Positions 1-64,000 of a stretch of 64,000 bases of DNA are shown one piece after another. The translations under genes and the position numbers were made by a program. Origin of the DNA: Acidimicrobiales bacterium (GTDB taxonomy: Bacteria > Actinomycetota > Acidimicrobiia > Acidimicrobiales > WLNW01); the NCBI GenBank assembly GCA_035525225.1, contig DATLFA010000012.1, forward strand, positions 7,818-71,817. Direction: 5' to 3'. Positions within the stretch are counted from its first letter, which is position 1. Each line of letters starts with the position of its first letter. Below the pieces are notes generated by a model. That model worked only from the letters and a program-made list of their open reading frames with translations. It searched no databases and was not told the origin of the DNA.

Positions 1-564
1 GAACAGCACCATTCGCTTGAGCCAGATGTTGCGCAGGTAGTACGCGCCGGCGCCCAGCATCGACCACTCGAGCCGATGCACGAGCCGGCGCGTGGTGCTG
101 AGTGCCGCGTAGTCAGCCGGCGTGACCGGATGCCAGACGAAGTCCATGCCCTGCTTGGTGGTGTGCCGGTGATGGATGTGGTTGTGACCGAGCTTCCAAG
201 CATCGAAGAGGTGCAGCGAGGGCAGCATCAGCATGCGGCCGATCACGCCGTTGAGCCGGCGATTGGCGAAGAGCGCGCCGTGCGCGGCGTCGTGGCCGAG
301 CACGAACAACCCCGCGATGGAGAACCCGGTGAGCAGCCACAGCAACCCGACGAGCCACCAGGCGTGCGCGAAATACAGCGCCACGATCGCCACCAGGTAG
401 ATGGCGAGGTCGCGGAGGACGAGGCCCACACCGCGGGCTGTCGGCTGCTCGTAGCACGTGTCGGGAATGGCGTCGATGACCTCGATCAGCGACCCGGGCA
501 TGCGCGGATCGTCGGCGTCATCGCGCACTGGCTCTCGAGTGCGAACTACACCTTCGATGGTCAC
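1..564 (-). CDS. fatty acid desaturase family protein (N-terminal part; gene runs off the left window edge)
   Basis: Not in the ORF track because no stop lies in the window. My own minus-strand translation from GTG 564..562 (AAGGAG at 574..569) is open to position 1: VTIEGVVRTREPV...LGHDAAHGALF...WKLGHNHIHHRHTTKQG...WSMLGAGAYYLRNIWLKRMVLF. His boxes HDAAH and HNHIHH are typical of membrane di-iron desaturases. Confidence 0.75.
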   Translation of the reverse strand, partial: MTIEGVVRTREPVRDDADDPRMPGSLIEVIDAIPDTCYEQPTARGVGLVLRDLAIYLVAIVALYFAHAWWLVGLLWLLTGFSIAGLFVLGHDAAHGALFANRRLNGVIGRMLMLPSLHLFDAWKLGHNHIHHRHTTKQGMDFVWHPVTPADYAALSTTRRLVHRLEWSMLGAGAYYLRNIWLKRMVLF

Positions 565-657
565 AGGGCTCCTTGGAATGCGGCGCTCTCGTGTGCCGCC
601 GCGTTCGTTAGTGGGGTCTCGGAATCTGGCGTCGTTCGTGGACGAGCCGGCGAGAGT

Positions 658-858
658 TCAGACAGGGCGGACGTTGACGGCCTCTTGACCTTTGCGGCCT
701 TGACCGATCTCGAATTCGACCGCTTGACCCTCTGTGAGCGACCGGAAGCCGCTCCCGGTGATGTTGGAAAAGTGGACGAACACATCGTCACCGTCGGAGC
801 GGGAGATGAAGCCGTAGCCCTTCTCGTTGTTGAAGAACTTGACGGTACCTGTGGGCAT
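658..858 (-). CDS. cold-shock protein (CspA family, CSD fold)
   Basis: Track ORF 658..915. The internal ATG at 858 gives the 66-aa protein [31 protein letters not shown]..., carrying the RNP1-like KGYGFI and RNP2-like VFVHF motifs. AGGAAAG lies just upstream. Confidence 0.93.
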
Positions 859-897
859 TGCAGCTTTCCTTTGCTGTACTGGCGCCGGAAAGCTGCA
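859..897 (-). promoter_or_regulatory. 5-prime-UTR hairpin occluding the csp ribosome-binding site
   Basis: Perfect 11-nt inverted repeat: TGCAGCTTTCC (897..887) and GGAAAGCTGCA (869..859) on the minus strand, with a 17-nt loop. The 3-prime arm contains the GGAAAG Shine-Dalgarno and abuts the ATG at 858. Confidence 0.5.
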
Positions 898-1085
898 CGG
901 TTTGCACTCGCTCACGTGGGGAACTGAGTGCGAACCGGCTGCTCCGCGAACGCCGTGTCAGGTTACCGCGAGGGCCCGGGTGAAGCGGTGCCGCCGAGAA
1001 CTTTTTGCCCGTCCCCACCGGGGGCCTGGGCCCGACGACCCACTTGGCCGACGGGTCGACGGGACGCCCCTGACCGTCATGGTGG

Positions 1086-2516
1086 TCAGCGATCTTGGCG
1101 CCAGTCGCTACCGGTCTCGACGCCCGCGACGTCGGCCGGCGTCAAGACCGTGAGGTCCTCGTCGGTCGGCGACCCGATGGCGACGACACGCGCGGCGTGA
1201 CGGGCGATCGCAGCCTCGAACAGGTTGCGGGCCTCGCGCCCGTTGCCGAAGCCCTTGACGCGCGGCACTGCGTCGATCCACGCGTGGACCGCGGTGGCGG
1301 TGGTCTCGGCGAGTGTGTAGCCGGCGCGGGCGGCGGTCAGTTGAAAGATCGTGACGAGCTCGTCGGTCGTGTAGTCGGGGAACACGATGGTCTTCGGAAA
1401 TCGAGAGGCGAGCCCGGGGTTCGAGCCGACGAGTTGCGCCATCTCGTCCGGGTAGCCGGCCATGATGCAGACCATCCGATTGCGCCGGTCCTCGACGAGC
1501 TTGACGACGGTGTCGACGGCCTCTTGGCCGAAGTCGCGTTCGCCGCCCCGAGCGAGCGAGTACGCCTCGTCGATCAACAAGACGCCCTGATCGGCCTGGT
1601 CGAACACCGACTGCACCTTGGTCGCGGTCTGCCCGACGTAGCTGGCCACGAGGCCCGAGCGGTCGGTCTCGACGAGATGACCCTTGGCGACGACCCCGAG
1701 CGTGCGGTAGATCTGCGCCAGCAATCGCGCAACGGTGGTCTTGCCCGTGCCCGGGTTGCCGACGAAGACGAGGTGGCGACTGGCAGCGGTCGTCTTGAGT
1801 CCTCGCTCCTTGCGCATCTTCTGCACCTGCAGCAGCGCGGTCACCAACTTGACCTCGTGTTTGACTTCGCGCATGCCGACGAGCGCATCGAGCTCGGCCA
1901 AGACCTCGTCGAGCGGACGCACCGCCGGCTCGGGCGGAATGAGCGTGCCGTCGGGGGTGCGTCCCCCGGCGTCGGTGCCGGGCATCGCCGCGCCCGCCGA
2001 CGTGTTGCGCACGCCCGCCTGGTTCATGGTCGCCAGCAGCGTCGTGCGATAGCGTTCGATCGTCGAGAGCTCGACCTCCGACGTGTACTCGTCGATCGAC
2101 ACCGTCGTGAAGAGAATGCGAATTGCGAAGTCGTAATAGACATACGAGTGACGCGTGCCGCCCGCTCGATCCGCGAAGACGATCTCGGAGAACAACGGCG
2201 AGGCGGCGTCGAGAAACGAACGCTTGCCCGCGACGAGACCCGCACTGCGCACGTCACGCGGCGTGATGTCGCGTCGCGCGAGGTCGGGGAACGAGCGCGA
2301 TAGCGCCACGACATACGCGTGCAACTCGCTGTCGGACTGTGCCCCGTCGCAGTCGATGACGCCGGCCGCCAGGTTGAGCGCGTCGCGCGCGAGGTCGGCG
2401 CGAAGTTGTGCGATCGGCCGGCCGAGTGGATCAGGGCCGAGCGAGGACAATGTGCGTGCGAGTTCGTCGACGAACTCGTCGATCACTTCCGCCAAGGCGT
2501 CGCCGGCTTCGTACAC
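1086..2516 (-). CDS. AAA+ ATPase (CbbX/SpoVK-type core) with unassigned N-terminal domain
   Basis: Track ORF of 476 aa with a GTG start. It has Walker A GNPGTGKTT and Walker B VLLIDEAY, followed by GGERDFGQEAVDTVVKLVED. The N-terminal ~215 aa have no motif I recognise. Confidence 0.85.
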   Translation of the reverse strand: MYEAGDALAEVIDEFVDELARTLSSLGPDPLGRPIAQLRADLARDALNLAAGVIDCDGAQSDSELHAYVVALSRSFPDLARRDITPRDVRSAGLVAGKRSFLDAASPLFSEIVFADRAGGTRHSYVYYDFAIRILFTTVSIDEYTSEVELSTIERYRTTLLATMNQAGVRNTSAGAAMPGTDAGGRTPDGTLIPPEPAVRPLDEVLAELDALVGMREVKHEVKLVTALLQVQKMRKERGLKTTAASRHLVFVGNPGTGKTTVARLLAQIYRTLGVVAKGHLVETDRSGLVASYVGQTATKVQSVFDQADQGVLLIDEAYSLARGGERDFGQEAVDTVVKLVEDRRNRMVCIMAGYPDEMAQLVGSNPGLASRFPKTIVFPDYTTDELVTIFQLTAARAGYTLAETTATAVHAWIDAVPRVKGFGNGREARNLFEAAIARHAARVVAIGSPTDEDLTVLTPADVAGVETGSDWRQDR

Positions 2517-2582
2517 GGCGTCGATCGTACCGGCGGGCGTGCGGCGGGCGAAGTGGCCGAGCGCTGACGGCGGGCGCGCGAT

Positions 2583-2613
2583 AAATTCTATGACGTCATA
2601 CGAAATTCGTCAT
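2583..2613. promoter_or_regulatory. candidate operator/promoter in AT-richer divergent intergenic region
   Basis: Perfect 12-nt palindrome TATGACGTCATA (2589..2600), flanked by repeated AAATTC (2583..2588 and 2603..2608). TAGAAT reads on the minus strand at 2590..2585. It lies between the divergent starts at 2516 and 2636. Confidence 0.3.
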
Positions 2614-2635
2614 TGCAAATGGAAGAGGCCCGCCC

Positions 2636-3772
2636 ATGAAGCTCGACTTGCTCTACGAGATCGACGCGCCGATGCCTTGGGATGAGGGTCCTCATCCGTA
2701 CGGGCAACGCATGCGAGAGCAGCGGGCTTACAAAGAGTGCATCGAACAGGTGAAGCTGGCCGACAACTACGGCTTCAACACGTGCTGGTTCGTCGAGCAT
2801 CACTTTCGCGCCGGTCGTTCGCATTGCCCCGCACCAGAGGTCGTCATCGGTGCGTTGACCCAAGCCACCAAGAACATCCGCCTCGGTTTCGGCGTCACAC
2901 TGTTGCCGTATGGCTTCACCCACCCCATCCGTGTCGCAGAAAAGGTGGCGGCTGCCGACGTGTTGAGTGGGGGGCGTGTCGAATGGGGTACGGGGCGTTC
3001 GACTCCTATGGAGCAGACCGCGTTCCATGTCGATCGTGTCAAGTCACGCGACGAGTGGAAAGAAGCGATCAGCATCATCGTCGAGGCGTGGAAGCAGGAG
3101 CGCTTCAGTTGGGACTCGCCGACGTTCCAGTTTCCCGAGCGCGTCGTCACCCCCAAGCCGTTCCAAGACCCGCACCCGCCGGCGTGGATGGCGGCGACGT
3201 CGGCCGACTCCTGCGAGATCGCCGGGTCGCTCGGTCTCGGCCTTCTGTCGTTCTCGATCATGCAGCCTCTCGAAGTGATGGCCGAACAAGTGGCCCGCTA
3301 TCGCAAGGCGCAGCTGACGGCCAAGCCGATCACCGACGTGACGACCAACAAGGTGGCGGCCTACACACTCGTCCACTGTGCCGAGACCAAGCAACAAGCG
3401 ATCGACAACGGCGTCTGGAAGTCGGTTGGTTGGTGGTACCAGAACCTCGCACAGTTCACGTTGGATTGGGAGTTCCCCAACCTCTCGCCCGAGGAGCGCG
3501 ATGCGACGTTCCCGTTGCTCAATCCGTTGATGGAGGGCAATGTGCCGATCGATCACTTCGACAAGGCCGACATGATCGTCGTCGGTGATCCCGACGAATG
3601 CCTCACCAAGATGAAGCACTATGCCGACCTCGGTGTCGATCAGTTGATCTGTTACGTGCAGTTCGGTTATCACAGCAACGAGTCGGTGCTGAAGACCATC
3701 GAGTTGCTCGGCAAAGAGGTCATCCCCGAACTCGAGAAGTACAAGCCGAAGAAGTCGCAGTACACGGCCTGA
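2636..3772 (+). CDS. LLM-class (luciferase-like) flavin-dependent oxidoreductase
   Basis: Track ORF of 378 aa, MKLDLLYEID...NTCWFVEHHF...RLGFGVTLLP, which fits the luciferase-like monooxygenase pattern. GGAAGAGG lies upstream of the ATG. Confidence 0.85.
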   Translation: MKLDLLYEIDAPMPWDEGPHPYGQRMREQRAYKECIEQVKLADNYGFNTCWFVEHHFRAGRSHCPAPEVVIGALTQATKNIRLGFGVTLLPYGFTHPIRVAEKVAAADVLSGGRVEWGTGRSTPMEQTAFHVDRVKSRDEWKEAISIIVEAWKQERFSWDSPTFQFPERVVTPKPFQDPHPPAWMAATSADSCEIAGSLGLGLLSFSIMQPLEVMAEQVARYRKAQLTAKPITDVTTNKVAAYTLVHCAETKQQAIDNGVWKSVGWWYQNLAQFTLDWEFPNLSPEERDATFPLLNPLMEGNVPIDHFDKADMIVVGDPDECLTKMKHYADLGVDQLICYVQFGYHSNESVLKTIELLGKEVIPELEKYKPKKSQYTA

Positions 3773-3773
3773 C

Positions 3774-4619
3774 CTAACGGTCCGGCCCGGTTTCCGCGGG
3801 GCGCGTTCCGTCGGCTCCCCACTGCGACCACGACCCCGGGTACAACGCGAGGCGATCACCGAACCCGGCGATGGTGAGCGCGAGCAGATCGTGGCACGCA
3901 GTCACTCCCGACCCGCAATAGGCCACGATCGTGCGCGCGTCCGATGCGCCGAGGTCGTCGAAGCGAGCACGTAGCTCGCCGCCAGTACGTATTCGGCCGG
4001 TGCCGGCATCGATGTTGCCGGCCCACGGCGCATTGCGTGCTCCCGGAATGTGACCCGGCCGTGGGTCGATCGCCGGGTCACCGTTTGCGAAGCGCGACGC
4101 GGTACGGGCGTCGAGAACCAAGGCGTCGTCTCGTGCCCGCAATGAGTCGACCACCTCCGCGTCGACGATGCGATCCGCCGGCCACGGGCGCGCGGTGAAC
4201 GGCGGGGACGCGGGCTCGGGTGCGACGTCGTCGGTGTCGAGCGCACCGGTCCACGCGTCGATGCCACCGTCGAGCACGGCGACGTCGTGACCATGTATGT
4301 GCAACATCCACCACAGCCGCGCCGCGATCGACCCGCCTGCGTCGTCGTAGACCACCACTGGTGTCGCATCGCCGATGCCGAGGCGCGACATCGCGGCGGC
4401 GAACGCCTGCGGTGAAGGCAGGGGATGGCGGCCGGACTTCGGGCCGGCCGGCCCGGAGAGTTCGCGGTCGAGCTGGACCCAGACCGCGCCGGGGATGTGG
4501 CCGCCCAGGTACGCCGCGTGCCCTGACCGTCCGTCGAGATACCAGCGCGAATCGACGACCCGCACCGCCGGCCGGTGCGACTCGAGCCACGCTGCCGAGA
4601 CGAGCGGGCCGAGAGCCAT
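3774..4619 (-). CDS. sulfurtransferase, tandem rhodanese domains (3-mercaptopyruvate sulfurtransferase type)
   Basis: 281 aa from the internal ATG at 4619 of track ORF 3774..5501 (MALGPLVSAAWLESH...). The active-site loop CGSGVTAC matches the CG[ST]GVTA type of 3-MST. The ATG overlaps the stop of the upstream MFS gene (ATGA). Confidence 0.85.
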   Translation of the reverse strand: MALGPLVSAAWLESHRPAVRVVDSRWYLDGRSGHAAYLGGHIPGAVWVQLDRELSGPAGPKSGRHPLPSPQAFAAAMSRLGIGDATPVVVYDDAGGSIAARLWWMLHIHGHDVAVLDGGIDAWTGALDTDDVAPEPASPPFTARPWPADRIVDAEVVDSLRARDDALVLDARTASRFANGDPAIDPRPGHIPGARNAPWAGNIDAGTGRIRTGGELRARFDDLGASDARTIVAYCGSGVTACHDLLALTIAGFGDRLALYPGSWSQWGADGTRPAETGPDR

Positions 4620-6181
4620 CAGTGGGCAGCGGCCAGCGGTATCGCGCCGGGTTCGTCGTCGGCGGCCATGCTGACCCCCGCCCGTTCGCGCAACGGGTAC
4701 TCGGGCAGGAAGAACTGGGCCACGAACGTGATGAGGCACAACGGTATGCCCAGCAGGAAGACGACGTGCAGCGCGTTCGTGAAGCTCTGGATCACTCCGT
4801 CGCGCAACGCGACGTCGGCGATCGTCTGGATCTCCGACGGTCGCTGCCGCAACGTCGCGGCGGTCAAACCCGAGTTGGGGGCCAAGGTCTCGAGGTTCTT
4901 GTCGAGCTGAGAGATGAACACGGTGCTGAACAGTGCGATGCCGAGCGTGTTGCCCAACGAGCGGAAGAAGTTGGTCGCCGAAGTCGCGATGCCGAGGTCC
5001 TCGTGGTCCACCCGGTTCTGCACGCCGATGAGGGCCACGATGAAGGTCATGCCGCTGCCGACACCGAACATGAACATCCAGGTGCCGGTGGTGAAGCGAC
5101 TGGTGTCCCGGTCCATCGCGGAGAGCAGGCCCATGGCGAGCGCGGCGAGCGCGGCGCCCACGATCGGGAACTTCCGGTAGCGGCCGGTCCGCGTGATGAT
5201 GCGGCCGGTGATGCTCGAGCCGAGCACCATGCCGATTGTTGCCGGCACGCTGAGCAGGCCGGCATCGGTCGCGCGCTGGCCGGTCACCACCTGCAGGAAC
5301 AGCGGCGTGAAGAGAATGACGCCGAAGAGCGCGGCGCCGATGAAGAGCTGCGCGCCACACGTCACCGCCACGATCCTCTCGCGGAACAGGCGCAGGGGAA
5401 GCACTGGTTCCGGCGCCCGTACCTCTTGGGCGAGGAACAGGGGCAGCGATACGGCGAAGATCGCGCCGACGCCGAGTGTGCGCGCGCTCGTCCATCCCCA
5501 CTCGGCGCCCATCTGCAATACGAGCAGAAGCGTGATCACCCAGACCGACAGAAGGATCGAGCCGAGGTAGTCGATGGAGTGTTCACGCCGGGTGAACGGC
5601 AGCCGCAGCGTCAATGCCGACAGCCCGAGGGCGGCGAACCCGAGAGGGAAGTTGATGTAGAAGATCCAGCGCCAGCTGTAGTGATCGATGATGAATCCGC
5701 CGACGAGCGGGCCGATGACCATCGCGCCCGTGAACATGGCCATCATGTAGCCCTGGTAGCGACCGCGCTCACGGGGCGACATGACATCGCCCATGATCGT
5801 CATGGTGAGCGTGAAGATGCCGCCCGCGCCCACACCTTGGACGGCGCGTGCCCATATCAGCATCGTCATCGAATTCGCCAGCGCGCAGAACAGCGATCCG
5901 ATCATGAAGACGACGATCGCCGCGTCGTAGAAGTGCCGACGCCCGAAGATGTCGGACAACTTGCCCCACAACATGGTCGTCGTGGTGCTGGTGAGCGTGA
6001 ACGCGATGAAGATCCAGCTGACGCGATTGAGCCCACCGAGGTCGGCGGCGATGGTGGGGTAGGCCGTCGCGACGATCGTGCTCTCGATCGATGCGGTCAT
6101 CTGCGCCAGCAGCAGGCCGGTGAGCAGTACCAACATGCGCTTGCGGGTGAACCCGGCGCTGCTGAGTGTGCTCACCTTCAT
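4619..6181 (-). CDS. MFS transporter, DHA2 (EmrB/QacA-like, 14-TMS) family
   Basis: Track ORF of 520 aa, strongly hydrophobic, with MFS motif A GKLSDIFGRR. Its start overlaps the stop of the upstream paralogue (ATGA at 6181). Confidence 0.9.
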   Translation of the reverse strand: MKVSTLSSAGFTRKRMLVLLTGLLLAQMTASIESTIVATAYPTIAADLGGLNRVSWIFIAFTLTSTTTTMLWGKLSDIFGRRHFYDAAIVVFMIGSLFCALANSMTMLIWARAVQGVGAGGIFTLTMTIMGDVMSPRERGRYQGYMMAMFTGAMVIGPLVGGFIIDHYSWRWIFYINFPLGFAALGLSALTLRLPFTRREHSIDYLGSILLSVWVITLLLVLQMGAEWGWTSARTLGVGAIFAVSLPLFLAQEVRAPEPVLPLRLFRERIVAVTCGAQLFIGAALFGVILFTPLFLQVVTGQRATDAGLLSVPATIGMVLGSSITGRIITRTGRYRKFPIVGAALAALAMGLLSAMDRDTSRFTTGTWMFMFGVGSGMTFIVALIGVQNRVDHEDLGIATSATNFFRSLGNTLGIALFSTVFISQLDKNLETLAPNSGLTAATLRQRPSEIQTIADVALRDGVIQSFTNALHVVFLLGIPLCLITFVAQFFLPEYPLRERAGVSMAADDEPGAIPLAAAH

Positions 6182-7740
6182 CAGGCGTGCACCCCGACGG
6201 GCGTGGCTTCGACCGGGTCATCTACGTCTTGGACCGGGTCGTCGTCGGCGATGGGAGTGAAGTTGCTGCGTAGCGGGAACTCGGGCACGCGCCACGCGAG
6301 GATGAATGCGATGACGCATGCGGGGATCCCGGCGAGGAACACGACGTGCAAACTACGCGAGAAGCTCTCGACGATGCCGATGCGTACCGCGTCGGGCATT
6401 TCGAGGATCTGCCGGGGGCTGTCGCGCAAGGAGGCGCTGTCGACGAGTGAACCGTCGGGCACGAGCCTCGGCAGCCAGTGGTCGAGTCGTCCGACGAGAA
6501 TTGCGCTGTAGACGGCGGAGCCGGCCGTCTGCCCGAGGCCGCGGAAGAAGCCCGTCGCCGACGTCGCGACGCCGAGGTCTTCGTGGCGCACGCGGTTTTG
6601 CACTGCGACGGTGATGGTCTGCATCGTGTTGCCAATTCCCATACCGAAGACGAACATGTAGATGGCGGGCAACGTGCGTCCCGTGTTCGTTCCCATTGTC
6701 GCCAATGCGATCGCGGCGGCGACCATCATCCCCGTGCCGACGATCGGGTAGATGCGGTACTTGCCGGTGGTGCTGATGCGCCGGCCGCTGATGACCGATG
6801 TGAGTAACATGCCGATGATGAGAGGCACGGTCAATAGGCCAGACTCCGTGGCGTTGGCGCCCCCGACGATCTGCAGGAACAACGGCGCCATGATGCTCAC
6901 GCTCGTCAGCACTGTGCCCACGACGAAATGCGTCGTGACGACGATGGCGAACAGTCGCTCGCGGAAGAGGTGCAGCGGCAAGATGGGCTCGTCGGCGCGC
7001 GATTCGACCCACAGGAACGTGACGAAGCCGACGACGAAGCTGCCGAGCGCGATGAGCATCTTGGGCGACGCCCACCCGTCCTTCTCTCCGAACGTGAGAT
7101 ACAGCATGATCGCCGTGACCCAGATCGTCATGGTGAGCGCGCCGAGGTAATCGATGCGATGCGCTCGCCGGGCGAACGGGAGCCGCAGGGTGAAGAACGA
7201 CATCGCGAGGGAGATTGCGCCGAAGGGAGGCATCAAGAAGAAGATCCAGCGCCAGCTGTAGTGATCGACGATGAGGCCCCCGACGAGCGGCCCGAGCACC
7301 GTCGCCACTGCGAAGGCGCCCGCCATGTAGCCGATGTACTTGCCGCGATCGCGCGGCGCCAAGATGTCGCCCATGATCGTCATGGTGAGCGTGAACAGCC
7401 CACCGGCGCCGGCGCCTTGTATGGCGCGGCCGACGATCAACGTGGTCATCGAGTTCGCGACACCGCAGACAATGGATCCGCAGATGAAGATGATGATCGA
7501 CAACTGGTAGAGCCGCTGGCGCCCGAAGAGATCGGACAGCTTGCCCCACAGGGTCGTAGAGACGGTCTGCGTCAACAGGTATGCGACGAAGATCCACACG
7601 GTGAGATCGAAGCGATGGAGGTCGGCGACGATGAACGGCCGTGCCGTCGCGACGATGGTGCCTTCGACGCCGGCCATGATGTTCGACAGCACCAAGCCGT
7701 AGAGGATGAGGCGGATGCGGTTGTGCGACAGCGTGATCAT
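6181..7740 (-). CDS. MFS transporter, DHA2 family (tandem paralogue)
   Basis: Track ORF of 519 aa with motif GKLSDLFGRQ. It is collinear with and similar to the 4619..6181 product. Confidence 0.9.
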   Translation of the reverse strand: MITLSHNRIRLILYGLVLSNIMAGVEGTIVATARPFIVADLHRFDLTVWIFVAYLLTQTVSTTLWGKLSDLFGRQRLYQLSIIIFICGSIVCGVANSMTTLIVGRAIQGAGAGGLFTLTMTIMGDILAPRDRGKYIGYMAGAFAVATVLGPLVGGLIVDHYSWRWIFFLMPPFGAISLAMSFFTLRLPFARRAHRIDYLGALTMTIWVTAIMLYLTFGEKDGWASPKMLIALGSFVVGFVTFLWVESRADEPILPLHLFRERLFAIVVTTHFVVGTVLTSVSIMAPLFLQIVGGANATESGLLTVPLIIGMLLTSVISGRRISTTGKYRIYPIVGTGMMVAAAIALATMGTNTGRTLPAIYMFVFGMGIGNTMQTITVAVQNRVRHEDLGVATSATGFFRGLGQTAGSAVYSAILVGRLDHWLPRLVPDGSLVDSASLRDSPRQILEMPDAVRIGIVESFSRSLHVVFLAGIPACVIAFILAWRVPEFPLRSNFTPIADDDPVQDVDDPVEATPVGVHA

Positions 7741-7809
7741 GAACGTCGACTGGAGGGCGCGCGCTGCTCGGGATTCGTGTCGACACCCTCCCCGATCATC
7801 GCCGAAAGT

Positions 7810-7830
7810 TTAGTTGTACCAAGCAAGTAA
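7810..7830. promoter_or_regulatory. candidate MarR operator (imperfect inverted repeat)
   Basis: TTAGTTG-N7-CAAGTAA (one mismatch) sits in the 111-nt divergent intergenic region between the MFS start at 7740 and the MarR start at 7852. Confidence 0.3.
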
Positions 7831-7851
7831 TGGCCAGTAGCATGGGTCACA

Positions 7852-8331
7852 GTGCCGGTCGAAGAAGCTTCCGCCCCCGCCCCCGAGCCCGTGGGCCAGA
7901 TCGAGCAGGCGCTCGGTGCGCTGCTGCGATTGACCCGCGCGCCGCGCTTCGCCGAGACGGTGCGCCAACGCGCCGGCGCCGAGGTCGACCGCGCCGGGTA
8001 CGCGGTGTTGGTGCGAGTCGCGGAGTTGGGTCCGGTTCGCCTGTCGGAGTTGGCGCAGTATCTCGGCCTCGACGTGTCGACGGTGAGCCGTCAGGTACAA
8101 CAACTCGAACAGCGTGGTCTCGTCGATCGCAGTCCCGATCCCCTCGACGGCCGGGCGGCCTTGCTCGAGCTGTCGGTTCCCGGTCGCGAAATCATGCAGA
8201 AGATGCGCGACGGGTGGTGCGAGACCGTTGCCGATGTCGTCAAGACGTGGAAGCCCGGCGACATCGAGCGCTTCGGCATTCTCATGGACCGATTCGTCTC
8301 CGACGTCGTCAAGTACCTCGACACGAATTGA
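7852..8331 (+). CDS. MarR family transcriptional regulator
   Basis: Track ORF of 159 aa with a GTG start. The winged-HTH segment LSELAQYLGLDVSTVSRQVQQLEQRGLVDR...DGRAALLELS is present. It is divergent from the MFS pair. Confidence 0.88.
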   Translation: MPVEEASAPAPEPVGQIEQALGALLRLTRAPRFAETVRQRAGAEVDRAGYAVLVRVAELGPVRLSELAQYLGLDVSTVSRQVQQLEQRGLVDRSPDPLDGRAALLELSVPGREIMQKMRDGWCETVADVVKTWKPGDIERFGILMDRFVSDVVKYLDTN

Positions 8332-8360
8332 CGGGTGCCGACCACGCGGGGTGATCGGTC

Positions 8361-9179
8361 TCACTTCAGGCGTGAAAAGAACAGCCGGTCCGCGTTCGCG
8401 TAGAGATACTTGTCGAGCACACCGTCGCGAAGGTCGAGATCCCACGCTTCGGTGATCGTTCGTTGCATGGTCAACGCGGGGTGATCAGAGGCCCAGATGA
8501 TCTTGTCCTGACCGCGGGTATTCATGAAGTGCATCAGCTCGGCCGGTAGGCGCTTGGGCGAATACGCGGACGTCATCAGGTGAAGGTTCTTGTACTTGAT
8601 CATCAGCCGTATGGCGACACCCCACCACGGGTCGGCGCCGTGGGCCATGCAGAGCTTCAGTTCGGGGAAGCGAAAGCACACGAGATCGAGGTGCATCGGG
8701 TCTTGGCAGGCACCCGGCACGGGCGGGCCGGGTAGCCCGGTGTTGATCGACAGCGCGAGGTCGAGCTCGATGCACTTGACGTACAGCGGGTAGTACGACG
8801 CGTCGCTCGGCGCGACCTGGATCCCGAAGGGCACGACCCGCGCGAGCGCGCACGGGTAGTTGCGCGTCATCGACTCGAGGCGGCGAATCTCGTTCATGAA
8901 GCCGAGTGGATTGACGCTGACGGAGAGCGCGAACCGGTCGGGGAATCGATCGACGAAGTCGAAGGGGCGCGGATTGCTGTCGTCGCCGCCGGTCGAGATG
9001 ATCGCCTTCTCGACGCCGTGCTCGTCCATGATCTCGATCATTTCCTCGGGGGTGAAGCTGCGGAAGAAGTCCGACCCGCCGTGCAGGTAGTCCTCTTTGA
9101 CGCGCACGAGATAGTCGGGCGGCTTGATGTCACCCATCGTCACGTTGACCCAGCAGTCGATCGACCTCGGCCGTTGCAT
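8361..9179 (-). CDS. amidohydrolase family protein (amidohydrolase-2 type)
   Basis: Track ORF of 272 aa; ...KLCMAHGADPWWG...IIWASDHPAL... matches metal-dependent TIM-barrel hydrolases/decarboxylases. Confidence 0.8.
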   Translation of the reverse strand: MQRPRSIDCWVNVTMGDIKPPDYLVRVKEDYLHGGSDFFRSFTPEEMIEIMDEHGVEKAIISTGGDDSNPRPFDFVDRFPDRFALSVSVNPLGFMNEIRRLESMTRNYPCALARVVPFGIQVAPSDASYYPLYVKCIELDLALSINTGLPGPPVPGACQDPMHLDLVCFRFPELKLCMAHGADPWWGVAIRLMIKYKNLHLMTSAYSPKRLPAELMHFMNTRGQDKIIWASDHPALTMQRTITEAWDLDLRDGVLDKYLYANADRLFFSRLK

Positions 9180-9230
9180 AGTTCAGCGCCCCCAATGGCC
9201 GTAGTTCGGGGTGGAGATTAACGTGCGCCG

Positions 9231-10664
9231 GTGGAACCCGTGGGGGGAGAGCCGACCGTAGGCCGGCGATGGTGGTTGGTTCTGCTTGCCACCAGCATCG
9301 GTGGCTACATCGTCGCGGCCAACCTGTCCACGGTCAATGTCGCCAACCCCTCGATTCGCCAGCATTTCGACGCGTCCCTGTCGTCGGTCAGTTGGATCGT
9401 GACCGCGTACGCAATCGTTTTCGCCGCGTTGCTCGTGCCTGCGGGACGCGTGGCCGACCGGTATGGCCGGCGGATGCTGTATGTGAGCGGATTGTGCGTC
9501 TTCGCCACTGGTTCGTTGGTGTCGGGCGTTGGCTCGCACTTGTGGATCGTCGTCGTCGGCCGAGTCATCCAGGGCATCGGTGCCGCGTTCATCACTCCAT
9601 CGGCGATCGGGCTCTTGTTGGAGATCACTCCGCCGGCGCGGCGCACACGCGCGCTCGCGTGGACCGGAGGCGTCTCGGCGATCGGCGTCGCGACCGGCCC
9701 GACGTTGGGCGCGATCGTCGTCGACCACCTCGGCTGGCGCTGGTCGTTCTTGATCGCCCCACCGTTCGCTTTGATCAGCTACGCAATCGGCCGCGACGTG
9801 CTTCCGCGAACGCGCCAGCCCGACGCCGAGGGCCGCATCGACTTGATCGGCCTGGGCCTGGCGATTGCGGCGATGGGCCTCGTCACACTGGCCATTTCCG
9901 AGGGGCGACGGTGGGGGTGGGCGAGCACGAGCACCGTCGTCGTGTTCGCGGTCGGAGCGTTGTGCACCGTGCTCTTCGTGCTGCAATGCCGCCGTCATCC
10001 TGCGCCCGTGCTGCCATTGCGCTTGTTTCGCGCGCGCTCGTTCACTGTCGCGAGCATTGCCGGTGTCGTGTACGGCGTCGCCAGCGGATCGATCCTGTTC
10101 GTCAACGTGTTCTTTCTCACCCAGATCTGGGGCTACAGCCCGAGCAAGGCCGGCTTCTCGATGATCCCCGGCCCAGCAGTGGCGTCGCTCGTCGCGCTTT
10201 TCGTCGGTCGGTTCGGCTCGAAGTACGGCGAACGGGCACTGGCGGTGCCGGGCTCGCTGATTCTCGGCCTCGGCATCGTCTTGTACGTATGGAGTACCGA
10301 CGCCACGCCTGACTTCTGGCGCGAGTGGTTCGTCGGCGCCGCATTGACGGGCGTCGGCGTGATGCTCGTCTTCCCGATGCTGTCGTCGGCAGGGGTGCGC
10401 GACGTCGAACCACACGCCCTGTCGGTAGCGACGGCCGCGATCCGCGGCGCGATCCAGTTCGGGCAGGCAACCGGCGTCGCAATAAGTGCGGCGGTCCTGG
10501 GTCCGAACCCGAACACAGTGGGCGTGTTTCACAACGCCTGGCTGGTGTTGGTCGGTTGCTGCATCGGCTCGGCACTCGTGTGCATGGGCATACGACCGCA
10601 GGTTCGCAAGCCCGCCGTTCTGCGACCGCCGGGGCTCGCGGATGCTACATATACATCGTCGTGA
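9231..10664 (+). CDS. MFS transporter, DHA2 family
   Basis: Track ORF of 477 aa with a GTG start, motif A GRVADRYGRR, and many TM segments. Confidence 0.85.
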   Translation: MEPVGGEPTVGRRWWLVLLATSIGGYIVAANLSTVNVANPSIRQHFDASLSSVSWIVTAYAIVFAALLVPAGRVADRYGRRMLYVSGLCVFATGSLVSGVGSHLWIVVVGRVIQGIGAAFITPSAIGLLLEITPPARRTRALAWTGGVSAIGVATGPTLGAIVVDHLGWRWSFLIAPPFALISYAIGRDVLPRTRQPDAEGRIDLIGLGLAIAAMGLVTLAISEGRRWGWASTSTVVVFAVGALCTVLFVLQCRRHPAPVLPLRLFRARSFTVASIAGVVYGVASGSILFVNVFFLTQIWGYSPSKAGFSMIPGPAVASLVALFVGRFGSKYGERALAVPGSLILGLGIVLYVWSTDATPDFWREWFVGAALTGVGVMLVFPMLSSAGVRDVEPHALSVATAAIRGAIQFGQATGVAISAAVLGPNPNTVGVFHNAWLVLVGCCIGSALVCMGIRPQVRKPAVLRPPGLADATYTSS

Positions 10665-11817
10665 TGTCGGGCGGCGCGTTGTTGAAGGGCTCGAACTTCG
10701 GCTTGGCCGTGCCCCGGAAATGCGTCGTCGAGTGCACGGGGTCATTGTCGAATTCGGGAATCACGTGCTCGCCGAACGTTTCGATCAACTCGAGCGTGTC
10801 GTCGTAGCTCAACGAGCCGGGCACGCCAAAGCTCACCTGATCGACGCCAGTCGCTTCGTAGATGCGCAACTGCCCGATGACCTCTTCGGGATCACCGCAC
10901 AACATCAACCCGCTCTTGATGACGGGCTCGACGGCTTCGGGTGACATTGCCGGTGTCGGATTCGGCCACGTGGGGAATCCCTCGCGATGGGGAAACGTGT
11001 CGTGGTAGAGCTGAACCAACGACAACAGGTAGCCGCGTTTCGGATCGCAGGCGAGACGGCGGGCCTTTTGCCCGTCCTCGTAACAGAGAACCGCATTGGT
11101 GATCATGACATTGTTGTTGATGTACTCACCGACGGGGTTCTCGCACTCGGCCGCGCCCAACTTGTACGCCTCGATCATCGGCGTCATCTCGTGGATGGTG
11201 CTGAAGTTGAAACCGAGGGCGCCGATGCCGTGGCGGCCGGCCTTCTCGTAGGTCGGCGGGTTGCCACAGGCCACCCAAATCGGGGGGTGCGACGCGCCGT
11301 AGGGCTTGGGCAGGATGTTGTGGGGTACGTCGAGCGCGAAGTGCTTGCCTTGGAACGTGTAGTCGTACTGCGCCCACATGCGGGGTATCTCCCACACGAC
11401 CTCGTCCCATTCGCTGCGAGTCGACGACGTGTCGTGGATGTTGAACGTGCCGACCTCGTGGCTGCCGGCACCGCGACCGGTACCCATCTCGAATCGTCCT
11501 TCGGTGAGGTGGTCGAGCATGGCGGCGCGCTCGGCGTTGCGGACCGGATGGCAGGCGCGCGGCGACAGGTTGAAGATGCCCGAGCCCAAATGGATACGCG
11601 ACGTACGGGCCGCGCAGAAACCCATGAACGTCTCGTTGGCGGAGATGTGGCTGTACTCCGGCAGGGCGTGGTGCTCGCTGAACCAGGCGTACTTCCAGTT
11701 GTTCTTGTCGGCGCACACGACGTAGTCGATCTCTTGCATGAAGGCTCGATGCTCGGCCGCGCGATCGTGCGCTTGCGGGCCGGGCAGATGACCTTGAAGA
11801 AAGATCCCGAATTCCAT
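10645..11817 (-). CDS. LLM-class flavin-dependent oxidoreductase
   Basis: Internal ATG at 11817 of track ORF 10645..11886 gives MEFGIFLQGHLPG...YAWFSEHHALPEYSH... (390 aa), a luciferase-like pattern. The 3-prime end overlaps the convergent MFS gene by 20 nt. Confidence 0.85.
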   Translation of the reverse strand: MEFGIFLQGHLPGPQAHDRAAEHRAFMQEIDYVVCADKNNWKYAWFSEHHALPEYSHISANETFMGFCAARTSRIHLGSGIFNLSPRACHPVRNAERAAMLDHLTEGRFEMGTGRGAGSHEVGTFNIHDTSSTRSEWDEVVWEIPRMWAQYDYTFQGKHFALDVPHNILPKPYGASHPPIWVACGNPPTYEKAGRHGIGALGFNFSTIHEMTPMIEAYKLGAAECENPVGEYINNNVMITNAVLCYEDGQKARRLACDPKRGYLLSLVQLYHDTFPHREGFPTWPNPTPAMSPEAVEPVIKSGLMLCGDPEEVIGQLRIYEATGVDQVSFGVPGSLSYDDTLELIETFGEHVIPEFDNDPVHSTTHFRGTAKPKFEPFNNAPPDITTMYM

Positions 11818-11903
11818 GAAACCCCCACGTCCCCTACCCGATCCGGATGCGGCACGATAACGACGACGGGTTCTAGTGTCCACCACAACGAAGAGGAGGC
11901 GAC

Positions 11904-12642
<739 letters not shown>

Positions 12643-12653
<11 letters not shown>

Positions 12654-13620
12654 CGGGGACCAGCAGTTCGTCATCGATCACGACGGTGACGACCGCGCCG
12701 CCGTCGATCGCGTCCGGATGATCGACGACGAGCTCACCGAGCGACGTCGACACCCGCGTGACGTACCGACCACCGCGAAACCGCTGTGCCAGCACCGTGC
12801 CCGCGAACCCGACACCAGCCGTGTCGTCGATGCGAATGGCGTCCGACCGGATGAGCGTGCGACCCCGCGCCGGCAGATCGACGATGTTGTCGTGGCCGAG
12901 GAACCGTGCGACGAACTCTGTCTGCGGGTCGCGCCAGATGGCGAGCGGCGTGTCGACGCGCTCGATCTGCCCTCGTTGCATCACCACGACGCGGTCGGCG
13001 ATCGCAAACGCCTCGTCTTGATCGTGGGTCACGTGGATGGCCGTCACACCGACCCCACGCAAGAGCTCGCCGATCTCGGTCGTCAACCGTTCGCGCAATC
13101 CTCGGTCGAGGGACCCGAAAGGTTCGTCGAGCATCAGCAATTGCGGCGCGGGTGCGAGCGACCGCGCCAGCGCGACGCGTTGTGCTTCGCCCCCCGAGAG
13201 CGTGCCGATCGCCCGGTCGCCCATGGCGGCCAGACCGACGAGGTCGAGCATCTCGGCGACGCGCCGGCGGCGCTGTGCGGCCGGCTGGTGCTGCATGCGC
13301 AACCCGAATTCGATGTTCTCGCCGACACTTCGGTGGGGAAAGAGCGCGTGATCCTGGAACATGAGACCGAATCCGCGTGCGTGCGGCGCGGTGTCGCTCA
13401 CGTCGCGTCCGTTCCACCGGACGGCGCCCGAGTCGGGCGTCAGCAAGCCGGCGATGGCTCGCAGCAGCGTGCTCTTGCCGCAGCCGCTCGGTCCCAGCAC
13501 GGAGACGATCTCGCGCCCGGCGACCGACAGGTCGACACCGTCGAGCGCGATGGCGCCGTCATAGCTGACGGACAGACCCTCGACCTGCAGCCCCTCGCTT
13601 GCGTTTCCTTGCGCGGTCAC
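12643..13620 (-). CDS. ABC transporter ATP-binding protein (ThiQ/FbpC-like, with C-terminal TOBE-like extension)
   Basis: GTG at 13620 (GTGA overlap with the permease stop) within track ORF 12643..13890. Walker A GPSGCGKST, signature LSGGEAQR and Walker B LLMLDEPF are present. Confidence 0.85.
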
Positions 13621-15305
13621 AGGCTCACCGAACTGCGGGGCCGCAGTCGTTCGACGACGAGCGTTGCCAGTATCACCAACGCGGCCAGGATGACCGCGAG
13701 TGCCATGGCCATGCCCCGCAGCGCGGCCCCCGGTTGGCTCAACAAGCGGAACATGGCGATCGGGATCGTGGGCGCGTCGGGGCGGGCGAGGAACGATGTC
13801 GCGCCGAACTCTCCCAGCGAGATCGCGAATGCGAACGCGGCTGCGGCAGACGCCGCGCGCGCGGCGACCGGCCAGTCGACGTTGCGCCATACGCGCGGCG
13901 GCGACGCGCCCAGCACCGTGGCCGAATCACGTAGCCGATCGTCGATGGCGCGCAGCGCGGGCACGACGATGCGCACCACGAACGGGATGGCAACGAGCGC
14001 TTGCGCCAAAGGGATCAAGATCCATGACGTGCGCAGGTCGAGCGGCGGATCGTCGAGCGCAATGAGAAATCCGAACCCCAGCGTCACCGCAGACGTGCCG
14101 AGGGGCAACATCAAGCCGATGTCGAGCACACGGGCGATCGCGCGCCGCCCGTAGACGATCGCACCGGCGGCCAACCCACCCACCGCAAGCCCGATGATCG
14201 TGGCCACCGCGGCCGTGACGAGTGAGTTGCGCACTGCTTCGATCGGCGGCACAAGAAGGGACGACGACGCGCGTTCGCGCGAGCCGAGCGCGCGGTAGTT
14301 GTCGAACCCGTGACCGCCGCGGACGACCAGCGATCGCTCGACGAGCGATGCCAGTGGCATCGCGACGAGTACCACGGTCGGCGCCAACGACGCGGCGAGG
14401 GCGACGCGTTCACGGGTGGTCGCGGCGCGACGCGGTGGCGTGACCCGGCTGCGGCCGGCCAGTCGGCCGACCCGCCGTTCGAGCAGCGTCGCCGCGGCGA
14501 CCATCGCGACCACGGCCGCGAGTTGGAAGGCCGAGAGCAGCGCGGCGGTGTGGAAGTCGGTGCGCTGCACGGCGTAGCGCCAGATCTCCGACTCGATGGT
14601 GGCCTGGCGCGGCCCGCCGAGCAACAAGATGACGCCGAACGACGTGAAGCAAAACAGAAAGACGATGGCGCTCGCGGCAGTGATGGCGGGCCGCAGCCGT
14701 GGGAGATCGATCTCGACGAACACTCGCCAGCGGGAGGCGCCGAGCATCTGTGCGCTTTCGTCCACGCGTTGATCGAGCAGCGCCCAGTAGCCGCCGACGA
14801 CGCGCACGATCACCGCGACGTTGAAGATCACGTGGGCGAGAAGGATCGCCCACGTCGTGTGGTAGAGCCGCACCGGCCCGTCGTCGAGGCCGAAACGGTC
14901 GATCAGTGCGTTGATGGCGCTACCGATGACAACCGTCGGTAGCGCAAACGGCACCACGACCAACGCCCGCACGAGGGCCTTGCCGGCGAAGCGATAGCGA
15001 GCGAGCACCCGTGCCGCCGGAAGGCCCACCGCGAGGGTCAGCACGGTCGAGACGACGGCCTGCCACACGGTGAACCACACCACGGATCGCAACTGCCCAT
15101 CGGTGATCAGATCGACGACGTTGTGGCGACCCCGGCGCCCGAGTCCGCGGTCCAGGATCGTGATGATCGGATACGCGAAGAACACCGCCAAGAAGCCCAG
15201 TGGCAGCGCCACCATGGCGAAGCGCGCCAGCCGCGACCTAGGCCCGAGCGCCGCGGCGCCACGCGGCGCTATCGCAGCGCGATCTTGGCCCAACGCTCGG
15301 TCCAA
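13617..15305 (-). CDS. ABC transporter permease, fused double-domain (ThiP-like)
   Basis: Track ORF of 562 aa, about 12 TM, with two permease repeats. The start is uncertain: TTG 15305 or 15293 overlap the upstream gene, and ATG 15215 is the alternative. Confidence 0.8.
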   Translation of the reverse strand: MDRALGQDRAAIAPRGAAALGPRSRLARFAMVALPLGFLAVFFAYPIITILDRGLGRRGRHNVVDLITDGQLRSVVWFTVWQAVVSTVLTLAVGLPAARVLARYRFAGKALVRALVVVPFALPTVVIGSAINALIDRFGLDDGPVRLYHTTWAILLAHVIFNVAVIVRVVGGYWALLDQRVDESAQMLGASRWRVFVEIDLPRLRPAITAASAIVFLFCFTSFGVILLLGGPRQATIESEIWRYAVQRTDFHTAALLSAFQLAAVVAMVAAATLLERRVGRLAGRSRVTPPRRAATTRERVALAASLAPTVVLVAMPLASLVERSLVVRGGHGFDNYRALGSRERASSSLLVPPIEAVRNSLVTAAVATIIGLAVGGLAAGAIVYGRRAIARVLDIGLMLPLGTSAVTLGFGFLIALDDPPLDLRTSWILIPLAQALVAIPFVVRIVVPALRAIDDRLRDSATVLGASPPRVWRNVDWPVAARAASAAAAFAFAISLGEFGATSFLARPDAPTIPIAMFRLLSQPGAALRGMAMALAVILAALVILATLVVERLRPRSSVSL

Positions 15306-16387
15306 TCGATTCGATTCGATTCGATGGTCGCCGGATCGAGCGTGAGTGGCTTGTCGACCAGCTTGGCGTGCTTCGAGAACTCCGCGGGCAATGTGGCCGA
15401 CTTGCTCGCCGGAAAGACGAACATGTTCAGTGGGATGTCGTTTTGCACCGTGTCCGACAACAAGAAGTCCACGAGCGCCGCGGCAGCCTCGGGATGCTCG
15501 CTACCGCGCAAGACGCCCGCGAACTCGATCTGCCGGAAACAGGTCTCGTTCACCACGCCCGTCGGGGGCTCGGTCAACTTGCCCTCGGAGAACACGACTT
15601 CGGCCGCAGGGCTCGATGCATACGACGTGACGATCGACTTGTCGCCGCCGCCGGACTTGAACTGCTCGCCGTAGGCCTCGGTCCAACCTGGCGCGATTGC
15701 GACGTTGTTGTCACGAAGCTTGCGCCAGTAGCCCTCCCACCCATCGTCGCCATACTTGGCGATGGTCGCGAGCAGGAACGCGAACCCGGGCGACGACGTG
15801 TCGGGGTGTTCGGTGACGAACTGCCCCTTGAACTCGGGCTTGGTCAGGTCGTCGAACGACGCCGGCGCCGCTCCCGAACCGAACGACTCCTTCCAGTAGT
15901 TCACGCACACGTCACCGACGTCCATCGGCGTCACCCGGTGGTACGTATCGAGTTGAAGGTCTTCGGCCACGTCGGCCAGCGCCGGCGACTCGTAGGGCAC
16001 GAAGACGTTCGCTTCGAGCGCTTTGCACAAGAATGTGTTGTCGACGCCGAACATCACGTCCGCCGTGGGCTTACCCGAAGTGATCACCGCTTGGCTGACC
16101 ATTGCTCCGGCGTCGTTGCTCCTGAGCAGCTCGACCTCGACGCCGGTTTGCGCCGTGAACTCCTCGAGCGTGCCGTCCGACAACGCGAAGGAATCATGGG
16201 TGACGAGTGTGATCTTCGTGCCCCTGATGTTCGCGCTCTTCACCGAATCAGAGGAGATTGCAGGGGTGGCGGGCTCGTCGAAGCATTTCGCGCCCGCAGA
16301 CGAGGATGAGTCGTCACCGCAGGCGGTCGCCGCGAGCGCGACGATGCCGACCACGAGAGAGGCGACGAGGGGTCGGCGCACGATCAT
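15269..16387 (-). CDS. ABC transporter substrate-binding protein, thiamine (ThiB/TbpA-like); probable lipoprotein
   Basis: ATG at 16387 within track ORF 15269..16423 gives MIVRRPLVASLVVGIVALAATACGDD... (signal peptide plus Cys). The TPP riboswitch lies immediately upstream. The body resembles TbpA/Fe3+-type periplasmic binding proteins. Confidence 0.85.
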   Translation of the reverse strand: MIVRRPLVASLVVGIVALAATACGDDSSSSAGAKCFDEPATPAISSDSVKSANIRGTKITLVTHDSFALSDGTLEEFTAQTGVEVELLRSNDAGAMVSQAVITSGKPTADVMFGVDNTFLCKALEANVFVPYESPALADVAEDLQLDTYHRVTPMDVGDVCVNYWKESFGSGAAPASFDDLTKPEFKGQFVTEHPDTSSPGFAFLLATIAKYGDDGWEGYWRKLRDNNVAIAPGWTEAYGEQFKSGGGDKSIVTSYASSPAAEVVFSEGKLTEPPTGVVNETCFRQIEFAGVLRGSEHPEAAAALVDFLLSDTVQNDIPLNMFVFPASKSATLPAEFSKHAKLVDKPLTLDPATIESNRIDWTERWAKIALR

Positions 16388-16390
16388 GAT

Positions 16391-16473
16391 TTCCTCCGCT
16401 GGCATTACCCAGATCAGGTTCACGGGTCGACGGCAGCGAGCCGTCCTCTCAGCCCGGTGCCCCGAGCTCCCCG
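16391..16473 (-). promoter_or_regulatory. TPP (thiamine pyrophosphate) riboswitch, THI-box
   Basis: The minus strand reads CGGGGAGCUCGGGGCACCGGGCUGAGAGGACGGCUCGCUGCCGUCGACCCGUGAACCUGAUCUGGGUAAUGCCAGCGGAGGAAAUCAUG. The conserved GGGGC, CUGAGA, ACCC and ACCUGAUCUGGGUAAUGCCAGCG blocks are all present. The GGAGGAA Shine-Dalgarno abuts the aptamer. Confidence 0.92.
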
Positions 16474-16568
16474 ATTCGATTGATTGCGTGGTCGACGCTA
16501 ACGCCGACCCTCAGCCATTTGCAACCGGCAATGGCGGCGGGCATGAGCGAACCGCGCCGCGCCGGTGA

Positions 16569-17786
16569 TCAACGAGGCAGTGGGTGGCGGAAGAGCCCCG
16601 CGGCATTGAGATGGGTGATCTTGGCGATCTCTTCGGCCGGCAACTTGCCCAGTGTGCGTCGCGCGAACTCTTGTGTGTCCGGCCACGTCGAATCGGCGTG
16701 CGGGTAGTCGGACTCGAGCATGATGTGGTCGACGCCGATGCGATCGCGGACTTCGATCGTCGTCGGGTCGTCGATGGTGCAGAACCAGAAATTGCGACCG
16801 AGGATCTCGGACGGCAGAACGTCGCCCGCCATCTGCTTCCAGACAGTGCGACCGTGTCCCGACTGCGACATCATGAAGTCGAGGCGATCCATCACCATCG
16901 GCACCCAACCGATGCCGCCCTCGGACATCGCGATCTTGATCGACGGGTAGCGAATCGGCACGCCGGCCCAGAGCCATTCGCAACACGAGATCAACGACTG
17001 CACCTGGAACAACGTCGCGCCCGAACCGGCGCCGGGCGGCGCCGCAGGATCGCGGGGGAGCAGTTGCCCCGCCGACCCGATGTGCAGGCAGACGACGGTG
17101 TCGGTCTCGACACACGCGCGCAGGATCGGGTCCCAATAGTCGTGATCGTGGATCGACGGCAGCCCGGCCATATACGGCTGCTCGGGTAGCGACACGGCGA
17201 CGAATCCACGCGCCGCGTTGCGGCGGATCTCCGCTGCAGCTTCTTGTGGATCACGCAGGTAGGTGATGCCCATGGGCACGATGCGTTCGGGATAGGTACC
17301 CCACCACTCGTCGTTGATCCAGTCGTTGAACGCGCGCGTGACCGCGAGGCCGAGAGCGGGGTCGGAGGCCTCCGAATAGATGCGCCCACAGAAGCCGGTG
17401 ATCTGCGACGGAAAGCAGATCGAAGCCCAGACTCCGACGATGTCCATGTCGCGCACGCGCGCGTGGATGTCGAAGCAGCCGCGGCGCATGTCGTCGAAGC
17501 GCGCCGGTTCGAACGTGAAGTCGTCACGGTCGACCCGGCCGACGAGCGCATTGAAGCCCATCTGCGCGAAGACCTTGCCGTCGAAGTGCCACTGCTGGTG
17601 ACCTTCGGGCGTCTCGACGATCTTCGGCGCGTCGTCCTGGAACTGCTTGGGTAGGCGCCCCTCGAACAGCCACGGCGGTTCGACGAGATGATCGTCGACG
17701 GAGATGATCGTGTAATCGGCGGGCCGGGGCTCGGGATCGGGCAGGAGCCGGTCGCTCGGCGTATGGACGTAATCACGTATCGACAT
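16569..17786 (-). CDS. amidohydrolase family protein (amidohydrolase-2 type)
   Basis: Track ORF of 405 aa: ...IISVDDHLVEPP...MSEGGIGWVP...LESDYPHADSTWP... Its start is 9 nt after the stop of the HerA-like gene, and GAGGA overlaps that stop. Confidence 0.85.
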   Translation of the reverse strand: MSIRDYVHTPSDRLLPDPEPRPADYTIISVDDHLVEPPWLFEGRLPKQFQDDAPKIVETPEGHQQWHFDGKVFAQMGFNALVGRVDRDDFTFEPARFDDMRRGCFDIHARVRDMDIVGVWASICFPSQITGFCGRIYSEASDPALGLAVTRAFNDWINDEWWGTYPERIVPMGITYLRDPQEAAAEIRRNAARGFVAVSLPEQPYMAGLPSIHDHDYWDPILRACVETDTVVCLHIGSAGQLLPRDPAAPPGAGSGATLFQVQSLISCCEWLWAGVPIRYPSIKIAMSEGGIGWVPMVMDRLDFMMSQSGHGRTVWKQMAGDVLPSEILGRNFWFCTIDDPTTIEVRDRIGVDHIMLESDYPHADSTWPDTQEFARRTLGKLPAEEIAKITHLNAAGLFRHPLPR

Positions 17787-17795
17787 TGGCCGTCC

Positions 17796-20213
17796 TCATT
17801 CCGTTGGTACCCACACCACCGCGATCTCGTCGACGGTGATGTCGGTCTTTTCTAGCCGAATGCTCAGGGACTCGATCTGCGCTGCTTTGCGGTCCCACTC
17901 GTCTTGGATGGCCGCGAGCTTGTCGGTGAGGTCCTGCTCGAGATCGACCAGCTGGTCGTGTCGTCCTTCGAGTCGGTTCTTGGCGGTCTCGAGGCGTTCG
18001 CCGGCCTGGCCGCGCATGCGCTCTTTGCCGATCGTCCGAGTGACGGTGCCGAGCACGCTCTTCGTGTTCTTGCGCCCACCGAGGAAGGACCCGAGCAAAC
18101 CGCCGGCGCCGGAGACGACCGTGTCGAGGCCGCGCCGCTTCTTGTCGGACTGGACCTCGCGTACTTTGTCTTCTGCTTTGTCGATGGCGTCCTTGATGCG
18201 GTCGATCTTGTCGGTCATCGCTGTGCGCAACTTGTCGGCGTCCTTGTCGGCAAGATCCTCGGCAACCTGGCTGCAGCGCGTCGAGAACTCGTCTTTCGAT
18301 TCGCCGACACGGGAGTAGAGCTTGAGTGCGGCGTTCTTCAGCAGCTCGACCGTCATCGTGCGATAGAGGTGATCCTGCAGTTCGGATTTGGCCTTTGTGA
18401 AGTACGTCTTCGATTTGAGCTCCGCGTCGGGCAGTACGTAGACCGGGGCCTCGGGCGGTGTCCGGCGGAAGTCGCGATCGTCGTAGTCGACGTTGCGCGC
18501 ATCGGTGACATCGAGCGCTCCGTCGAGAGGGAAGAAGACGGCTTCCCACTCTTGTTGCTCGCGCACGTCGGCCTTCTCGTCGTCGAACAACAGCTTGACG
18601 CGGGCAACCACCGCGGCCTCGAGTCGCTTGCCGCTCGAGCGGGCGCCGATCTCGGATGCCCATGCTGCTGCAGGATCGAGGTAGTACACCTGTACACCGT
18701 CGGCGATCGTCGGCGCCAGTGAGCTCTCGTCGTCGCCCAGGGTGGGGGTTCGAGCCGGCGGCTCTCTGCCGCGAGCGGGGGTGTCGTTGTCGTCGGCCGG
18801 GCGCGTCGCGCTCTGCTGGCGCAATGGAGAGTGCGCCATCAACGCGGCGATCTGATCGCGCGACAGTGGGCCCGGCAGGTACGACATCGCCCACCGGCTG
18901 GTGAAAATGACGGGCTTGTTGGCCTTGGCCGAGTGCAACACGAACTCTCGCTTGGCCAGGCCCGAGATGGTGCGGTCGATCGTCGCCATGTCGGTGGCGC
19001 CCGCCGCGTCTTCGAGGCCTTGCATCAGGCGGGCCTTGTCACGTTCGGTTTGCAGGCGTCCGATCATCCATGTGCCGGCGTTGGCGATCGCCTTGTAGTC
19101 GATGTCGACGGGGTTTTGGGTGGCGAGCACCATGCCGACGCCGAATGCACGCGCCTGCTTGAAGATGGTGAGGATCGGCTTCTTGGCCGGCGGCGCCGCA
19201 GTCGGTGGGACGAAGCCGAACACCTCGTCCATGTAGACGATGACGCGGAGGTCGGGTGTGCCCGACTGCTGACGCATCCACGTGACGAGCTTCGACAGCA
19301 CGAGCGTCACGACGAACTGACGCTCTTGGTCGGACAGGTGGGCGATCTGGATGATGGCCGCGTTGGGCTTGCCGTCGGTGTAGAGCAGCGAGTCGATGTC
19401 GAGGGGCACGCCGCGAGCCCAGCTCGAGAACGCGGGCGACGCGATGAGGCCGTTGAGTCGCATCGCGAGGCCGAGGCGATCCTTCTCGGGAAAGAACGTG
19501 TCGAGGTCGATGACGCCCAGCTTGCGCAGCGGAGGTTGCTGGACTTGCGCGACCAACGACGCGAGATCGAGGTCGGCATTGTTGCGCCACGCATTGGCGA
19601 CGAGGTTGGACAACAAGATGTGCTCGCGGCCCGACAGCGGATCGCTCTCGATGTCGACCAGATTCAGCAAGCTCGACACGAGACCGTCGATCTCGTCCTG
19701 CAGCACCTCGTCATCGACATCGGCACCGGGCCGGCGCATGTCGCCCACGATGTTGAGCGCGATCCCCGTGTTCGATCCAGGTGTGTAGATCGTGAAGTTC
19801 GCGGCGCCGTGCAGGGCACGGATGCGATCGGCGGTCAGTCCCCACGTGGCTTGGCCGTCGGCCCACTGCGTTGCCACGACCGCGGCATGCTCATCGAGGG
19901 TGCGTCCCGCTTTCTTGGCATCGGACTCGAGGACGTACGGTCGGAAGCTCTCGGGCTGCTGGTCGGGGAATGCCAGCAGCAGGTTGCCCATGTCACCTTT
20001 GGGGTCGATGATCAACGCGGGGATGCCCTGCAGAAGGCACTCCTCGAGCAACACGATGCCGAGGCCGGTCTTGCCCGAGCCGGTCATGCCGACGATGACG
20101 CCGTGCGTGGTCAGGTTCGCGGCGTCGTACATCACGAAGTCGTTGGCCCGCTTGTGGTCCGCGGCGTTGATCTTGTCGCCGAGAAACAGGCTCCCCTTGG
20201 GGATGTCCACCAT
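17796..20213 (-). CDS. HerA/FtsK-like (DUF87/DUF853-type) P-loop ATPase with long C-terminal coiled-coil region
   Basis: ATG at 20213 (GAGGAG upstream) within track ORF 17796..20252, giving 805 aa. Walker A GMTGSGKTG, IIDPKGD, Walker B VIVYMDEVF and ATQNPVDIDYKAIANAGTWMIGRLQTERD are present. The C-terminal ~300 aa are K/E/D-rich heptad-like sequence. Confidence 0.8.
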   Translation of the reverse strand: MVDIPKGSLFLGDKINAADHKRANDFVMYDAANLTTHGVIVGMTGSGKTGLGIVLLEECLLQGIPALIIDPKGDMGNLLLAFPDQQPESFRPYVLESDAKKAGRTLDEHAAVVATQWADGQATWGLTADRIRALHGAANFTIYTPGSNTGIALNIVGDMRRPGADVDDEVLQDEIDGLVSSLLNLVDIESDPLSGREHILLSNLVANAWRNNADLDLASLVAQVQQPPLRKLGVIDLDTFFPEKDRLGLAMRLNGLIASPAFSSWARGVPLDIDSLLYTDGKPNAAIIQIAHLSDQERQFVVTLVLSKLVTWMRQQSGTPDLRVIVYMDEVFGFVPPTAAPPAKKPILTIFKQARAFGVGMVLATQNPVDIDYKAIANAGTWMIGRLQTERDKARLMQGLEDAAGATDMATIDRTISGLAKREFVLHSAKANKPVIFTSRWAMSYLPGPLSRDQIAALMAHSPLRQQSATRPADDNDTPARGREPPARTPTLGDDESSLAPTIADGVQVYYLDPAAAWASEIGARSSGKRLEAAVVARVKLLFDDEKADVREQQEWEAVFFPLDGALDVTDARNVDYDDRDFRRTPPEAPVYVLPDAELKSKTYFTKAKSELQDHLYRTMTVELLKNAALKLYSRVGESKDEFSTRCSQVAEDLADKDADKLRTAMTDKIDRIKDAIDKAEDKVREVQSDKKRRGLDTVVSGAGGLLGSFLGGRKNTKSVLGTVTRTIGKERMRGQAGERLETAKNRLEGRHDQLVDLEQDLTDKLAAIQDEWDRKAAQIESLSIRLEKTDITVDEIAVVWVPTE

Positions 20214-20264
20214 GAACTCCTCTCGTGGACGAGAGCCTACGCCGCCGCGCACAGTGGGGACTTA

Positions 20265-20293
20265 GGTCCTGAGCGGCCTTGGCCGGAGCGGAG
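20265..20293. repeat. REP-like GC-rich intergenic element (degenerate copy)
   Basis: GGTCCTGAGCGGCCTTGGCCGGAGCGGAG; compare the consensus GGGCCCGAGCGGCCC..(T)CAGAGCGGGA seen at 7 other intergenic sites. Confidence 0.45.
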
Positions 20294-20348
20294 TTAGGCT
20301 TCGCGTACGTCCACACCCGCCCCTCCCAGGCAAAACAAGGAGCACTCG

Positions 20349-20657
20349 ATGGCCCTCAAGGACAATCTCGGAAAGATTGCCAGCAAGGCGAAGGTCGTCG
20401 CCGAGAAGTCGGGCGACAAGATCGCCAGCGGCGTCGACAAGGCCACTGACAAGATCGACAAGAAGACCGGCGGCAAGTACCACGACAAGCTCGAAAAGGT
20501 CGACAAGCTCGCCTCCAAGCTCGACAAGGACAAAGACGCCGGCGCGGCCGACGCCGATGCCGCGACGCCCGCCGCCGACGCGGCTCCTACCGCCGAAGTG
20601 GTGCCACCCGAAGCCGAAGGCGACGCCACCCCACCGACGGGGACGATGCCGAGTTGA
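20349..20657 (+). CDS. small hydrophilic protein, MT0933/Rv0909-like ('antitoxin'-named family)
   Basis: Track ORF of 102 aa, MALKDNLGKIASKAKVVAEKSGDKIASGVDKATDKIDKKTGGKYHDKLEKVDK..., ending in an A/P/D-rich tail. AAGGAG lies upstream. Confidence 0.75.
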   Translation: MALKDNLGKIASKAKVVAEKSGDKIASGVDKATDKIDKKTGGKYHDKLEKVDKLASKLDKDKDAGAADADAATPAADAAPTAEVVPPEAEGDATPPTGTMPS

Positions 20658-20667
20658 GTTCGTTCTA

Positions 20668-20704
20668 GTAGCCGAGGCGCACGGCGGGCGTGCGTCTCGG
20701 CTAC
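20668..20704 (+). terminator. stem-loop terminator candidate after the small protein gene
   Basis: 15-bp stem (GTAGCCGAGGCGCAC / GTGCGTCTCGGCTAC, one G-U pair) with a 7-nt loop. It starts 11 nt after the stop and is followed by GAGAUUU. Confidence 0.6.
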
Positions 20705-20713
20705 GAGATTTCC

Positions 20714-20748
20714 GCGGCGGAGCCGCCGATCCGTTGCGGCGGAGCCGC
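20714..20748. repeat. two copies of 13-nt mini-hairpin GCGGCGGAGCCGC
   Basis: Identical 13-mers at 20714..20726 and 20736..20748. Each is self-complementary (GCGGC-GGA-GCCGC). Confidence 0.6.
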
Positions 20749-20753
20749 ACCAG

Positions 20754-20813
20754 TTAGCGCAAGCGCTGAATCACTGTGCTGGTCGGGTGATTCAGCGCAA
20801 GCGCTGAATCACC
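20754..20813. repeat. duplicated thiolase 3-prime end plus 28-nt palindrome across the stop codon
   Basis: TTAGCGCAAGCGCTGAATCAC (20754..20774) matches TTCAGCGCAAGCGCTGAATCAC (20791..20812). On the minus strand both read VIQRLR-stop. GGTGATTCAGCGC-AA-GCGCTGAATCACC (20786..20813) is a palindrome with 13-nt arms. Confidence 0.8.
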
Positions 20814-22012
20814 ATGGCCATGCCCTGGCCGCCACCGACGCACATCGACTCCACGCCGAACTCTTTGTCCGCATCTTCGAGGCCGTTGATCAACGTCGTC
20901 ATGATGCGGGCTCCGGTCATCCCGAACGGATGACCGAGCGCGATTGCACCGCCGTTGACGTTGAGCTTTTCCCACGGGATCTTGAGCGCGTCGGCCGAGG
21001 GCACGACCTGCGCCGCGAACGCCTCGTTGATCTCGAAGAGGTCGATGTCGCCGATGGCGAGCCGTGACCGACCGACTTTCGACCGCTTGAGCGCCTGCTT
21101 GATCGCCTCGATCGGCCCGAGGCCCATGATCTCCGGGCTCAGTGCCGTGACGCCCGAGCTGATGATCTTGGCCAGCGGCTTGAGGCCGAGGGCTTGTGCC
21201 TTCTTGGCCGACATCACCACGACCGCGGCGGCGCCGTCGTTGAGCGGGCAGGCGTTGCCGGCCGTGACCGTGCCGTTGGGCTTGAACACCGGCTTGAGCC
21301 CGGAGAGCGCCTCGACGGTGGTACCGGCGCGGGGGCAGTCGTCCTTGGACACGATCGTGCCGTCGGCGAGCTTGTAGGGCGTGATCTCGCGCTCGAAGAA
21401 GCCGCGGGCGATGGCCTTCTCGGCGCGGTTCTGTGAGAGCGCCGCGAACTCGTCCTGGCGCTCCCGGGTGACCTTCTTGTACTCGGCCACGTTCTCGGCG
21501 GTCTGGCCCATCGCGAGGTAGATGTCGGGCAGGCCCTGCGGCGCCTTCCAGCGGCCGCCCTTGCCGGCGGCGCGAGCGGCGCTGCGCTCTTCGGCCTCGG
21601 CGAAGCGTTCGTTGTGCGGGCCACGATCGGCAGCGCCGTTGCCGAAGCGGCTCACGGCCTCGACGCCGCCGGCGATGAACACGTCGCCTTCGCCGGCGCG
21701 GATGGCGTGCGACGCCATGCGGATGGTCTGTAGCGACGACGAGCAGTAGCGGTTGACGGTGGTGCCCGGTACGTCGAGTCCGGCGAGGACGCCGGCGGCG
21801 CGGCCGATGTTGGTGCCCGCTTCGCCGGCCGGCTGCGCGCAGCCCCAGATGATGTCTTCGACGAGCTTGCCGTCGAGCCCGATCTTGCCGAGCACATCGT
21901 TGATGATGAATGCGGACATGTCGTCGGGACGCACGTCGATGAACGAACCTTTGCCGGCGCGCCCGATCGGCGTGCGGGCAGTGCTGACGATGACGGCTTC
22001 GGGCGCGGGCAT
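20792..22012 (-). CDS. acetyl-CoA C-acyltransferase (thiolase)
   Basis: Track ORF of 406 aa. It carries the nucleophile motif VNRYCSSSLQ, then NEAFAAQV, GGAIALGHPFGMTGAR and the C-terminal CVGGGQGMA. Confidence 0.93.
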   Translation of the reverse strand: MPAPEAVIVSTARTPIGRAGKGSFIDVRPDDMSAFIINDVLGKIGLDGKLVEDIIWGCAQPAGEAGTNIGRAAGVLAGLDVPGTTVNRYCSSSLQTIRMASHAIRAGEGDVFIAGGVEAVSRFGNGAADRGPHNERFAEAEERSAARAAGKGGRWKAPQGLPDIYLAMGQTAENVAEYKKVTRERQDEFAALSQNRAEKAIARGFFEREITPYKLADGTIVSKDDCPRAGTTVEALSGLKPVFKPNGTVTAGNACPLNDGAAAVVVMSAKKAQALGLKPLAKIISSGVTALSPEIMGLGPIEAIKQALKRSKVGRSRLAIGDIDLFEINEAFAAQVVPSADALKIPWEKLNVNGGAIALGHPFGMTGARIMTTLINGLEDADKEFGVESMCVGGGQGMAMVIQRLR

Positions 22013-22061
22013 AAAGACTCCTCGGACCTGGGGTAGGACGGCGACAGGCTATCGCCGCGAA

Positions 22062-23783
22062 CTAGACGAGTGCAGCGGTCTCGGTGTCGCGTCCCGAGCG
22101 GATCAGCGTGCCGCCGCGCTCGGCGGTGAGCTCGCCGTTGCGGACGATGGCGCGGCCGTTGACGAAGACGTGCTCGATGCCGTGGCTGTCGGCGTAGAGG
22201 CGGCCCGCGCCACCGGGCAGATCGAAGCGCATCGCGACGTCGTCGGTGCCGATGGTGGCCGGATCGAGGACCACGACGTCCGCGTGCCAGCCCTCTTGGA
22301 GCTGCCCGCGCTGCTTGAGGCCGTAGAGCTTGGCCTGCACGTCGGTCATCAGATGGATGGCCTCTTCGAGCGGAAGGATCTCACGTTCGCGCACAGCGCG
22401 TTGCAGCATGCCGGTCACGTAGTTGAACGACGCGAGGAGGTCGAGATGCGCACCGGCGTCGGACGCACCGATCACCGCTCGCTTGTCCCGCCACACCTGC
22501 ACCCGGGCCTTCCAATCCTCGGTGGACTCGGGCGGCGTCGGTGAGCCGAAGCTGGTGTTGAGCTCGTCGGCGACGGCGATGTCGCACAGGACGTCCCACG
22601 CGTCGCGCCCCTGATCCTTGGCGATATCGCTGACCATGCGGCCGCGGTACTGCTCGTTCTCGGGCGCCATCACGTCGAAGATGATCTTGTTGCCCCAATT
22701 GGCGAGTGTGCGCATGGGATTGTCGGCTTGTTGCGCGCGGGCGTTGAGTGCGTCGCGTGCGGACTTGTCGCGGAACAGCTTCATCTTCTCGTCGCGCGAC
22801 GCGAGCATGGGGCCTTCCCATTCGGGCATGGCGTCGAGCACGAAGCCACTGGCGAACGAGAGGCGCACACCGAAGCTGATCGGAATCGTCAAGGCGACGA
22901 CCTTGCCACCCTTCTTGGCGGCGTAGTCACTGGCGGCCAACTTGCCGAGGCAATCTTCGAGATTGCCTTGGTTGACCGACATCACGTTCCAGTTGACCGC
23001 TCGCTGCGCGGCGACCGACATGTCGGTCATCAGATCGACGGCCCACTGATCGAAGCGCGGGCCGACCTGAGGGATGACTTCGATCGAGGTGCCATCGAAC
23101 TCGCCGCACACGCGGGCCAGCTCGACCAACTCGGCCGTGCTCGCGTAACGCGAGGGCACCATGTGGCCTTCGGCATCGTTGTGCGTGCGGGCGTACGACG
23201 ATGTGAACCCGAGCGCACCGGCGTCGAGGCCATCGCGCAGCAGTTGCTTCATCTGCTCGAGCTCGGTGGCGTTCGATTCACGCTTGGTCGATTCGGTACC
23301 CATCACGACACGGCGGATGGCCGAGTGGCCGACCGACAACCCGAGGTTGATGCCCAGGTGTCCGTCGATGCGGTCGAAATACTCCGCGGTCGTCTTCCAG
23401 TTCCACGGCACACCCTGGCGTAGCGCGTCGACCGGCATACCTTCGACGCGGGCCAACATGTTGAGCAGGTACTCGCCGTCTGCCGGATCATCCGACAGCG
23501 GCGCGATGGTGAACCCGCAGTTGCCGGCGAACGCAGTGGTGACGCCATGCAGCGGTGACGGTGTCAGTGCGTCGTCCCAGAACACCTGTGCATCGAAGTG
23601 GGTGTGGACGTCGACGAAACCCGGACACACGACCTTGCCCGTGGCATCGATGATCGTCGGGGCATCGCCGTCGATACGGCCGATCTTCACGATGCGGCCA
23701 GCCTTGATGCCGACATCGGCACGGAAGCGAGTGCCACCCGTTCCGTCGATGACCTCGCCGTTGCGGATGATGACGTCGAACAT
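22062..23783 (-). CDS. N-acyl-D-amino-acid deacylase (D-aminoacylase) family amidohydrolase
   Basis: Track ORF of 573 aa: MFDVIIRNGEVIDGTG...GKVVCPGFVDVHTHFD... Confidence 0.88.
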   Translation of the reverse strand: MFDVIIRNGEVIDGTGGTRFRADVGIKAGRIVKIGRIDGDAPTIIDATGKVVCPGFVDVHTHFDAQVFWDDALTPSPLHGVTTAFAGNCGFTIAPLSDDPADGEYLLNMLARVEGMPVDALRQGVPWNWKTTAEYFDRIDGHLGINLGLSVGHSAIRRVVMGTESTKRESNATELEQMKQLLRDGLDAGALGFTSSYARTHNDAEGHMVPSRYASTAELVELARVCGEFDGTSIEVIPQVGPRFDQWAVDLMTDMSVAAQRAVNWNVMSVNQGNLEDCLGKLAASDYAAKKGGKVVALTIPISFGVRLSFASGFVLDAMPEWEGPMLASRDEKMKLFRDKSARDALNARAQQADNPMRTLANWGNKIIFDVMAPENEQYRGRMVSDIAKDQGRDAWDVLCDIAVADELNTSFGSPTPPESTEDWKARVQVWRDKRAVIGASDAGAHLDLLASFNYVTGMLQRAVREREILPLEEAIHLMTDVQAKLYGLKQRGQLQEGWHADVVVLDPATIGTDDVAMRFDLPGGAGRLYADSHGIEHVFVNGRAIVRNGELTAERGGTLIRSGRDTETAALV

Positions 23784-23832
23784 ACCCGGCCCCCAAAAAC
23801 AGTAGCTACGGGATCTTACCTCTCACCGGTGT

Positions 23833-23876
23833 GATGAGCGCTCGCGCGAAGAACGAGAAGCTGGGCGCGAAGAACG
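23833..23876. repeat. intergenic repeat related to 27464..27504; internal 12-nt direct repeat
   Basis: GATGAGCGCTCGCGCGAAGA resembles GATGAGCGCTTGCGCGAAGA at 27464..27483. GCGCGAAGAACG occurs twice (23844..23855 and 23865..23876). Confidence 0.5.
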
Positions 23877-23882
23877 GGCAAG

Positions 23883-24632
23883 CTAGGCCTTCATGGCGCC
23901 GTCGACCCGGATGGTGATGCCGTTGATGTAGCTGGCTTCGCTCGAGGCCAAGAAGGCGAACGCGGCGGCCAACTCGTCGGGGGTGCCCATGCGCTCGAAG
24001 GGCATGATGCGACCCATGATCGCCAGGTCGACGCCCTCGGGCGGGTTGAACTGGTCGGCGATGGGCGTCTCGACACCGCCCGGGGCGACACAGTTGACCC
24101 GCACACCCTGCATGCCGTTGGACACGGCCATCGTCTGGGTCAGCGAGATGACACCGCCCTTCGACGCCGAGTAGGCCGAGCTCCACGGCTGGGCGTGCGT
24201 GCCTGCGGTCGAGGCGGTGTTCACGATGGCGCCCTTGGTCGCGATCAGGTGGGGGAGCGCGGTCTTCGACATCCAGTACGTGCCGGTGAGGTTGACCCCG
24301 ATGACGCGGTTCCAACCTTCGATGGTCTCGTCTTCGTCGGTGGCGAAATGACCCAGGCCTGCAACGTTGCACAAGACGTCGATGCGGCCGAAGTCGCGTA
24401 CGACCGCCTTGACCGTTTTGGTGATCGACGCGATGTCGAGCAGGTTGCAGTTGTACGCCTTGGCGTTGCCCTTGGCGGCCTCGATCACCTTGACGGTCTG
24501 GCGCGCGCCCTTGGCGTTGACGTCGACGCACGCAACGGTCGCACCTTCGGAGGCCAACCGCAGCGCCGTGGCCTTGCCGATGCCCGACGCGGCACCCGTG
24601 ACGATCGCGACCTTCTTCTTGAATCGTGACAT
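23883..24632 (-). CDS. SDR family oxidoreductase
   Basis: ATG at 24632 (GGGGAGAGG upstream) within track ORF 23883..24650 gives MSRFKKKVAIVTGAASGIG, with YSASK further in. The alternative GTG at 24650 overlaps the upstream stop. Confidence 0.9.
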   Translation of the reverse strand: MSRFKKKVAIVTGAASGIGKATALRLASEGATVACVDVNAKGARQTVKVIEAAKGNAKAYNCNLLDIASITKTVKAVVRDFGRIDVLCNVAGLGHFATDEDETIEGWNRVIGVNLTGTYWMSKTALPHLIATKGAIVNTASTAGTHAQPWSSAYSASKGGVISLTQTMAVSNGMQGVRVNCVAPGGVETPIADQFNPPEGVDLAIMGRIMPFERMGTPDELAAAFAFLASSEASYINGITIRVDGAMKA

Positions 24633-24646
24633 GACCTCTCCCCGCA

Positions 24647-25639
24647 TCACGACGTCGTCGCGAGCTTGCCCAAGACCTTTTCAACGTAGTTCGACAAGTA
24701 CTTCCACGCCGTGTCGATGGGCATGCCACCGCAGAACGGATGCAGGCCCGCCGCCGCGCCTTCGCCCATGCCCTTGAGCTCGGCGATGGACTCGTGGGGA
24801 GTCATGATGCGATAGATGCCTTCGGCGCGCAGCTCGGCCGGCGTCGACGCGTGCGAGTGCACTGCGGAGCGGATGTCGGGCGTCTGCCACGCGCTGTAGG
24901 TCATCGCTTCGTGCAAGAGGTACTTGCCGATCTCGTCCCATGCGGCGTCGGGATCGTCGGCGACCCAGGTGTGGTGGAAGCCCGCCGGCGGCATCGAGAT
25001 GAAGCCCTGCGTACCGTGCTTCGCGCACTCTTCGTTGTAGACGGCTTCGAGCTCGGGCATGTTGGCCGCGAGTGAGATGGGAAGCCCGAAGCGGGCGGCG
25101 CGGCGCACCGCGGCTTTCGACGTACCGCCCAACATCAAAATCGGGTGCGGCTGAGTGAAGGGGCGGGGGGTCACACGCACGGTGCGACCGCGGAACTCGA
25201 ACGGTTCGCCCGTCCAGGCCTTGAGCACTGCGTCGACGCACTCGTCCATGACCTTGCCGCGGTCTTTCCAGCTGACGCCGGCCATCTCGTACTCTTCGGG
25301 TCGATAGCCCATGCCGAAGATCGTGATGGTGCGGCCACCGCTGATGAGATCGAGCACGGCGAGGTCTTCGGCCATGCGCAACGGATCGTGCAGCGGCAGC
25401 AGGATCGCCGAGAACGTCACCATCATGTTCTTGGTGCGACCGAAGATCGACGCCGCGAAGATCTTGGGGCAGGGGCTCCAGCCGTTGTCCGCGCCGTGGT
25501 GCTCCTCGGTGCTGATGATCGAGAAGCCGTGCTTCTCCCCGTACTCGGCCATGTCGAGCATCTCTTTGTGCATGGCGCTGTGATGCGCTGGATCGACTCC
25601 AGGCGCAATCATGTTGAACCGCATCATCGACAGGACCAT
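24647..25639 (-). CDS. LLM-class flavin-dependent oxidoreductase
   Basis: ATG at 25639 (AAGGGGG upstream) within track ORF 24647..25813 gives MVLSMMRFNMIAPG...HGFSIISTEEHHG... (330 aa). Confidence 0.85.
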   Translation of the reverse strand: MVLSMMRFNMIAPGVDPAHHSAMHKEMLDMAEYGEKHGFSIISTEEHHGADNGWSPCPKIFAASIFGRTKNMMVTFSAILLPLHDPLRMAEDLAVLDLISGGRTITIFGMGYRPEEYEMAGVSWKDRGKVMDECVDAVLKAWTGEPFEFRGRTVRVTPRPFTQPHPILMLGGTSKAAVRRAARFGLPISLAANMPELEAVYNEECAKHGTQGFISMPPAGFHHTWVADDPDAAWDEIGKYLLHEAMTYSAWQTPDIRSAVHSHASTPAELRAEGIYRIMTPHESIAELKGMGEGAAAGLHPFCGGMPIDTAWKYLSNYVEKVLGKLATTS

Positions 25640-25709
25640 CGTCCGTCGCCCCCTTCGTTCGTCGTGTTGACGGGCGACAGTCTGTCGCGTGGCGCGCCCG
25701 CGCGCCGAG

Positions 25710-25754
25710 CTTCCCGCTCTAAGGGCCGCTCGGGCCCACGCTTCCCGCTCTAAG
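25710..25754. repeat. REP-like element (complement orientation) with duplicated flank
   Basis: CTTCCCGCTCTAAGGGCCGCTCGGGCCC at 25710..25737, followed by a second CTTCCCGCTCTAAG at 25741..25754. Confidence 0.6.
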
Positions 25755-25772
25755 TACTGGGCCTGGGTTCGG

Positions 25773-26123
25773 CTACGCGCGGCCGTAGTCGTCAGAGCGG
25801 CGTTCGATGTCATCCTCGCCGAAATACGCCCCGTGTTGCACTTCGACGAAGACCAAGTCGTCGTCGCCGCGGTTTTCGATGCGGTGCCACGCCATCAGCG
25901 GAATGTCGACATGGTCGCCCTGCTGAAGCGTGTGTTCGCTGTCGTCGACGGTGACGGTGGCGGTACCGGTGACCACGAACCAGTGCTCGGCACGTTGATG
26001 GTGTCGCTGGTAGCTCAAGCGATGGCCGGGATTGACGGTGATCGTCTTCACCTTGTGTGTCATGGCGTCGTCGAGGACGGTGAACGACCCCCATGGGCGG
26101 GCTTCGAAGCTCGGATCACTCAT
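25773..26123 (-). CDS. cupin domain protein (phosphomannose isomerase type II C-terminal cupin-like)
   Basis: Track ORF of 116 aa: RPWGSFTVL...GHRLSYQRHHQRAEHWFVVTGTA... Confidence 0.85.
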   Translation of the reverse strand: MSDPSFEARPWGSFTVLDDAMTHKVKTITVNPGHRLSYQRHHQRAEHWFVVTGTATVTVDDSEHTLQQGDHVDIPLMAWHRIENRGDDDLVFVEVQHGAYFGEDDIERRSDDYGRA

Positions 26124-26171
26124 CCGTCAAGGATGGGGCCTCGCCGCCGTTCTCGCAACGATTTCCGTTCG

Positions 26172-26210
26172 GTTGGTGATTTAGGGTCGTATTGGGGGGC
26201 GATCACCAAC
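26172..26210. promoter_or_regulatory. inverted repeat in divergent intergenic region
   Basis: GTTGGTGAT (26172..26180) and ATCACCAAC (26202..26210) are separated by 21 nt. They lie between the divergent starts at 26123 and 26226. Confidence 0.25.
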
Positions 26211-26225
26211 AAAACGGAGGGGTTG

Positions 26226-27434
26226 ATGGCCGACGGGCTGCTTGCGGGGGTACGAGTAGTCGAAGGTTCGGCGTTCGTGGCCGCGCCGTCGGGGGGGATG
26301 ACGCTCGCCCAACTCGGTGCGGATGTGATCCGTTTCGATCAGATCGGCGGCGGGCTCGATTACCGCCGTTGGCCGCTGACCGACGCGGGTGCCAGCCTGT
26401 ACTGGGCCGGGCTGAACAAGGGCAAGCGATCGCTCGCCGTCGACCTGCGGTCACCGCGCGGGCGCGAGTTGCTCACCGAGTTGATCGTGGCGCCCGGACC
26501 CGACCACGGCGTGTTCCTCACGAACTTCCCGGCCTCGGGATGGATGGCCTACGACCGGCTGCGCGATCGGCGAGGCGATCTGATCATGCTCAATGTGTTG
26601 GGCAATCACGACGGCACGACCGCGCTCGACTACACGGTGAATTGCGCCGTCGGCTACCCCTTGGTCACCGGCCCGGCTGATATGACGGAGCCGATCAACC
26701 ACGTCCTGCCCGCGTGGGATTTCCTGTGTGGTCAACAGGCGGCGCTGGGCGTCGTCGCGGCCCTGCGCCATCGCGATCGCACCGGCACCGGACAACTCAT
26801 GACGCTCGCGCTTTCGGATGTGGCCTTGTGGGCAGTGTCGGCCCTCGGGCACATTGCCGAGGCACAGATCAACGGCAGCGCGCGCCCGCGCATCGGCAAC
26901 GACGTGTACGGCGCCTTCGGCCGTGACTTCGCCACTGGCGACGGCCGACGGGTCATCGCCGTCGCCGTGACGATGAGCCAATGGAAGAGTCTGCTCGACG
27001 CGACACGACTCGGCGACGAGGTACGCGCCATAGAGACCCGTCGCGGTCTCGACTTCGCCATCGAAGGTGATCGCTACCTCGCGTGTGACGAGCTGAACCC
27101 GCTGTTCGCCTCGTGGTGTGCGGCTCGTTCGCTCGCCGAGATCCGCGACGCCTTCGACGCGCGCGGAGTGTGCTGGGGGCCGTATCAATCGTTCATGCAG
27201 CTCGTCAGCGACGACGACCGCTGCTCGACGGACAATCCGCTCTTCTCGTCGATCGAACAAACGGGTATCGGGACCATCCTGGCTGCGGCTCATCCGCTCG
27301 ACCCCGCGATGGGGCGCATCTCGGCCGCCGCCGCGCCGAGTCTCGGTCAGCACACCGACGAGATCCTCGCGGATGTACTGGGTCTGTCGGCGACGGAGAT
27401 CGCCCGGCTGCACGACGACGCGATCGTCGCCTAG
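26226..27434 (+). CDS. CoA-transferase family III (CaiB/BaiF-type)
   Basis: ATG at 26226 (GGAGGGG upstream) within track ORF 25689..27434 gives MADGLLAGVRVVEGSAFVAAPSGGMTLAQLGADVIRFD... (402 aa). Confidence 0.88.
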   Translation: MADGLLAGVRVVEGSAFVAAPSGGMTLAQLGADVIRFDQIGGGLDYRRWPLTDAGASLYWAGLNKGKRSLAVDLRSPRGRELLTELIVAPGPDHGVFLTNFPASGWMAYDRLRDRRGDLIMLNVLGNHDGTTALDYTVNCAVGYPLVTGPADMTEPINHVLPAWDFLCGQQAALGVVAALRHRDRTGTGQLMTLALSDVALWAVSALGHIAEAQINGSARPRIGNDVYGAFGRDFATGDGRRVIAVAVTMSQWKSLLDATRLGDEVRAIETRRGLDFAIEGDRYLACDELNPLFASWCAARSLAEIRDAFDARGVCWGPYQSFMQLVSDDDRCSTDNPLFSSIEQTGIGTILAAAHPLDPAMGRISAAAAPSLGQHTDEILADVLGLSATEIARLHDDAIVA

Positions 27435-27504
27435 GGCCCGAGGAGCCGACTCCTCGATCGCGCGATGAGCGCTTGCGCGAAGAGCCGGAAGCTCAGAGCG
27501 GGGA
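27434..27504. repeat. extended REP-like element with internal hairpin
   Basis: GGGCCCGAG follows the TAG stop. Next come the GAGGAG-CCGA-CTCCTC hairpin (27440..27455), GATGAGCGCTTGCGCGAAGA (27464..27483) and GCTCAGAGCGGGGA (27491..27504). Confidence 0.55.
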
Positions 27505-27505
27505 T

Positions 27506-28774
27506 TCAGCTCGCGGGCCGGATGCGATAACGCACCGGTAGCGACTTGAGGCCGACGACGAAGCTCGACTCGGTCTGGGCGACGGGGCCGGCGAACTCGA
27601 GCGACTCGGCGCGTCCGGCAAGCTCGTGCACGAGCGCGTGGATGCTCGCCCGTGCGAGGTGTGCGCCGAGGCAGAAATGCTCGGCCCATCCGAAACCCAG
27701 ATGCTTGTTGGGGTGACGGCTCACGTCGAACGTGAACGGCCGCTCGAACACGTCTTCGTCGCGGTTGGCCGACGCGTAGAAGAGCACCAGGCGTTCGCCC
27801 TCGCGAATGTGTTGTCCTCTCACCTCGGTGTCGCAAAGGGCCGTGCGCTTCATGTAGTTGACCGGTGTCGTCCAGCGAATGATCTCTTCGACGGCGGGTT
27901 TGGTGAGTGCGGGGTTGGCGCCGATCTTGCGCAGTTCTTCCGGGTGCTCGACGAACGCAGCCAATGCGCCCGCCAGCGCATTGCGAGTCGTGTCGTGGCC
28001 AGCGGTGAACACGATCAGGTAATAGCCAAAGGTCTCGAGTGGTCCCATCGGCTCGCCGCCCGGGAGCGTGGTGTTGGCGAGCAGCGTGGCGAGGTCGTCG
28101 CGTGGGTTCGCTCGGCGGTCTTTGATGATGCGGTCGAACATCGCGTAGAACTCGAGGCCGACCTGCCTGCTCGCTTCGGTGCGATCGTCGCCCGCTCGCT
28201 GATAGTCGGGGTCGTCACTGGCGAAGAGTTGCTGGGTCAACTCGAGCAACCGCTGCTCGTCGTCGCGGTCGATACCCAAGATCGTGGCGAGCACCCGCAG
28301 CGGATGGCGTTGCGCGATGCGATCGATGAAGTCGCATTCGCCTTGTTCGCCGAGCGAGTCGACCAACGTGCGCGCGCTCGAGGTGACGATCTGGTCGAGT
28401 TCGCCGATGCCGCGCGGCGTGAAGAACCCGCTCGCGATCTTGCGATAGATGCGGTGGTTGGGCGGGTCCATCTCGATGATCGTGCGCATCGCGCGCAATG
28501 GGCTGTCGCCGTGCTCTTGCGCGGCAATCTGTTGGTCGTTGAGCACGACGATGCCGTGCGCGTTGGAAAAGACTTCGGGCTGGCTCGAGATCTCCGTGAT
28601 GTCCTCGTGGCGCGTGATCGCCCAAAAACTCTCGAAGCCCGCCGGCTCGCACCAGCGGACCGGGTGGTGCCGGCGCATCATGGTCCACACATCGTGCGGA
28701 GGACCCGACTGCCCGTAGCGCTTCGGCGAGACGAGGTCGAGCGGATCGACCTCGGTCAGCGATTCGGTGCTCAT
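27506..28774 (-). CDS. cytochrome P450
   Basis: Track ORF of 422 aa, with ExxR (EEIIRW) and the heme loop FGWAEHFCLGAHLA. Confidence 0.92.
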   Translation of the reverse strand: MSTESLTEVDPLDLVSPKRYGQSGPPHDVWTMMRRHHPVRWCEPAGFESFWAITRHEDITEISSQPEVFSNAHGIVVLNDQQIAAQEHGDSPLRAMRTIIEMDPPNHRIYRKIASGFFTPRGIGELDQIVTSSARTLVDSLGEQGECDFIDRIAQRHPLRVLATILGIDRDDEQRLLELTQQLFASDDPDYQRAGDDRTEASRQVGLEFYAMFDRIIKDRRANPRDDLATLLANTTLPGGEPMGPLETFGYYLIVFTAGHDTTRNALAGALAAFVEHPEELRKIGANPALTKPAVEEIIRWTTPVNYMKRTALCDTEVRGQHIREGERLVLFYASANRDEDVFERPFTFDVSRHPNKHLGFGWAEHFCLGAHLARASIHALVHELAGRAESLEFAGPVAQTESSFVVGLKSLPVRYRIRPAS

Positions 28775-28814
28775 AGTCCACCCCCTGTGTGCGATGCACG
28801 GTAGTGCACCTCAG

Positions 28815-29795
28815 CTACGCGGCGTACACCACCGGTTGCCAGTCGAGGACATGAGCGGGTTCGTCGAGGCCGTCGCGTTCGGCGTGCACCAGCACCCGGA
28901 ACGCCAGCAGCCGTCCGTCGCCCAGAGGCTGCATCGCCGTGAGTTGGCTGGAGAACGACAACACGTCGTCCTCGAATACAGGACCCACGTGATCACAACT
29001 GTGCCAGCCGATGACGTGGGCCAGCGACGGCAGCAGGCGCGCCAACGATGCCTGCGCCAGGCCGATCGTGTGCCCGCCGTAGACCAGGCGCCGTCCCTTC
29101 TGGCCGAGTCGGGCATCACGGTGCACCGCGGCCTGATTCTGCGTGAGTCGCACGAGAGCCGGCGCGTCGGTCACCGTGTCGCGCATGGGGTCGTCGCGCA
29201 CCTCGTCGAGGTTCCAGTCCGTCGTTGCGCCGAGCGGCGCGAGGTTCCAAAGAACAGGTGCGAACGGTGCGTAGTCGGCGAACTCGAGCGGGCGCTGCGC
29301 GGCGCCGAGATCGTCGGCGTGTCCGGTGGGGGCCGGATCGCGGAGCGGCACCAGCGCGCATCGTTCATAGTCGGCGACGACATCGCCGGTGTCGCTGATG
29401 GTGTGGATGCCGATCAACGCCATGCCCCTTGGCGGCCGGTCGGGCTTGCGCGATGTCTCCCTCAAGCCGCGCACCTCGACCGTGGTCGACAATGTCTCGC
29501 CGACGCGAACCGGCCGGCGCAGGATGACCCCGCGGTAGAAGAGGTTGGCCACGACCCGGCGCGTGGCGACGGTGCTCTGCCCGATCGAGAAGTGCAGCGC
29601 CAGCGCGGGGTTGACGATGGGGCGGGGATCGCCGGTGACTGCATGTACGAGTGGTCGCGAGAGCGCGAGCGCGTACGGATCGCCGACGATCGCCTGGTAG
29701 AGCGCTGTCTCGCCGACGCCGATGGTGATCGGCGGCGCAGGGGGCAGCGTTTCGCCGACGCGGAAGTCGTCGAAGTACGGACCGTCGAGAGGCAT
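28815..29795 (-). CDS. MaoC-like (double hot-dog) acyl dehydratase/hydratase
   Basis: ATG at 29795 within track ORF 28815..30083 gives MPLDGPYFDDFRVGETL... (326 aa). There are two hot-dog halves, the second containing ...LVYGGHTIGLA... Confidence 0.75.
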   Translation of the reverse strand: MPLDGPYFDDFRVGETLPPAPPITIGVGETALYQAIVGDPYALALSRPLVHAVTGDPRPIVNPALALHFSIGQSTVATRRVVANLFYRGVILRRPVRVGETLSTTVEVRGLRETSRKPDRPPRGMALIGIHTISDTGDVVADYERCALVPLRDPAPTGHADDLGAAQRPLEFADYAPFAPVLWNLAPLGATTDWNLDEVRDDPMRDTVTDAPALVRLTQNQAAVHRDARLGQKGRRLVYGGHTIGLAQASLARLLPSLAHVIGWHSCDHVGPVFEDDVLSFSSQLTAMQPLGDGRLLAFRVLVHAERDGLDEPAHVLDWQPVVYAA

Positions 29796-29823
29796 TGGCA
29801 GGCTGTCGGTCAACGGTGCAGCG

Positions 29824-30672
29824 TCAGTCGACGATGCCGCGTGCGGCTTTTTCGAGCTCGTCGCCGAGGCGCTTTTGGTGCAACGGCGTGAGATCCGGGA
29901 AACGGCGCAGCGAGCAGCCGCCGTCGACGGTGAGGCACTGGCCGGTGGTCCAGGTGGATTCGGGGCCGGCGAAATAGCGGATCGCGCCGGCGATGTCCTC
30001 GGACTCGCCGTCGCGGTCGAGCGGCTGCTGCTCCATGTACGCGGCGACCGTCGCGTCGTCGGCGAACATGGCGACGGTCGCATCGGTGCGGGTCAGCCCG
30101 GGCCGCACGGCGTTGACGCGGATCTTGTGACGACCGAGCTCTTCTGCTGCGCAGCGCACCAGCATCTCGAGGCCGGCCTTGGCCGCGCAGTACGCGGCGA
30201 ACATCGGTGCCGGCTGGATGCCCTGCATCGACGACACACCGACGAACGAGCCGCCGGTGCCTTGGCGCACCATCGCCGAACCCGAGTGCTTGAGCAACAC
30301 GTACATCGACGAGATATTGCGCCGCATGATCTCTTCGAGCATGTCGACCGACATACGCAACACCGGCTTCATCGCTCCACCACCAGGCACCGCAACCGCA
30401 GCGTCGAGGCGGCCGGTGGGATCCATGGTGAAGTCGATCGCCTTGCGCACCTGATCTTCGTCGAGGTTGTCGCAGACGAACGAGCGGATCGAGCCACCCG
30501 CCTCGGCGGCCTCGGCCGTGTGCCGACTCACGACCGCGTCGAGCTTGGACTCGGTACGCCCGGACACGACGACGTGTGCGCCGTCGCGCACCAGCACCGC
30601 CGCGGTGGCACGCCCGATGCCGCCACCTCCGCCGGTGATCAGCGCCGTCATGCCGTTCATTGCTCGAGCCAT
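29824..30672 (-). CDS. SDR family oxidoreductase
   Basis: Track ORF of 282 aa with ALITGGGGGIG and YCAAK. The start could be a downstream ATG at 30660 or 30651. Confidence 0.88.
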   Translation of the reverse strand: MARAMNGMTALITGGGGGIGRATAAVLVRDGAHVVVSGRTESKLDAVVSRHTAEAAEAGGSIRSFVCDNLDEDQVRKAIDFTMDPTGRLDAAVAVPGGGAMKPVLRMSVDMLEEIMRRNISSMYVLLKHSGSAMVRQGTGGSFVGVSSMQGIQPAPMFAAYCAAKAGLEMLVRCAAEELGRHKIRVNAVRPGLTRTDATVAMFADDATVAAYMEQQPLDRDGESEDIAGAIRYFAGPESTWTTGQCLTVDGGCSLRRFPDLTPLHQKRLGDELEKAARGIVD

Positions 30673-30721
30673 TGTTCCCCAGTCCCCTCTGTCGTTGGCG
30701 CCACCCTACGATGTCGCTGCC

Positions 30722-32215
30722 ATGTCCGTCATCCACACACGCGTTCGCAACGACGACATTCAATCCGGAGGCAACCGCGTGGCGCGCGCGCTCGATCGCG
30801 CCGGTGTCGCCTCGCGCGGCAACGTCGCCGTGCTACTCCCCAACGTGGTCGAGTTCTTGTGGACGTACCGGGGATGCGCGTGGTCGGGCCGGCGATTCAC
30901 CCCGATGTCGTGGCGCTGGTCGATCGACGAGGCGACCTACGTCGTCGAGAACTGCGAGGCCGACATCGTCATCGCGCATTCGCGTTTCGCCGACATCGCG
31001 CGCAGCGCGGCCGCCGCGCTGCCCCCTGAGCGGCGTATTTCCGTCGGCGGTCCGATCGAAGGTTTCGTGCCGTTCGAAGAGTTCGTGACCGGATGCTCGA
31101 CCGAGGCGCTCGAAGATCCGATCGCGGGCGACACCATGCTCTACACGTCGGGCACGACAGGCCGGCCCAAGGGTGTGTTGCGGCCGATGGCGGCCGATAT
31201 GCCACCACCGTCGCGCGTCGGGCGCGGGGGCATGATGATGTTGCAGACCTACCTCGCCGGCGAACCCGACCGTGTGCATCTCGTCGCGGCTCCGCTCTAT
31301 CACTCGGGGCCGGTGTCGTACTGCGAAGGTGCCTCGTTGCTCGGCGCCGATGTCGTGTTGATGGACGGTTGGGACGCGGCCGAGTTCCTCCATCTCGTCG
31401 AGTCGCACGCAGTGACGTCGACGTTCGTGGTGCCCATTCATTTCGTGCGACTGCTGAAGCTCACCGACGAGGAGCGCGCTCGCTATGACCTGTCGTCGTT
31501 GCGCCTGGTCGTGCACGGTGCTGCACCTACCGCGGTCGAAGTGAAGCGCAAGATGATCGAGTGGTTCGGCCCGATCCTCTACGAGTTCTACGGGGGCACC
31601 GAAGGCGGCGGCATCTCGATCTCGTCGCCGGAGTGGTTGCGCAAGCCGGGCAGCGTCGGCCGGCCGTACAACCCGGCGGTCCAGTTGCACATCCTCGACG
31701 ACAAGGGCCAACCGTGCGCGGCGGGGGTCGAGGGTACCGTCTATTTCCGCCAGCCCGACCCGGTCACCTACAAGGACGATCCGGAAAAGACGAGAGACGC
31801 ACACCGAGGCGATCTGTTGACCCTCGGTGACATCGGGTATCTCGACGACGAGGGCTTTCTCTTCTTGTGTGATCGGCGGGCCGACGTGATCGTCTCGGGC
31901 GGCGTCAACGTGTATCCGGCGCAGATCGAATCGGTCCTGCTCGACCATGCGGCAATCGCCGACTGTTGTGTGGTGGGCGCCCCCGACGACGAATGGGGGG
32001 AAGCCGTGTGCGCGGTGCTCCAGTTGCGACCGGGCGTCGACCTCGACGAGGCGATGCGCGATGACCTGCGGCAATGGTGCCGCGAGCGGCTCGCCGGCTA
32101 CCAGGTGCCGCGCACGATCCACGCGGTGGACGAATTGCCGAGGACCGAAACCGGCAAGATGGCCCGCCACATCGTGCGCGCGTCTTTTTGGTCACACCAG
32201 ACTCGTAGGATATGA
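30722..32215 (+). CDS. AMP-dependent synthetase/ligase (acyl-CoA synthetase)
   Basis: ATG at 30722 within track ORF 30467..32215 gives 497 aa. The AMP-binding motif YTSGTTGRPKGV is present, plus GDIGYLDDEGFLFLCDR and a C-terminal ...PRTETGK. Confidence 0.9.
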   Translation: MSVIHTRVRNDDIQSGGNRVARALDRAGVASRGNVAVLLPNVVEFLWTYRGCAWSGRRFTPMSWRWSIDEATYVVENCEADIVIAHSRFADIARSAAAALPPERRISVGGPIEGFVPFEEFVTGCSTEALEDPIAGDTMLYTSGTTGRPKGVLRPMAADMPPPSRVGRGGMMMLQTYLAGEPDRVHLVAAPLYHSGPVSYCEGASLLGADVVLMDGWDAAEFLHLVESHAVTSTFVVPIHFVRLLKLTDEERARYDLSSLRLVVHGAAPTAVEVKRKMIEWFGPILYEFYGGTEGGGISISSPEWLRKPGSVGRPYNPAVQLHILDDKGQPCAAGVEGTVYFRQPDPVTYKDDPEKTRDAHRGDLLTLGDIGYLDDEGFLFLCDRRADVIVSGGVNVYPAQIESVLLDHAAIADCCVVGAPDDEWGEAVCAVLQLRPGVDLDEAMRDDLRQWCRERLAGYQVPRTIHAVDELPRTETGKMARHIVRASFWSHQTRRI

Positions 32216-32409
32216 CAAGTATCGAGACGCACCGCGGTTTAAGGTCACCCGATCGACACTCAGAGTGATCGGGCCTGGACTATCGCCTTGGCAGATGGAC
32301 CATCGCGGTAGAAATCATTGCGCGTCACGTGCACAAGGTAGGACTGTTTACCTACCCTTTACATTCGGTGACTCGCAGCGGTGGGCGAGCGCTGAGGAGC
32401 CGAGCAGTA

Positions 32410-32721
32410 ATGCTGAACGCTGACGTCCGCGTCTATAGCGATCCGTCCGAGTGGATGCCCCACGGGGCTTGTCGAGGGCAGAGCGAGTTGTTTTTCGCTC
32501 CCTTCGCCGAGCGGCCCGAGGCGCGAGCGCGCAGGGAGGCCAAGGCTCGAGCGATCTGCGTCAACTGTCCCGTCGTCGGCCCTTGCCGCGACTACGCCCG
32601 CGACAATCGCGAACTCGGCTTCTGGGGCGGCGAGTCAGAGGCCGAGCGGGCCTCGGCGGGCTACGCGCCGACGACACCGATCATCGGTCGTCGTCGTGTG
32701 GGTCAGTCACTCGCGTTCTGA
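32410..32721 (+). CDS. WhiB family transcriptional regulator
   Basis: ATG at 32410 within track ORF 32329..32721. It has four Cys (GACRGQ ... ICVNCPVVGPCRDYA) and a GFWGG turn. The start is uncertain; GTG at 32368 is possible. Confidence 0.85.
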   Translation: MLNADVRVYSDPSEWMPHGACRGQSELFFAPFAERPEARARREAKARAICVNCPVVGPCRDYARDNRELGFWGGESEAERASAGYAPTTPIIGRRRVGQSLAF

Positions 32722-32734
32722 CCCCCGGCGTTGC

Positions 32735-32760
32735 GGGCCCGAGCGGCCTCTGAGCGGAGA
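32735..32760. repeat. REP-like element
   Basis: GGGCCCGAGCGGCCTCTGAGCGGAGA lies between the convergent stops at 32721 and 32762. Confidence 0.6.
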
Positions 32761-32761
32761 T

Positions 32762-33727
32762 CTAGCCCGCGAACTGCGGCCTGATCCTCGCCAGCAGTTC
32801 GATGTGGCGGTGCACGATGTCGTCGGGCATGCCGGCGATGCTCGCCCACAGATAGATCTCTTCGGCCGGCACACCATCGGTGAGTTGGCGTAGACGGGTC
32901 ACCGCGTCGGTCGGATCGAGCACCTCGATCGGTGGGATGACCCCGGGCTTCGACCGGCCCTCGCGCAGCTTTTCCGGAGTGATGAGGCTCGGCGTGCGCC
33001 CTGATCCAACGGCTGCGGCCGCGCGGTACGTGTTGAGCTGGTGACAGACATACGGCAGCAGCCGTTCGTAGGTCGACTCGGGGTCGTCGGCCAGGATCAC
33101 ACCGAGCAGGCCCATCATGCGCGCCGACGACGGGTCGTAGCCGCCGTCGACCAGACCCGCTCGGTAGGGTGTCAACAACTCGGCGTTGAGCGAGAGCAGC
33201 CCGCAGCCGAGGCGCCCGGCGCGGCGCGCGCCCTGCGGGCCCTGATAGCCGGCCCATATGGGGAACGGTCGCTGGATCGGGGAAGGCGTCACCCCGCCAT
33301 CGTCGAGGAGTGTGCGAATTTCACGGATGCGGCTGTCGGTGGTGCCGTAACGGGTCGCCAGATCGGCACCGAACGCATCGAACTCGCGCTTCGCATACCC
33401 GGCGCCGAGACCGACGCGGAGCCGCCCGTTGCTGATGATGTCGACCAACGCTGCTTGCTCCGCGAGATCGACCGGATGATGCAGCGGCGCGACGACGATC
33501 GCGGTGCCCAACAACACTCGCGTCGTGCGGGCCGCGATCGCGGCGAGCAACGTGAAGGGCTGCGGCAGATAGCCGTCGTCGAAGAAGTGATGCTCGCTCG
33601 CCCACACCGAGTCGAGGCCGAGTCGCTCGGACTCGACGGCGAGGTCGATCGCGTCCGCATAGAGCGCGGCCGGTGATCGCTGCCATTCGGCCGGGTTGCG
33701 CAGGTCGAAGTAGATACCGATTCTCAT
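32762..33727 (-). CDS. LLM-class (possibly F420-dependent) oxidoreductase
   Basis: Track ORF of 321 aa: MRIGIYFDLRNP...LDSVWASEHHFF...RLRVGLGAGY... Confidence 0.85.
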   Translation of the reverse strand: MRIGIYFDLRNPAEWQRSPAALYADAIDLAVESERLGLDSVWASEHHFFDDGYLPQPFTLLAAIAARTTRVLLGTAIVVAPLHHPVDLAEQAALVDIISNGRLRVGLGAGYAKREFDAFGADLATRYGTTDSRIREIRTLLDDGGVTPSPIQRPFPIWAGYQGPQGARRAGRLGCGLLSLNAELLTPYRAGLVDGGYDPSSARMMGLLGVILADDPESTYERLLPYVCHQLNTYRAAAAVGSGRTPSLITPEKLREGRSKPGVIPPIEVLDPTDAVTRLRQLTDGVPAEEIYLWASIAGMPDDIVHRHIELLARIRPQFAG

Positions 33728-33730
33728 GAT

Positions 33731-34531
33731 TCACAATCCCATGAAGCCGCCGCCGTCGACGATGAGCGTCTGTCCGGCGACGAAGCGGGCAAGGTCACTG
33801 GCGAAGAACACGGCGGCCGGGCCGATGTCGGTGGCGGGGTCACCGACGCGTTGCAGCGGAGTGCGCTTGACCAACCGGGCTTCGAGCACCGGGTTGGCCT
33901 TGTACGCGACGACGAGCGCGGGTGTCATTGCCACCGGCCCGATGAGATTGACCCGTATGCCTTCGGGCCCCCACTCGCGGGCCAGGCTCTTGCCGAACCC
34001 TCGTTGTGCGGCCTTGACCATGCCGTACACGGGAAGGTACGGGCTGCCCTCGATGCCGGTCGCCGACGTGATGAGCAGGTAGCTGCCCTGTACGGCCTTC
34101 AGATGCGGGTACGCGACCTGCGCGCAGTCGAACGACGCGCGCACTGCGCTCGACACCATGCCCTGCCAAAGGCCGGGTTCGATGTCTTGGATCTCGGTAG
34201 GCGGGCCTACTCCTGACACTGCGTTGTGCACGACGCAGTCGAGACGACCGAAGGTGTCGACGGTGAACGCCACCGTCTCCTCGATGCTCGAGCGTTGCGT
34301 GACGTCGCAGCGGAAGAAGACCGCAGTGCCGCCCTGATCTGTGATCTCTTGCGCGGCCGGCTCGCCGTTGTCGGGTCGCCGCGCCGCGATGACGACCTTG
34401 GCGCCGTGTTGCGCCATCGCCATCGCGATGCCATATCCGACACCGCCGCCCGCGCCGGTCACGATGACCGCCTTGCCGTCGAGCAGCCTTGTATCGCCGC
34501 CGACCAGCCTTGCATCGGTCGGGGCGTTCAC
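33731..34531 (-). CDS. SDR family oxidoreductase (canonical catalytic motifs)
   Basis: GTG at 34531 (GTGA overlap with the upstream stop) within track ORF 33731..34765. It has VIVTGAGGGVGYG and YGMVK. Confidence 0.88.
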   Translation of the reverse strand: MNAPTDARLVGGDTRLLDGKAVIVTGAGGGVGYGIAMAMAQHGAKVVIAARRPDNGEPAAQEITDQGGTAVFFRCDVTQRSSIEETVAFTVDTFGRLDCVVHNAVSGVGPPTEIQDIEPGLWQGMVSSAVRASFDCAQVAYPHLKAVQGSYLLITSATGIEGSPYLPVYGMVKAAQRGFGKSLAREWGPEGIRVNLIGPVAMTPALVVAYKANPVLEARLVKRTPLQRVGDPATDIGPAAVFFASDLARFVAGQTLIVDGGGFMGL

Positions 34532-35196
34532 AGCGTGAGCCAGACGCCGCCGTCGGCGACGAGAGTGGTGCCGGTGAGGAAGTGCGCGTCGTCGCGGCTC
34601 AGCAGCGAGATCAGCGGAGCAAGGTCGGTGACGGCATCGCCCGGGCTGCCCATCGCGGGTACGGCCAACGAGACTCCTTCGGCCACCTCGCGACCGACTT
34701 CGCCGGCGATGACATGTTGCGGACCCACCGCGATCGCGTTGACGGTGATGCCGTACTTGCCCCACTGCTTGGCCACGCTCTTGGTGAGCGCACGCAACGA
34801 TTCGGCGGATGCCGCCGATGCCGCGAGGCCGAACGCGCCGGCCATGCCGATCGTCGACACGACGAACACGAGGCGTCCGTGCTCACTGCCCGCGAGCACC
34901 GGATGGGCCGCCTGGGTCAGATGGAAGGCCGCCGCCATCGAGTCTTCGCACATCCCGATCCACTGGTCGGTCGTGGCCTCGACGACGGTGGTTCGGGTCT
35001 GCGCCGACTGATGCACGTGGACGAACGTGTCGATGGCTCCGAGAGCGGTTGCGGCCTCGGTGACCAGCCGGCCCACTGCCGCTTTGTCGACCTCGACGAT
35101 GGCGCGTTGTTCGACCGCGTGTCCTGCGGCGCGCAGGCCCTCCGCGAGTTGCGTCGCCAACCGCCCGTCCCCGGTGACCAGCATGCGACGCGTCAT
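34528..35196 (-). CDS. SDR-fold protein with degenerate cofactor and catalytic motifs (probable non-catalytic partner)
   Basis: ATG at 35196 (ATGA overlap) within track ORF 34528..35250 gives 222 aa. VTGDGRLAT replaces TGxxxGxG. Where YxxxK is expected (anchored on LTKS) the sequence is S-A-A-S-A. Confidence 0.75.
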   Translation of the reverse strand: MTRRMLVTGDGRLATQLAEGLRAAGHAVEQRAIVEVDKAAVGRLVTEAATALGAIDTFVHVHQSAQTRTTVVEATTDQWIGMCEDSMAAAFHLTQAAHPVLAGSEHGRLVFVVSTIGMAGAFGLAASAASAESLRALTKSVAKQWGKYGITVNAIAVGPQHVIAGEVGREVAEGVSLAVPAMGSPGDAVTDLAPLISLLSRDDAHFLTGTTLVADGGVWLTL

Positions 35197-36023
35197 GATT
35201 CGTTCCCGTTCAACCACTCGGGCCAGTCGGTCGACACGCGCAGTTGCCATCGTGGTGGGCGGCGCTCGAGGAAGGCCATCACGCCTTCGTGCGCATCGGC
35301 TCGCCCCATCAGGTGGAGGTGGAGCTTGGTCTCGAGATCATTGATCGTGGCGCGATCGGGCGGCGGATCGGACCACAACAGGTGCTTGCTGACCGCCACC
35401 GAAACGGGGGCGACGTTGACCGCGATGTCGCGCGCGATCTCGCGCGCACGCGGCAGCACTTGTGCAGCATCGGCCGCCTCGTTGGCCAACCCCCAGCGTT
35501 CGGCATCGTCGCCGCTGAACATCTTGCCGGTCAACAAGATCTCCGCGGCGCGCGCGAAGCCGACGATGCGTGGCAGGGCCCAGTGCGAATCGAGGTCGGG
35601 CATGACGCCTCGCCGGTTCTGCACGATGCCGAGCTTGGCGTCATGGGCGACGATGCGGAGATCGCAGTGAAGGGTCATCGTCAACCCCATGCCTACCGCG
35701 GCCCCGTTGATCGCGGCGATGACCGGCTTGCGCACTTGCCACGCCGCGTATTTGTAGGGATTCGAATTGAATGCCTTGCGATCGCTCGGCGCGCCGAAGA
35801 CCGCGGATCCGCCCGAGAAGTCCGCGCCCGAACAGAATGCACGGCCGGCGCCGGTGACCACGACGGCACGCACGTCGTCGCTTCCGTCGCACGCGCGAAA
35901 CGCGTCTTGCACCTCGTTGCCCATCTGAGAGCTGAAGGCGTTGAGCACCTCGGGGCGGTTGAGGGTGATTGTCGCGACACCCTCCTCGATCGAGAACAGA
36001 ATGTGCTCGTAGCTGCTGTTCAC
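35193..36023 (-). CDS. enoyl-CoA hydratase/isomerase (crotonase) family
   Basis: GTG at 36023 within track ORF 35193..36092 gives VNSSYEHILFSIEEGVATITLNRPEVLNAF...GAGRAFCSGADF. Confidence 0.88.
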   Translation of the reverse strand: MNSSYEHILFSIEEGVATITLNRPEVLNAFSSQMGNEVQDAFRACDGSDDVRAVVVTGAGRAFCSGADFSGGSAVFGAPSDRKAFNSNPYKYAAWQVRKPVIAAINGAAVGMGLTMTLHCDLRIVAHDAKLGIVQNRRGVMPDLDSHWALPRIVGFARAAEILLTGKMFSGDDAERWGLANEAADAAQVLPRAREIARDIAVNVAPVSVAVSKHLLWSDPPPDRATINDLETKLHLHLMGRADAHEGVMAFLERRPPRWQLRVSTDWPEWLNGNES

Positions 36024-36108
36024 CTCGGCCCCTCGTTCCCGCCCGCGACCTTCCCGACCGTAGTCGTCGTTGCTGCATCGTGTGCCATTCACGTGCTAAC
36101 GAAGGGGG

Positions 36109-37587
36109 ATGGCTCTCGACCCAAGAACCCCCATCCTCGTTGGCGCCGGCACCGCGATGCAGCGATTCGACGACCCCCGCGAAGGTGTCGACGTGATCGA
36201 ACTCATGGCGGACGCGGTGCGCAACGCCGCCGAAGATGCCGGTAGTCCGTCGCTGCTCGACCGGGTCAGCCTGGTGCTGTCGATGAAGGGGATGTGGCCG
36301 TACGCGGATCCGGGCGGATTGATCGCGGCGCGCGTCGGGGTGTCGGACCCGCACACGGTGACGGTCGCCCCCGGCGTGATACAGACGTCGGTCTTCGCCC
36401 GCGCGCTCGACGACCTGGCGTCAGGTGCACACGATGCGGTGCTGGTGACCGGAGGCGAGGCGAAGTTCCGCGAGTTGCGTGCGTCGATCCTCGGTGTGAC
36501 CGCACCGACGACCGTCGAAGCAGACGGCGCGCAGCCCGGCGAAGCGTGGAACCCCAAGCCCGGCATCATCGGCCCGCGTGAAGTGGCGCTGCGTCTCGTA
36601 CAGGCGACCCATCACTACGCGATGATCGAGAACGCCCGACGCGCGTTCGACGAGCAGACCCTCGACGATCACGCGCGCGTCGTCGCCCGGCTGTGGGCCG
36701 ACTTCAACGTCGTCGGTCAGGGCAACCCAGACGCGTGGAACCGCCAGCCGATGAGCGCGGACGAGATCCGGGTGCCCTCGCCCAAGAACCGGCCCTTGGC
36801 GTTTCCGTACAACAAGTGGCACAACTCGCAGTGGAACGTCGATCAAGCCGGCGCGTTGCTCTTCACCACCGTCGGTGTTGCGGAGTCGTGCGGCGTGCCG
36901 CGCGACCGTTGGATCTTCCCGCACGCGATCGCCAACAGCCAGCACTGTGTGCCGGTGTCGGAGCGGGCCGAGATCGCCCGATCGGCGGGTTTCCGGATCG
37001 CCGGCCGGGCTGCCTTCGAGCACGCCCGAGCGAGCACCGATGACGTGGCGCACATCGAGCTGTACAGCTGCTTTCCGATCGCGGTCCGCACCCAGATGCT
37101 CGAGTTGGGCCTCGCGCCGGGGCGACAGGTCACCGAAAGTGGCGGCATGACCTGGGCCGGCGGTCCGCTCAACAACTGGGTCGTGCAGGGCTTGGCGAAG
37201 ATGGCCGAGGTGCTGCGGTCCGACGCCGGTTCGCTCGGCCTCGTCACGGCGATCAGCGGCATGATCACCAAGCAGGGCGTGTCGTTGTGGTCGACCGACC
37301 CGCCGGCGCAGCCGTATCGCAGCATCGACGTCACCGACGAGGTCGAGGCCGCGACGGGTGTGCGCGCGCTCGTCGACGCGACTGACACCACGGCGACCGT
37401 CGCCACGTACACGGTGCTCGACGACGACCCTTCGGGCACGCGCCGCGGCATCGTCATCGGTGACCTCGATGACGGATCGCGAGTGCTCGTCTCCACCGAC
37501 GACGGCGACGTGACGCAATCGATGACAACCGAAGAGTGGTGCGGCCGCCGAGTCCGCATCGCGCCCGGCGAACGCCTCACCGGCTGA
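36109..37587 (+). CDS. thiolase-fold protein (SCP-x/Ltp type) with ~110-aa C-terminal extension; no evident nucleophilic Cys
   Basis: Track ORF of 492 aa with GAAGGGGG upstream. ...LASGAHDAVLVTGGE... aligns to the thiolase N-domain, but the Cys position reads PGVIQTS. ELYSCFP is typical of Ltp-type proteins. The tail ATVATYTVLDDDPSGTRRGIVIGDLDDGSRVLV looks OB-fold/DUF35-like (weak). Confidence 0.7.
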   Translation: MALDPRTPILVGAGTAMQRFDDPREGVDVIELMADAVRNAAEDAGSPSLLDRVSLVLSMKGMWPYADPGGLIAARVGVSDPHTVTVAPGVIQTSVFARALDDLASGAHDAVLVTGGEAKFRELRASILGVTAPTTVEADGAQPGEAWNPKPGIIGPREVALRLVQATHHYAMIENARRAFDEQTLDDHARVVARLWADFNVVGQGNPDAWNRQPMSADEIRVPSPKNRPLAFPYNKWHNSQWNVDQAGALLFTTVGVAESCGVPRDRWIFPHAIANSQHCVPVSERAEIARSAGFRIAGRAAFEHARASTDDVAHIELYSCFPIAVRTQMLELGLAPGRQVTESGGMTWAGGPLNNWVVQGLAKMAEVLRSDAGSLGLVTAISGMITKQGVSLWSTDPPAQPYRSIDVTDEVEAATGVRALVDATDTTATVATYTVLDDDPSGTRRGIVIGDLDDGSRVLVSTDDGDVTQSMTTEEWCGRRVRIAPGERLTG

Positions 37588-37615
37588 CCCGTGGCTTTCA
37601 CCGATCCGTTCTTGT

Positions 37616-37649
37616 GGCGTTTTACAGGTGTCGACACCTGTAAAACGCC
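37616..37649. terminator. perfect 34-nt palindrome, candidate bidirectional terminator
   Basis: GGCGTTTTACAGGTGTC|GACACCTGTAAAACGCC lies between the convergent stops at 37587 and 37683. Confidence 0.6.
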
Positions 37650-37682
37650 AACAGAAGGGGTTGCGAACGGTTGCAGGGGGCG

Positions 37683-40028
37683 TCAGTTGGGGCGTCGGGC
37701 CCACGGAAGGTATCGGGGCAACAGGATGACGCCGGCGGCGCCCGCGGCGGCGCAGAGGATGATCTCGAGCCAGATCACGTTGGGTGGATGATCGAACTCG
37801 AAATAGTTCTTCAACGGTTCGATGAGCAGGATGGCCACGTAGAACGCGCCCATGGTGGCGGCAAGCGCCACTTTCCACGCACGCAACGGCCGGCTGACGA
37901 CGACCAATACGACCAGCCCGATGATGAGCAACGTCATCGTCGCCGCAGTGCGCTCTTCGGCCAGCACCACGCCGTCGGCCCGGCGCGCGAGCACGTACAC
38001 CGTGAAGCTCGCAACGGCAGCCGAGATACCGGCCGGTATCGAGAATCGCAGCACGCGATCGAGAAACCCTTTGTGCACGAGCTTGTCGTTAGGTGCGAGC
38101 GCGAGCAGCAGGCCGGGGATGCCGATGCTGAACGATCCGATCAGGGTGAGATGTCGAGGGAGGAACGGATAGGGCATGCCGAAGATGGCGACGAGCGATG
38201 TCAACAACACGGCGTAGGTCGATTTGGTGATGAACAGGTTTGCGACGCGTTCGATGTTGTTGATGACACGTCGCCCTTCGGCGAGCACGCGAGGCAGGGT
38301 CGCGAACTGATTGTCGAGCAGCACCAATTGCGCGACCGCGCGCGTCGCCGCCGAACCGGACCCCATCGAGATGCCCATGTCCGCGTCTTTGAGCGCGAGC
38401 ACGTCGTTGACCCCGTCGCCCGTCATCGCCACGGTCCTGCCCCGTGATTGCAGGGCGCCCACCATCGCCCGTTTTTGATGAGGCGTCACTCGACCGAAAA
38501 CCGCGTTCTGCTCCAGTATTTCGGCCATCGCCTCGCGCTCTTCGGGCAGATTGCGGGCGTCGTAGCCGACCTCGGCGTTGGGGATGCCGGCGCGCCGGGC
38601 GACCGCCGCGACAGTCTGGGGATGATCGCCCGAGATCACTTTGAGGTCGACGTCTTGAGTGATGAAGAACTCGAGGATCTCGCGCGCGTCGGGCCGCACG
38701 GTGTCCTCCAACACGATGATCGCCACCGGTGAGCGTTCGTCGGGCAGGTTCTCGCCGTCGTATTTGTGGCGGCTGTGGGTCACCACCAGCACCCGCTTGC
38801 CCTGTTCGGTGTCGGCCTCGACGCGTGCCCGGCAATCGACATCGTCGGCATCGAGCAAGATGTCGGGCGCACCGAGATAGAACGAACCCTGTTCGCTGAA
38901 GTGCGCGCCGGCCCATTTGCGAGCGGACGAGAACGGGGTCGATTCGGTGAGGCTCCATCCTTGTGCCGGAGCGGCGAATGCGTCGGCGATCGCCTTGAGT
39001 GTTGGATTCGGGTTGGTGTCGGCGGCGCCCATCGCGCCGAGCACCTCTCGCGCGTAGGCCTCGTCGTGCGGCTCGATCACCTCGATGCCGCCGAGCGAGA
39101 TCTCGCCGGTCGTGATGGTGCCCGTCTTGTCGAGGCACAGCGTGTCGACGCGGGCGAGAAGCTCGACCGACGCCAGCTCTTTGGCCAACGCCCGCCGGCG
39201 GGCGAGAGCGAGCACGCCGACGATGAACGCGATGCTGGTCAACAACACCAGACCATCAGGGACCATCGCCACCGACGCCGCGACCATACCGGTCAACGCG
39301 TCTTGCCACGATTCCTCATTGATGAGGCGGATGAACAACAGGATCGCCGCGGGCGGGATGATGATGAGCTGCCAACGGAGGATCTTGTCGACGCCACGCC
39401 GCAGGTCGCTGGGTGCGAGAGCGAACTTGCGAGCCTCGTTGGCGAGCTTCGCAGCGTAGGAATCAGCGCCGATGTGAGTGGCGCGGTAGTAGCCCGAGCC
39501 GGCCGAGACGAAGCTGCCCGAAAGTACGCTGTCGGTCTCGTGCTTCTCGACGGGTTCGGCTTCGCCGGTGAGGAGGGATTCGTCGATCTCGAGGCCAACC
39601 GCTTGGACGACCTCGCCGTCGACGACGACTTGGTCGCCCGGTTGCAGTACCAAGAGCTCGTCGGCGACGACCTGGCTGACTCCCAGCTCGAGCAATTCGC
39701 CGTCGCGCACGACGTGGGCCTTCGGCGCGTTGAGCACCGCCAGCTCGTTGAGCGTCTTGCGCGCCCGCAGCTCCTGGACGATGCCGATGACGCTGTTCGA
39801 GATGATGACGCCGGCGAACAACGCATCCTTCGGTTGCCCGGCCACGAGGATCAGCACGAACAGTGTGCCGACGATGCCGTTGACGCGCGTGAAGACGTTC
39901 GCGCGGATGATCTCGCGGACAGTGCGCACCGGCGCGTCGGGCACCGCGTTGACACGACCCTGTGCCACTCGTTCTTGCACCTCGGCGGCGGTGAGGCCGC
40001 TTTGCGGTGGCGCGACGGGAGCGGTCAT
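37683..40028 (-). CDS. cation-translocating P-type ATPase (HAD-IC, P2-like)
   Basis: Track ORF of 781 aa with TGEAEP, the phosphorylation site DKTGTITTG, and the hinge MTGDGVNDVLALKDADMGISMG. Confidence 0.92.
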   Translation of the reverse strand: MTAPVAPPQSGLTAAEVQERVAQGRVNAVPDAPVRTVREIIRANVFTRVNGIVGTLFVLILVAGQPKDALFAGVIISNSVIGIVQELRARKTLNELAVLNAPKAHVVRDGELLELGVSQVVADELLVLQPGDQVVVDGEVVQAVGLEIDESLLTGEAEPVEKHETDSVLSGSFVSAGSGYYRATHIGADSYAAKLANEARKFALAPSDLRRGVDKILRWQLIIIPPAAILLFIRLINEESWQDALTGMVAASVAMVPDGLVLLTSIAFIVGVLALARRRALAKELASVELLARVDTLCLDKTGTITTGEISLGGIEVIEPHDEAYAREVLGAMGAADTNPNPTLKAIADAFAAPAQGWSLTESTPFSSARKWAGAHFSEQGSFYLGAPDILLDADDVDCRARVEADTEQGKRVLVVTHSRHKYDGENLPDERSPVAIIVLEDTVRPDAREILEFFITQDVDLKVISGDHPQTVAAVARRAGIPNAEVGYDARNLPEEREAMAEILEQNAVFGRVTPHQKRAMVGALQSRGRTVAMTGDGVNDVLALKDADMGISMGSGSAATRAVAQLVLLDNQFATLPRVLAEGRRVINNIERVANLFITKSTYAVLLTSLVAIFGMPYPFLPRHLTLIGSFSIGIPGLLLALAPNDKLVHKGFLDRVLRFSIPAGISAAVASFTVYVLARRADGVVLAEERTAATMTLLIIGLVVLVVVSRPLRAWKVALAATMGAFYVAILLIEPLKNYFEFDHPPNVIWLEIILCAAAGAAGVILLPRYLPWARRPN

Positions 40029-40044
40029 CGCGCCGGAGGCTAGC

Positions 40045-40072
40045 GGCCCGAGGGGCCCTTACCGAGCGGGAG
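40045..40072. repeat. REP-like element (variant)
   Basis: GGCCCGAGGGGCCCTTACCGAGCGGGAG lies between the Nudix stop at 40081 and the ATPase start at 40028. Confidence 0.5.
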
Positions 40073-40080
40073 CCGGCGGC

Positions 40081-40812
40081 TCACCACGGCGAACCCGCGT
40101 CGTCGAAGTGCCACCCCTGTTCGCCGGTGACGATACGGTGCCGCGGCCCGTCTGCATCGAGGTCATTCGTGTCATATCCCGCGTCGGGATGCCACAGGAA
40201 CGTCATTGCCGTTTCGGTGCGCACGACGTGCGTTTCGTAGAACCGGGGCGCACGGGTGCGATATGCCTCGAGCGCGTCGACGACCGAGGCCGCGCGAGCC
40301 AGATAGGTCAACGTCACGAACGTGGGCGGCGCGAGTTGGATCTCCTTCGCTCGATGACGCGCCAGGGCATAGGCCGGTCGTAACCACGCATGGTCACATA
40401 TCTCGAACGGGTCGATCTCGACATCTTCGTGCAGCGCCTGACACGCGAAGAAGAAGGTGGCAAACCGAAATTTGGCACCTTGTGGCGGAACCCAATGCGC
40501 AAACCACACGAGCGACTCGACATCGATCCTCTGGCTCGCTTCCTCGGCCGACTCGCGTACCGCCGCGGCTCGTGCCGAAGAGAGCAGATCGACGACACCT
40601 TCGCCATGGTCGCCGGCGTCGATCTTTCCACCGGGGAATACCCAAAGCCCGCCGGCAAAGGCGGCCTCGGCACCGCGTCGCAACATGAGCACTTCGAGCG
40701 CGCCCGCGTGCTCGCGCAAGATGACCACCGTTGCCGCGGCCGTTACCGGTGACCCGGCACGGTGTTGTTCGGCCACCCAATCGTGATACGAGGGTTCGAG
40801 ATGTTGGTTCAT
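40081..40812 (-). CDS. NUDIX hydrolase
   Basis: ATG at 40812 (ATGA overlap) within track ORF 40081..41373 gives 243 aa. The Nudix box is GGKIDAGDHGEGVVDLLSSARAAAVRESAEEAS. Confidence 0.82.
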   Translation of the reverse strand: MNQHLEPSYHDWVAEQHRAGSPVTAAATVVILREHAGALEVLMLRRGAEAAFAGGLWVFPGGKIDAGDHGEGVVDLLSSARAAAVRESAEEASQRIDVESLVWFAHWVPPQGAKFRFATFFFACQALHEDVEIDPFEICDHAWLRPAYALARHRAKEIQLAPPTFVTLTYLARAASVVDALEAYRTRAPRFYETHVVRTETAMTFLWHPDAGYDTNDLDADGPRHRIVTGEQGWHFDDAGSPW

Positions 40813-41996
40813 GCCACGACCTTGTCCGCGCGTAGCGCGGTGATCCGAGCGTCGTCGAAGCCGAGTTCGCGCAGCACGTCGTCGGTGTGCTGCCCGAGTG
40901 TCGGCGCGTGGGGCCCGTGATGTGCGGGAGTGCCGCCGAACACCGCGGGCGGGCGCGGCTGCTGTACCCGGCCGAGCGCGGGGTGCAGCGTTTCGCTCAA
41001 CAGTTCGTTCGCTCGCACCTGCGCATCGTGCGGCAGTTGGTGCACCGGCACCGCGACACCGCAGGGGACGTCGTTGGCTTCCATGCGGGCCATCGCGTCG
41101 ACCAGCGGAGTCTTCAGTGCTTCGGCGTTTACCGTGCGTAACGCTGCGCGCAGCTTGTCCTGATTGCGCATGCGGTCGCCGATGGTTGCGAGGTCGGGGT
41201 CGGTGCTGTCGACGCCGAACGATCGGCACAGACCGTGGAATTCGGAGTCGGCCAGGGGAGTGGCGGTCGCGAACCCGTCGGCCAACCGCATGAGTGACAT
41301 CGTGCCGGCCGCAGACGATGGTCGCCCGCTCGTGTTGTCGAGCAGCGTCTCGTTGCCTGCGCAGTCGACCCACACGAACGCGATCGCCGCGTCGAGCATG
41401 GCCAGCCGAATCAATTGACCACCGCGCCCACGCTCCCGCGCGAAGAGCGCGGCACTGATCGCCTGTGCCGCGGTGAGCGACGTGATCTTGTCGGCCGCCA
41501 GCTGACGCAGGAATTGCGGTTCGCCGGTCGCGGGGTCGCTCTGGGTGTACGTCAATCCGGATTGCGCCTGTACGACGTTGTCGTAGACGCGCTTGTGGGC
41601 GAGAGGGCCGGAATCACCGAAGCCGCTGATCGATACGTAGATGATGTCCTCGCGGAGTGCACGCAGGTCGTCGTATCCGATGCCCATGCGCTCAGCGACG
41701 CCGGGCCGGAAGTTCTGCACGAACACATCGGCGCTGCGGCAGAGGTCGCGCAGCACTTCGATGGCGCGTGCGTCACGCAGGTCGAGCACCACGCTGCGCT
41801 TGCCGCGGTTGGCGATCTGGAACATCGCCGAGATGCCGTTGTGGGCCACGCCGACGAATCGGGCGATGTCACCGATGCCCGGTTGCTCGATCTTGACCAC
41901 GTCCGCGCCTTGGTCGGCGAGGATGCCGACGGCGAGTGGCCCCGAGATGGCGACCGAGAGGTCGACGACCTTGATGCCCGAGAGTGGTCCGGTCAT
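40809..41996 (-). CDS. CoA-transferase family III (CaiB/BaiF-type)
   Basis: ATG at 41996 (ATGA overlap) within track ORF 40809..42890 gives MTGPLSGIKVVDLSVAISGPLAVGILADQGADVVKIE... (395 aa). Confidence 0.88.
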   Translation of the reverse strand: MTGPLSGIKVVDLSVAISGPLAVGILADQGADVVKIEQPGIGDIARFVGVAHNGISAMFQIANRGKRSVVLDLRDARAIEVLRDLCRSADVFVQNFRPGVAERMGIGYDDLRALREDIIYVSISGFGDSGPLAHKRVYDNVVQAQSGLTYTQSDPATGEPQFLRQLAADKITSLTAAQAISAALFARERGRGGQLIRLAMLDAAIAFVWVDCAGNETLLDNTSGRPSSAAGTMSLMRLADGFATATPLADSEFHGLCRSFGVDSTDPDLATIGDRMRNQDKLRAALRTVNAEALKTPLVDAMARMEANDVPCGVAVPVHQLPHDAQVRANELLSETLHPALGRVQQPRPPAVFGGTPAHHGPHAPTLGQHTDDVLRELGFDDARITALRADKVVA

Positions 41997-42847
41997 CCGT
42001 AGCCCCGGTCGAGCGGGCCGAGACCCATGCGCGCACGCATCTCGTCGTTGTTGACGAAGATCGGCTCGTTGTCCACACCGAGATGCGCCCACTTCCACGA
42101 CATGCCGCCATCGACCGGGATGAGTTGACCGTTGACGTAGCTCGACAGGTCCGAGACGAGGAAGAGCGCCACGGATGCGATCTCTGCGGGTTCGCCGCGG
42201 CGGTGCAAAGGGATGGCGACGCGGTCGCGGCGGTCGGGCGGCAGTGGCTTGGCCCGCGGTGTGTTGATCGTGCCCGGTGCGATGACGTTGGCACGGATGC
42301 CGTGGTGACCCCATTCGACGGCCATGGTGCGAGTGAGCGCGACGACGCCCGCTTTCGAGGTTCCGTACGCAACGTGATACGGCGCGGCGGCCAGCCCCGC
42401 GGTCGACGCGACATTGACAATCGAACCGCCACCGCCTTCGATCATCACCTTCGCGACGGCTTGGCCGAGGAACATGACGTAGTCGACGTTGATGGTGAAC
42501 ACGGTGCGCCACTGCTCGCGGGTGTAGTCGAGTGTCGGCGCCCACCCGTCGAGCGCGGTGCCCCCGATGACGTTGACCAGACCGTCGATGCGCCCGCACT
42601 CGCGCTGCGCGGTGTCGATGATCGACGCGATGCCCTCGTCGGTGGTCACGTCGCCGCTGACGCCGACGAACGGCTGTCCGGCGAACTCGGTCGTGACGGC
42701 CTCGAGGGCCGCCTTGTCGCGGTCGACGCCGATGACGGTCGCGCCTGCCTCGAGCATCGCCTGTACCGAGCGGGTGCCGATGCCACCGCCACCGGCACCG
42801 GCCACGATCACGCAACGACCATCCAGCCGCAATCTTTCGACGATCAT
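41993..42847 (-). CDS. SDR family oxidoreductase
   Basis: ATG at 42847 (AAGGGGG upstream); the track ORF begins one codon earlier at a TTG. It has VIVAGAGGGGIG and YGTSK. Confidence 0.88.
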   Translation of the reverse strand: MIVERLRLDGRCVIVAGAGGGGIGTRSVQAMLEAGATVIGVDRDKAALEAVTTEFAGQPFVGVSGDVTTDEGIASIIDTAQRECGRIDGLVNVIGGTALDGWAPTLDYTREQWRTVFTINVDYVMFLGQAVAKVMIEGGGGSIVNVASTAGLAAAPYHVAYGTSKAGVVALTRTMAVEWGHHGIRANVIAPGTINTPRAKPLPPDRRDRVAIPLHRRGEPAEIASVALFLVSDLSSYVNGQLIPVDGGMSWKWAHLGVDNEPIFVNNDEMRARMGLGPLDRGYG

Positions 42848-42907
42848 CAACTAGCCCCCTTGGTGCGAACGCGGCAGATTGTAGGGACACGGGGCGAGGG
42901 GAATGCA

Positions 42908-43747
42908 GTGGCGGTCAGCGATCTCAGGGGCAAGACAGCGGTTGTGACGGGTGCCGCCAGCGGCATCGGCTTGGCCATGACCGAGCGATTCGTGGGCGTT
43001 GGTGCCCGGGTCGTGATGGCCGACGTCGAGGAAGCGGCCCTCGTGCGCGAGGCCACGAGGCTGCAGCGTGCCGACGCCGATGTGTTGGCCGTGCTCACCG
43101 ATGTCACCGACCCGGCGCAGGTCGAGAACCTGCGTGACCAGGCGTTGACGCAGTACGGGGCCGTGCACGTGGTGTGCAACAACGCCGGCGTCGCGCCCGC
43201 GGGGCCGATGTTGACCACCACCGCGGCGGACTGGCGCTGGATCGTCGACGTCAACGTGCTCGGCGTCGCGTACGGCGTCGTCACGTTCGGCCCACTGCTC
43301 GTCGAGCAAGGCGAGGGCCATATCGTCAACACCGCGTCCGAGGCCGGACTTGTAACGACGCCGACCCTCGGCATGTACTGCGCCACCAAGCATGCAGTGG
43401 TGGGCTTGTCCGAATCGCTCTATCACGAACTCGCACCGCAAGGCATCGGTGTGTCGTGCCTGTGCCCCAACCTCGTCAAGACCAGCATCTTCCATTCGGA
43501 GCGCAATCGTCCTCACGGCGCCCAGTTGACCGCTCAGGAGCATGCGGTCATCAGCCCGCTGCGCGAGAGCATCGACGCGATGGGGATCGCACCGTCGCAA
43601 GTCGCGACCGATGTCATCGACGCGGTCACCACCGGCAAGTTCTGGATCTTCACGCACCCCATCACGAAGCCGGTGGCGCTTTCGCGATTCGACGACATCC
43701 AGGCCGATCGCAATCCGACCAACGCCTACGACCGCCTCACCCGCTGA
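42908..43747 (+). CDS. SDR family oxidoreductase
   Basis: GTG at 42908 (GAGGGGA upstream) within track ORF 41984..43747 gives VAVSDLRGKTAVVTGAASGIG, with YCATK further in. Confidence 0.88.
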   Translation: MAVSDLRGKTAVVTGAASGIGLAMTERFVGVGARVVMADVEEAALVREATRLQRADADVLAVLTDVTDPAQVENLRDQALTQYGAVHVVCNNAGVAPAGPMLTTTAADWRWIVDVNVLGVAYGVVTFGPLLVEQGEGHIVNTASEAGLVTTPTLGMYCATKHAVVGLSESLYHELAPQGIGVSCLCPNLVKTSIFHSERNRPHGAQLTAQEHAVISPLRESIDAMGIAPSQVATDVIDAVTTGKFWIFTHPITKPVALSRFDDIQADRNPTNAYDRLTR

Positions 43748-43769
43748 TACTGCCCGAACTTCCCGAACT

Positions 43770-43808
43770 CGCAGCACAACGTCGGACACGGTCCGACGTT
43801 GTGCTGCG
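43770..43808. terminator. 18-bp perfect stem-loop, candidate bidirectional terminator
   Basis: CGCAGCACAACGTCGGAC-ACG-GTCCGACGTTGTGCTGCG lies between the convergent stops at 43747 and 43840. Confidence 0.65.
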
Positions 43809-43839
43809 AGAACGGGTCTGGGACCGGTCGTCGGCGTGG

Positions 43840-44862
43840 TCAGATGCGGGCGGCGAAGAAATCGGTGAGCACTTCGTTGGTGCGCGCCGGGTCTTCTTCG
43901 GGCACGAAGTGACCGCAGAGCGCGCCGCGAACGCGCAAGTCGGGGAAGTGGCGGGGGAACGACTCGGCGTACAGGTCGCCGCTCGGCTGGTAGTCGTCGT
44001 CGGGCAGGCCCGACACGAACGCCTGCGGGATGAGGAACGGGCTGAAGAGCCACAGCGCGGGATGCGGATAGGTCTTGTGCCAGTCCTCTGGGGCATAGAC
44101 CATGTGCTCGAATTCGTTGCGCTCCCAGAGAGCCGCGACCTTCGGATTCGACAGGAATTCGAACGACCCGTCGTCGTGGAGTCGGTGAAACGGCAACGCA
44201 TGGCGGTAGTACTCGACCGCGTGGAACCACGATGCGTCGTTGTCGAACATCGCGACGTAGTGGTCGACGTCCGCTGAGGTCCACGTGCGCGACGGATCCC
44301 ACAGGCGCGCGCCGGAGGCGCCGTCATCGGCACGCGCCCATGGCGAATAGGGCGGCGGCCCGTACGAACCCTTCTCTCCGGCGAACACCGCTCGGATTAA
44401 TTCGACCGCATGGCGGGGCCAGAACTCGTCGGCCTGCGGTTCGCATTTGAACCACCAGCCGTGGATGCCGCGCGGGGACCACACGGAGGTCAGCGTGTCG
44501 ATGAGCGCGAGCTTGGTGAATCGGTCGGGATGATCGATCGCGGCCTTGAACGCAATGATGCCGCCCCAATCGTGACCGACGAGGTAGACCTCATCGAGGC
44601 CCACGGCATCGATGAACTCGACCATGTCGTCGGCGAGGATGTCGCGCGTGACCCTGACGCGGGGCTTGTCGGTCAGCCCGTAGCCGCGCGTGTCGGGCGC
44701 GTAGACGTCGTAGTCCGCGGCGAGCACCTCGATCTGATGGCGCCACATGTACGAATCCTGTGGGAACCCGTGCACCAACAGGACGGCCGGATTGCCCTGC
44801 CGGCCGGCGTGGCGATAGTGCACCCGCAGGCTCGGCGTATCGACGAACTGTGTCGTGATCAC
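43840..44862 (-). CDS. alpha/beta hydrolase (epoxide hydrolase/haloalkane dehalogenase-like)
   Basis: Track ORF of 340 aa with a GTG start and a GTGA overlap. It has LLVHGFPQ and the nucleophile elbow GHDWGG. Confidence 0.88.
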   Translation of the reverse strand: MITTQFVDTPSLRVHYRHAGRQGNPAVLLVHGFPQDSYMWRHQIEVLAADYDVYAPDTRGYGLTDKPRVRVTRDILADDMVEFIDAVGLDEVYLVGHDWGGIIAFKAAIDHPDRFTKLALIDTLTSVWSPRGIHGWWFKCEPQADEFWPRHAVELIRAVFAGEKGSYGPPPYSPWARADDGASGARLWDPSRTWTSADVDHYVAMFDNDASWFHAVEYYRHALPFHRLHDDGSFEFLSNPKVAALWERNEFEHMVYAPEDWHKTYPHPALWLFSPFLIPQAFVSGLPDDDYQPSGDLYAESFPRHFPDLRVRGALCGHFVPEEDPARTNEVLTDFFAARI

Positions 44863-45677
44863 CGCGCCGGCATGTACTTCGCGAAGTCGACCTGACCGGT
44901 TGCCGCGGCCGCAGAGAATCCCCCGTCGACGACCATGTTGATGCCGTTGACGTAGCTCGCCTCACTGCTGCCGAGGAAGATCATCGCGGGGGCCATCTCA
45001 CGCGGCTCGGCCAAACGCCCGATACCGACGTCGGCGGTCATGTTGATGGCCCAGTCGCCCATTGCTTCACGGAAGTCGGGCATGATCTTGGTGTCGGTGA
45101 CACCGGGGCAGATGCTGTTGATGCGCACGCCCTGCTTGATCGACGTCACCGATCGGACCATCGTGTAGAACTGCACGAGCTCCTTCGAGAACGAGTACGC
45201 GTCGTTGGGCAACGTGTTGCCCTCGACCCACGCACTGCCCGCGGCGAAATCCGGCGTCGAGACGAGCTCGGCGATCTGTGGGACATGCTCGAACCAACGT
45301 CCCCCGGCGATCGATGCGATGTGCACGACTGCACTGCCTTTGGGCATTCGCGGAATGAGCGACTCGGTGAGCATGCGAAGGCCCAAGAAGTTGACTTGCA
45401 GTACTTGGACGTCGCTGAATCGGGTCTTGCCCGGTATGCCCGCGCAGTTCATGAGCACGTCGACGCGCGACGGCAGGGCTGCGGCTGCGGCAGTGATCGA
45501 TTCAGGATCGCCCAGATCGCAGCGCACGTATTTGTCGACCGGCTGGTCGACGCCCGCGATGTCGACGGCGAAGACGTGGGCACCGGCGTCGAGCAACATC
45601 GCTGTCGTCTCCGCGCCCATGCCTGTCGACGCCCCGGTGATCACCACGTTCTTGTCGTCATAACGAAACGGTGCCAT
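44859..45677 (-). CDS. SDR family oxidoreductase
   Basis: Track ORF of 272 aa with VVITGASTGMG and YSFSK. Confidence 0.85.
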   Translation of the reverse strand: MAPFRYDDKNVVITGASTGMGAETTAMLLDAGAHVFAVDIAGVDQPVDKYVRCDLGDPESITAAAAALPSRVDVLMNCAGIPGKTRFSDVQVLQVNFLGLRMLTESLIPRMPKGSAVVHIASIAGGRWFEHVPQIAELVSTPDFAAGSAWVEGNTLPNDAYSFSKELVQFYTMVRSVTSIKQGVRINSICPGVTDTKIMPDFREAMGDWAINMTADVGIGRLAEPREMAPAMIFLGSSEASYVNGINMVVDGGFSAAAATGQVDFAKYMPAR

Positions 45678-45684
45678 AACCCAA

Positions 45685-45712
45685 CTTTCCGTTCAGAGGG
45701 CCGCTCGGGCCC
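45685..45712. repeat. REP-like element (complement orientation)
   Basis: CTTTCCGTTCAGAGGGCCGCTCGGGCCC fills the 34-nt intercistronic gap. On the mRNA strand it starts right at the TAG stop. Confidence 0.6.
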
Positions 45713-46140
45713 TAGCCACCCATTGCTTCGGCTGCTCGGTCGAACCAGCTCGACTCTTCGATGAGGCGCTCGCTCTTCCAGCCCTCTGCCGTGCGCACCA
45801 GCGAGTGGTTGTAGAAACCGCCGCACCAGAATGTCTTGCCGCTCGGCATGCCCATCGGGTTGTAGAACATCGCTCGCACCGAGGCACGGTCACCGTCGAT
45901 CTTGACATCGATGTTCGAGATGAGGTGCTGGGTCATCGGGAAACCAGCCATCGTCTTTTCGAGCCAGTTGGCCACTTCTTCGCGGTCGCCTTTGATGCCA
46001 CCGGCTGATTCGTAGTCGATGAACGCGCCGTCGGTGAACACGCTGCGGTAGAGCGCCCAGTCCTTGGAGTCGACCGAGTGCGCGTAGCGGGTCAAGAGAT
46101 CGTTGATCTCCAAACGGTCGCCGAGTGTCTGCAAGTCCAT
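45712..46140 (-). CDS. NTF2-like / SnoaL-like domain protein
   Basis: Track ORF of 142 aa: LEINDLLTRYAHSVDSKDWALYRSVFTDGAFIDY... Confidence 0.8.
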   Translation of the reverse strand: MDLQTLGDRLEINDLLTRYAHSVDSKDWALYRSVFTDGAFIDYESAGGIKGDREEVANWLEKTMAGFPMTQHLISNIDVKIDGDRASVRAMFYNPMGMPSGKTFWCGGFYNHSLVRTAEGWKSERLIEESSWFDRAAEAMGG

Positions 46141-46162
46141 GATGTTCCCCCTGAATCGAACC

Positions 46163-47212
46163 TTAGATGCCGAGGCTCTGCGCGACGACGGGCCGGCGCA
46201 GTTTCCAGATGAAGCCGTCGTAGAAGACGTGCATCCCGCCGAGCGTGAAGATGACCGCCGCGTGGACCGCCAGGCTCGAGATCGACGCGAGCGCCCAGAT
46301 GAGCAAGCCCATTGCCAAGGCGTAGCCGACGAAGAACTTCACCCGGCCATACGGCGCCGCGATGACCCGACCGATCGGCGAAGGTTGTGCGGTCACGGTT
46401 TCGGGCGTGTAGCGGGGACCGACGCTGCGCCCCACGATCACGAAGTATTCGACCGCGTGCGAGCCGACGTAGCCCATGAAGCCCGCGATCGGGTTGAGGA
46501 ACATGGTGACGAACAGGGCGCCGGTCGACGCAACGTAGATCCATTTGGCGGGGTTGCCCGCGTGGCTGCGTTCGGCGCGGATCCAGCGCGCCAGCAGGAC
46601 GAGGGACGCGGTGGCCGCGATCGGCACCAAGATCAACGCCGGCGTGCGAAATCTGGTGAGGACGTCGATGCCCTCGCGGTTGTGATCGCGAAGGCCCGCG
46701 GCTTCGATCCGGCCGGGCGTCGCGCGGTCGGCGGCGGTCCACAACAGCGCGAGTGCGAGCCACGAGAACAGCATGAGCTTTTCGACGCGACCGTGATCGT
46801 CGGCGACCTTGCGCCCGTAGATGCGCGTGATGCCGTAGCGCTGCATCAAGGTGTGTTCGGCGTTCCAGAGGCCGGCAATGACGGCGAGGGTGGCAAAGCT
46901 GTAGTGACGCAGTGCGAGCACCGCGATGATGAATATGAGGGGGCTGAGCGAGAAGATGCGCCGGGCCAGCGAGAACTGGGCCTGGTCGCCGTAGACCAGC
47001 GCCGCAGTGATGGGCTGATGGATGAACGACAACAAGAGGATCGCCTGGATCGTGGCGGGTAGATGTTGCCCGTCGACCAACACGCCGAGGAGCGCGAACG
47101 GCACCCAGAGGAAGGCCATGGCAGTATCGACCGAGGCCGAGTGGATCCAGCGTGCCCGGCCGAGCAGCCCGGCGGTTGCGCTGCTGGAGCCTGGCATCGT
47201 CGTCGCAGTCAC
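46163..47212 (-). CDS. polytopic membrane protein of unknown function with conserved-looking His motifs
   Basis: Track ORF of 349 aa with a GTG start and about 8-9 hydrophobic segments. His-containing motifs are FIHQP, WNAEHTLMQRYG, GSHAVEYF and GGMHVFYDGFIWKLRRP. Confidence 0.7.
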   Translation of the reverse strand: MTATTMPGSSSATAGLLGRARWIHSASVDTAMAFLWVPFALLGVLVDGQHLPATIQAILLLSFIHQPITAALVYGDQAQFSLARRIFSLSPLIFIIAVLALRHYSFATLAVIAGLWNAEHTLMQRYGITRIYGRKVADDHGRVEKLMLFSWLALALLWTAADRATPGRIEAAGLRDHNREGIDVLTRFRTPALILVPIAATASLVLLARWIRAERSHAGNPAKWIYVASTGALFVTMFLNPIAGFMGYVGSHAVEYFVIVGRSVGPRYTPETVTAQPSPIGRVIAAPYGRVKFFVGYALAMGLLIWALASISSLAVHAAVIFTLGGMHVFYDGFIWKLRRPVVAQSLGI

Positions 47213-47248
47213 TGTCGCCTCCGTCGCCGGTGCAGGCTAGCCGGACTG

Positions 47249-48085
47249 TCAGAGGGCTCGGGCCAACACGGCGCGAGTCGCGTCGGCGAGATGCCGGGCG
47301 AAGCCTTCGACGCCGTGCCGCGCCAAGAGTTCGTCGTTGAACACCTCGAGGATGACGGGGGCGGTGCTGTTGCCGGCGGCGAGCACACCGAAGATGCCGG
47401 GAAAGTCGATGGCGCCGTCGCCGGGTACGAGCCGGTGATAGCGCGTCGCGTGCCCGAAGTCCTCGGGTCGCTCGGCGGGCGCGTCGTCGAGTTGCAGCGT
47501 GAAGATGCGCGGCACCGCGTCGACCAGCGTGTCGAGCCCGCACGTGCCGAAGTGAAAGGCCCACGTGTCCATGCAGATGCCGACGTTCGTGCGGCCGCTG
47601 AGTTCGATCACGGCACACGCGGTGGCGATGTCGTCGACCGCGGAACGGGTCGCGAACTCTACGGTGACGCCCACGCCGTGCTCGGTCGCGCGGTCGCAGA
47701 TACCCGCCAACACTTCGGCAGCGCCGTCGACGGTCACGTCGGCGCGACGCCCGGTCAACAAGGCGTTGACGAAGCGGGCGCCCATGCCCTGCGCCGCGGC
47801 AAACACCTGATCGGGCAAGGTTTCTTCGAAGTAGGGCCCGCCGGGATCGTCGGGACCGACCCACGCCACCAACGCGTCGGCGTCGTGTACGACGATGCCG
47901 TTGTCGTCGAGCAGCGCGCGCATGTCATGGTCGCTCCAACCATCGGCGCGCGATCGTTGATAGGTCGCGGGCGGCCAGAACGACAGCACGCGCAGGTCGG
48001 CCTTGACCATCGCGTCGACGAGCTCGCGCAGCGGTGGTGAACCCAGCGTGGACGCGGTGATGCCGATCGGCGGTGCGTAGGGCAT
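47249..48085 (-). CDS. sugar phosphate isomerase/epimerase (xylose isomerase-like TIM barrel)
   Basis: Track ORF of 278 aa: ...GVTVEFATRS...GICMDTWAFHFG...LQLDDAP...HRLVPGDGAIDF... Confidence 0.8.
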   Translation of the reverse strand: MPYAPPIGITASTLGSPPLRELVDAMVKADLRVLSFWPPATYQRSRADGWSDHDMRALLDDNGIVVHDADALVAWVGPDDPGGPYFEETLPDQVFAAAQGMGARFVNALLTGRRADVTVDGAAEVLAGICDRATEHGVGVTVEFATRSAVDDIATACAVIELSGRTNVGICMDTWAFHFGTCGLDTLVDAVPRIFTLQLDDAPAERPEDFGHATRYHRLVPGDGAIDFPGIFGVLAAGNSTAPVILEVFNDELLARHGVEGFARHLADATRAVLARAL

Positions 48086-48092
48086 GACAACC

Positions 48093-48836
48093 TCAATTCG
48101 TGTAGTAGCCGCCGTTGACCGGGAGCGTCTGGCCGGTGATGTATCCCGCCGCGTCGCTGGCGAGGAACGTGACCGTGGTGGCGACGTCTTCTTTGTGGCC
48201 CTGGCGGCGCATCGGCGTCATCTTCACAGCCGCCTCGCGCGGCGCGAAGTTGTCCATCATGCCGAGCGACACGCTGTTGACGGTGACCCCGTACTTGCCC
48301 ACCTCGTGCGCGAGGTTGCGGCCGAACGCGACGGCGCCCGCCTTGGCTGCTCCGTAGATGCTCAGCCCTTGACCCATGCCGACTCGCCCGGCGTCGGAGG
48401 ACACGGTGACGATGCGCCCCCACCCTCGGTCGCACATGCCGTCGATCACCGCCCGGGTCGTGTACAGCACCGCGTAGAGGTTGACGTCGAAGAGCTCTTG
48501 CCAGTCGGCCATGGGGATCTTGCGAAAGGGCGCCACGTTCACGCCGCCCGGCGGGATCCCCGCGTTGTTGACCATGATGTCGACCGGGCCGAACGCCCGC
48601 TCGGCGCCGGCGACGAGGGCGGTGACGGTCTCGAAATCGGTGATGTCGCCGACGGCGGCGTGGGCCCGCCCGCCCGCCGCGTTGATCTCCTCGGCGACTT
48701 CGGTGGCCAACTCGGCCCGCAGGTCGTTGACCGCGACAGCGGCGCCGCTCGCGGCGAGCGTCCGAGCGATCTCGGCACCGATGTAGCGGCCGGCGCCCGT
48801 CACGAACGCGACCCGTCCCCCCAAGTCGATGTGCAC
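48093..48836 (-). CDS. SDR family oxidoreductase (paralogue of 11904..12653)
   Basis: GTG at 48836 within track ORF 48093..49037 gives VHIDLGGRVAFVTGAGRYIG, then NNAG and YGAAK. It shares VIDGMCDRGWGR with the 11904 product. ATG at 48887 is an alternative start. Confidence 0.85.
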   Translation of the reverse strand: MHIDLGGRVAFVTGAGRYIGAEIARTLAASGAAVAVNDLRAELATEVAEEINAAGGRAHAAVGDITDFETVTALVAGAERAFGPVDIMVNNAGIPPGGVNVAPFRKIPMADWQELFDVNLYAVLYTTRAVIDGMCDRGWGRIVTVSSDAGRVGMGQGLSIYGAAKAGAVAFGRNLAHEVGKYGVTVNSVSLGMMDNFAPREAAVKMTPMRRQGHKEDVATTVTFLASDAAGYITGQTLPVNGGYYTN

Positions 48837-48879
48837 GGCACGGACGGTAGTCGCGGCGCTGTTGGCGTACCATGGCGCG

Positions 48880-50085
48880 ATGGTCATGACGCTGCCGATC
48901 GCCGTCGACTTCGGGCGGTTCCACTCGCACGACGTCGCATCGTGGTTGGCCGACGGCAGAGGGCGTCCGGGTGCGGCGCACCTCGGCCCCGGGCGCAGTC
49001 TCACCATCCGCCTTGTGGACGGGGGTGGTGCGTGCACCTACCGCAGCGACGGCCACGATCTCTCGATCAAAATCGACGCGGACGACGGTTACGTCATTGC
49101 CGAGATGGACCAATCCGCGTTCAGCGACTTCGCCAACGAGATGTGGTCGGTCTTCGGACTTCTCTACGCGAACCGCGTGCGCATCGTGCAGGGCACGTTC
49201 GAACAATTCGCATCGTGGGAGCCCGCGTTGCAGGCGTTGTGGTTCGACCGCCCGATCTATTCGCAGGCAACGGTCGAATCGTTGGTCGATCGCGCCGGTC
49301 ACCCGCTCGATCTCGCGCAATCGTTCGCGTTGACCGACGATCGCGACGCCATGGCGCACTTCTTGCGTACTACCGGGTACCTGGTCATACGCGGTGCGTT
49401 CGCGGCGAGCGAGGTCGACGAGCTCAACGCGCTGGTGGCTGCCGAAAAGGCGACGGCCCGATCGGGAGACAATCGATCGTGGTGGGCCACCGGCGCCGAC
49501 GGTCGTGAGGTCTGCTGCCGGCTCACGTATCTCGGGTTGCGAGGTGATCGATTCGTTCGGCTGACCGACGACCCCCGGCTACGTGACCTCGTGGCGTTGA
49601 CCGGCATCGACATGATGCCGTGCACCGATCGGCTCGATGGCATGTCGGTCGTCATCAAGAACCCCGAGATCGTCAGCGGCCTCTCCGATCTGCCGTGGCA
49701 TCGCGATTGCGGCATCGGTGGACACTTCGTGTTGTGCCCGGGTCTCAACATCGGCATCCAACTCGACGCCGCCAACGCCGACAACGGCCAGCTGTGGTTC
49801 TTGGCGGGTTCACACCGTCACGCCACACAAGCACTGACCATGGATGACATCGCGGGATTGCCTGCAGTGGCCGTCGACGCGCAGCCGGGTGACGTCACCG
49901 TGCACTTCGGTCACGTGCTGCACGCCGCGCCGCCGCCGCGTTCGCCGACCGCGGGACGCAAGGCGCTCTACGTCGGGTGGCATATCGCCGAGGCGTTCGA
50001 GCTCATCGGTCCCGAGCAGGGCTACAACGACGTGCTGTTCATGCAGGACGGCGGTCGGGTGCTCTCTGTCGAAGAGATCAGCTGA
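48880..50085 (+). CDS. phytanoyl-CoA dioxygenase (PhyH) family Fe(II)/2OG-type oxygenase with N-terminal extension
   Basis: ATG at 48880 (or 48886) within track ORF 48829..50085. The C-terminal half has GYLVIRGAF, WHRD (HxD) and VHFGHVLHAAP. Confidence 0.78.
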   Translation: MVMTLPIAVDFGRFHSHDVASWLADGRGRPGAAHLGPGRSLTIRLVDGGGACTYRSDGHDLSIKIDADDGYVIAEMDQSAFSDFANEMWSVFGLLYANRVRIVQGTFEQFASWEPALQALWFDRPIYSQATVESLVDRAGHPLDLAQSFALTDDRDAMAHFLRTTGYLVIRGAFAASEVDELNALVAAEKATARSGDNRSWWATGADGREVCCRLTYLGLRGDRFVRLTDDPRLRDLVALTGIDMMPCTDRLDGMSVVIKNPEIVSGLSDLPWHRDCGIGGHFVLCPGLNIGIQLDAANADNGQLWFLAGSHRHATQALTMDDIAGLPAVAVDAQPGDVTVHFGHVLHAAPPPRSPTAGRKALYVGWHIAEAFELIGPEQGYNDVLFMQDGGRVLSVEEIS

Positions 50086-50093
50086 ACTCGCCG

Positions 50094-50516
50094 GTGGCGT
50101 CGCCTTTGGATCTCGTGTTCGCGGAGCGCGAGATCACCCGCGTGCTCTATCGCTATGCCCAGGGTGTCGATCGTCGCGTCTTCGACCAGATTGCGTCGTG
50201 CTATTGGACCGACGGCAGTGACAACCGCGTCGAAGGGTCCATCGACGACTATGTCGCGTGGCTGCGCCAGGTGCTGCCCAACGTCGCGACGTCGACCCAC
50301 CAGTACACCAACATGCTCATCGACGTCGATCTCGAGTCGGACACCGCGAAGAGCGAGGCGTACTGCCTCAACGTCAGCGTGTTCGCGAATCCCGCGGCAC
50401 AGGGCGCGGCGCGATTGACGACGGTGTTGCGCTATCTCGACGACTGGCATCGTCGCGACGGCGAATGGCGCATCTTTGGTCGCGTGGTGGTGCGTGACTG
50501 GGCGCACGAGGACTGA
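50094..50516 (+). CDS. NTF2-like / SnoaL-like domain protein
   Basis: GTG at 50094 within track ORF 49977..50516 gives ...REITRVLYRYAQGVDRRVFDQIASCYWTDG..., similar to the 60968..61477 product. Confidence 0.78.
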   Translation: MASPLDLVFAEREITRVLYRYAQGVDRRVFDQIASCYWTDGSDNRVEGSIDDYVAWLRQVLPNVATSTHQYTNMLIDVDLESDTAKSEAYCLNVSVFANPAAQGAARLTTVLRYLDDWHRRDGEWRIFGRVVVRDWAHED

Positions 50517-50554
50517 TTTCACGCCCCTGATTTCACGCCCCTGATTTCACGCCC
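50513..50554. repeat. 14-nt tandem repeat x3 (CTGATTTCACGCCC)
   Basis: Units at 50513..50526, 50527..50540 and 50541..50554 are identical. Unit 1 carries the TGA of the plus-strand gene. Unit 3 carries the TGA of the convergent minus-strand gene. Confidence 0.9.
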
Positions 50555-50969
50555 CTGGCTGCCACCCGGGCTCGGCCATCACGAATCCGCTGAACTCGAA
50601 GCTCGGTGACACGGTGCAGCCCACGAGCGTGAACTCGCCCTGGGTTCGCGCCGACTGCCAGACATCGGCGTCGATGACGATCTGCGGACGCGCGCCGGTC
50701 GTGAGGTCGGGCCCGAGCACGGCCGTCTCGACGCGCACGCCGTCGCGCGACACCGCGAGCTCGAGCGGCGCGCCCGCGTAATAGTGCCAGATCTCCGTCG
50801 CGTCGACGCGGTGCCAGTGCGATCCCCGGTCTGGTTGCAGCAGGTAGTAGATGGCGGTGCCGGATGCCCGCTCGCCGGTGACCGTGGGTGAACGCCAGGT
50901 CTCGCGATAGAAGCCGCCCTCGGGATGCGGCTGCAGGCCGAGCAGCCGGATGCACTCGTCGGCCGTCAC
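50547..50969 (-). CDS. cupin domain protein (DUF985 family)
   Basis: Track ORF of 140 aa with a GTG start and a GTGA overlap with the upstream stop: LGLQPHPEGGFYRETWRS...HWHRVDATEIWHYYAG... Confidence 0.85.
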   Translation of the reverse strand: MTADECIRLLGLQPHPEGGFYRETWRSPTVTGERASGTAIYYLLQPDRGSHWHRVDATEIWHYYAGAPLELAVSRDGVRVETAVLGPDLTTGARPQIVIDADVWQSARTQGEFTLVGCTVSPSFEFSGFVMAEPGWQPGA

Positions 50970-51511
50970 GCGTCGGTGCCGAAGAGCGCCGCGATCATTT
51001 CGTCGATGACCGGTGCGATGCGCGCACGTATGGACTCCTCATCCTCGGTGAGATAGTCGTGCGGGATGACGACGAGCGGAAGCTCGACGCCTTGGCTGCG
51101 CGCAACCGCCTTGGCCGCATCGATGAATGGCTCGGTCACCACGGTGACCGACGGGATGCCCATGCGTTCCACATTTGCTGAGTCGAGCACACTGCCCGAC
51201 GTACAGCTCCCTCATTTGGCGAGGCCGCTGACGACGCCGCGGCAATCGCGGAACTTCAACAGCATCGCCTCATCCGCGGGGCGCGAGAGCACCGGCTTGC
51301 AGTCTCGGAAGACCTCGAGGTCAGGGATGCGTTTGCGCATCTCGTCTTCGATGACCAACGAATACGCGTAGAAGTCGGGGCCCGCTTGTCGGTTGATCTC
51401 GTTGATGAGAAAACCGATGCGAGGGTTGCGCGGGATCGTGCCCGGTCGGCGCGCCCGCTCGACGCCAGCCCCGTGGACGACGCCCCGCGGGTCGACGAGT
51501 TGGTAGGTCAC
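50966..51511 (-). CDS. UGSC family selenoprotein (in-frame UGA = Sec at 51214..51212)
   Basis: Track ORFs 51212..51712 and 50966..51190 share one frame. Read-through gives ...RDCRGVVSGLAK-U-GSCTSGSVLDSANVERMGIPSVTVV... The start is GTG at 51511 (GTGA overlap with the upstream stop), giving 181 codons. A SECIS-like hairpin lies 11 nt after the UGA. Confidence 0.7.
51182..51200 (-). promoter_or_regulatory. candidate bacterial SECIS stem-loop
   Basis: The mRNA reads GUCGGGC-AGUGU-GCUCGAC, a 7-bp stem with one G-U pair and a 5-nt loop containing GU. It begins 11 nt after the UGA. Confidence 0.45.
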
Positions 51512-52608
51512 TTCGGATCCCTGATCTGGAATGCTCCGGCGATCTCGACTGGTCGGGTCTCGGCGAATCCGCCGAGGTGACCCCATCCGGGGCACACTGC
51601 CCACCACGGGATGCTGTCGGCGCCGCACACGACCACGTGGATGTCCTCGGGGCGCTCGACGCACGGCACCAACGTGTCGTCGCGCGTCTGATCGACCCAG
51701 TCGGGCCACCACGTGTAGTGGTGCTGGGGTTCGTTGTTCGGTCGCATCGGGCCGGCGGGCCGCAAGTCATCGATGCGCCGTCGAGCGATCTCGAACAAGC
51801 CTTGTTGGACATCCGCGCGCGACAGCCCGTTGGCCGCAAGCCCGCGCGCCTCGCTCGGGCTCACGCAGACCACGACGTCGCCCATCGTGTGCGTGTTGTT
51901 GTTACCTTTGGTCCGCATCACGTCGGCACACCATTCGAGTCGGTCGTGCGGTGCGTCGTTGGCGCCCCACATCGCGACGCTGTGTGGCGCTTCGGCCGCG
52001 ACGACGGTGACCGCGCTGGGCGCGTCAACCCCCCGAGCCCGGTGCAACGGCTCCCACGGGGAGTTGGGCGACTCGGCGATACAGAAGGAGTAGCGACCGG
52101 GCTGACCGAACACTTCCTTGACCGGCTCGCCGGGGAGAGAGCCGCCGACGTTCCACAACACGAGCCGGATCGCTCGGCCGATCGCCGCGTTGGCCCGCGA
52201 ACCGCCGCCGCTGAACACCGACTCGGCGTGCGCCATACCGAGCTGTCTGACCGCATCGCCCGAGACGATCACGAGTGGCCATGAGCCGTGCGTGGTCACC
52301 TGCACGCCGCGCAGGTTGAACCGGGGTGTCAGCATCGCCTCGAGTGCGCCGATGATCACGGGCATGTACTCGGGCCGGGCGCCGGCCATGGCCGCGTTGG
52401 CCGCGATCACCTCGATCGTCGCGGTGCCGTCGCGTGGCGGGATGCGCCCCCCGACCTCGTTGGGCGCGCGCCCCGTGCCCGCGACGAGCGCGTCGACGGT
52501 GGCCCGCAATGGAGGATGCACCGGAAGCCCGTCGGTCAGGCCGAGCGCGTAGGAGAGCTCGGGCCAATCGGCCAGGTCGTCCAAATTCGGCAGAATGATG
52601 TCGGTCAT
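51508..52608 (-). CDS. conserved-looking hypothetical protein (366 aa), function unknown
   Basis: ATG at 52608 within track ORF 51508..52743 gives MTDIILPNLDDLADWPELSYALGLTDGLPVHPP...GGGSRANAAIGRAIRLVLWNVGG... Codon usage is GC3-rich. Its stop overlaps the selenoprotein start. Confidence 0.7.
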   Translation of the reverse strand: MTDIILPNLDDLADWPELSYALGLTDGLPVHPPLRATVDALVAGTGRAPNEVGGRIPPRDGTATIEVIAANAAMAGARPEYMPVIIGALEAMLTPRFNLRGVQVTTHGSWPLVIVSGDAVRQLGMAHAESVFSGGGSRANAAIGRAIRLVLWNVGGSLPGEPVKEVFGQPGRYSFCIAESPNSPWEPLHRARGVDAPSAVTVVAAEAPHSVAMWGANDAPHDRLEWCADVMRTKGNNNTHTMGDVVVCVSPSEARGLAANGLSRADVQQGLFEIARRRIDDLRPAGPMRPNNEPQHHYTWWPDWVDQTRDDTLVPCVERPEDIHVVVCGADSIPWWAVCPGWGHLGGFAETRPVEIAGAFQIRDPK

Positions 52609-52663
52609 CGAGAAGATCTTGGCACGATACGCAATGATGAGGCGGCCACACTTGCGAGGGACC

Positions 52664-53056
52664 ATGGGATCGAAACGAGAGACCGTCGAGAGGTTCAGGG
52701 ACGCGATCGACGCGCGCGAATTCGACCGCGCGTTCGAGTGCACCGTCGCGGAGCCGGTGTGGCGGGTTTTCGCCAGCGAGTATCAAGGGCGGGCCGGCAT
52801 CGAACGGGTGATGAGCTACGCCGATCAGCTCTATCAGGTCGACACCCTGCGCAAGGAGATCCAGTCGGTCACCGCCGATGACGAACGGGTGGTCGTGCGC
52901 AACATCATGCGGGGCAGAACCAAGACGGGCCGCGACTACGAGAACTACTACGTGCTGGTCTACGAGTTCGAAGGCGACAAGATCGCGAAGATCTGGGAGT
53001 ACCTCGACAAGGACTACACGAACCGCATCTTCGACGACATCAAACTGGCGCGCTGA
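52664..53056 (+). CDS. NTF2-like / SnoaL-like (ketosteroid isomerase-like) protein
   Basis: ATG at 52664 within track ORF 52595..53056 gives MGSKRETVERFRDAIDAREFD...YYVLVYEFEGDKIAKIWEYLD. Confidence 0.78.
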   Translation: MGSKRETVERFRDAIDAREFDRAFECTVAEPVWRVFASEYQGRAGIERVMSYADQLYQVDTLRKEIQSVTADDERVVVRNIMRGRTKTGRDYENYYVLVYEFEGDKIAKIWEYLDKDYTNRIFDDIKLAR

Positions 53057-53065
53057 GGAGCGACT

Positions 53066-54223
53066 GTGACAAATCCTGGACTCGGCCATCCGGTCATCTC
53101 TGCCGATGGGCACATCGATCTCCCGCTTCTGCCGCACGATCTGTTCACTGCGCATGCTCCCGCGTCGGTGCGCGGTCGCGTGCCGCGTGTCGAGACACTC
53201 GCGGATGGCCTGCATTGGGTGTGGGGCGACGGCGCCGAGTTGGCGCGCGTCGGCGGCACCGGCCACACCGGTGTGCCGTACACCCGGGGCCAGTCGGCGC
53301 GATTCGATCGCATGAACGAGACCGGTTTCTGGGACGACGTCGCGGCCGGCGTGATGCATCCGAGCGATCCTCGCCTGCGGGTCGCGGCGCTCGATCGTGA
53401 CGGTTTGCTCGGCGAGGTGATCTACGGGGTGCTCGGCGCCGCGAACCGCATCGACGACACGACCGTCCAGGTCGAGGTCATGCGCGCCTACAACGACTGG
53501 ATGGCCGACTTCTGTGCGTTCGCGCCCGATCGGCTCGTCGGTGTGGCGTGCCTGCCGTCGGGCGATCCCGCGGCCGCGGCGGACGAGATCCGTCGTCTCG
53601 CCGCTCCGGGCCAACGCGCGGTCGAGTTGGCGATGACGTATGACCTCATGCCGCTGTGGCGCAGCGAGTTCAACCCGGTGTGGCAAGCGGCAGACGAATG
53701 CAACGCCATCGTCCACCTGCACACCATCGGCCCGGTCATCGACACCCATTGGGCGACGAACCAGCGGGAGATTCAGTCGTTCGTCGGCACGTGGCTCACG
53801 GTGTTCCAGTTGCGCATGATCGAGCGGCTGGCCGAGTTGATCTTCGGCGGGGTCCTCCACGCGTACCCGCGCATGCGTGTCGTGCTGGGCGAGTCGGGCA
53901 TCGGCTGGCTGCCCTACGTGCTCGATCGCATGGACGACGAGTGGCACGAGCGGTTCACCCACCTCGAGCTCACGATGGCGCCGTCGGGATACTGGCGCCG
54001 GCAGATGTTCGCGACCTTCCAGAACGACGAGGCGGGCTTGCTCCTCGCCGACCGCATCGGCGTCGACAACCTGATGTGGGGCAACGATTTCCCGCACGGC
54101 GACGGGGTGTGGCCCGATTCGCACTCCGTGATCGAAAAGCAGTTCGCGCATGTATCGCCCGAGACCCGCCGCACAATCTGCGCCGGCAACGCGGCCAAGC
54201 TCTATGGCTTCGCGCTGGATTGA
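53066..54223 (+). CDS. amidohydrolase family protein (amidohydrolase-2 type)
   Basis: Track ORF of 385 aa with a GTG start: VISADGHIDLP...AYNDWMADFC...GESGIGWLPY...WGNDFPHGDG. Confidence 0.85.
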   Translation: MTNPGLGHPVISADGHIDLPLLPHDLFTAHAPASVRGRVPRVETLADGLHWVWGDGAELARVGGTGHTGVPYTRGQSARFDRMNETGFWDDVAAGVMHPSDPRLRVAALDRDGLLGEVIYGVLGAANRIDDTTVQVEVMRAYNDWMADFCAFAPDRLVGVACLPSGDPAAAADEIRRLAAPGQRAVELAMTYDLMPLWRSEFNPVWQAADECNAIVHLHTIGPVIDTHWATNQREIQSFVGTWLTVFQLRMIERLAELIFGGVLHAYPRMRVVLGESGIGWLPYVLDRMDDEWHERFTHLELTMAPSGYWRRQMFATFQNDEAGLLLADRIGVDNLMWGNDFPHGDGVWPDSHSVIEKQFAHVSPETRRTICAGNAAKLYGFALD

Positions 54224-54231
54224 TCGGCCAG

Positions 54232-55320
54232 CTACCAGCCGAAGAGACGTTGCGCGTTGGTCGAGAAGATGCGGGTGCGTTGATCGACCGTGATGTCGTC
54301 GCGCTCGGCGACACCGGTGACGCCGTGGGGGAAGTGACAGTCCCAATGGGGATAGTCGCTGGCCCACACCAGCCAGTCGAGGCCGCAGCGCTCGATGGCG
54401 TGCGCCAAGCCGTCTTCGCCTTCGGTCGACACGAACATGCGACCCTCGGCGAAATATGCGCTCGGTGCCTTGTCGATGCTGGGGAACTCTTGCGGGCGGC
54501 GCTCCCAATGCTCGTCGAGGCGCTCGAGGTAGTAGGGCACCCAACCGACGCCGGCCTCGAGTAGCGACACGCGCAGTTTCTTGAACCGCTCGAGCAGGCC
54601 ACCGCCGAGGATGGTCGTGCACGCGAACATCAAGTTGAACGGGAACTCCAGCGCATGCAGTTGTGCGTACGAGTCGACGAAGTTCTTGTAGGCGAACCGT
54701 CCGCCGCCGGCGTGGAAACCGACGGGTACATCCAACGACTCCGCGAGCTCGTAGAGCGGGAAGTTCTCGGGGTCGTCGGCGTTGCGCTCACCGAGCGCGC
54801 AGGGCATGGTGATCGAGGCGAAGCCGAGGTCGCGCACACTTCGCTCGGCTTCGAGGCACGCATCGTCGATCCATTTCAGCGGCAGCGCCGGCGTGCCCTT
54901 CAGCCGGCTGGGGTCGGCCGAGCAGTAGTCGGCCAGCCAATCGTTGTAGGCGCGGCAGCAGGCGTTACTGAGTTCACGATCTTCCATCGAATGGAAACCG
55001 AGACTGACGACGCCGTAGAGCACTGCGATGTCGATGCCTTCGAGGTCCATGTCCTCGAGGCGCAGTTTGGGGTCGACGGCGCCCTCGCGATGCACCGCCG
55101 ATTCGCGCATGCCTTCGGGCACCCATGCGCCGCGGCCCGTACCGGGCGGTATCACACGACCTTCGAGGGAATAGCGCGTCGTGCCGCGCTCGTCTCGAAT
55201 GAGTCGAGGACGGCGATCGTGGAATCGCGTCGGGAGGTAGCGCTCCCACAATTCGTCGGGCTCGAAGGTGTGGCCGTCGACGTCGATGACCAAATGATCG
55301 ACGATTCCCCCTGCAACCAT
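54232..55320 (-). CDS. amidohydrolase family protein (amidohydrolase-2 type)
   Basis: Track ORF of 362 aa: VIDVDGHTFEP...AYNDWLADYC...EAGVGWVPY...WASDYPHWDC. Confidence 0.85.
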   Translation of the reverse strand: MVAGGIVDHLVIDVDGHTFEPDELWERYLPTRFHDRRPRLIRDERGTTRYSLEGRVIPPGTGRGAWVPEGMRESAVHREGAVDPKLRLEDMDLEGIDIAVLYGVVSLGFHSMEDRELSNACCRAYNDWLADYCSADPSRLKGTPALPLKWIDDACLEAERSVRDLGFASITMPCALGERNADDPENFPLYELAESLDVPVGFHAGGGRFAYKNFVDSYAQLHALEFPFNLMFACTTILGGGLLERFKKLRVSLLEAGVGWVPYYLERLDEHWERRPQEFPSIDKAPSAYFAEGRMFVSTEGEDGLAHAIERCGLDWLVWASDYPHWDCHFPHGVTGVAERDDITVDQRTRIFSTNAQRLFGW

Positions 55321-55351
55321 CGCTGCCTCCCCGGTTGGACCGAACGAACGC

Positions 55352-55371
55352 TACCCGAGGGAGAGCGGGTA
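55352..55371. repeat. weak REP-like variant / hairpin
   Basis: TACCCG-AGGGAGAG-CGGGTA shares the GAGCGGG core. It sits in the divergent intergenic region 55321..55404. Confidence 0.3.
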
Positions 55372-55404
55372 AGGTGCGGCCCGAATCTGCTCGGAGGGTT
55401 CACG

Positions 55405-56313
55405 ATGGGGGACATCAAGCTCGGGATAATGCCCGCGTTCAAAGACGGCGTGATCACCGACCCGCGCTGGTGTCATGAGTTCGCCGAGATGGTCGAAGCC
55501 GAAGGCGTCGAGTCGATCTGGACGGTCGAGCACGTCGTCGTGGCCAAGGACTATGAGCCGCGCTATTCCTACTCTGAATCCGGTCGCATGCCCGGCGCGC
55601 CAGGGTCAGGCACGGTGATGCCTGATCCGTTGGAGACACTGGCGTTCTTCGCCGCCTGCACCGAGCGGGTGCGGTTGGGCACCGCGGTGTTGGTGCTCAC
55701 GCTGCATCAGCCCGCAGTGGTCGCCAAGCGGGTCGCGACGATCGACAATCTGTCGAGGGGGCGAGTCAGCCTTGGCGTCGGCAGCGGGTGGCAGATCGAG
55801 GAATACCGCGCCTGCGGAGTTCCCTACGAGGGGCGGGGTCGCCGCCTCGACGACGCCATCGTCGCGCTGCGCGAATTGTGGCAGCCCGGCTACCGCACGC
55901 ATCGCGGCGAGTTCTTCGAGTTCGTCGACTGCGAGAGCTTGCCCGCGCCGGTGCAAGCCGGTGGTCCTCCGATCATCATCGGCGGATCCACCGAGATCGC
56001 CGCGCGGCGCGCCGGCCGGCTCGGTGACGGCTTCTATCCGTATGTCATCTCGCCCGAAGATCTCGCCACGCGTATCGAGACCATCCACCAGACGGCGCGC
56101 GATCATGGGCGCGATCCCGCCGCGATCGAGATCACGGTGTGGCCCGGCAGTTGGAAGCCGGGGTCGACGCTCGATCTCGACGTGGTGCGTCGCTTCACCG
56201 AGGTCGGCGCACATCGCATGACGATGTCCGCGCAAGAGTCCGGAGCCACCGAGGTCGCGCAGATCCGTGATCTCGTGCGCCGGGTGCAAGACGAGATCAT
56301 TTCCAACCTCTAG
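55405..56313 (+). CDS. LLM-class (possibly F420-dependent) oxidoreductase
   Basis: ATG at 55405 (GGAGGG upstream) within track ORF 54655..56313 gives MGDIKLGIMPAF...VESIWTVEHVV...RVSLGVGSGW... (302 aa). Confidence 0.85.
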   Translation: MGDIKLGIMPAFKDGVITDPRWCHEFAEMVEAEGVESIWTVEHVVVAKDYEPRYSYSESGRMPGAPGSGTVMPDPLETLAFFAACTERVRLGTAVLVLTLHQPAVVAKRVATIDNLSRGRVSLGVGSGWQIEEYRACGVPYEGRGRRLDDAIVALRELWQPGYRTHRGEFFEFVDCESLPAPVQAGGPPIIIGGSTEIAARRAGRLGDGFYPYVISPEDLATRIETIHQTARDHGRDPAAIEITVWPGSWKPGSTLDLDVVRRFTEVGAHRMTMSAQESGATEVAQIRDLVRRVQDEIISNL

Positions 56314-56353
56314 CCGCCGAAGGCGGCGGGCCCGAGCGGCCCTCAGAGCGGGA
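56313..56353 (+). repeat. hairpin plus REP-like element in intercistronic gap
   Basis: GCCGCC-GAA-GGCGGC (56313..56327) is followed by GGGCCCGAGCGGCCCTCAGAGCGGGA (56328..56353). GAAAGGGG and the ATG at 56371 come next. Confidence 0.6.
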
Positions 56354-56370
56354 CACGAAAGGGGCTACAC

Positions 56371-57225
56371 ATGCAATGGCAGGTCGGTGACGTCAGCATC
56401 ACGCTGGTTCGACAGCACATGGCCGCGGTCGACGCCGCGGGAATGTTTCCCGGCTCGAACGCAGAAGAGATCATCGCTGCGAACGCCGACTGGTTGAAGC
56501 CGCACTTCGTCGACGAAAACGGCACGTTGCCGCTCTCGATCCACGCGCTCGTCGTCACGTCGATGGGCAAGACCATCGTCGTCGACACGTGCCTCGGCAA
56601 TCGACCCGTCGCGGGCTTCGAGGCGATGTCGCATCTCGGCGATCAGTTCCTGCACGACTTTGCCGCGGCCGGTTTCTCGGTCGACGGTGTCGACCTCGTG
56701 GCCTGCACCCATCTCCACTTCGACCACGTCGGGTTCAACACGGTGTTCGTCGACGGCAAGTGGGTGCCGACATTCCCCAATGCGCGCTACCTGTTCGGTC
56801 GCATCGAGTACGAACACTGGGACGCGGGCAACATCGGGGCGGCGGTCACGTTCGGCGACGCTGTGCGGCCGGTGTTCGAGGCCGGTTTCGCCGACCTTGT
56901 CGACACCGATCACCAGATCACCGACGAGGTCCGCTTCGCTCCGACGCCGGGGCACACGCCGGGGCACGTGAGCGTGCAGATCGAATCGAAGGGTCAACGG
57001 GCAGTGATCACCGGCGACATGATGCATCACCCGATCCAGATCGCCAATGGGGCCATCGACTGGGCGATGTCCGCCGACGTCGATTCGCCAACGGCGGCGC
57101 ATTCCCGCCACTCGTTCCGGGGCGATGTCGCCGATCAACCGGTACTGGTGATCGGCACGCACTTCGGCCCGCCCACCGCCGGTCACATCAAGAAGGTCAA
57201 CGGCAACTACCGTCTCGTCGTCTGA
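56371..57225 (+). CDS. MBL-fold metallo-hydrolase (lactonase-like)
   Basis: Track ORF of 284 aa with the metal motif THLHFDHVG, later PTPGHTPGH. Confidence 0.88.
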   Translation: MQWQVGDVSITLVRQHMAAVDAAGMFPGSNAEEIIAANADWLKPHFVDENGTLPLSIHALVVTSMGKTIVVDTCLGNRPVAGFEAMSHLGDQFLHDFAAAGFSVDGVDLVACTHLHFDHVGFNTVFVDGKWVPTFPNARYLFGRIEYEHWDAGNIGAAVTFGDAVRPVFEAGFADLVDTDHQITDEVRFAPTPGHTPGHVSVQIESKGQRAVITGDMMHHPIQIANGAIDWAMSADVDSPTAAHSRHSFRGDVADQPVLVIGTHFGPPTAGHIKKVNGNYRLVV

Positions 57226-57239
57226 CGAGCGAGTGCAGC

Positions 57240-59174
57240 ATGAGGAATCCACACGCGGGTACACCGTTCAGCGACGACGACCACGCGATCGCAGTCGCGC
57301 TCCGAGACGTGGCAGTGCCGGCGCTGTTGTGCTCGCTCGTGCACATGACCGGCGACCCGTCGTGGGTGCGGGAGCGCGCACTGCGACAAATGCCCTCGTC
57401 GCTCGACTACCAGTGCGGGCTCAACGCCGACGAACAAGCCGACATCCGCCGCCGCGCGGCGCCGGTGATCGCCGCGTACCGCGACGGCGGCTGCGAACCG
57501 GCCCTGCTGTCAGACACGCTGCTGCACGAGATGATGTCGTTCCTCGCGTGCAAGCCGGTGCTCGGTCGCCTCGCCGCGATGATGTTCGAGGACATGCAGT
57601 TCACCGGCGCGGACAGCCGGGCGATCACGTGGGGCGACGAAATTCCCCCCGACGTCAGGGCGGCGTCGCCGGTCGTCGTGATCGGCTGTGGCGAGTCGGG
57701 CATCCTCGCCGGCATCCGCCTGTCGCAAGCCGGGCTGCCATTCACCATCGTCGACAAGAACGATGGTCCCGGCGGCACGTGGTGGGAGAATCGCTACCCC
57801 GGTGCCCGCGTCGACGTCGGAAGCCATCAGTACTGCTACTCATTCGAGCCCGCGTACCATTGGAGCCAGTACTACTGCGAGCAGCCCGAGCTGCGCGATT
57901 ACTTCGAAGGGGTCGTCGAGAAGTACGGACTGCGGCGGCATTGCCGCTTTGCCAGGACCGTCACCAGCGTCGTGTGGGACGAGAAGGTCGCGCTGTGGCA
58001 CGTGACGGTGCAGGGCCCCGACGGTACCGCCGAGACGATCGATGCTCCGTTCGTGATCAGCGCCGTCGGTTCGCTGAACCTGACGCACATTCCGGAGATC
58101 CCCGGCATGGAGACCTTCGCCGGTCCGTCGTTCCACTCGGCGCGCTGGCCCGACGATCTCGACATCACCGGCAGCCGCTTCGCGCTCATCGGCGCCGGCG
58201 CGAGCGGGTTCCAGATCGCGCCGACGATCGCGGACCAGGTTGGGCAGCTGACGATCTACCAGCGCACGGCACAATGGATCAGCTACAACCCCGTGTACCG
58301 CTCCAAGGTGCCCGCCGGCGATCACTGGGCGCTGCGTCACCTGCCGTTCTACGCGCGGTGGTTCCGCTTCATGATGACCTATCCCGGCATTGCGTTCGGC
58401 ACCGATTCGCACCGCCGCGATCCGGAGTACGACGACAGCGACGGCATGGCGATCAACGACACCAACGCCGCCCGTCGCGTGCAGCAAGAGGCGTGGATCC
58501 GCGCGCAGCTCGACGGGCGCGCCGATCTGATCGACAAATCGATCCCGGACTATCCCGCCGGTGGCAAGCGCCCCTTGCAGGACGACGGTTTCTGGCTGCA
58601 ATGCCTGCGTAAGCCCAATGTCGAGCTGGTGCGCACCGGTATCGACCGCATCGTCGCCGACGGCGTCGTCACCGTCGACGGCACGCATCGCCCGGCTGAC
58701 GTCATCTGCTACGCCACCGGCTTCCGCCACAACGAATTCCTGGCGCCGATGGCGGTGATCGGTCGCAACGGGATCTCACTGCGCGACCAATGGGGCGATG
58801 AACCCACCGCGTATCTCGGCGTCACCATGCCCAACTTTCCGAACCTGTTCTGCCTGTACGGCGCGGGGACGAATCTCGCGCACAGCGCGAGCTTGTTCTT
58901 CCACTCCGAGTACCAGGCCAGTCATGCGCTGGAGGTGATCCGCCGCGTGCTCACGAGTGGCTCGCGCTCGGCCGAGGTGCGCCGCGAGGTGCACGACCGC
59001 TACGCCGAGTGGCACCAGAGCGAGATCAGCCAGCTCGTGTGGGCGCACCCTTCGATCAAGCACAGCCACTACAAGAACCCGCAGGGCAAGGTGTACACGC
59101 TGTCGCCCTGGCCGATCGATCAGTACTGGGAACTCACCTTGGAACTCGACCCCGACGCGTACGAGCTGCGTTGA
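57240..59174 (+). CDS. flavin-dependent Baeyer-Villiger-type monooxygenase with ~135-aa N-terminal extension
   Basis: ATG at 57240 within track ORF 56589..59174 gives 644 aa. It has FAD GxGxxG (GCGESG), GGTWWENRYPG, the BVMO fingerprint FAGPSFHSARWP, and a second GxGxxG (GAGASG). Confidence 0.85.
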   Translation: MRNPHAGTPFSDDDHAIAVALRDVAVPALLCSLVHMTGDPSWVRERALRQMPSSLDYQCGLNADEQADIRRRAAPVIAAYRDGGCEPALLSDTLLHEMMSFLACKPVLGRLAAMMFEDMQFTGADSRAITWGDEIPPDVRAASPVVVIGCGESGILAGIRLSQAGLPFTIVDKNDGPGGTWWENRYPGARVDVGSHQYCYSFEPAYHWSQYYCEQPELRDYFEGVVEKYGLRRHCRFARTVTSVVWDEKVALWHVTVQGPDGTAETIDAPFVISAVGSLNLTHIPEIPGMETFAGPSFHSARWPDDLDITGSRFALIGAGASGFQIAPTIADQVGQLTIYQRTAQWISYNPVYRSKVPAGDHWALRHLPFYARWFRFMMTYPGIAFGTDSHRRDPEYDDSDGMAINDTNAARRVQQEAWIRAQLDGRADLIDKSIPDYPAGGKRPLQDDGFWLQCLRKPNVELVRTGIDRIVADGVVTVDGTHRPADVICYATGFRHNEFLAPMAVIGRNGISLRDQWGDEPTAYLGVTMPNFPNLFCLYGAGTNLAHSASLFFHSEYQASHALEVIRRVLTSGSRSAEVRREVHDRYAEWHQSEISQLVWAHPSIKHSHYKNPQGKVYTLSPWPIDQYWELTLELDPDAYELR

Positions 59175-59795
59175 TCAGAGTGGTTCGAGGGTGTCGGGCT
59201 CGGTGTGCAGGTGCGCCTCCTCGTTGAGCGTTTTCACCACCCACCGATCGTTCCACTCGCTCTTGACCACGCGGGAGATGCTCGTATAGCCCGGTGTGAA
59301 GAAGAACATCTGCGGCATGTCGAGGACGCTGGCGACGATGGCGTTGATGGTGCCGCCGTGCGACACGATGGCGATGCGCTTGCCGTGGTGACGCTCGAGC
59401 AGATCGAGTTGCGCCGCGATCACTTCTTTGCGGAACTCGGCGGGATCTTGATAGCCGAGACCGGCCCAGTCGCGGTTGCGCATCTTCTCGAGGATGTGCT
59501 TGTGCCGCTCGTCCTGGAGGTCTTCGACAGGGATGTACGCCCGTGACTGTTTGTCGAGCTCGGCGAAGCCTTCGACGACCTCGGGTTCGAGCCCGAGTTG
59601 TTCGGCCAGCGGCGACGCGGTCTCACGGGCCCGGCGCTTGGGACTGACCGCGATGTGGTCGATGGCTTCGTTGGCCAGCCAGCGGGCCATGCGCCGCGAT
59701 TGCGCCCAGCCGAGCGGCGTCAACCCCGGGTCGGCATATCCGTCGGTGACCTGTTGCAGTTCGGGGCGAGCGTGGCGGATGAGGATCAGCTCCAT
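59175..59795 (-). CDS. histidine phosphatase family protein (phosphoglycerate mutase-like)
   Basis: ATG at 59795 within track ORF 59175..60185 gives MELILIRHARPE...SPKRRARETA...VSHGG. Its stop abuts the BVMO stop. Confidence 0.82.
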   Translation of the reverse strand: MELILIRHARPELQQVTDGYADPGLTPLGWAQSRRMARWLANEAIDHIAVSPKRRARETASPLAEQLGLEPEVVEGFAELDKQSRAYIPVEDLQDERHKHILEKMRNRDWAGLGYQDPAEFRKEVIAAQLDLLERHHGKRIAIVSHGGTINAIVASVLDMPQMFFFTPGYTSISRVVKSEWNDRWVVKTLNEEAHLHTEPDTLEPL

Positions 59796-59861
59796 ATGGG
59801 CAGAGACGGTAGCGTCGGACCGCGCGGTCGCCACCAGTCCTGCGCAGTGGGAGTACGGCAC

Positions 59862-60971
59862 ATGGTTTTCTCGGTGCGACGGATCGTGACCGGCGTCGAC
59901 GCGGATGGTCAGGCGATATTCGTGAGCGATGGTCCGCCGCCGCGGCTGATCGAAGCGCCGACGGGCATAGCCGTGGCCGATCTGTGGAACCTGTTCGCGC
60001 CGCCCGATGACCCGAGCGCCGGAGGCGACCTGTCGGCGGGACCGATCGAGCTCGAACCCAAACCCGGTGGGTTGTGGTGGCGGCTCATTCGCTTCCCGCT
60101 GGCCGACACGTCGTTGCCGCGCGAGCAGCAGTTCGTGGTGAACGCGCACGACGATCGGTTTTCGAAGGACAAGCCGGGCATGCATCGCACCGACTCGATC
60201 GATCTCATGCTGGTCGTCGACGGCCGCATCGAGCTCGAGGTCGATGATGCGACGTGCGAGCTCGGGTCAGGTGACTGCGTCGTGCAGCGCGGCACCATGC
60301 ATCGCTGGCGCGTCATCGGCGACGGACCGTGCACCTATCTCACCGCAATGCTCGCAACCGATCCCGATGCGACGCCACCGACGATCGACCTCGCGCCCCG
60401 AACGACCGCGCGGTCCACCGGTCACGGCCCCCGTCGGGTGGTGACCGGTGTCGATCCGCACGGACGATCGATCATCCTCAGCGACGGTGAGGCACCGGCG
60501 ACGGTGGTGTACGAACACGGCGCCGGGATGATGTACAGCCAGCTGTGGGAAACCGGTGGAGCGATCGCGCATCCGCTGCAGGGCGGCGACACCCCCGCGC
60601 CGTATTTGCAACTCGACCCGCTCGGTATGGGTGTGTCGTGGAAGTACCTGGTCATCCCACCGGACTCCGCCCGGCGCACCATCGATGGCCCGAAACTGCG
60701 CGCCGAGATGCAGGCGGTCGCGTCGGGCATGGCCACGACCGGGCATCACGACCCCAACGATCCCGGCAACCATCGCACCGACACCATCGATCTCGACTAC
60801 ATCCTCGAAGGCGACGTCGAGCTCGAACTGCCGGGTCACGGCTCGGTGCGGCTGGGGCCCGGTGACTGTGTCGTGCAACGGGGCAATTGGCACAAGTGGC
60901 ACAACCGCGGCGACACGCCGATGCGGATGATCGCCATACTCGTAGGTGCACCGATCGGAGGCCGGCGATGA
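59862..60971 (+). CDS. bicupin protein (two cupin_2-like domains)
   Basis: ATG at 59862 within track ORF 59598..60971 gives 369 aa. The two halves are repeated: MHRTDSIDLMLVVDGRIELEVDD...GDCVVQRGTMHRW and NHRTDTIDLDYILEGDVELELPG...GDCVVQRGNWHKW. Confidence 0.8.
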   Translation: MVFSVRRIVTGVDADGQAIFVSDGPPPRLIEAPTGIAVADLWNLFAPPDDPSAGGDLSAGPIELEPKPGGLWWRLIRFPLADTSLPREQQFVVNAHDDRFSKDKPGMHRTDSIDLMLVVDGRIELEVDDATCELGSGDCVVQRGTMHRWRVIGDGPCTYLTAMLATDPDATPPTIDLAPRTTARSTGHGPRRVVTGVDPHGRSIILSDGEAPATVVYEHGAGMMYSQLWETGGAIAHPLQGGDTPAPYLQLDPLGMGVSWKYLVIPPDSARRTIDGPKLRAEMQAVASGMATTGHHDPNDPGNHRTDTIDLDYILEGDVELELPGHGSVRLGPGDCVVQRGNWHKWHNRGDTPMRMIAILVGAPIGGRR

Positions 60972-61477
60972 CACGCGACGAATACCTCGACATGTTGATC
61001 GCCAAAGATCAGATACGCGTCGTGATCAACGATCTCGCCCGCGGCACCGATCGACTCGATCGTGATCTGATGGCGTCGTGTTATTGGCCCGACGGCTATG
61101 ACGACCACAACTCCTTTCGTGGCAATGGCGACGACTTCGCCGACTGGGTGTTGCGTGCGCTCTCCCATTTCGCCGCGACGCACCATTTCCTCGGACAGTG
61201 CCGCATCGAGGTCGACGGCGACGCCGCGCACTGCGAGACCTACTGCGACGCGCACCACATCTCGCGCGCCGATGCCGACGGCAAGGTCGTCGACATGGCG
61301 ATGGGCCTGCGGTATGTCGACCGCTTCGAGCGGCGCGACGGCGTCTGGAAGATCAAGAAGCGAGTCTGCGCGTTCGACTGGACGTACTACGTCGATGCCG
61401 ACCGGTCGTGGGCGTTCGGCGACGACTTCTGTGTCGGCGCGCGCGACAAGTCCGACATCACCTACACGCGGTTCTGA
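60968..61477 (+). CDS. NTF2-like / SnoaL-like domain protein
   Basis: ATG at 60968 (ATGA overlap) within track ORF 60887..61477 gives MTRDEYLDMLIAKDQIRVVINDLARGTDRLDRDLMASCYWPDG... Confidence 0.78.
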   Translation: MTRDEYLDMLIAKDQIRVVINDLARGTDRLDRDLMASCYWPDGYDDHNSFRGNGDDFADWVLRALSHFAATHHFLGQCRIEVDGDAAHCETYCDAHHISRADADGKVVDMAMGLRYVDRFERRDGVWKIKKRVCAFDWTYYVDADRSWAFGDDFCVGARDKSDITYTRF

Positions 61478-61478
61478 C

Positions 61479-61964
61479 ATGGCAGTCGACCGTCAGATGA
61501 TCGAGTTCACGCCGGGCGACATCGACGCGGTCGTCGAGCACGTGGCGGTGGTGATCGAGCGGGGCCAAGGATGGCTCAACATCGAGCCCATCGTCGGCGA
61601 GGTGGCCATGGACGAGATTCGCCGCAGCGCGCCACCCGCGATCGTGCGCGTGTTCTCGGGGAGGGGCGGCAAGATCCCCTTCGGCACGTTCGTCCCCGGC
61701 GACCATCGCAAGGACGGCCTGGGTCAAGTCGGGCTCGAGCACAGTGCCGGTCCGCGCGCGATGCAGCAAATACGCGACGCCGGCATTGCATTGCCCGCCG
61801 GTTGGCGCATGCGCCAAGACCACGGCAAGCGGGGCATCGTGTGCGACGTGCCGCGCGACGAGAACCCGGCCGTCATCGTGCGGTGGATCCTCGACGCGTC
61901 GGTGCAGCTCTGTGAGATCGATCTCACCGGATGGTGGACGGCGGTGATCAGCTCGCCGGAATGA
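61479..61964 (+). CDS. hypothetical protein (161 aa), no recognised motif
   Basis: ATG at 61479, 1 nt after the upstream stop, within track ORF 61098..61964. Codon usage is GC3-rich: MAVDRQMIEFTPGDIDAVVEHVAVVIERGQGWLNIEP... Confidence 0.6.
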   Translation: MAVDRQMIEFTPGDIDAVVEHVAVVIERGQGWLNIEPIVGEVAMDEIRRSAPPAIVRVFSGRGGKIPFGTFVPGDHRKDGLGQVGLEHSAGPRAMQQIRDAGIALPAGWRMRQDHGKRGIVCDVPRDENPAVIVRWILDASVQLCEIDLTGWWTAVISSPE

Positions 61965-61978
61965 TCAGTTGGCAGAGC

Positions 61979-63622
61979 TCAGCTTGTCGACGCCACCCGC
62001 GCCGCCGCATCTTTCTTCAGCTCGCCTTTGGCGACTTTGCCGCCCGACGCGCGGGGGAGTTGGTCGACGACGAAGAGGTACTCGGGGTACCACTCCTTCG
62101 ATATGCCGCGCGCCGTCAGGTGCGCCTTGAGGTCGTCGAGGCTGAGCGCGGTGGCGTCGTGCAACTCGACGTACGCGGCGACGCGCTCGCCGAACACCGG
62201 GTCGGGAGCGGGGACGACGGCGACCATCTTGACCGACGGGTGCGTACCGACTTCGTCTTCGACCGCAGGCGCGGAGATGTTCTTGCCGCCGCGGATGATG
62301 AAGTCGGAGGTGCGACCCACGACCGTGAGCCACCCGTCGTCGTCGACGGTGACGACGTCGCCCATGAGCATCCATCCGTCGGGAGTGAACAGCTTGGCGT
62401 TGGCCTCGTCGTCCTCGTAGTAGCCAGGGCCCATGGCGGGGCCGAAGCACGCGGGCACTCCCTTGCCGCGGTCGCCCTCGACCCGCTCACCTTCGGGCGT
62501 GTAGAGACGCACGTGCATCTCGGGGATGATGCGGCCGCCGGTCGTCAGCCGATTCTGGCGATCGTCGGTGATGCGCGTGCCCGACAACATGCCGGTCTCG
62601 TTGGAGCCGTAGAAGTTCATGACCATCGCGCCGGTGCGTTCTTCGAACTCGAGCGCACGCGCGTAGGGGATGGCTTCGCCACCGGTGAACATCATGCGCA
62701 GCGACGACAGGTCGTGGTCGTCGAGTGCGGTCGAATTCAGCATCATGATGAATTGCGTCGACACGCAGCACAGCACCGTGACCTTCTCCCGCTCGACGAG
62801 GCGGATCATGCCTTCGGCGTTGAAGTGGCTCATGACGGCACACGGCGCGCCGATGAGCGTGGGGGTGAAGTGCGCAGTCCACAACCCGAACCCGAACGGC
62901 GCCGGCACGACCGACATCCACGACTCGTCGGACGTGAGTTGGCCGTAGTCGACGGCTATCTGGTTGAAGAAGAACCAACGATTCTGATTCTGCATGACGC
63001 ACTTGGGCAGACCAGTGGTTCCCGACGTCGAATTGAGGAAGTACAAGTCGCTGGCGCCGACCCGCCGCGCATCGATGCGCCGCCGTAGGCCTGGGTCACG
63101 GGTGTGGGCGGTGGTGCCTCCCATGACGGCGATGGCCGCCGCGCTCGAAGGACCGTCGATCACGATGTGGTGTTCGAGGGCCGGGTGCTGTTCTCGCAGC
63201 CGCGCCACGAGCGCGGTGGACGCTTCGTCGCGGTGGGTAGCCAGTGTGACGATGCCCCGCGCGTGAGACTTGCCGACGAGGTAGTTGAGCTCGGCTTCGC
63301 CCGCACGATGACCGATGCCCATGACGATGAGGCCGGCCTTTTCGGCGCCGACGAACGCCGCGTGCACCAAGGGGCCGTCGGCCATGAACACGATGACGCA
63401 CTCGCCCCGCGCGAGGTCGGTCGACATGAGCGCCGACGCGATGCGGTCGGACACCTCGTCGTAGACACGCCACGACATGCGGTCGCCGTGCTCGTCGACG
63501 AACGCCGTGCCCTGTGGGTTGGTACTGGCGTGCCGGCGGATGACGTCGGTGAGACAGTCGGTGCCCCACCATCCCTTTTCTTTGTACTCGGCTTCGACGG
63601 CGGGGTCGACGGTGGTCTGCAT
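61979..63622 (-). CDS. AMP-dependent synthetase/ligase (acyl-CoA synthetase)
   Basis: ATG at 63622 within track ORF 61979..63775 gives 547 aa. It has the AMP-binding motif NSTSGTTGLPKCV and ...GDVVTVDDDGWLTVVGR... Confidence 0.88.
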   Translation of the reverse strand: MQTTVDPAVEAEYKEKGWWGTDCLTDVIRRHASTNPQGTAFVDEHGDRMSWRVYDEVSDRIASALMSTDLARGECVIVFMADGPLVHAAFVGAEKAGLIVMGIGHRAGEAELNYLVGKSHARGIVTLATHRDEASTALVARLREQHPALEHHIVIDGPSSAAAIAVMGGTTAHTRDPGLRRRIDARRVGASDLYFLNSTSGTTGLPKCVMQNQNRWFFFNQIAVDYGQLTSDESWMSVVPAPFGFGLWTAHFTPTLIGAPCAVMSHFNAEGMIRLVEREKVTVLCCVSTQFIMMLNSTALDDHDLSSLRMMFTGGEAIPYARALEFEERTGAMVMNFYGSNETGMLSGTRITDDRQNRLTTGGRIIPEMHVRLYTPEGERVEGDRGKGVPACFGPAMGPGYYEDDEANAKLFTPDGWMLMGDVVTVDDDGWLTVVGRTSDFIIRGGKNISAPAVEDEVGTHPSVKMVAVVPAPDPVFGERVAAYVELHDATALSLDDLKAHLTARGISKEWYPEYLFVVDQLPRASGGKVAKGELKKDAAARVASTS

Positions 63623-63630
63623 CAACGTCC

Positions 63631-64000
63631 TCAGAACGCGTTGGGGTCTCTTTGGATTTCCTTCGGCACTTTGACGTCGAAGAGCTCGCTGGCGTTGCGC
63701 CAGGTGATTCGTTCGATGGCGCGCCTGGGCAGCTTGCCGACCTGCGCGTGCAACTTCTCCTGGGTGTGGGGCCATGTCGTGTCGGCGTGGGGATAGTCGG
63801 ACTCGACCATGATGTTCTCTACGCCAATGACCTTGGTCTGCAGGAACGACGACGGATCATCGATGGCGCAGAACCAGAAGTTGCGTTTGAACACTTCGGC
63901 CGGTGACATCTCGATGCCTTCCCACGTGCCGTACATCGAGCTGTACTTGTCCATGTGCTCGAAGCGGTCGATCAGGCCGGCGACCCATCCGATGCCGCCT
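63631..64000 (-). CDS. amidohydrolase family protein (amidohydrolase-2 type), C-terminal part; gene runs off the right window edge
   Basis: The frame of track ORF 63631..63954 stays open to the window end. My own translation upstream of the M reads GGIGWVAGLIDRFEH. FWFCAIDDP...VESDYPHADTTWP parallels the 16569..17786 paralogue. Confidence 0.85.
   Translation of the reverse strand, partial: GGIGWVAGLIDRFEHMDKYSSMYGTWEGIEMSPAEVFKRNFWFCAIDDPSSFLQTKVIGVENIMVESDYPHADTTWPHTQEKLHAQVGKLPRRAIERITWRNASELFDVKVPKEIQRDPNAF

Follow-up and report, generated by a model that had tools for sequence, protein, structure and literature searches.

A UGSC-family gene with an in-frame UGA, a predicted SECIS hairpin and a conserved partner gene in an Acidimicrobiales genome

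Gene organization and family membership

On the minus strand of the 64-kb stretch of DNA that was analyzed (the window), a gene for a partner protein of 366 aa without a Pfam or NCBIfam family (51508..52608) is followed by a UGSC-family gene (50966..51511) and a Cupin_5 (DUF985) gene (50547..50969; PF06172, E 8e-48). The GTG at 51511 overlaps the TGA of the partner gene (aaGTGAcc), an arrangement indicative of translational coupling, and the terminal TGA of the UGSC gene (50966..50968) overlaps the GTG of the Cupin_5 gene (gcGTGAcg), which belongs to the same operon here. With a GTGA overlap at both ends, the 181-codon cistron proposed in the earlier note fits exactly between its neighbors.

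This cistron spans two ORFs, 51212..51712(-) and 50966..51190(-), which share the same frame and are parted by a TGA (51214..51212) followed by GGG AGC TGT; both observations had been made before and were confirmed by translation and sequence. Translated as a whole, 50966..51511(-) yields 181 residues and a stop, with a single internal stop (...FRDCRGVVSGLAK*GSCTSGSVLDSANVERMGIPSV...). We annotate it as the complete coding sequence of a predicted UGSC-family selenoprotein, with a GTG start (51511..51509), 181 residues including a putative Sec100 and a TGA stop (50968..50966), an architecture with counterparts in 60+ related loci. The internal UGA (51212..51214, minus strand) is codon 100 and would supply the U of U-G-S-C, as indicated by the TGA or Cys codons at the homologous position. 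The TGT at 51203..51205 (minus strand) encodes Cys103, the probable resolving Cys of a U-x-x-C redox motif, which is invariant in all UGSC alignments and falls in one column with the UxxC Cys of PrdB/GrdB-like reads from GOS. The tryptic peptide of the window protein that starts at Sec100 would be U-GSCTSGSVLDSANVER.

The GC fraction at codon positions 1, 2 and 3 was 0.69, 0.43 and 0.84 on the 5′ side of the TGA and 0.67, 0.46 and 0.79 on its 3′ side. This likeness indicates that the coding signature runs on in the same frame, and the third-position values agree with the GC3-rich codon usage that had been noted on both sides. Scanning the entire window for coding segments that lie in one frame and are parted by TGA left 51214..51212 as the sole real candidate, the other two matches being ordinary gene boundaries, and no further selenoprotein genes were found in the 64 kb.

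The joined protein matched the Pfam family UGSC (PF24696) with 95.5 bits (gathering threshold 25), residues 5-177 of 181 aligning with model positions 2-171 of 172; this match runs across the TGA junction. Against the NCBIfam equivalog NF041046, however, the window protein scored 80.9 bits (E 8.9e-23) and did not reach the curated cut-off of 125, which P0185, a relative of the Cys form, exceeds at 130.6 bits. The assignment to the UGSC family made in the earlier note therefore stands with Pfam, far above threshold, but not with NCBIfam: by the NCBI rule the window clade is a divergent subfamily and no NF041046 equivalog, and RefSeq's naming rule would probably miss it. The clade has in common with the family the U-G-S-C at the same alignment column, a length of ~180 aa, the interchange of Sec and Cys among homologues and a predicted SECIS that follows the UGA immediately; the UGSC alignments A1, A3 and A4 all show an invariant A-x-[C/U]-G-S-C-T. 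It differs in its signature (…GLAK-U-GSCT[SA]GS[VL]LD…), being 22-36% identical to Cys forms, and in that its sampled members are Sec forms throughout. An Acidimicrobiales MAG (L007; JBDTLT01) encodes a protein 92% identical to that of the window.

The UGSC-containing protein family was described by Zhang & Gladyshev 2008 (PMC2398784), and in marine surveys it presents the classic picture of a Sec/Cys pair, in which Sec forms outnumber Cys forms by 255 to 21 (PMC2398784). It is among the most abundant predicted selenoproteins of aquatic metagenomes, with its function unassigned (PMC2398784, PMC13188914). The UGSC type is already known as a predicted selenoprotein, and the window gene adds another member.

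Nature of the in-frame UGA

Among the first 89 sequences read, 87 of which were readable at the U position, the codon was TGA in 63, TGC in 19 and TGT in 5; TGA was additionally present in the fusion genes L096 and L097. All 52 readable metagenome loci of the window clade, recovered with the N-terminal half alone as query and with N-terminal identities from 94% to 37%, carry TGA, as do two Myxococcota genomes. In 24 distant relatives from Binatia, Thermodesulfobacteriota, Alphaproteobacteria, Methanobacteriaceae and Actinomycetota, TGC or TGT occupies the position inside one uninterrupted ORF, and these loci provide the full-length Cys homologues spanning the junction that a single gene would lead one to expect. 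The stop in split homologues was always TGA and in frame, never TAA or TAG, and was followed by the conserved GSCT[SA]GS[VL]LD. Database homologues that end at ...GLAK are gene-caller artefacts, because their DNA continues in frame past the TGA, and none of the homologues whose DNA was read truly ends at the equivalent of 51212.

The earlier note had anticipated that gene callers would split or miss such a gene, and public calls indeed split it in essentially all records examined. Taken at face value, these calls would favor two separate genes, one for a 99-residue protein ending at the TGA and another for a 65-74-residue protein starting at GTG 51190 or further downstream, and the +8 codon is a possible start (GTG or TTG) in 43 of the 47 unique Sec forms. 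It is CTC or CTG, however, and thus no start, in the other 4, and the seven codons from the TGA to the GTG encode the invariant GSCTSGS of the family signature. Two genes become very improbable when it is also considered that the Cys-form homologues are uninterrupted, that the ORFs are always in frame around a TGA and never a TAA or TAG, and that the Pfam model aligns straight over the junction.

A single base change would be enough to turn a Cys codon (TGC/TGT) into TGA, by mutation in a pseudogene or by misreading, and the window probably stems from a metagenome assembly. Nevertheless, the same TGA recurs across many samples, in 60+ contigs that are independent of one another and in proteins down to 37% identical, the exact N-terminal fragment is found again in the independent assembly SRR8556377, and both coding signature and conservation are kept downstream of the TGA, leaving decay or error with an almost negligible probability. 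Judging by the sequence comparisons, selenocysteine is very probably the residue specified by the UGA of codon 100. The lack of any Cys-codon member among the 52 clade loci further argues that Sec itself is under selection in the window clade.

The UGA might also be recoded to a residue other than Sec, either by near-cognate read-through or as Cys through a tRNASec-like tRNACys and SelB, as reportedly described by Mukai et al. in 2016 for some Actinobacteria. A search for selA, selB, selD and tRNA-Sec found none of them in the 64-kb window, and a SECIS-type hairpin would serve SelB either way. Against such recoding count the 0/52 Cys-codon members in the window clade, the dominance of Sec forms over Cys forms in the marine surveys (255 vs 21; PMC2398784) and the complete Sec machinery, including selA/selD/selC, reported for another order of the Acidimicrobiia, the Actinomarinales (bioRxiv 10.64898/2026.04.03.716425). 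We consider insertion of a residue other than Sec very improbable.

A predicted SECIS hairpin

A SECIS-type hairpin, GUCGGGCA-GUG-UGCUCGAC (51182..51200, minus strand), is predicted to start 11 nt after the UGA from folding, pairing and synonymous constraint, and contains the conserved core CGGGCA-GUN-UGCUCG at 51184..51198. In its minimum-energy fold, with -10.2 kcal/mol (z = -3.4; 1/200 shuffles as stable), one further pair, A-U, extends the stem to 8 bp around a GUG loop. The stability of the wider 71-nt region around it is not unusual (z = -0.87), so that the short hairpin alone stands out; the SECIS proposal of the earlier note was thus upheld for the 19-nt stem-loop, but not for its surroundings.

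Stem cells were paired in 95.6% of cases, versus 29-49% in slid controls. Two compensatory pair changes (G-U to U-A and C-G to G-C) keep the 8-bp stem in another lineage, covariation being limited to a few lineages and linked to amino-acid changes. The stem is invariant inside the window clade, and its support there comes from synonymous-site constraint, not from covariation. Synonymous variation among 42 unique CDS was almost nil at codons +5 to +10, with wobble positions near-frozen over the hairpin only, and the Ser +7 codon was AGT in 47/47 Sec forms vs 0/18 Cys forms, which have AGC or TCG instead. The 11-nt spacing and the GUN loop were identical in every Sec lineage. The hairpin was not found in the Cys forms of Actinomycetota and archaea; those of Binatia keep a 6-bp remnant. 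Comparison with the Rfam SECIS families gave no match at gathering or permissive thresholds, a result that carries no information, as hardly any bacterial SECIS elements have a model there.

Conservation after the TGA could also arise from protein and codon-usage constraint, with no RNA element involved, inasmuch as the conserved residues T-S-G/W-S-x-L/H-D dictate part of the stem and the remnant persists in the Binatia Cys forms. However, codon entropy amounts to 1-2 bits at equally conserved residues elsewhere and is close to nil at the hairpin, and AGT, fixed in the Sec forms, is not among the Ser codons that these GC-rich genes prefer. Moreover, the compensatory changes preserve the stem in a lineage whose residues differ, which makes conservation through the protein alone highly improbable. 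Taken together, folding, covariation and the constraint at synonymous sites support a putative role of the hairpin as a SECIS.

The Escherichia coli fdhF-type bacterial SECIS, reportedly described by Liu et al. in 1998, likewise is a hairpin within the coding sequence that starts 11 nt after the UGA and exposes G-U in its apical loop; the bSECISearch model is said to be that of Zhang and Gladyshev from 2005. The hairpin presented here differs in measuring just 19 nt (8 bp and a 3-nt loop) and in having no evident bulged U, and its binding by SelB is putative. For finding such genes, the pattern CG[G/U]G[C/G]A-GUN-U[G/C]C[U/A]CG located 13 nt after a UGA could be combined with the AGT signature.

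Partner gene, fold and proposed activity

In 83/83 loci that could be assessed, the gene for the ~360-aa partner lies next to the UGSC gene and on its strand. Natural UGSC-partner fusions, among them P0350, occur in both orders, as confirmed by Pfam, and L096 is a Sec-UGSC-partner-FeThRed_B fusion with a ferredoxin:thioredoxin-reductase domain (PF02943, E 1.4e-16); two other apparent fusions, P0172 and P0062, were discarded as frame errors. This constant adjacency or fusion suggests a two-part redox enzyme. The GOS paper also depicts a fusion domain labeled 'Unknown_1', a possible counterpart of the partner. The partner family comprises about 5,400 representatives at 50% identity, from Bacteria and methanogenic Archaea, and its carriers include complete 'Candidatus Poriferisocius' genomes (P0121, P0131, P0159). 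The AF2 model of the partner (pLDDT 89.5) had no significant match in a fold search against the PDB (best TM 0.24, with class I fumarate hydratase and 'Toblerone' hydrolases). The partner was rejected as an analogue of GrdE or PrdA, for it shows no similarity to either and no Pfam or NCBIfam match. Pyruvoyl-type Cys/Ser processing at its residue 109 was also rejected, the column being C, S, V or A across lineages, and the partner alignment contains no universally conserved Cys; D26, N71, T105-T106, R145 and E206 are invariant in it and make up a cluster.

The Cupin_5 gene after UGSC is present in a 268-kb contig and absent in L002 and L005, so this neighbor is not conserved. Amidohydro_2 was rejected as a third conserved component: it lies within 3 kb in 11/32 loci, belongs to a family that is very common in these genomes, and is absent near UGSC in Myxococcota, Alphaproteobacteria and Methanobacteriaceae. 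In L018, a tRNA-SeC adjoins the UGSC locus.

The AF2 model of the Cys homologue P0185, used as a proxy 36% identical to the window protein (pLDDT 86), consists of five parallel beta/alpha units, with the U-G-S-C position where strand 3 ends and a helix has its N-terminus. Its top 50 matches in the PDB were flavodoxin-like or Rossmann-like, the best being flavodoxin-like (TM 0.4-0.5), and a PDB sequence search with the UGSC profile returned nothing meaningful. The literature proposes a thioredoxin fold for UGSC, but no thioredoxins were among these top 50 matches of the proxy. The protein thus resembles the thioredoxin-fold UxxC/CxxU selenoproteins in its redox-type U-x-x-C at a helix N-terminus, and differs from them in that the member modeled is a five-stranded parallel beta/alpha sandwich.

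NCBIfam searches with 59 UGSC members gave matches to GrdB (TIGR01917) in 54 (best E 3e-6), GrdF in 43, GrdH in 38, TIGR01918 in 31 and PrdB in 7. These matches fall on the Sec-bearing region, at model positions 303-403, and stay below the selenoprotein-B family cut-offs: P0185 scores highest with 16.4 bits, where 602 are required, and the window protein matches PrdB with E 0.16. Likewise, hhalign places C(U)xxC on the UxxC of PrdB/GrdB reads from GOS, albeit weakly (E 0.0056-0.19, probability <=6.6%), and the C(U) of UGSC presumably maps to position ~349 of the GrdB model, versus ~350 for its Sec. Judged by these profile alignments, the UGSC domain is no member of the selenoprotein B family of the glycine, sarcosine, betaine and D-proline reductases (GrdB, GrdF, GrdH and PrdB; TIGR01917/01918/04483, PF07355), but appears to be distantly related to the region of these proteins that bears Sec. 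Both have UxxC after a beta-strand, then …E..GIP(S/T)V…, and both work with a second, separately encoded subunit. However, UGSC does not reach half the length of GrdB and scores far under its cut-offs, its partner shares no relationship with GrdE and PrdA, which are pyruvoyl proproteins, its neighborhood lacks GrdA, GrdC and GrdD, and its hosts include aerobic actinobacteria and methanogens, not Stickland fermenters.

We conclude, with a probability of about 0.85, that 50966..51511(-) is one UGSC-family selenoprotein gene, in which Sec is inserted at the UGA via the hairpin and whose product has a redox action together with the partner. From the anatomy of the gene and its comparison with homologues, UGA codon 100 would be read as selenocysteine in translation, the hairpin 11 nt downstream presenting GU in its apical loop in the geometry recognized by bacterial SelB-GTP-Sec-tRNASec. 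Homology and modeling predict for the product a small five-stranded parallel beta/alpha domain, which, as synteny and fusions suggest, would work with the obligate partner encoded by the overlapping upstream gene. Sec100 may be the catalytic nucleophile or redox center acting on a partner-held substrate; the reaction would end with a Sec100-Cys103 selenenylsulfide, which a thiol or ferredoxin-dependent disulfide reductase system might then reduce again.

In practically all public records examined, the UGSC gene appears in two pieces or not at all, and the curated NF041046 cut-off would not rescue the window clade. More tentatively, and with somewhat more doubt than confidence, UGSC and its partner, sometimes with the fused ferredoxin:thioredoxin-reductase domain, might constitute a very widespread, uncharacterized two-component (seleno)enzyme, a pared-down cousin of the Stickland selenoprotein-B reductases. 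Its Sec would reductively cleave a bond in a substrate bound to the partner, whose fold has no PDB counterpart, and it would operate in catabolic gene clusters of aerobic soil and marine actinobacteria. With its obligate partner, the natural fusions of the two, the FTR domain attached in one of these and the link to selenoprotein B, what had been a 'redox-like' ORF on its own becomes a two-subunit system, well enough defined for expression and assay.

One reading frame across the UGA

The UGSC-family gene occupies 50966..51511 on the reverse strand, where 181 residues and a terminal stop are translated in one frame with a single internal stop, the TGA at 51214..51212 (codon 100), followed by GGG AGC TGT. 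The two pieces in the ORF list (51212..51712 and 50966..51190, both on the reverse strand) share this frame, and GC content by codon position is alike on both sides of the TGA (0.69/0.43/0.84 5′ of it versus 0.67/0.46/0.79 3′ of it), so the coding signature runs unbroken over it. Both ends of the cistron overlap a neighbour: the start GTG at 51511 shares bases with the upstream gene's stop (GTGA), and the terminal TGA shares bases with the GTG that starts the Cupin_5 gene (50547..50969, reverse strand). The earlier note had described this arrangement, namely two ORFs in the same frame, the TGA and its following codons, GC3-rich codon usage on both sides and a 181-codon cistron fitted between its neighbours, and it holds in every detail. 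When the whole window was scanned for same-frame, coding-like segments split by a TGA, the only hits besides this site were two ordinary gene boundaries.

A protein search retrieved mostly fragments of 99–100 residues ending in ...GLAK, together with a few full-length proteins having C-G-S-C at the same place. In the DNA behind the fragments, each stop was an in-frame TGA followed by codons for GSCTSGSVLDS.... A scan of reference genomes identified 28 loci. TGA was present in four: two in MAGs of Acidimicrobiales, of which one is 92% identical to the window, and two in MAGs of Myxococcota. The other 24 contained TGC or TGT within one continuous ORF, in Binatia, Thermodesulfobacteriota, Alphaproteobacteria, Methanobacteriaceae, Myxococcales and many Actinomycetota; the Cys homologues therefore align across the junction. 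That the TGA ends one gene and a separate one starts at an internal GTG is extremely improbable: these Cys forms are continuous, the seven codons from the TGA to the supposed start encode the invariant signature of the family, and 4 of 47 forms lack a start codon there.

Metagenomes were scanned with the N-terminal half only, to avoid bias towards Cys forms or towards the hairpin described below. The junction could be read in 52 loci, and every one of them has TGA, with N-terminal identities ranging from 94% to 37%. An explanation by pseudogene or assembly error is thereby excluded, and it follows that the clade of the window (...GLAK-U-GSCT[SA]GS[VL]LD...) uses TGA at the U position without exception. 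It is also very unlikely that the UGA is recoded as a residue other than Sec, for example as Cys by a tRNASec-like tRNA, since Cys-codon members are wholly absent from this clade, which argues that Sec itself is what is selected.

Hairpin at SECIS geometry and Sec machinery

The cistron with its conserved UGA contains a constrained hairpin at SECIS geometry (51182..51200, reverse strand). In the clade of the window, the UGA is followed by GGN-WSN-UGY-AC and then by GUCGGGCA-GU[G/U/C]-UGCUCGAC, which forms an 8-bp stem that begins 11 nt downstream of the UGA and is closed by a 3-nt loop opening with GU; variants with Ala for Ser at position +5 (codons after the UGA) lose two basal pairs and keep the core CGGGCA/UGCUCG. 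The minimal SECIS of Escherichia coli and the bSECISearch consensus share this 11-nt spacing from the UGA and the GU in the loop. Rfam has no model matching the window hairpin. The Myxococcota Sec forms, with residues TSWSLHD, have the hairpin GUCGUGGA-GUC-UCCACGAC, with unchanged position, stem length and GU loop and two compensatory pair changes (G-U to U-A and C-G to G-C), and two Sec-form fusion genes have AUCGGGCG-GUG-UGCUCGAC and CGUGGA-GUG-UCCACG with identical spacing. The hairpin noticed earlier from the sequence is borne out by folding of the isolated element (-10.2 kcal/mol, z = -3.4) and by the spacing kept in other Sec lineages.

In a set of 20 distinct sequences, 95.6% of the cells of the helix are paired, versus 29–49% when it is slid by 1–3 columns, and none of 500 shuffles matched the observed covariation score. 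Covariation alone is modest, because few lineages supply it and it is tied to amino-acid change. Synonymous constraint is the stronger argument for the hairpin. Codon choice from +5 to +10 (S, G, S, L, D) is nearly frozen in 42 unique coding sequences (TCG 38/38, GGC 42/42, AGT 42/42, CTC 42/42 and GAC 41/42), and at other residues of the gene that are equally conserved and four- or six-fold degenerate, codon entropy is 1–2 bits. The Ser at +7 is encoded by AGT, whose U is that of the loop GU, in 47 of 47 unique Sec forms, and by AGC (6), TCG (12) and never AGT in the Cys forms having this Ser. That codon bias alone accounts for the conserved nucleotides after the TGA is contradicted both by this use of AGT and by synonymous variation being lost locally; we give that explanation almost no weight.

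On folding, the equivalent segments of Cys forms from Actinomycetota and Methanobacteriaceae do not form the hairpin. Four Cys forms from Binatia and Thermodesulfobacteriota (loci L009–L012, with TSWSLHD) hold a 6-bp remnant, GUCGUG...CACGAC, about 14 nt after the Cys codon and with a 7-nt loop lacking GU, which may be a fossil SECIS left after Sec-to-Cys replacement.

The 64-kb window contains no tRNA genes, and no SelA, SelB or SelD domains were found among its about 45 likely genes. Indirect support for Sec machinery comes from the closest genome hit, an Acidimicrobiales MAG, and from two observations on other genomes. In Actinomarinales, another order of Acidimicrobiia, selA, selD, selC and a divergent selB are reported in a 2026 preprint for 84 of 84 complete genomes (bioRxiv 10.64898/2026.04.03.716425). 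A tRNA-SeC gene lies at 8128..8226 of a Myxococcales locus (L018, MAG contig SHYV01000084.1), between two paralogous partner genes; a Cys-form UGSC gene is about 5 kb away.

Family placement and predicted fold

The joined protein, with U written as C, matched Pfam PF24696 (UGSC) over residues 5–177 with 95.5 bits (threshold 25), a match that spans the junction and supports the family assignment of the earlier note. With NCBIfam NF041046, 'UGSC family (seleno)protein', it scored 80.9 bits (E 8.9e-23), below the curated cut-off of 125 bits. It is thus a Pfam-level member from a divergent subclade, and the NCBI naming rule would probably miss it: the cut-off shuts out the whole 'GLAK-U-GSCTSGS' clade, whose public records are exclusively 99–100-aa 'hypothetical protein' fragments, the outcome foreseen for standard gene callers.

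A model of P0185, a Cys form 36% identical to the window protein, comprises five parallel beta/alpha units (pLDDT 86), with C-G-S-C between strand 3 and the next helix, thereby placing U-x-x-C at a predicted helix N-terminus. Its best PDB matches were flavodoxin-like proteins (TM 0.4–0.5) and not thioredoxins; the 'likely Trx-like fold' of the literature is therefore unsupported by the model. When 59 UGSC members were scanned singly against NCBIfam, 54 gave sub-threshold hits to GrdB (TIGR01917; best E 3e-6); such hits also went to GrdF (43 members), GrdH (38), the generic selenoprotein-B model (31) and PrdB (7). P0185 matched positions 303–403 of the GrdB-type model, its Sec-bearing region, and a weak profile comparison (E 0.0056) with PrdB/GrdB-like reads from the GOS marine survey aligned C(U)xxC on UxxC and the following GIPxV. 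From these sequence comparisons we conclude that UGSC proteins are probably distant relatives of the selenoprotein B Sec domain, outside that family.

The partner gene, its fusions and a proposed role

The upstream partner gene (51508..52608, reverse strand, 366 aa), which overlaps the UGSC start by GTGA, had no match in Pfam or NCBIfam. In all 83 loci with enough flank, archaeal ones included, a homologue directly adjoins the UGSC gene and shares its strand (upstream in 66, downstream in 17); in this set the partner is obligate. An exhaustive profile search (E up to 1e-3) retrieved 5,414 representatives at 50% identity, a large orphan family in Bacteria and Methanobacteriaceae. Many are UGSC-partner fusions of 530–560 aa, confirmed with Pfam, including one in reverse domain order (P0342). 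Shorter representatives start within the UGSC domain, and their DNA reads as a single frame in which TGA occupies the U position, with the hairpin downstream of it, as in the 555-residue Sec-form fusion at L097 1568..3235. The motif of the latter is U-G-G-C, and in further fusions the motif is degenerate, with one or both redox residues missing (P0340, CGAS; P0331, CGVS; P0342, SGSR). In one lineage (L096 1894..3858; GCA_016210565.1, JACQUA010000414.1), one frame of 654 codons, interrupted by a single TGA and gene-called as pieces of 97 and 549 aa, encodes Sec-UGSC, the partner and a C-terminal ferredoxin:thioredoxin reductase (FTR) catalytic domain (PF02943, E 1.4e-16). In 2008, a fusion of UGSC with a domain named 'Unknown_1' was reported from GOS data (PMC2398784). 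The confident AF2 model of the partner (pLDDT 89.5, pTM 0.90) had no significant neighbour in the PDB (best TM 0.24). The motifs DGLPxxPP, AxNAxxAG, NLxGxxxTT, GxGxRANxxxGRA and VTxxxxE are invariant over Bacteria and Archaea, and no Cys is universally conserved in that alignment.

Genes around UGSC are catabolic (luciferase-like monooxygenases, Amidohydro_2, SDRs, CoA ligases, cupins and SnoaL-like proteins), and no neighbour besides the partner is universal. Among Acidimicrobiales (L002, L089/L095 and a 268-kb contig) gene order is kept at about 60% protein identity, as AMP-binding / SnoaL_4 / Cupin_2 / His_Phos_1 / ETF-or-FMO / Lactamase_B / Bac_luciferase / Amidohydro_2 / partner / UGSC. 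The window (1..64000) forms a dense catabolic island that includes at least six luciferase-like monooxygenases, four Amidohydro_2 and many SDRs, CoA ligases and thiolases. It also contains a TPP riboswitch (RF00059, 59.3 bits; 16374..16483, reverse strand) directly upstream of an ABC transporter operon (solute-binding protein, permease and ATPase, about 12643..16510), probably for uptake of thiamine or a precursor, and, at 17796..20657, an 821-aa HerA/DUF87-like ATPase adjoining a small protein with an MT0933-like antitoxin domain.

The UGSC-containing protein has been listed since 2005–2008 as a predicted selenoprotein of unknown function (PMC2398784) and is among the most abundant selenoproteins of aquatic metagenomes (PMC2398784, PMC13188914); the window gene is thus a correctly identified new, divergent member of a known family. 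Nine papers that mention UGSC contain no description of an obligate partner, a selenoprotein-B relationship, a non-thioredoxin fold or an FTR fusion, which we offer as leads and not as established facts. In the mechanism that we propose, Sec would be inserted at the UGA by a SelB-dependent route, and Sec100 would serve as nucleophile or redox centre, possibly forming a selenenylsulfide with Cys103. UGSC would act on a substrate held by the partner, and could be re-reduced via a thioredoxin- or ferredoxin-linked disulfide reductase.
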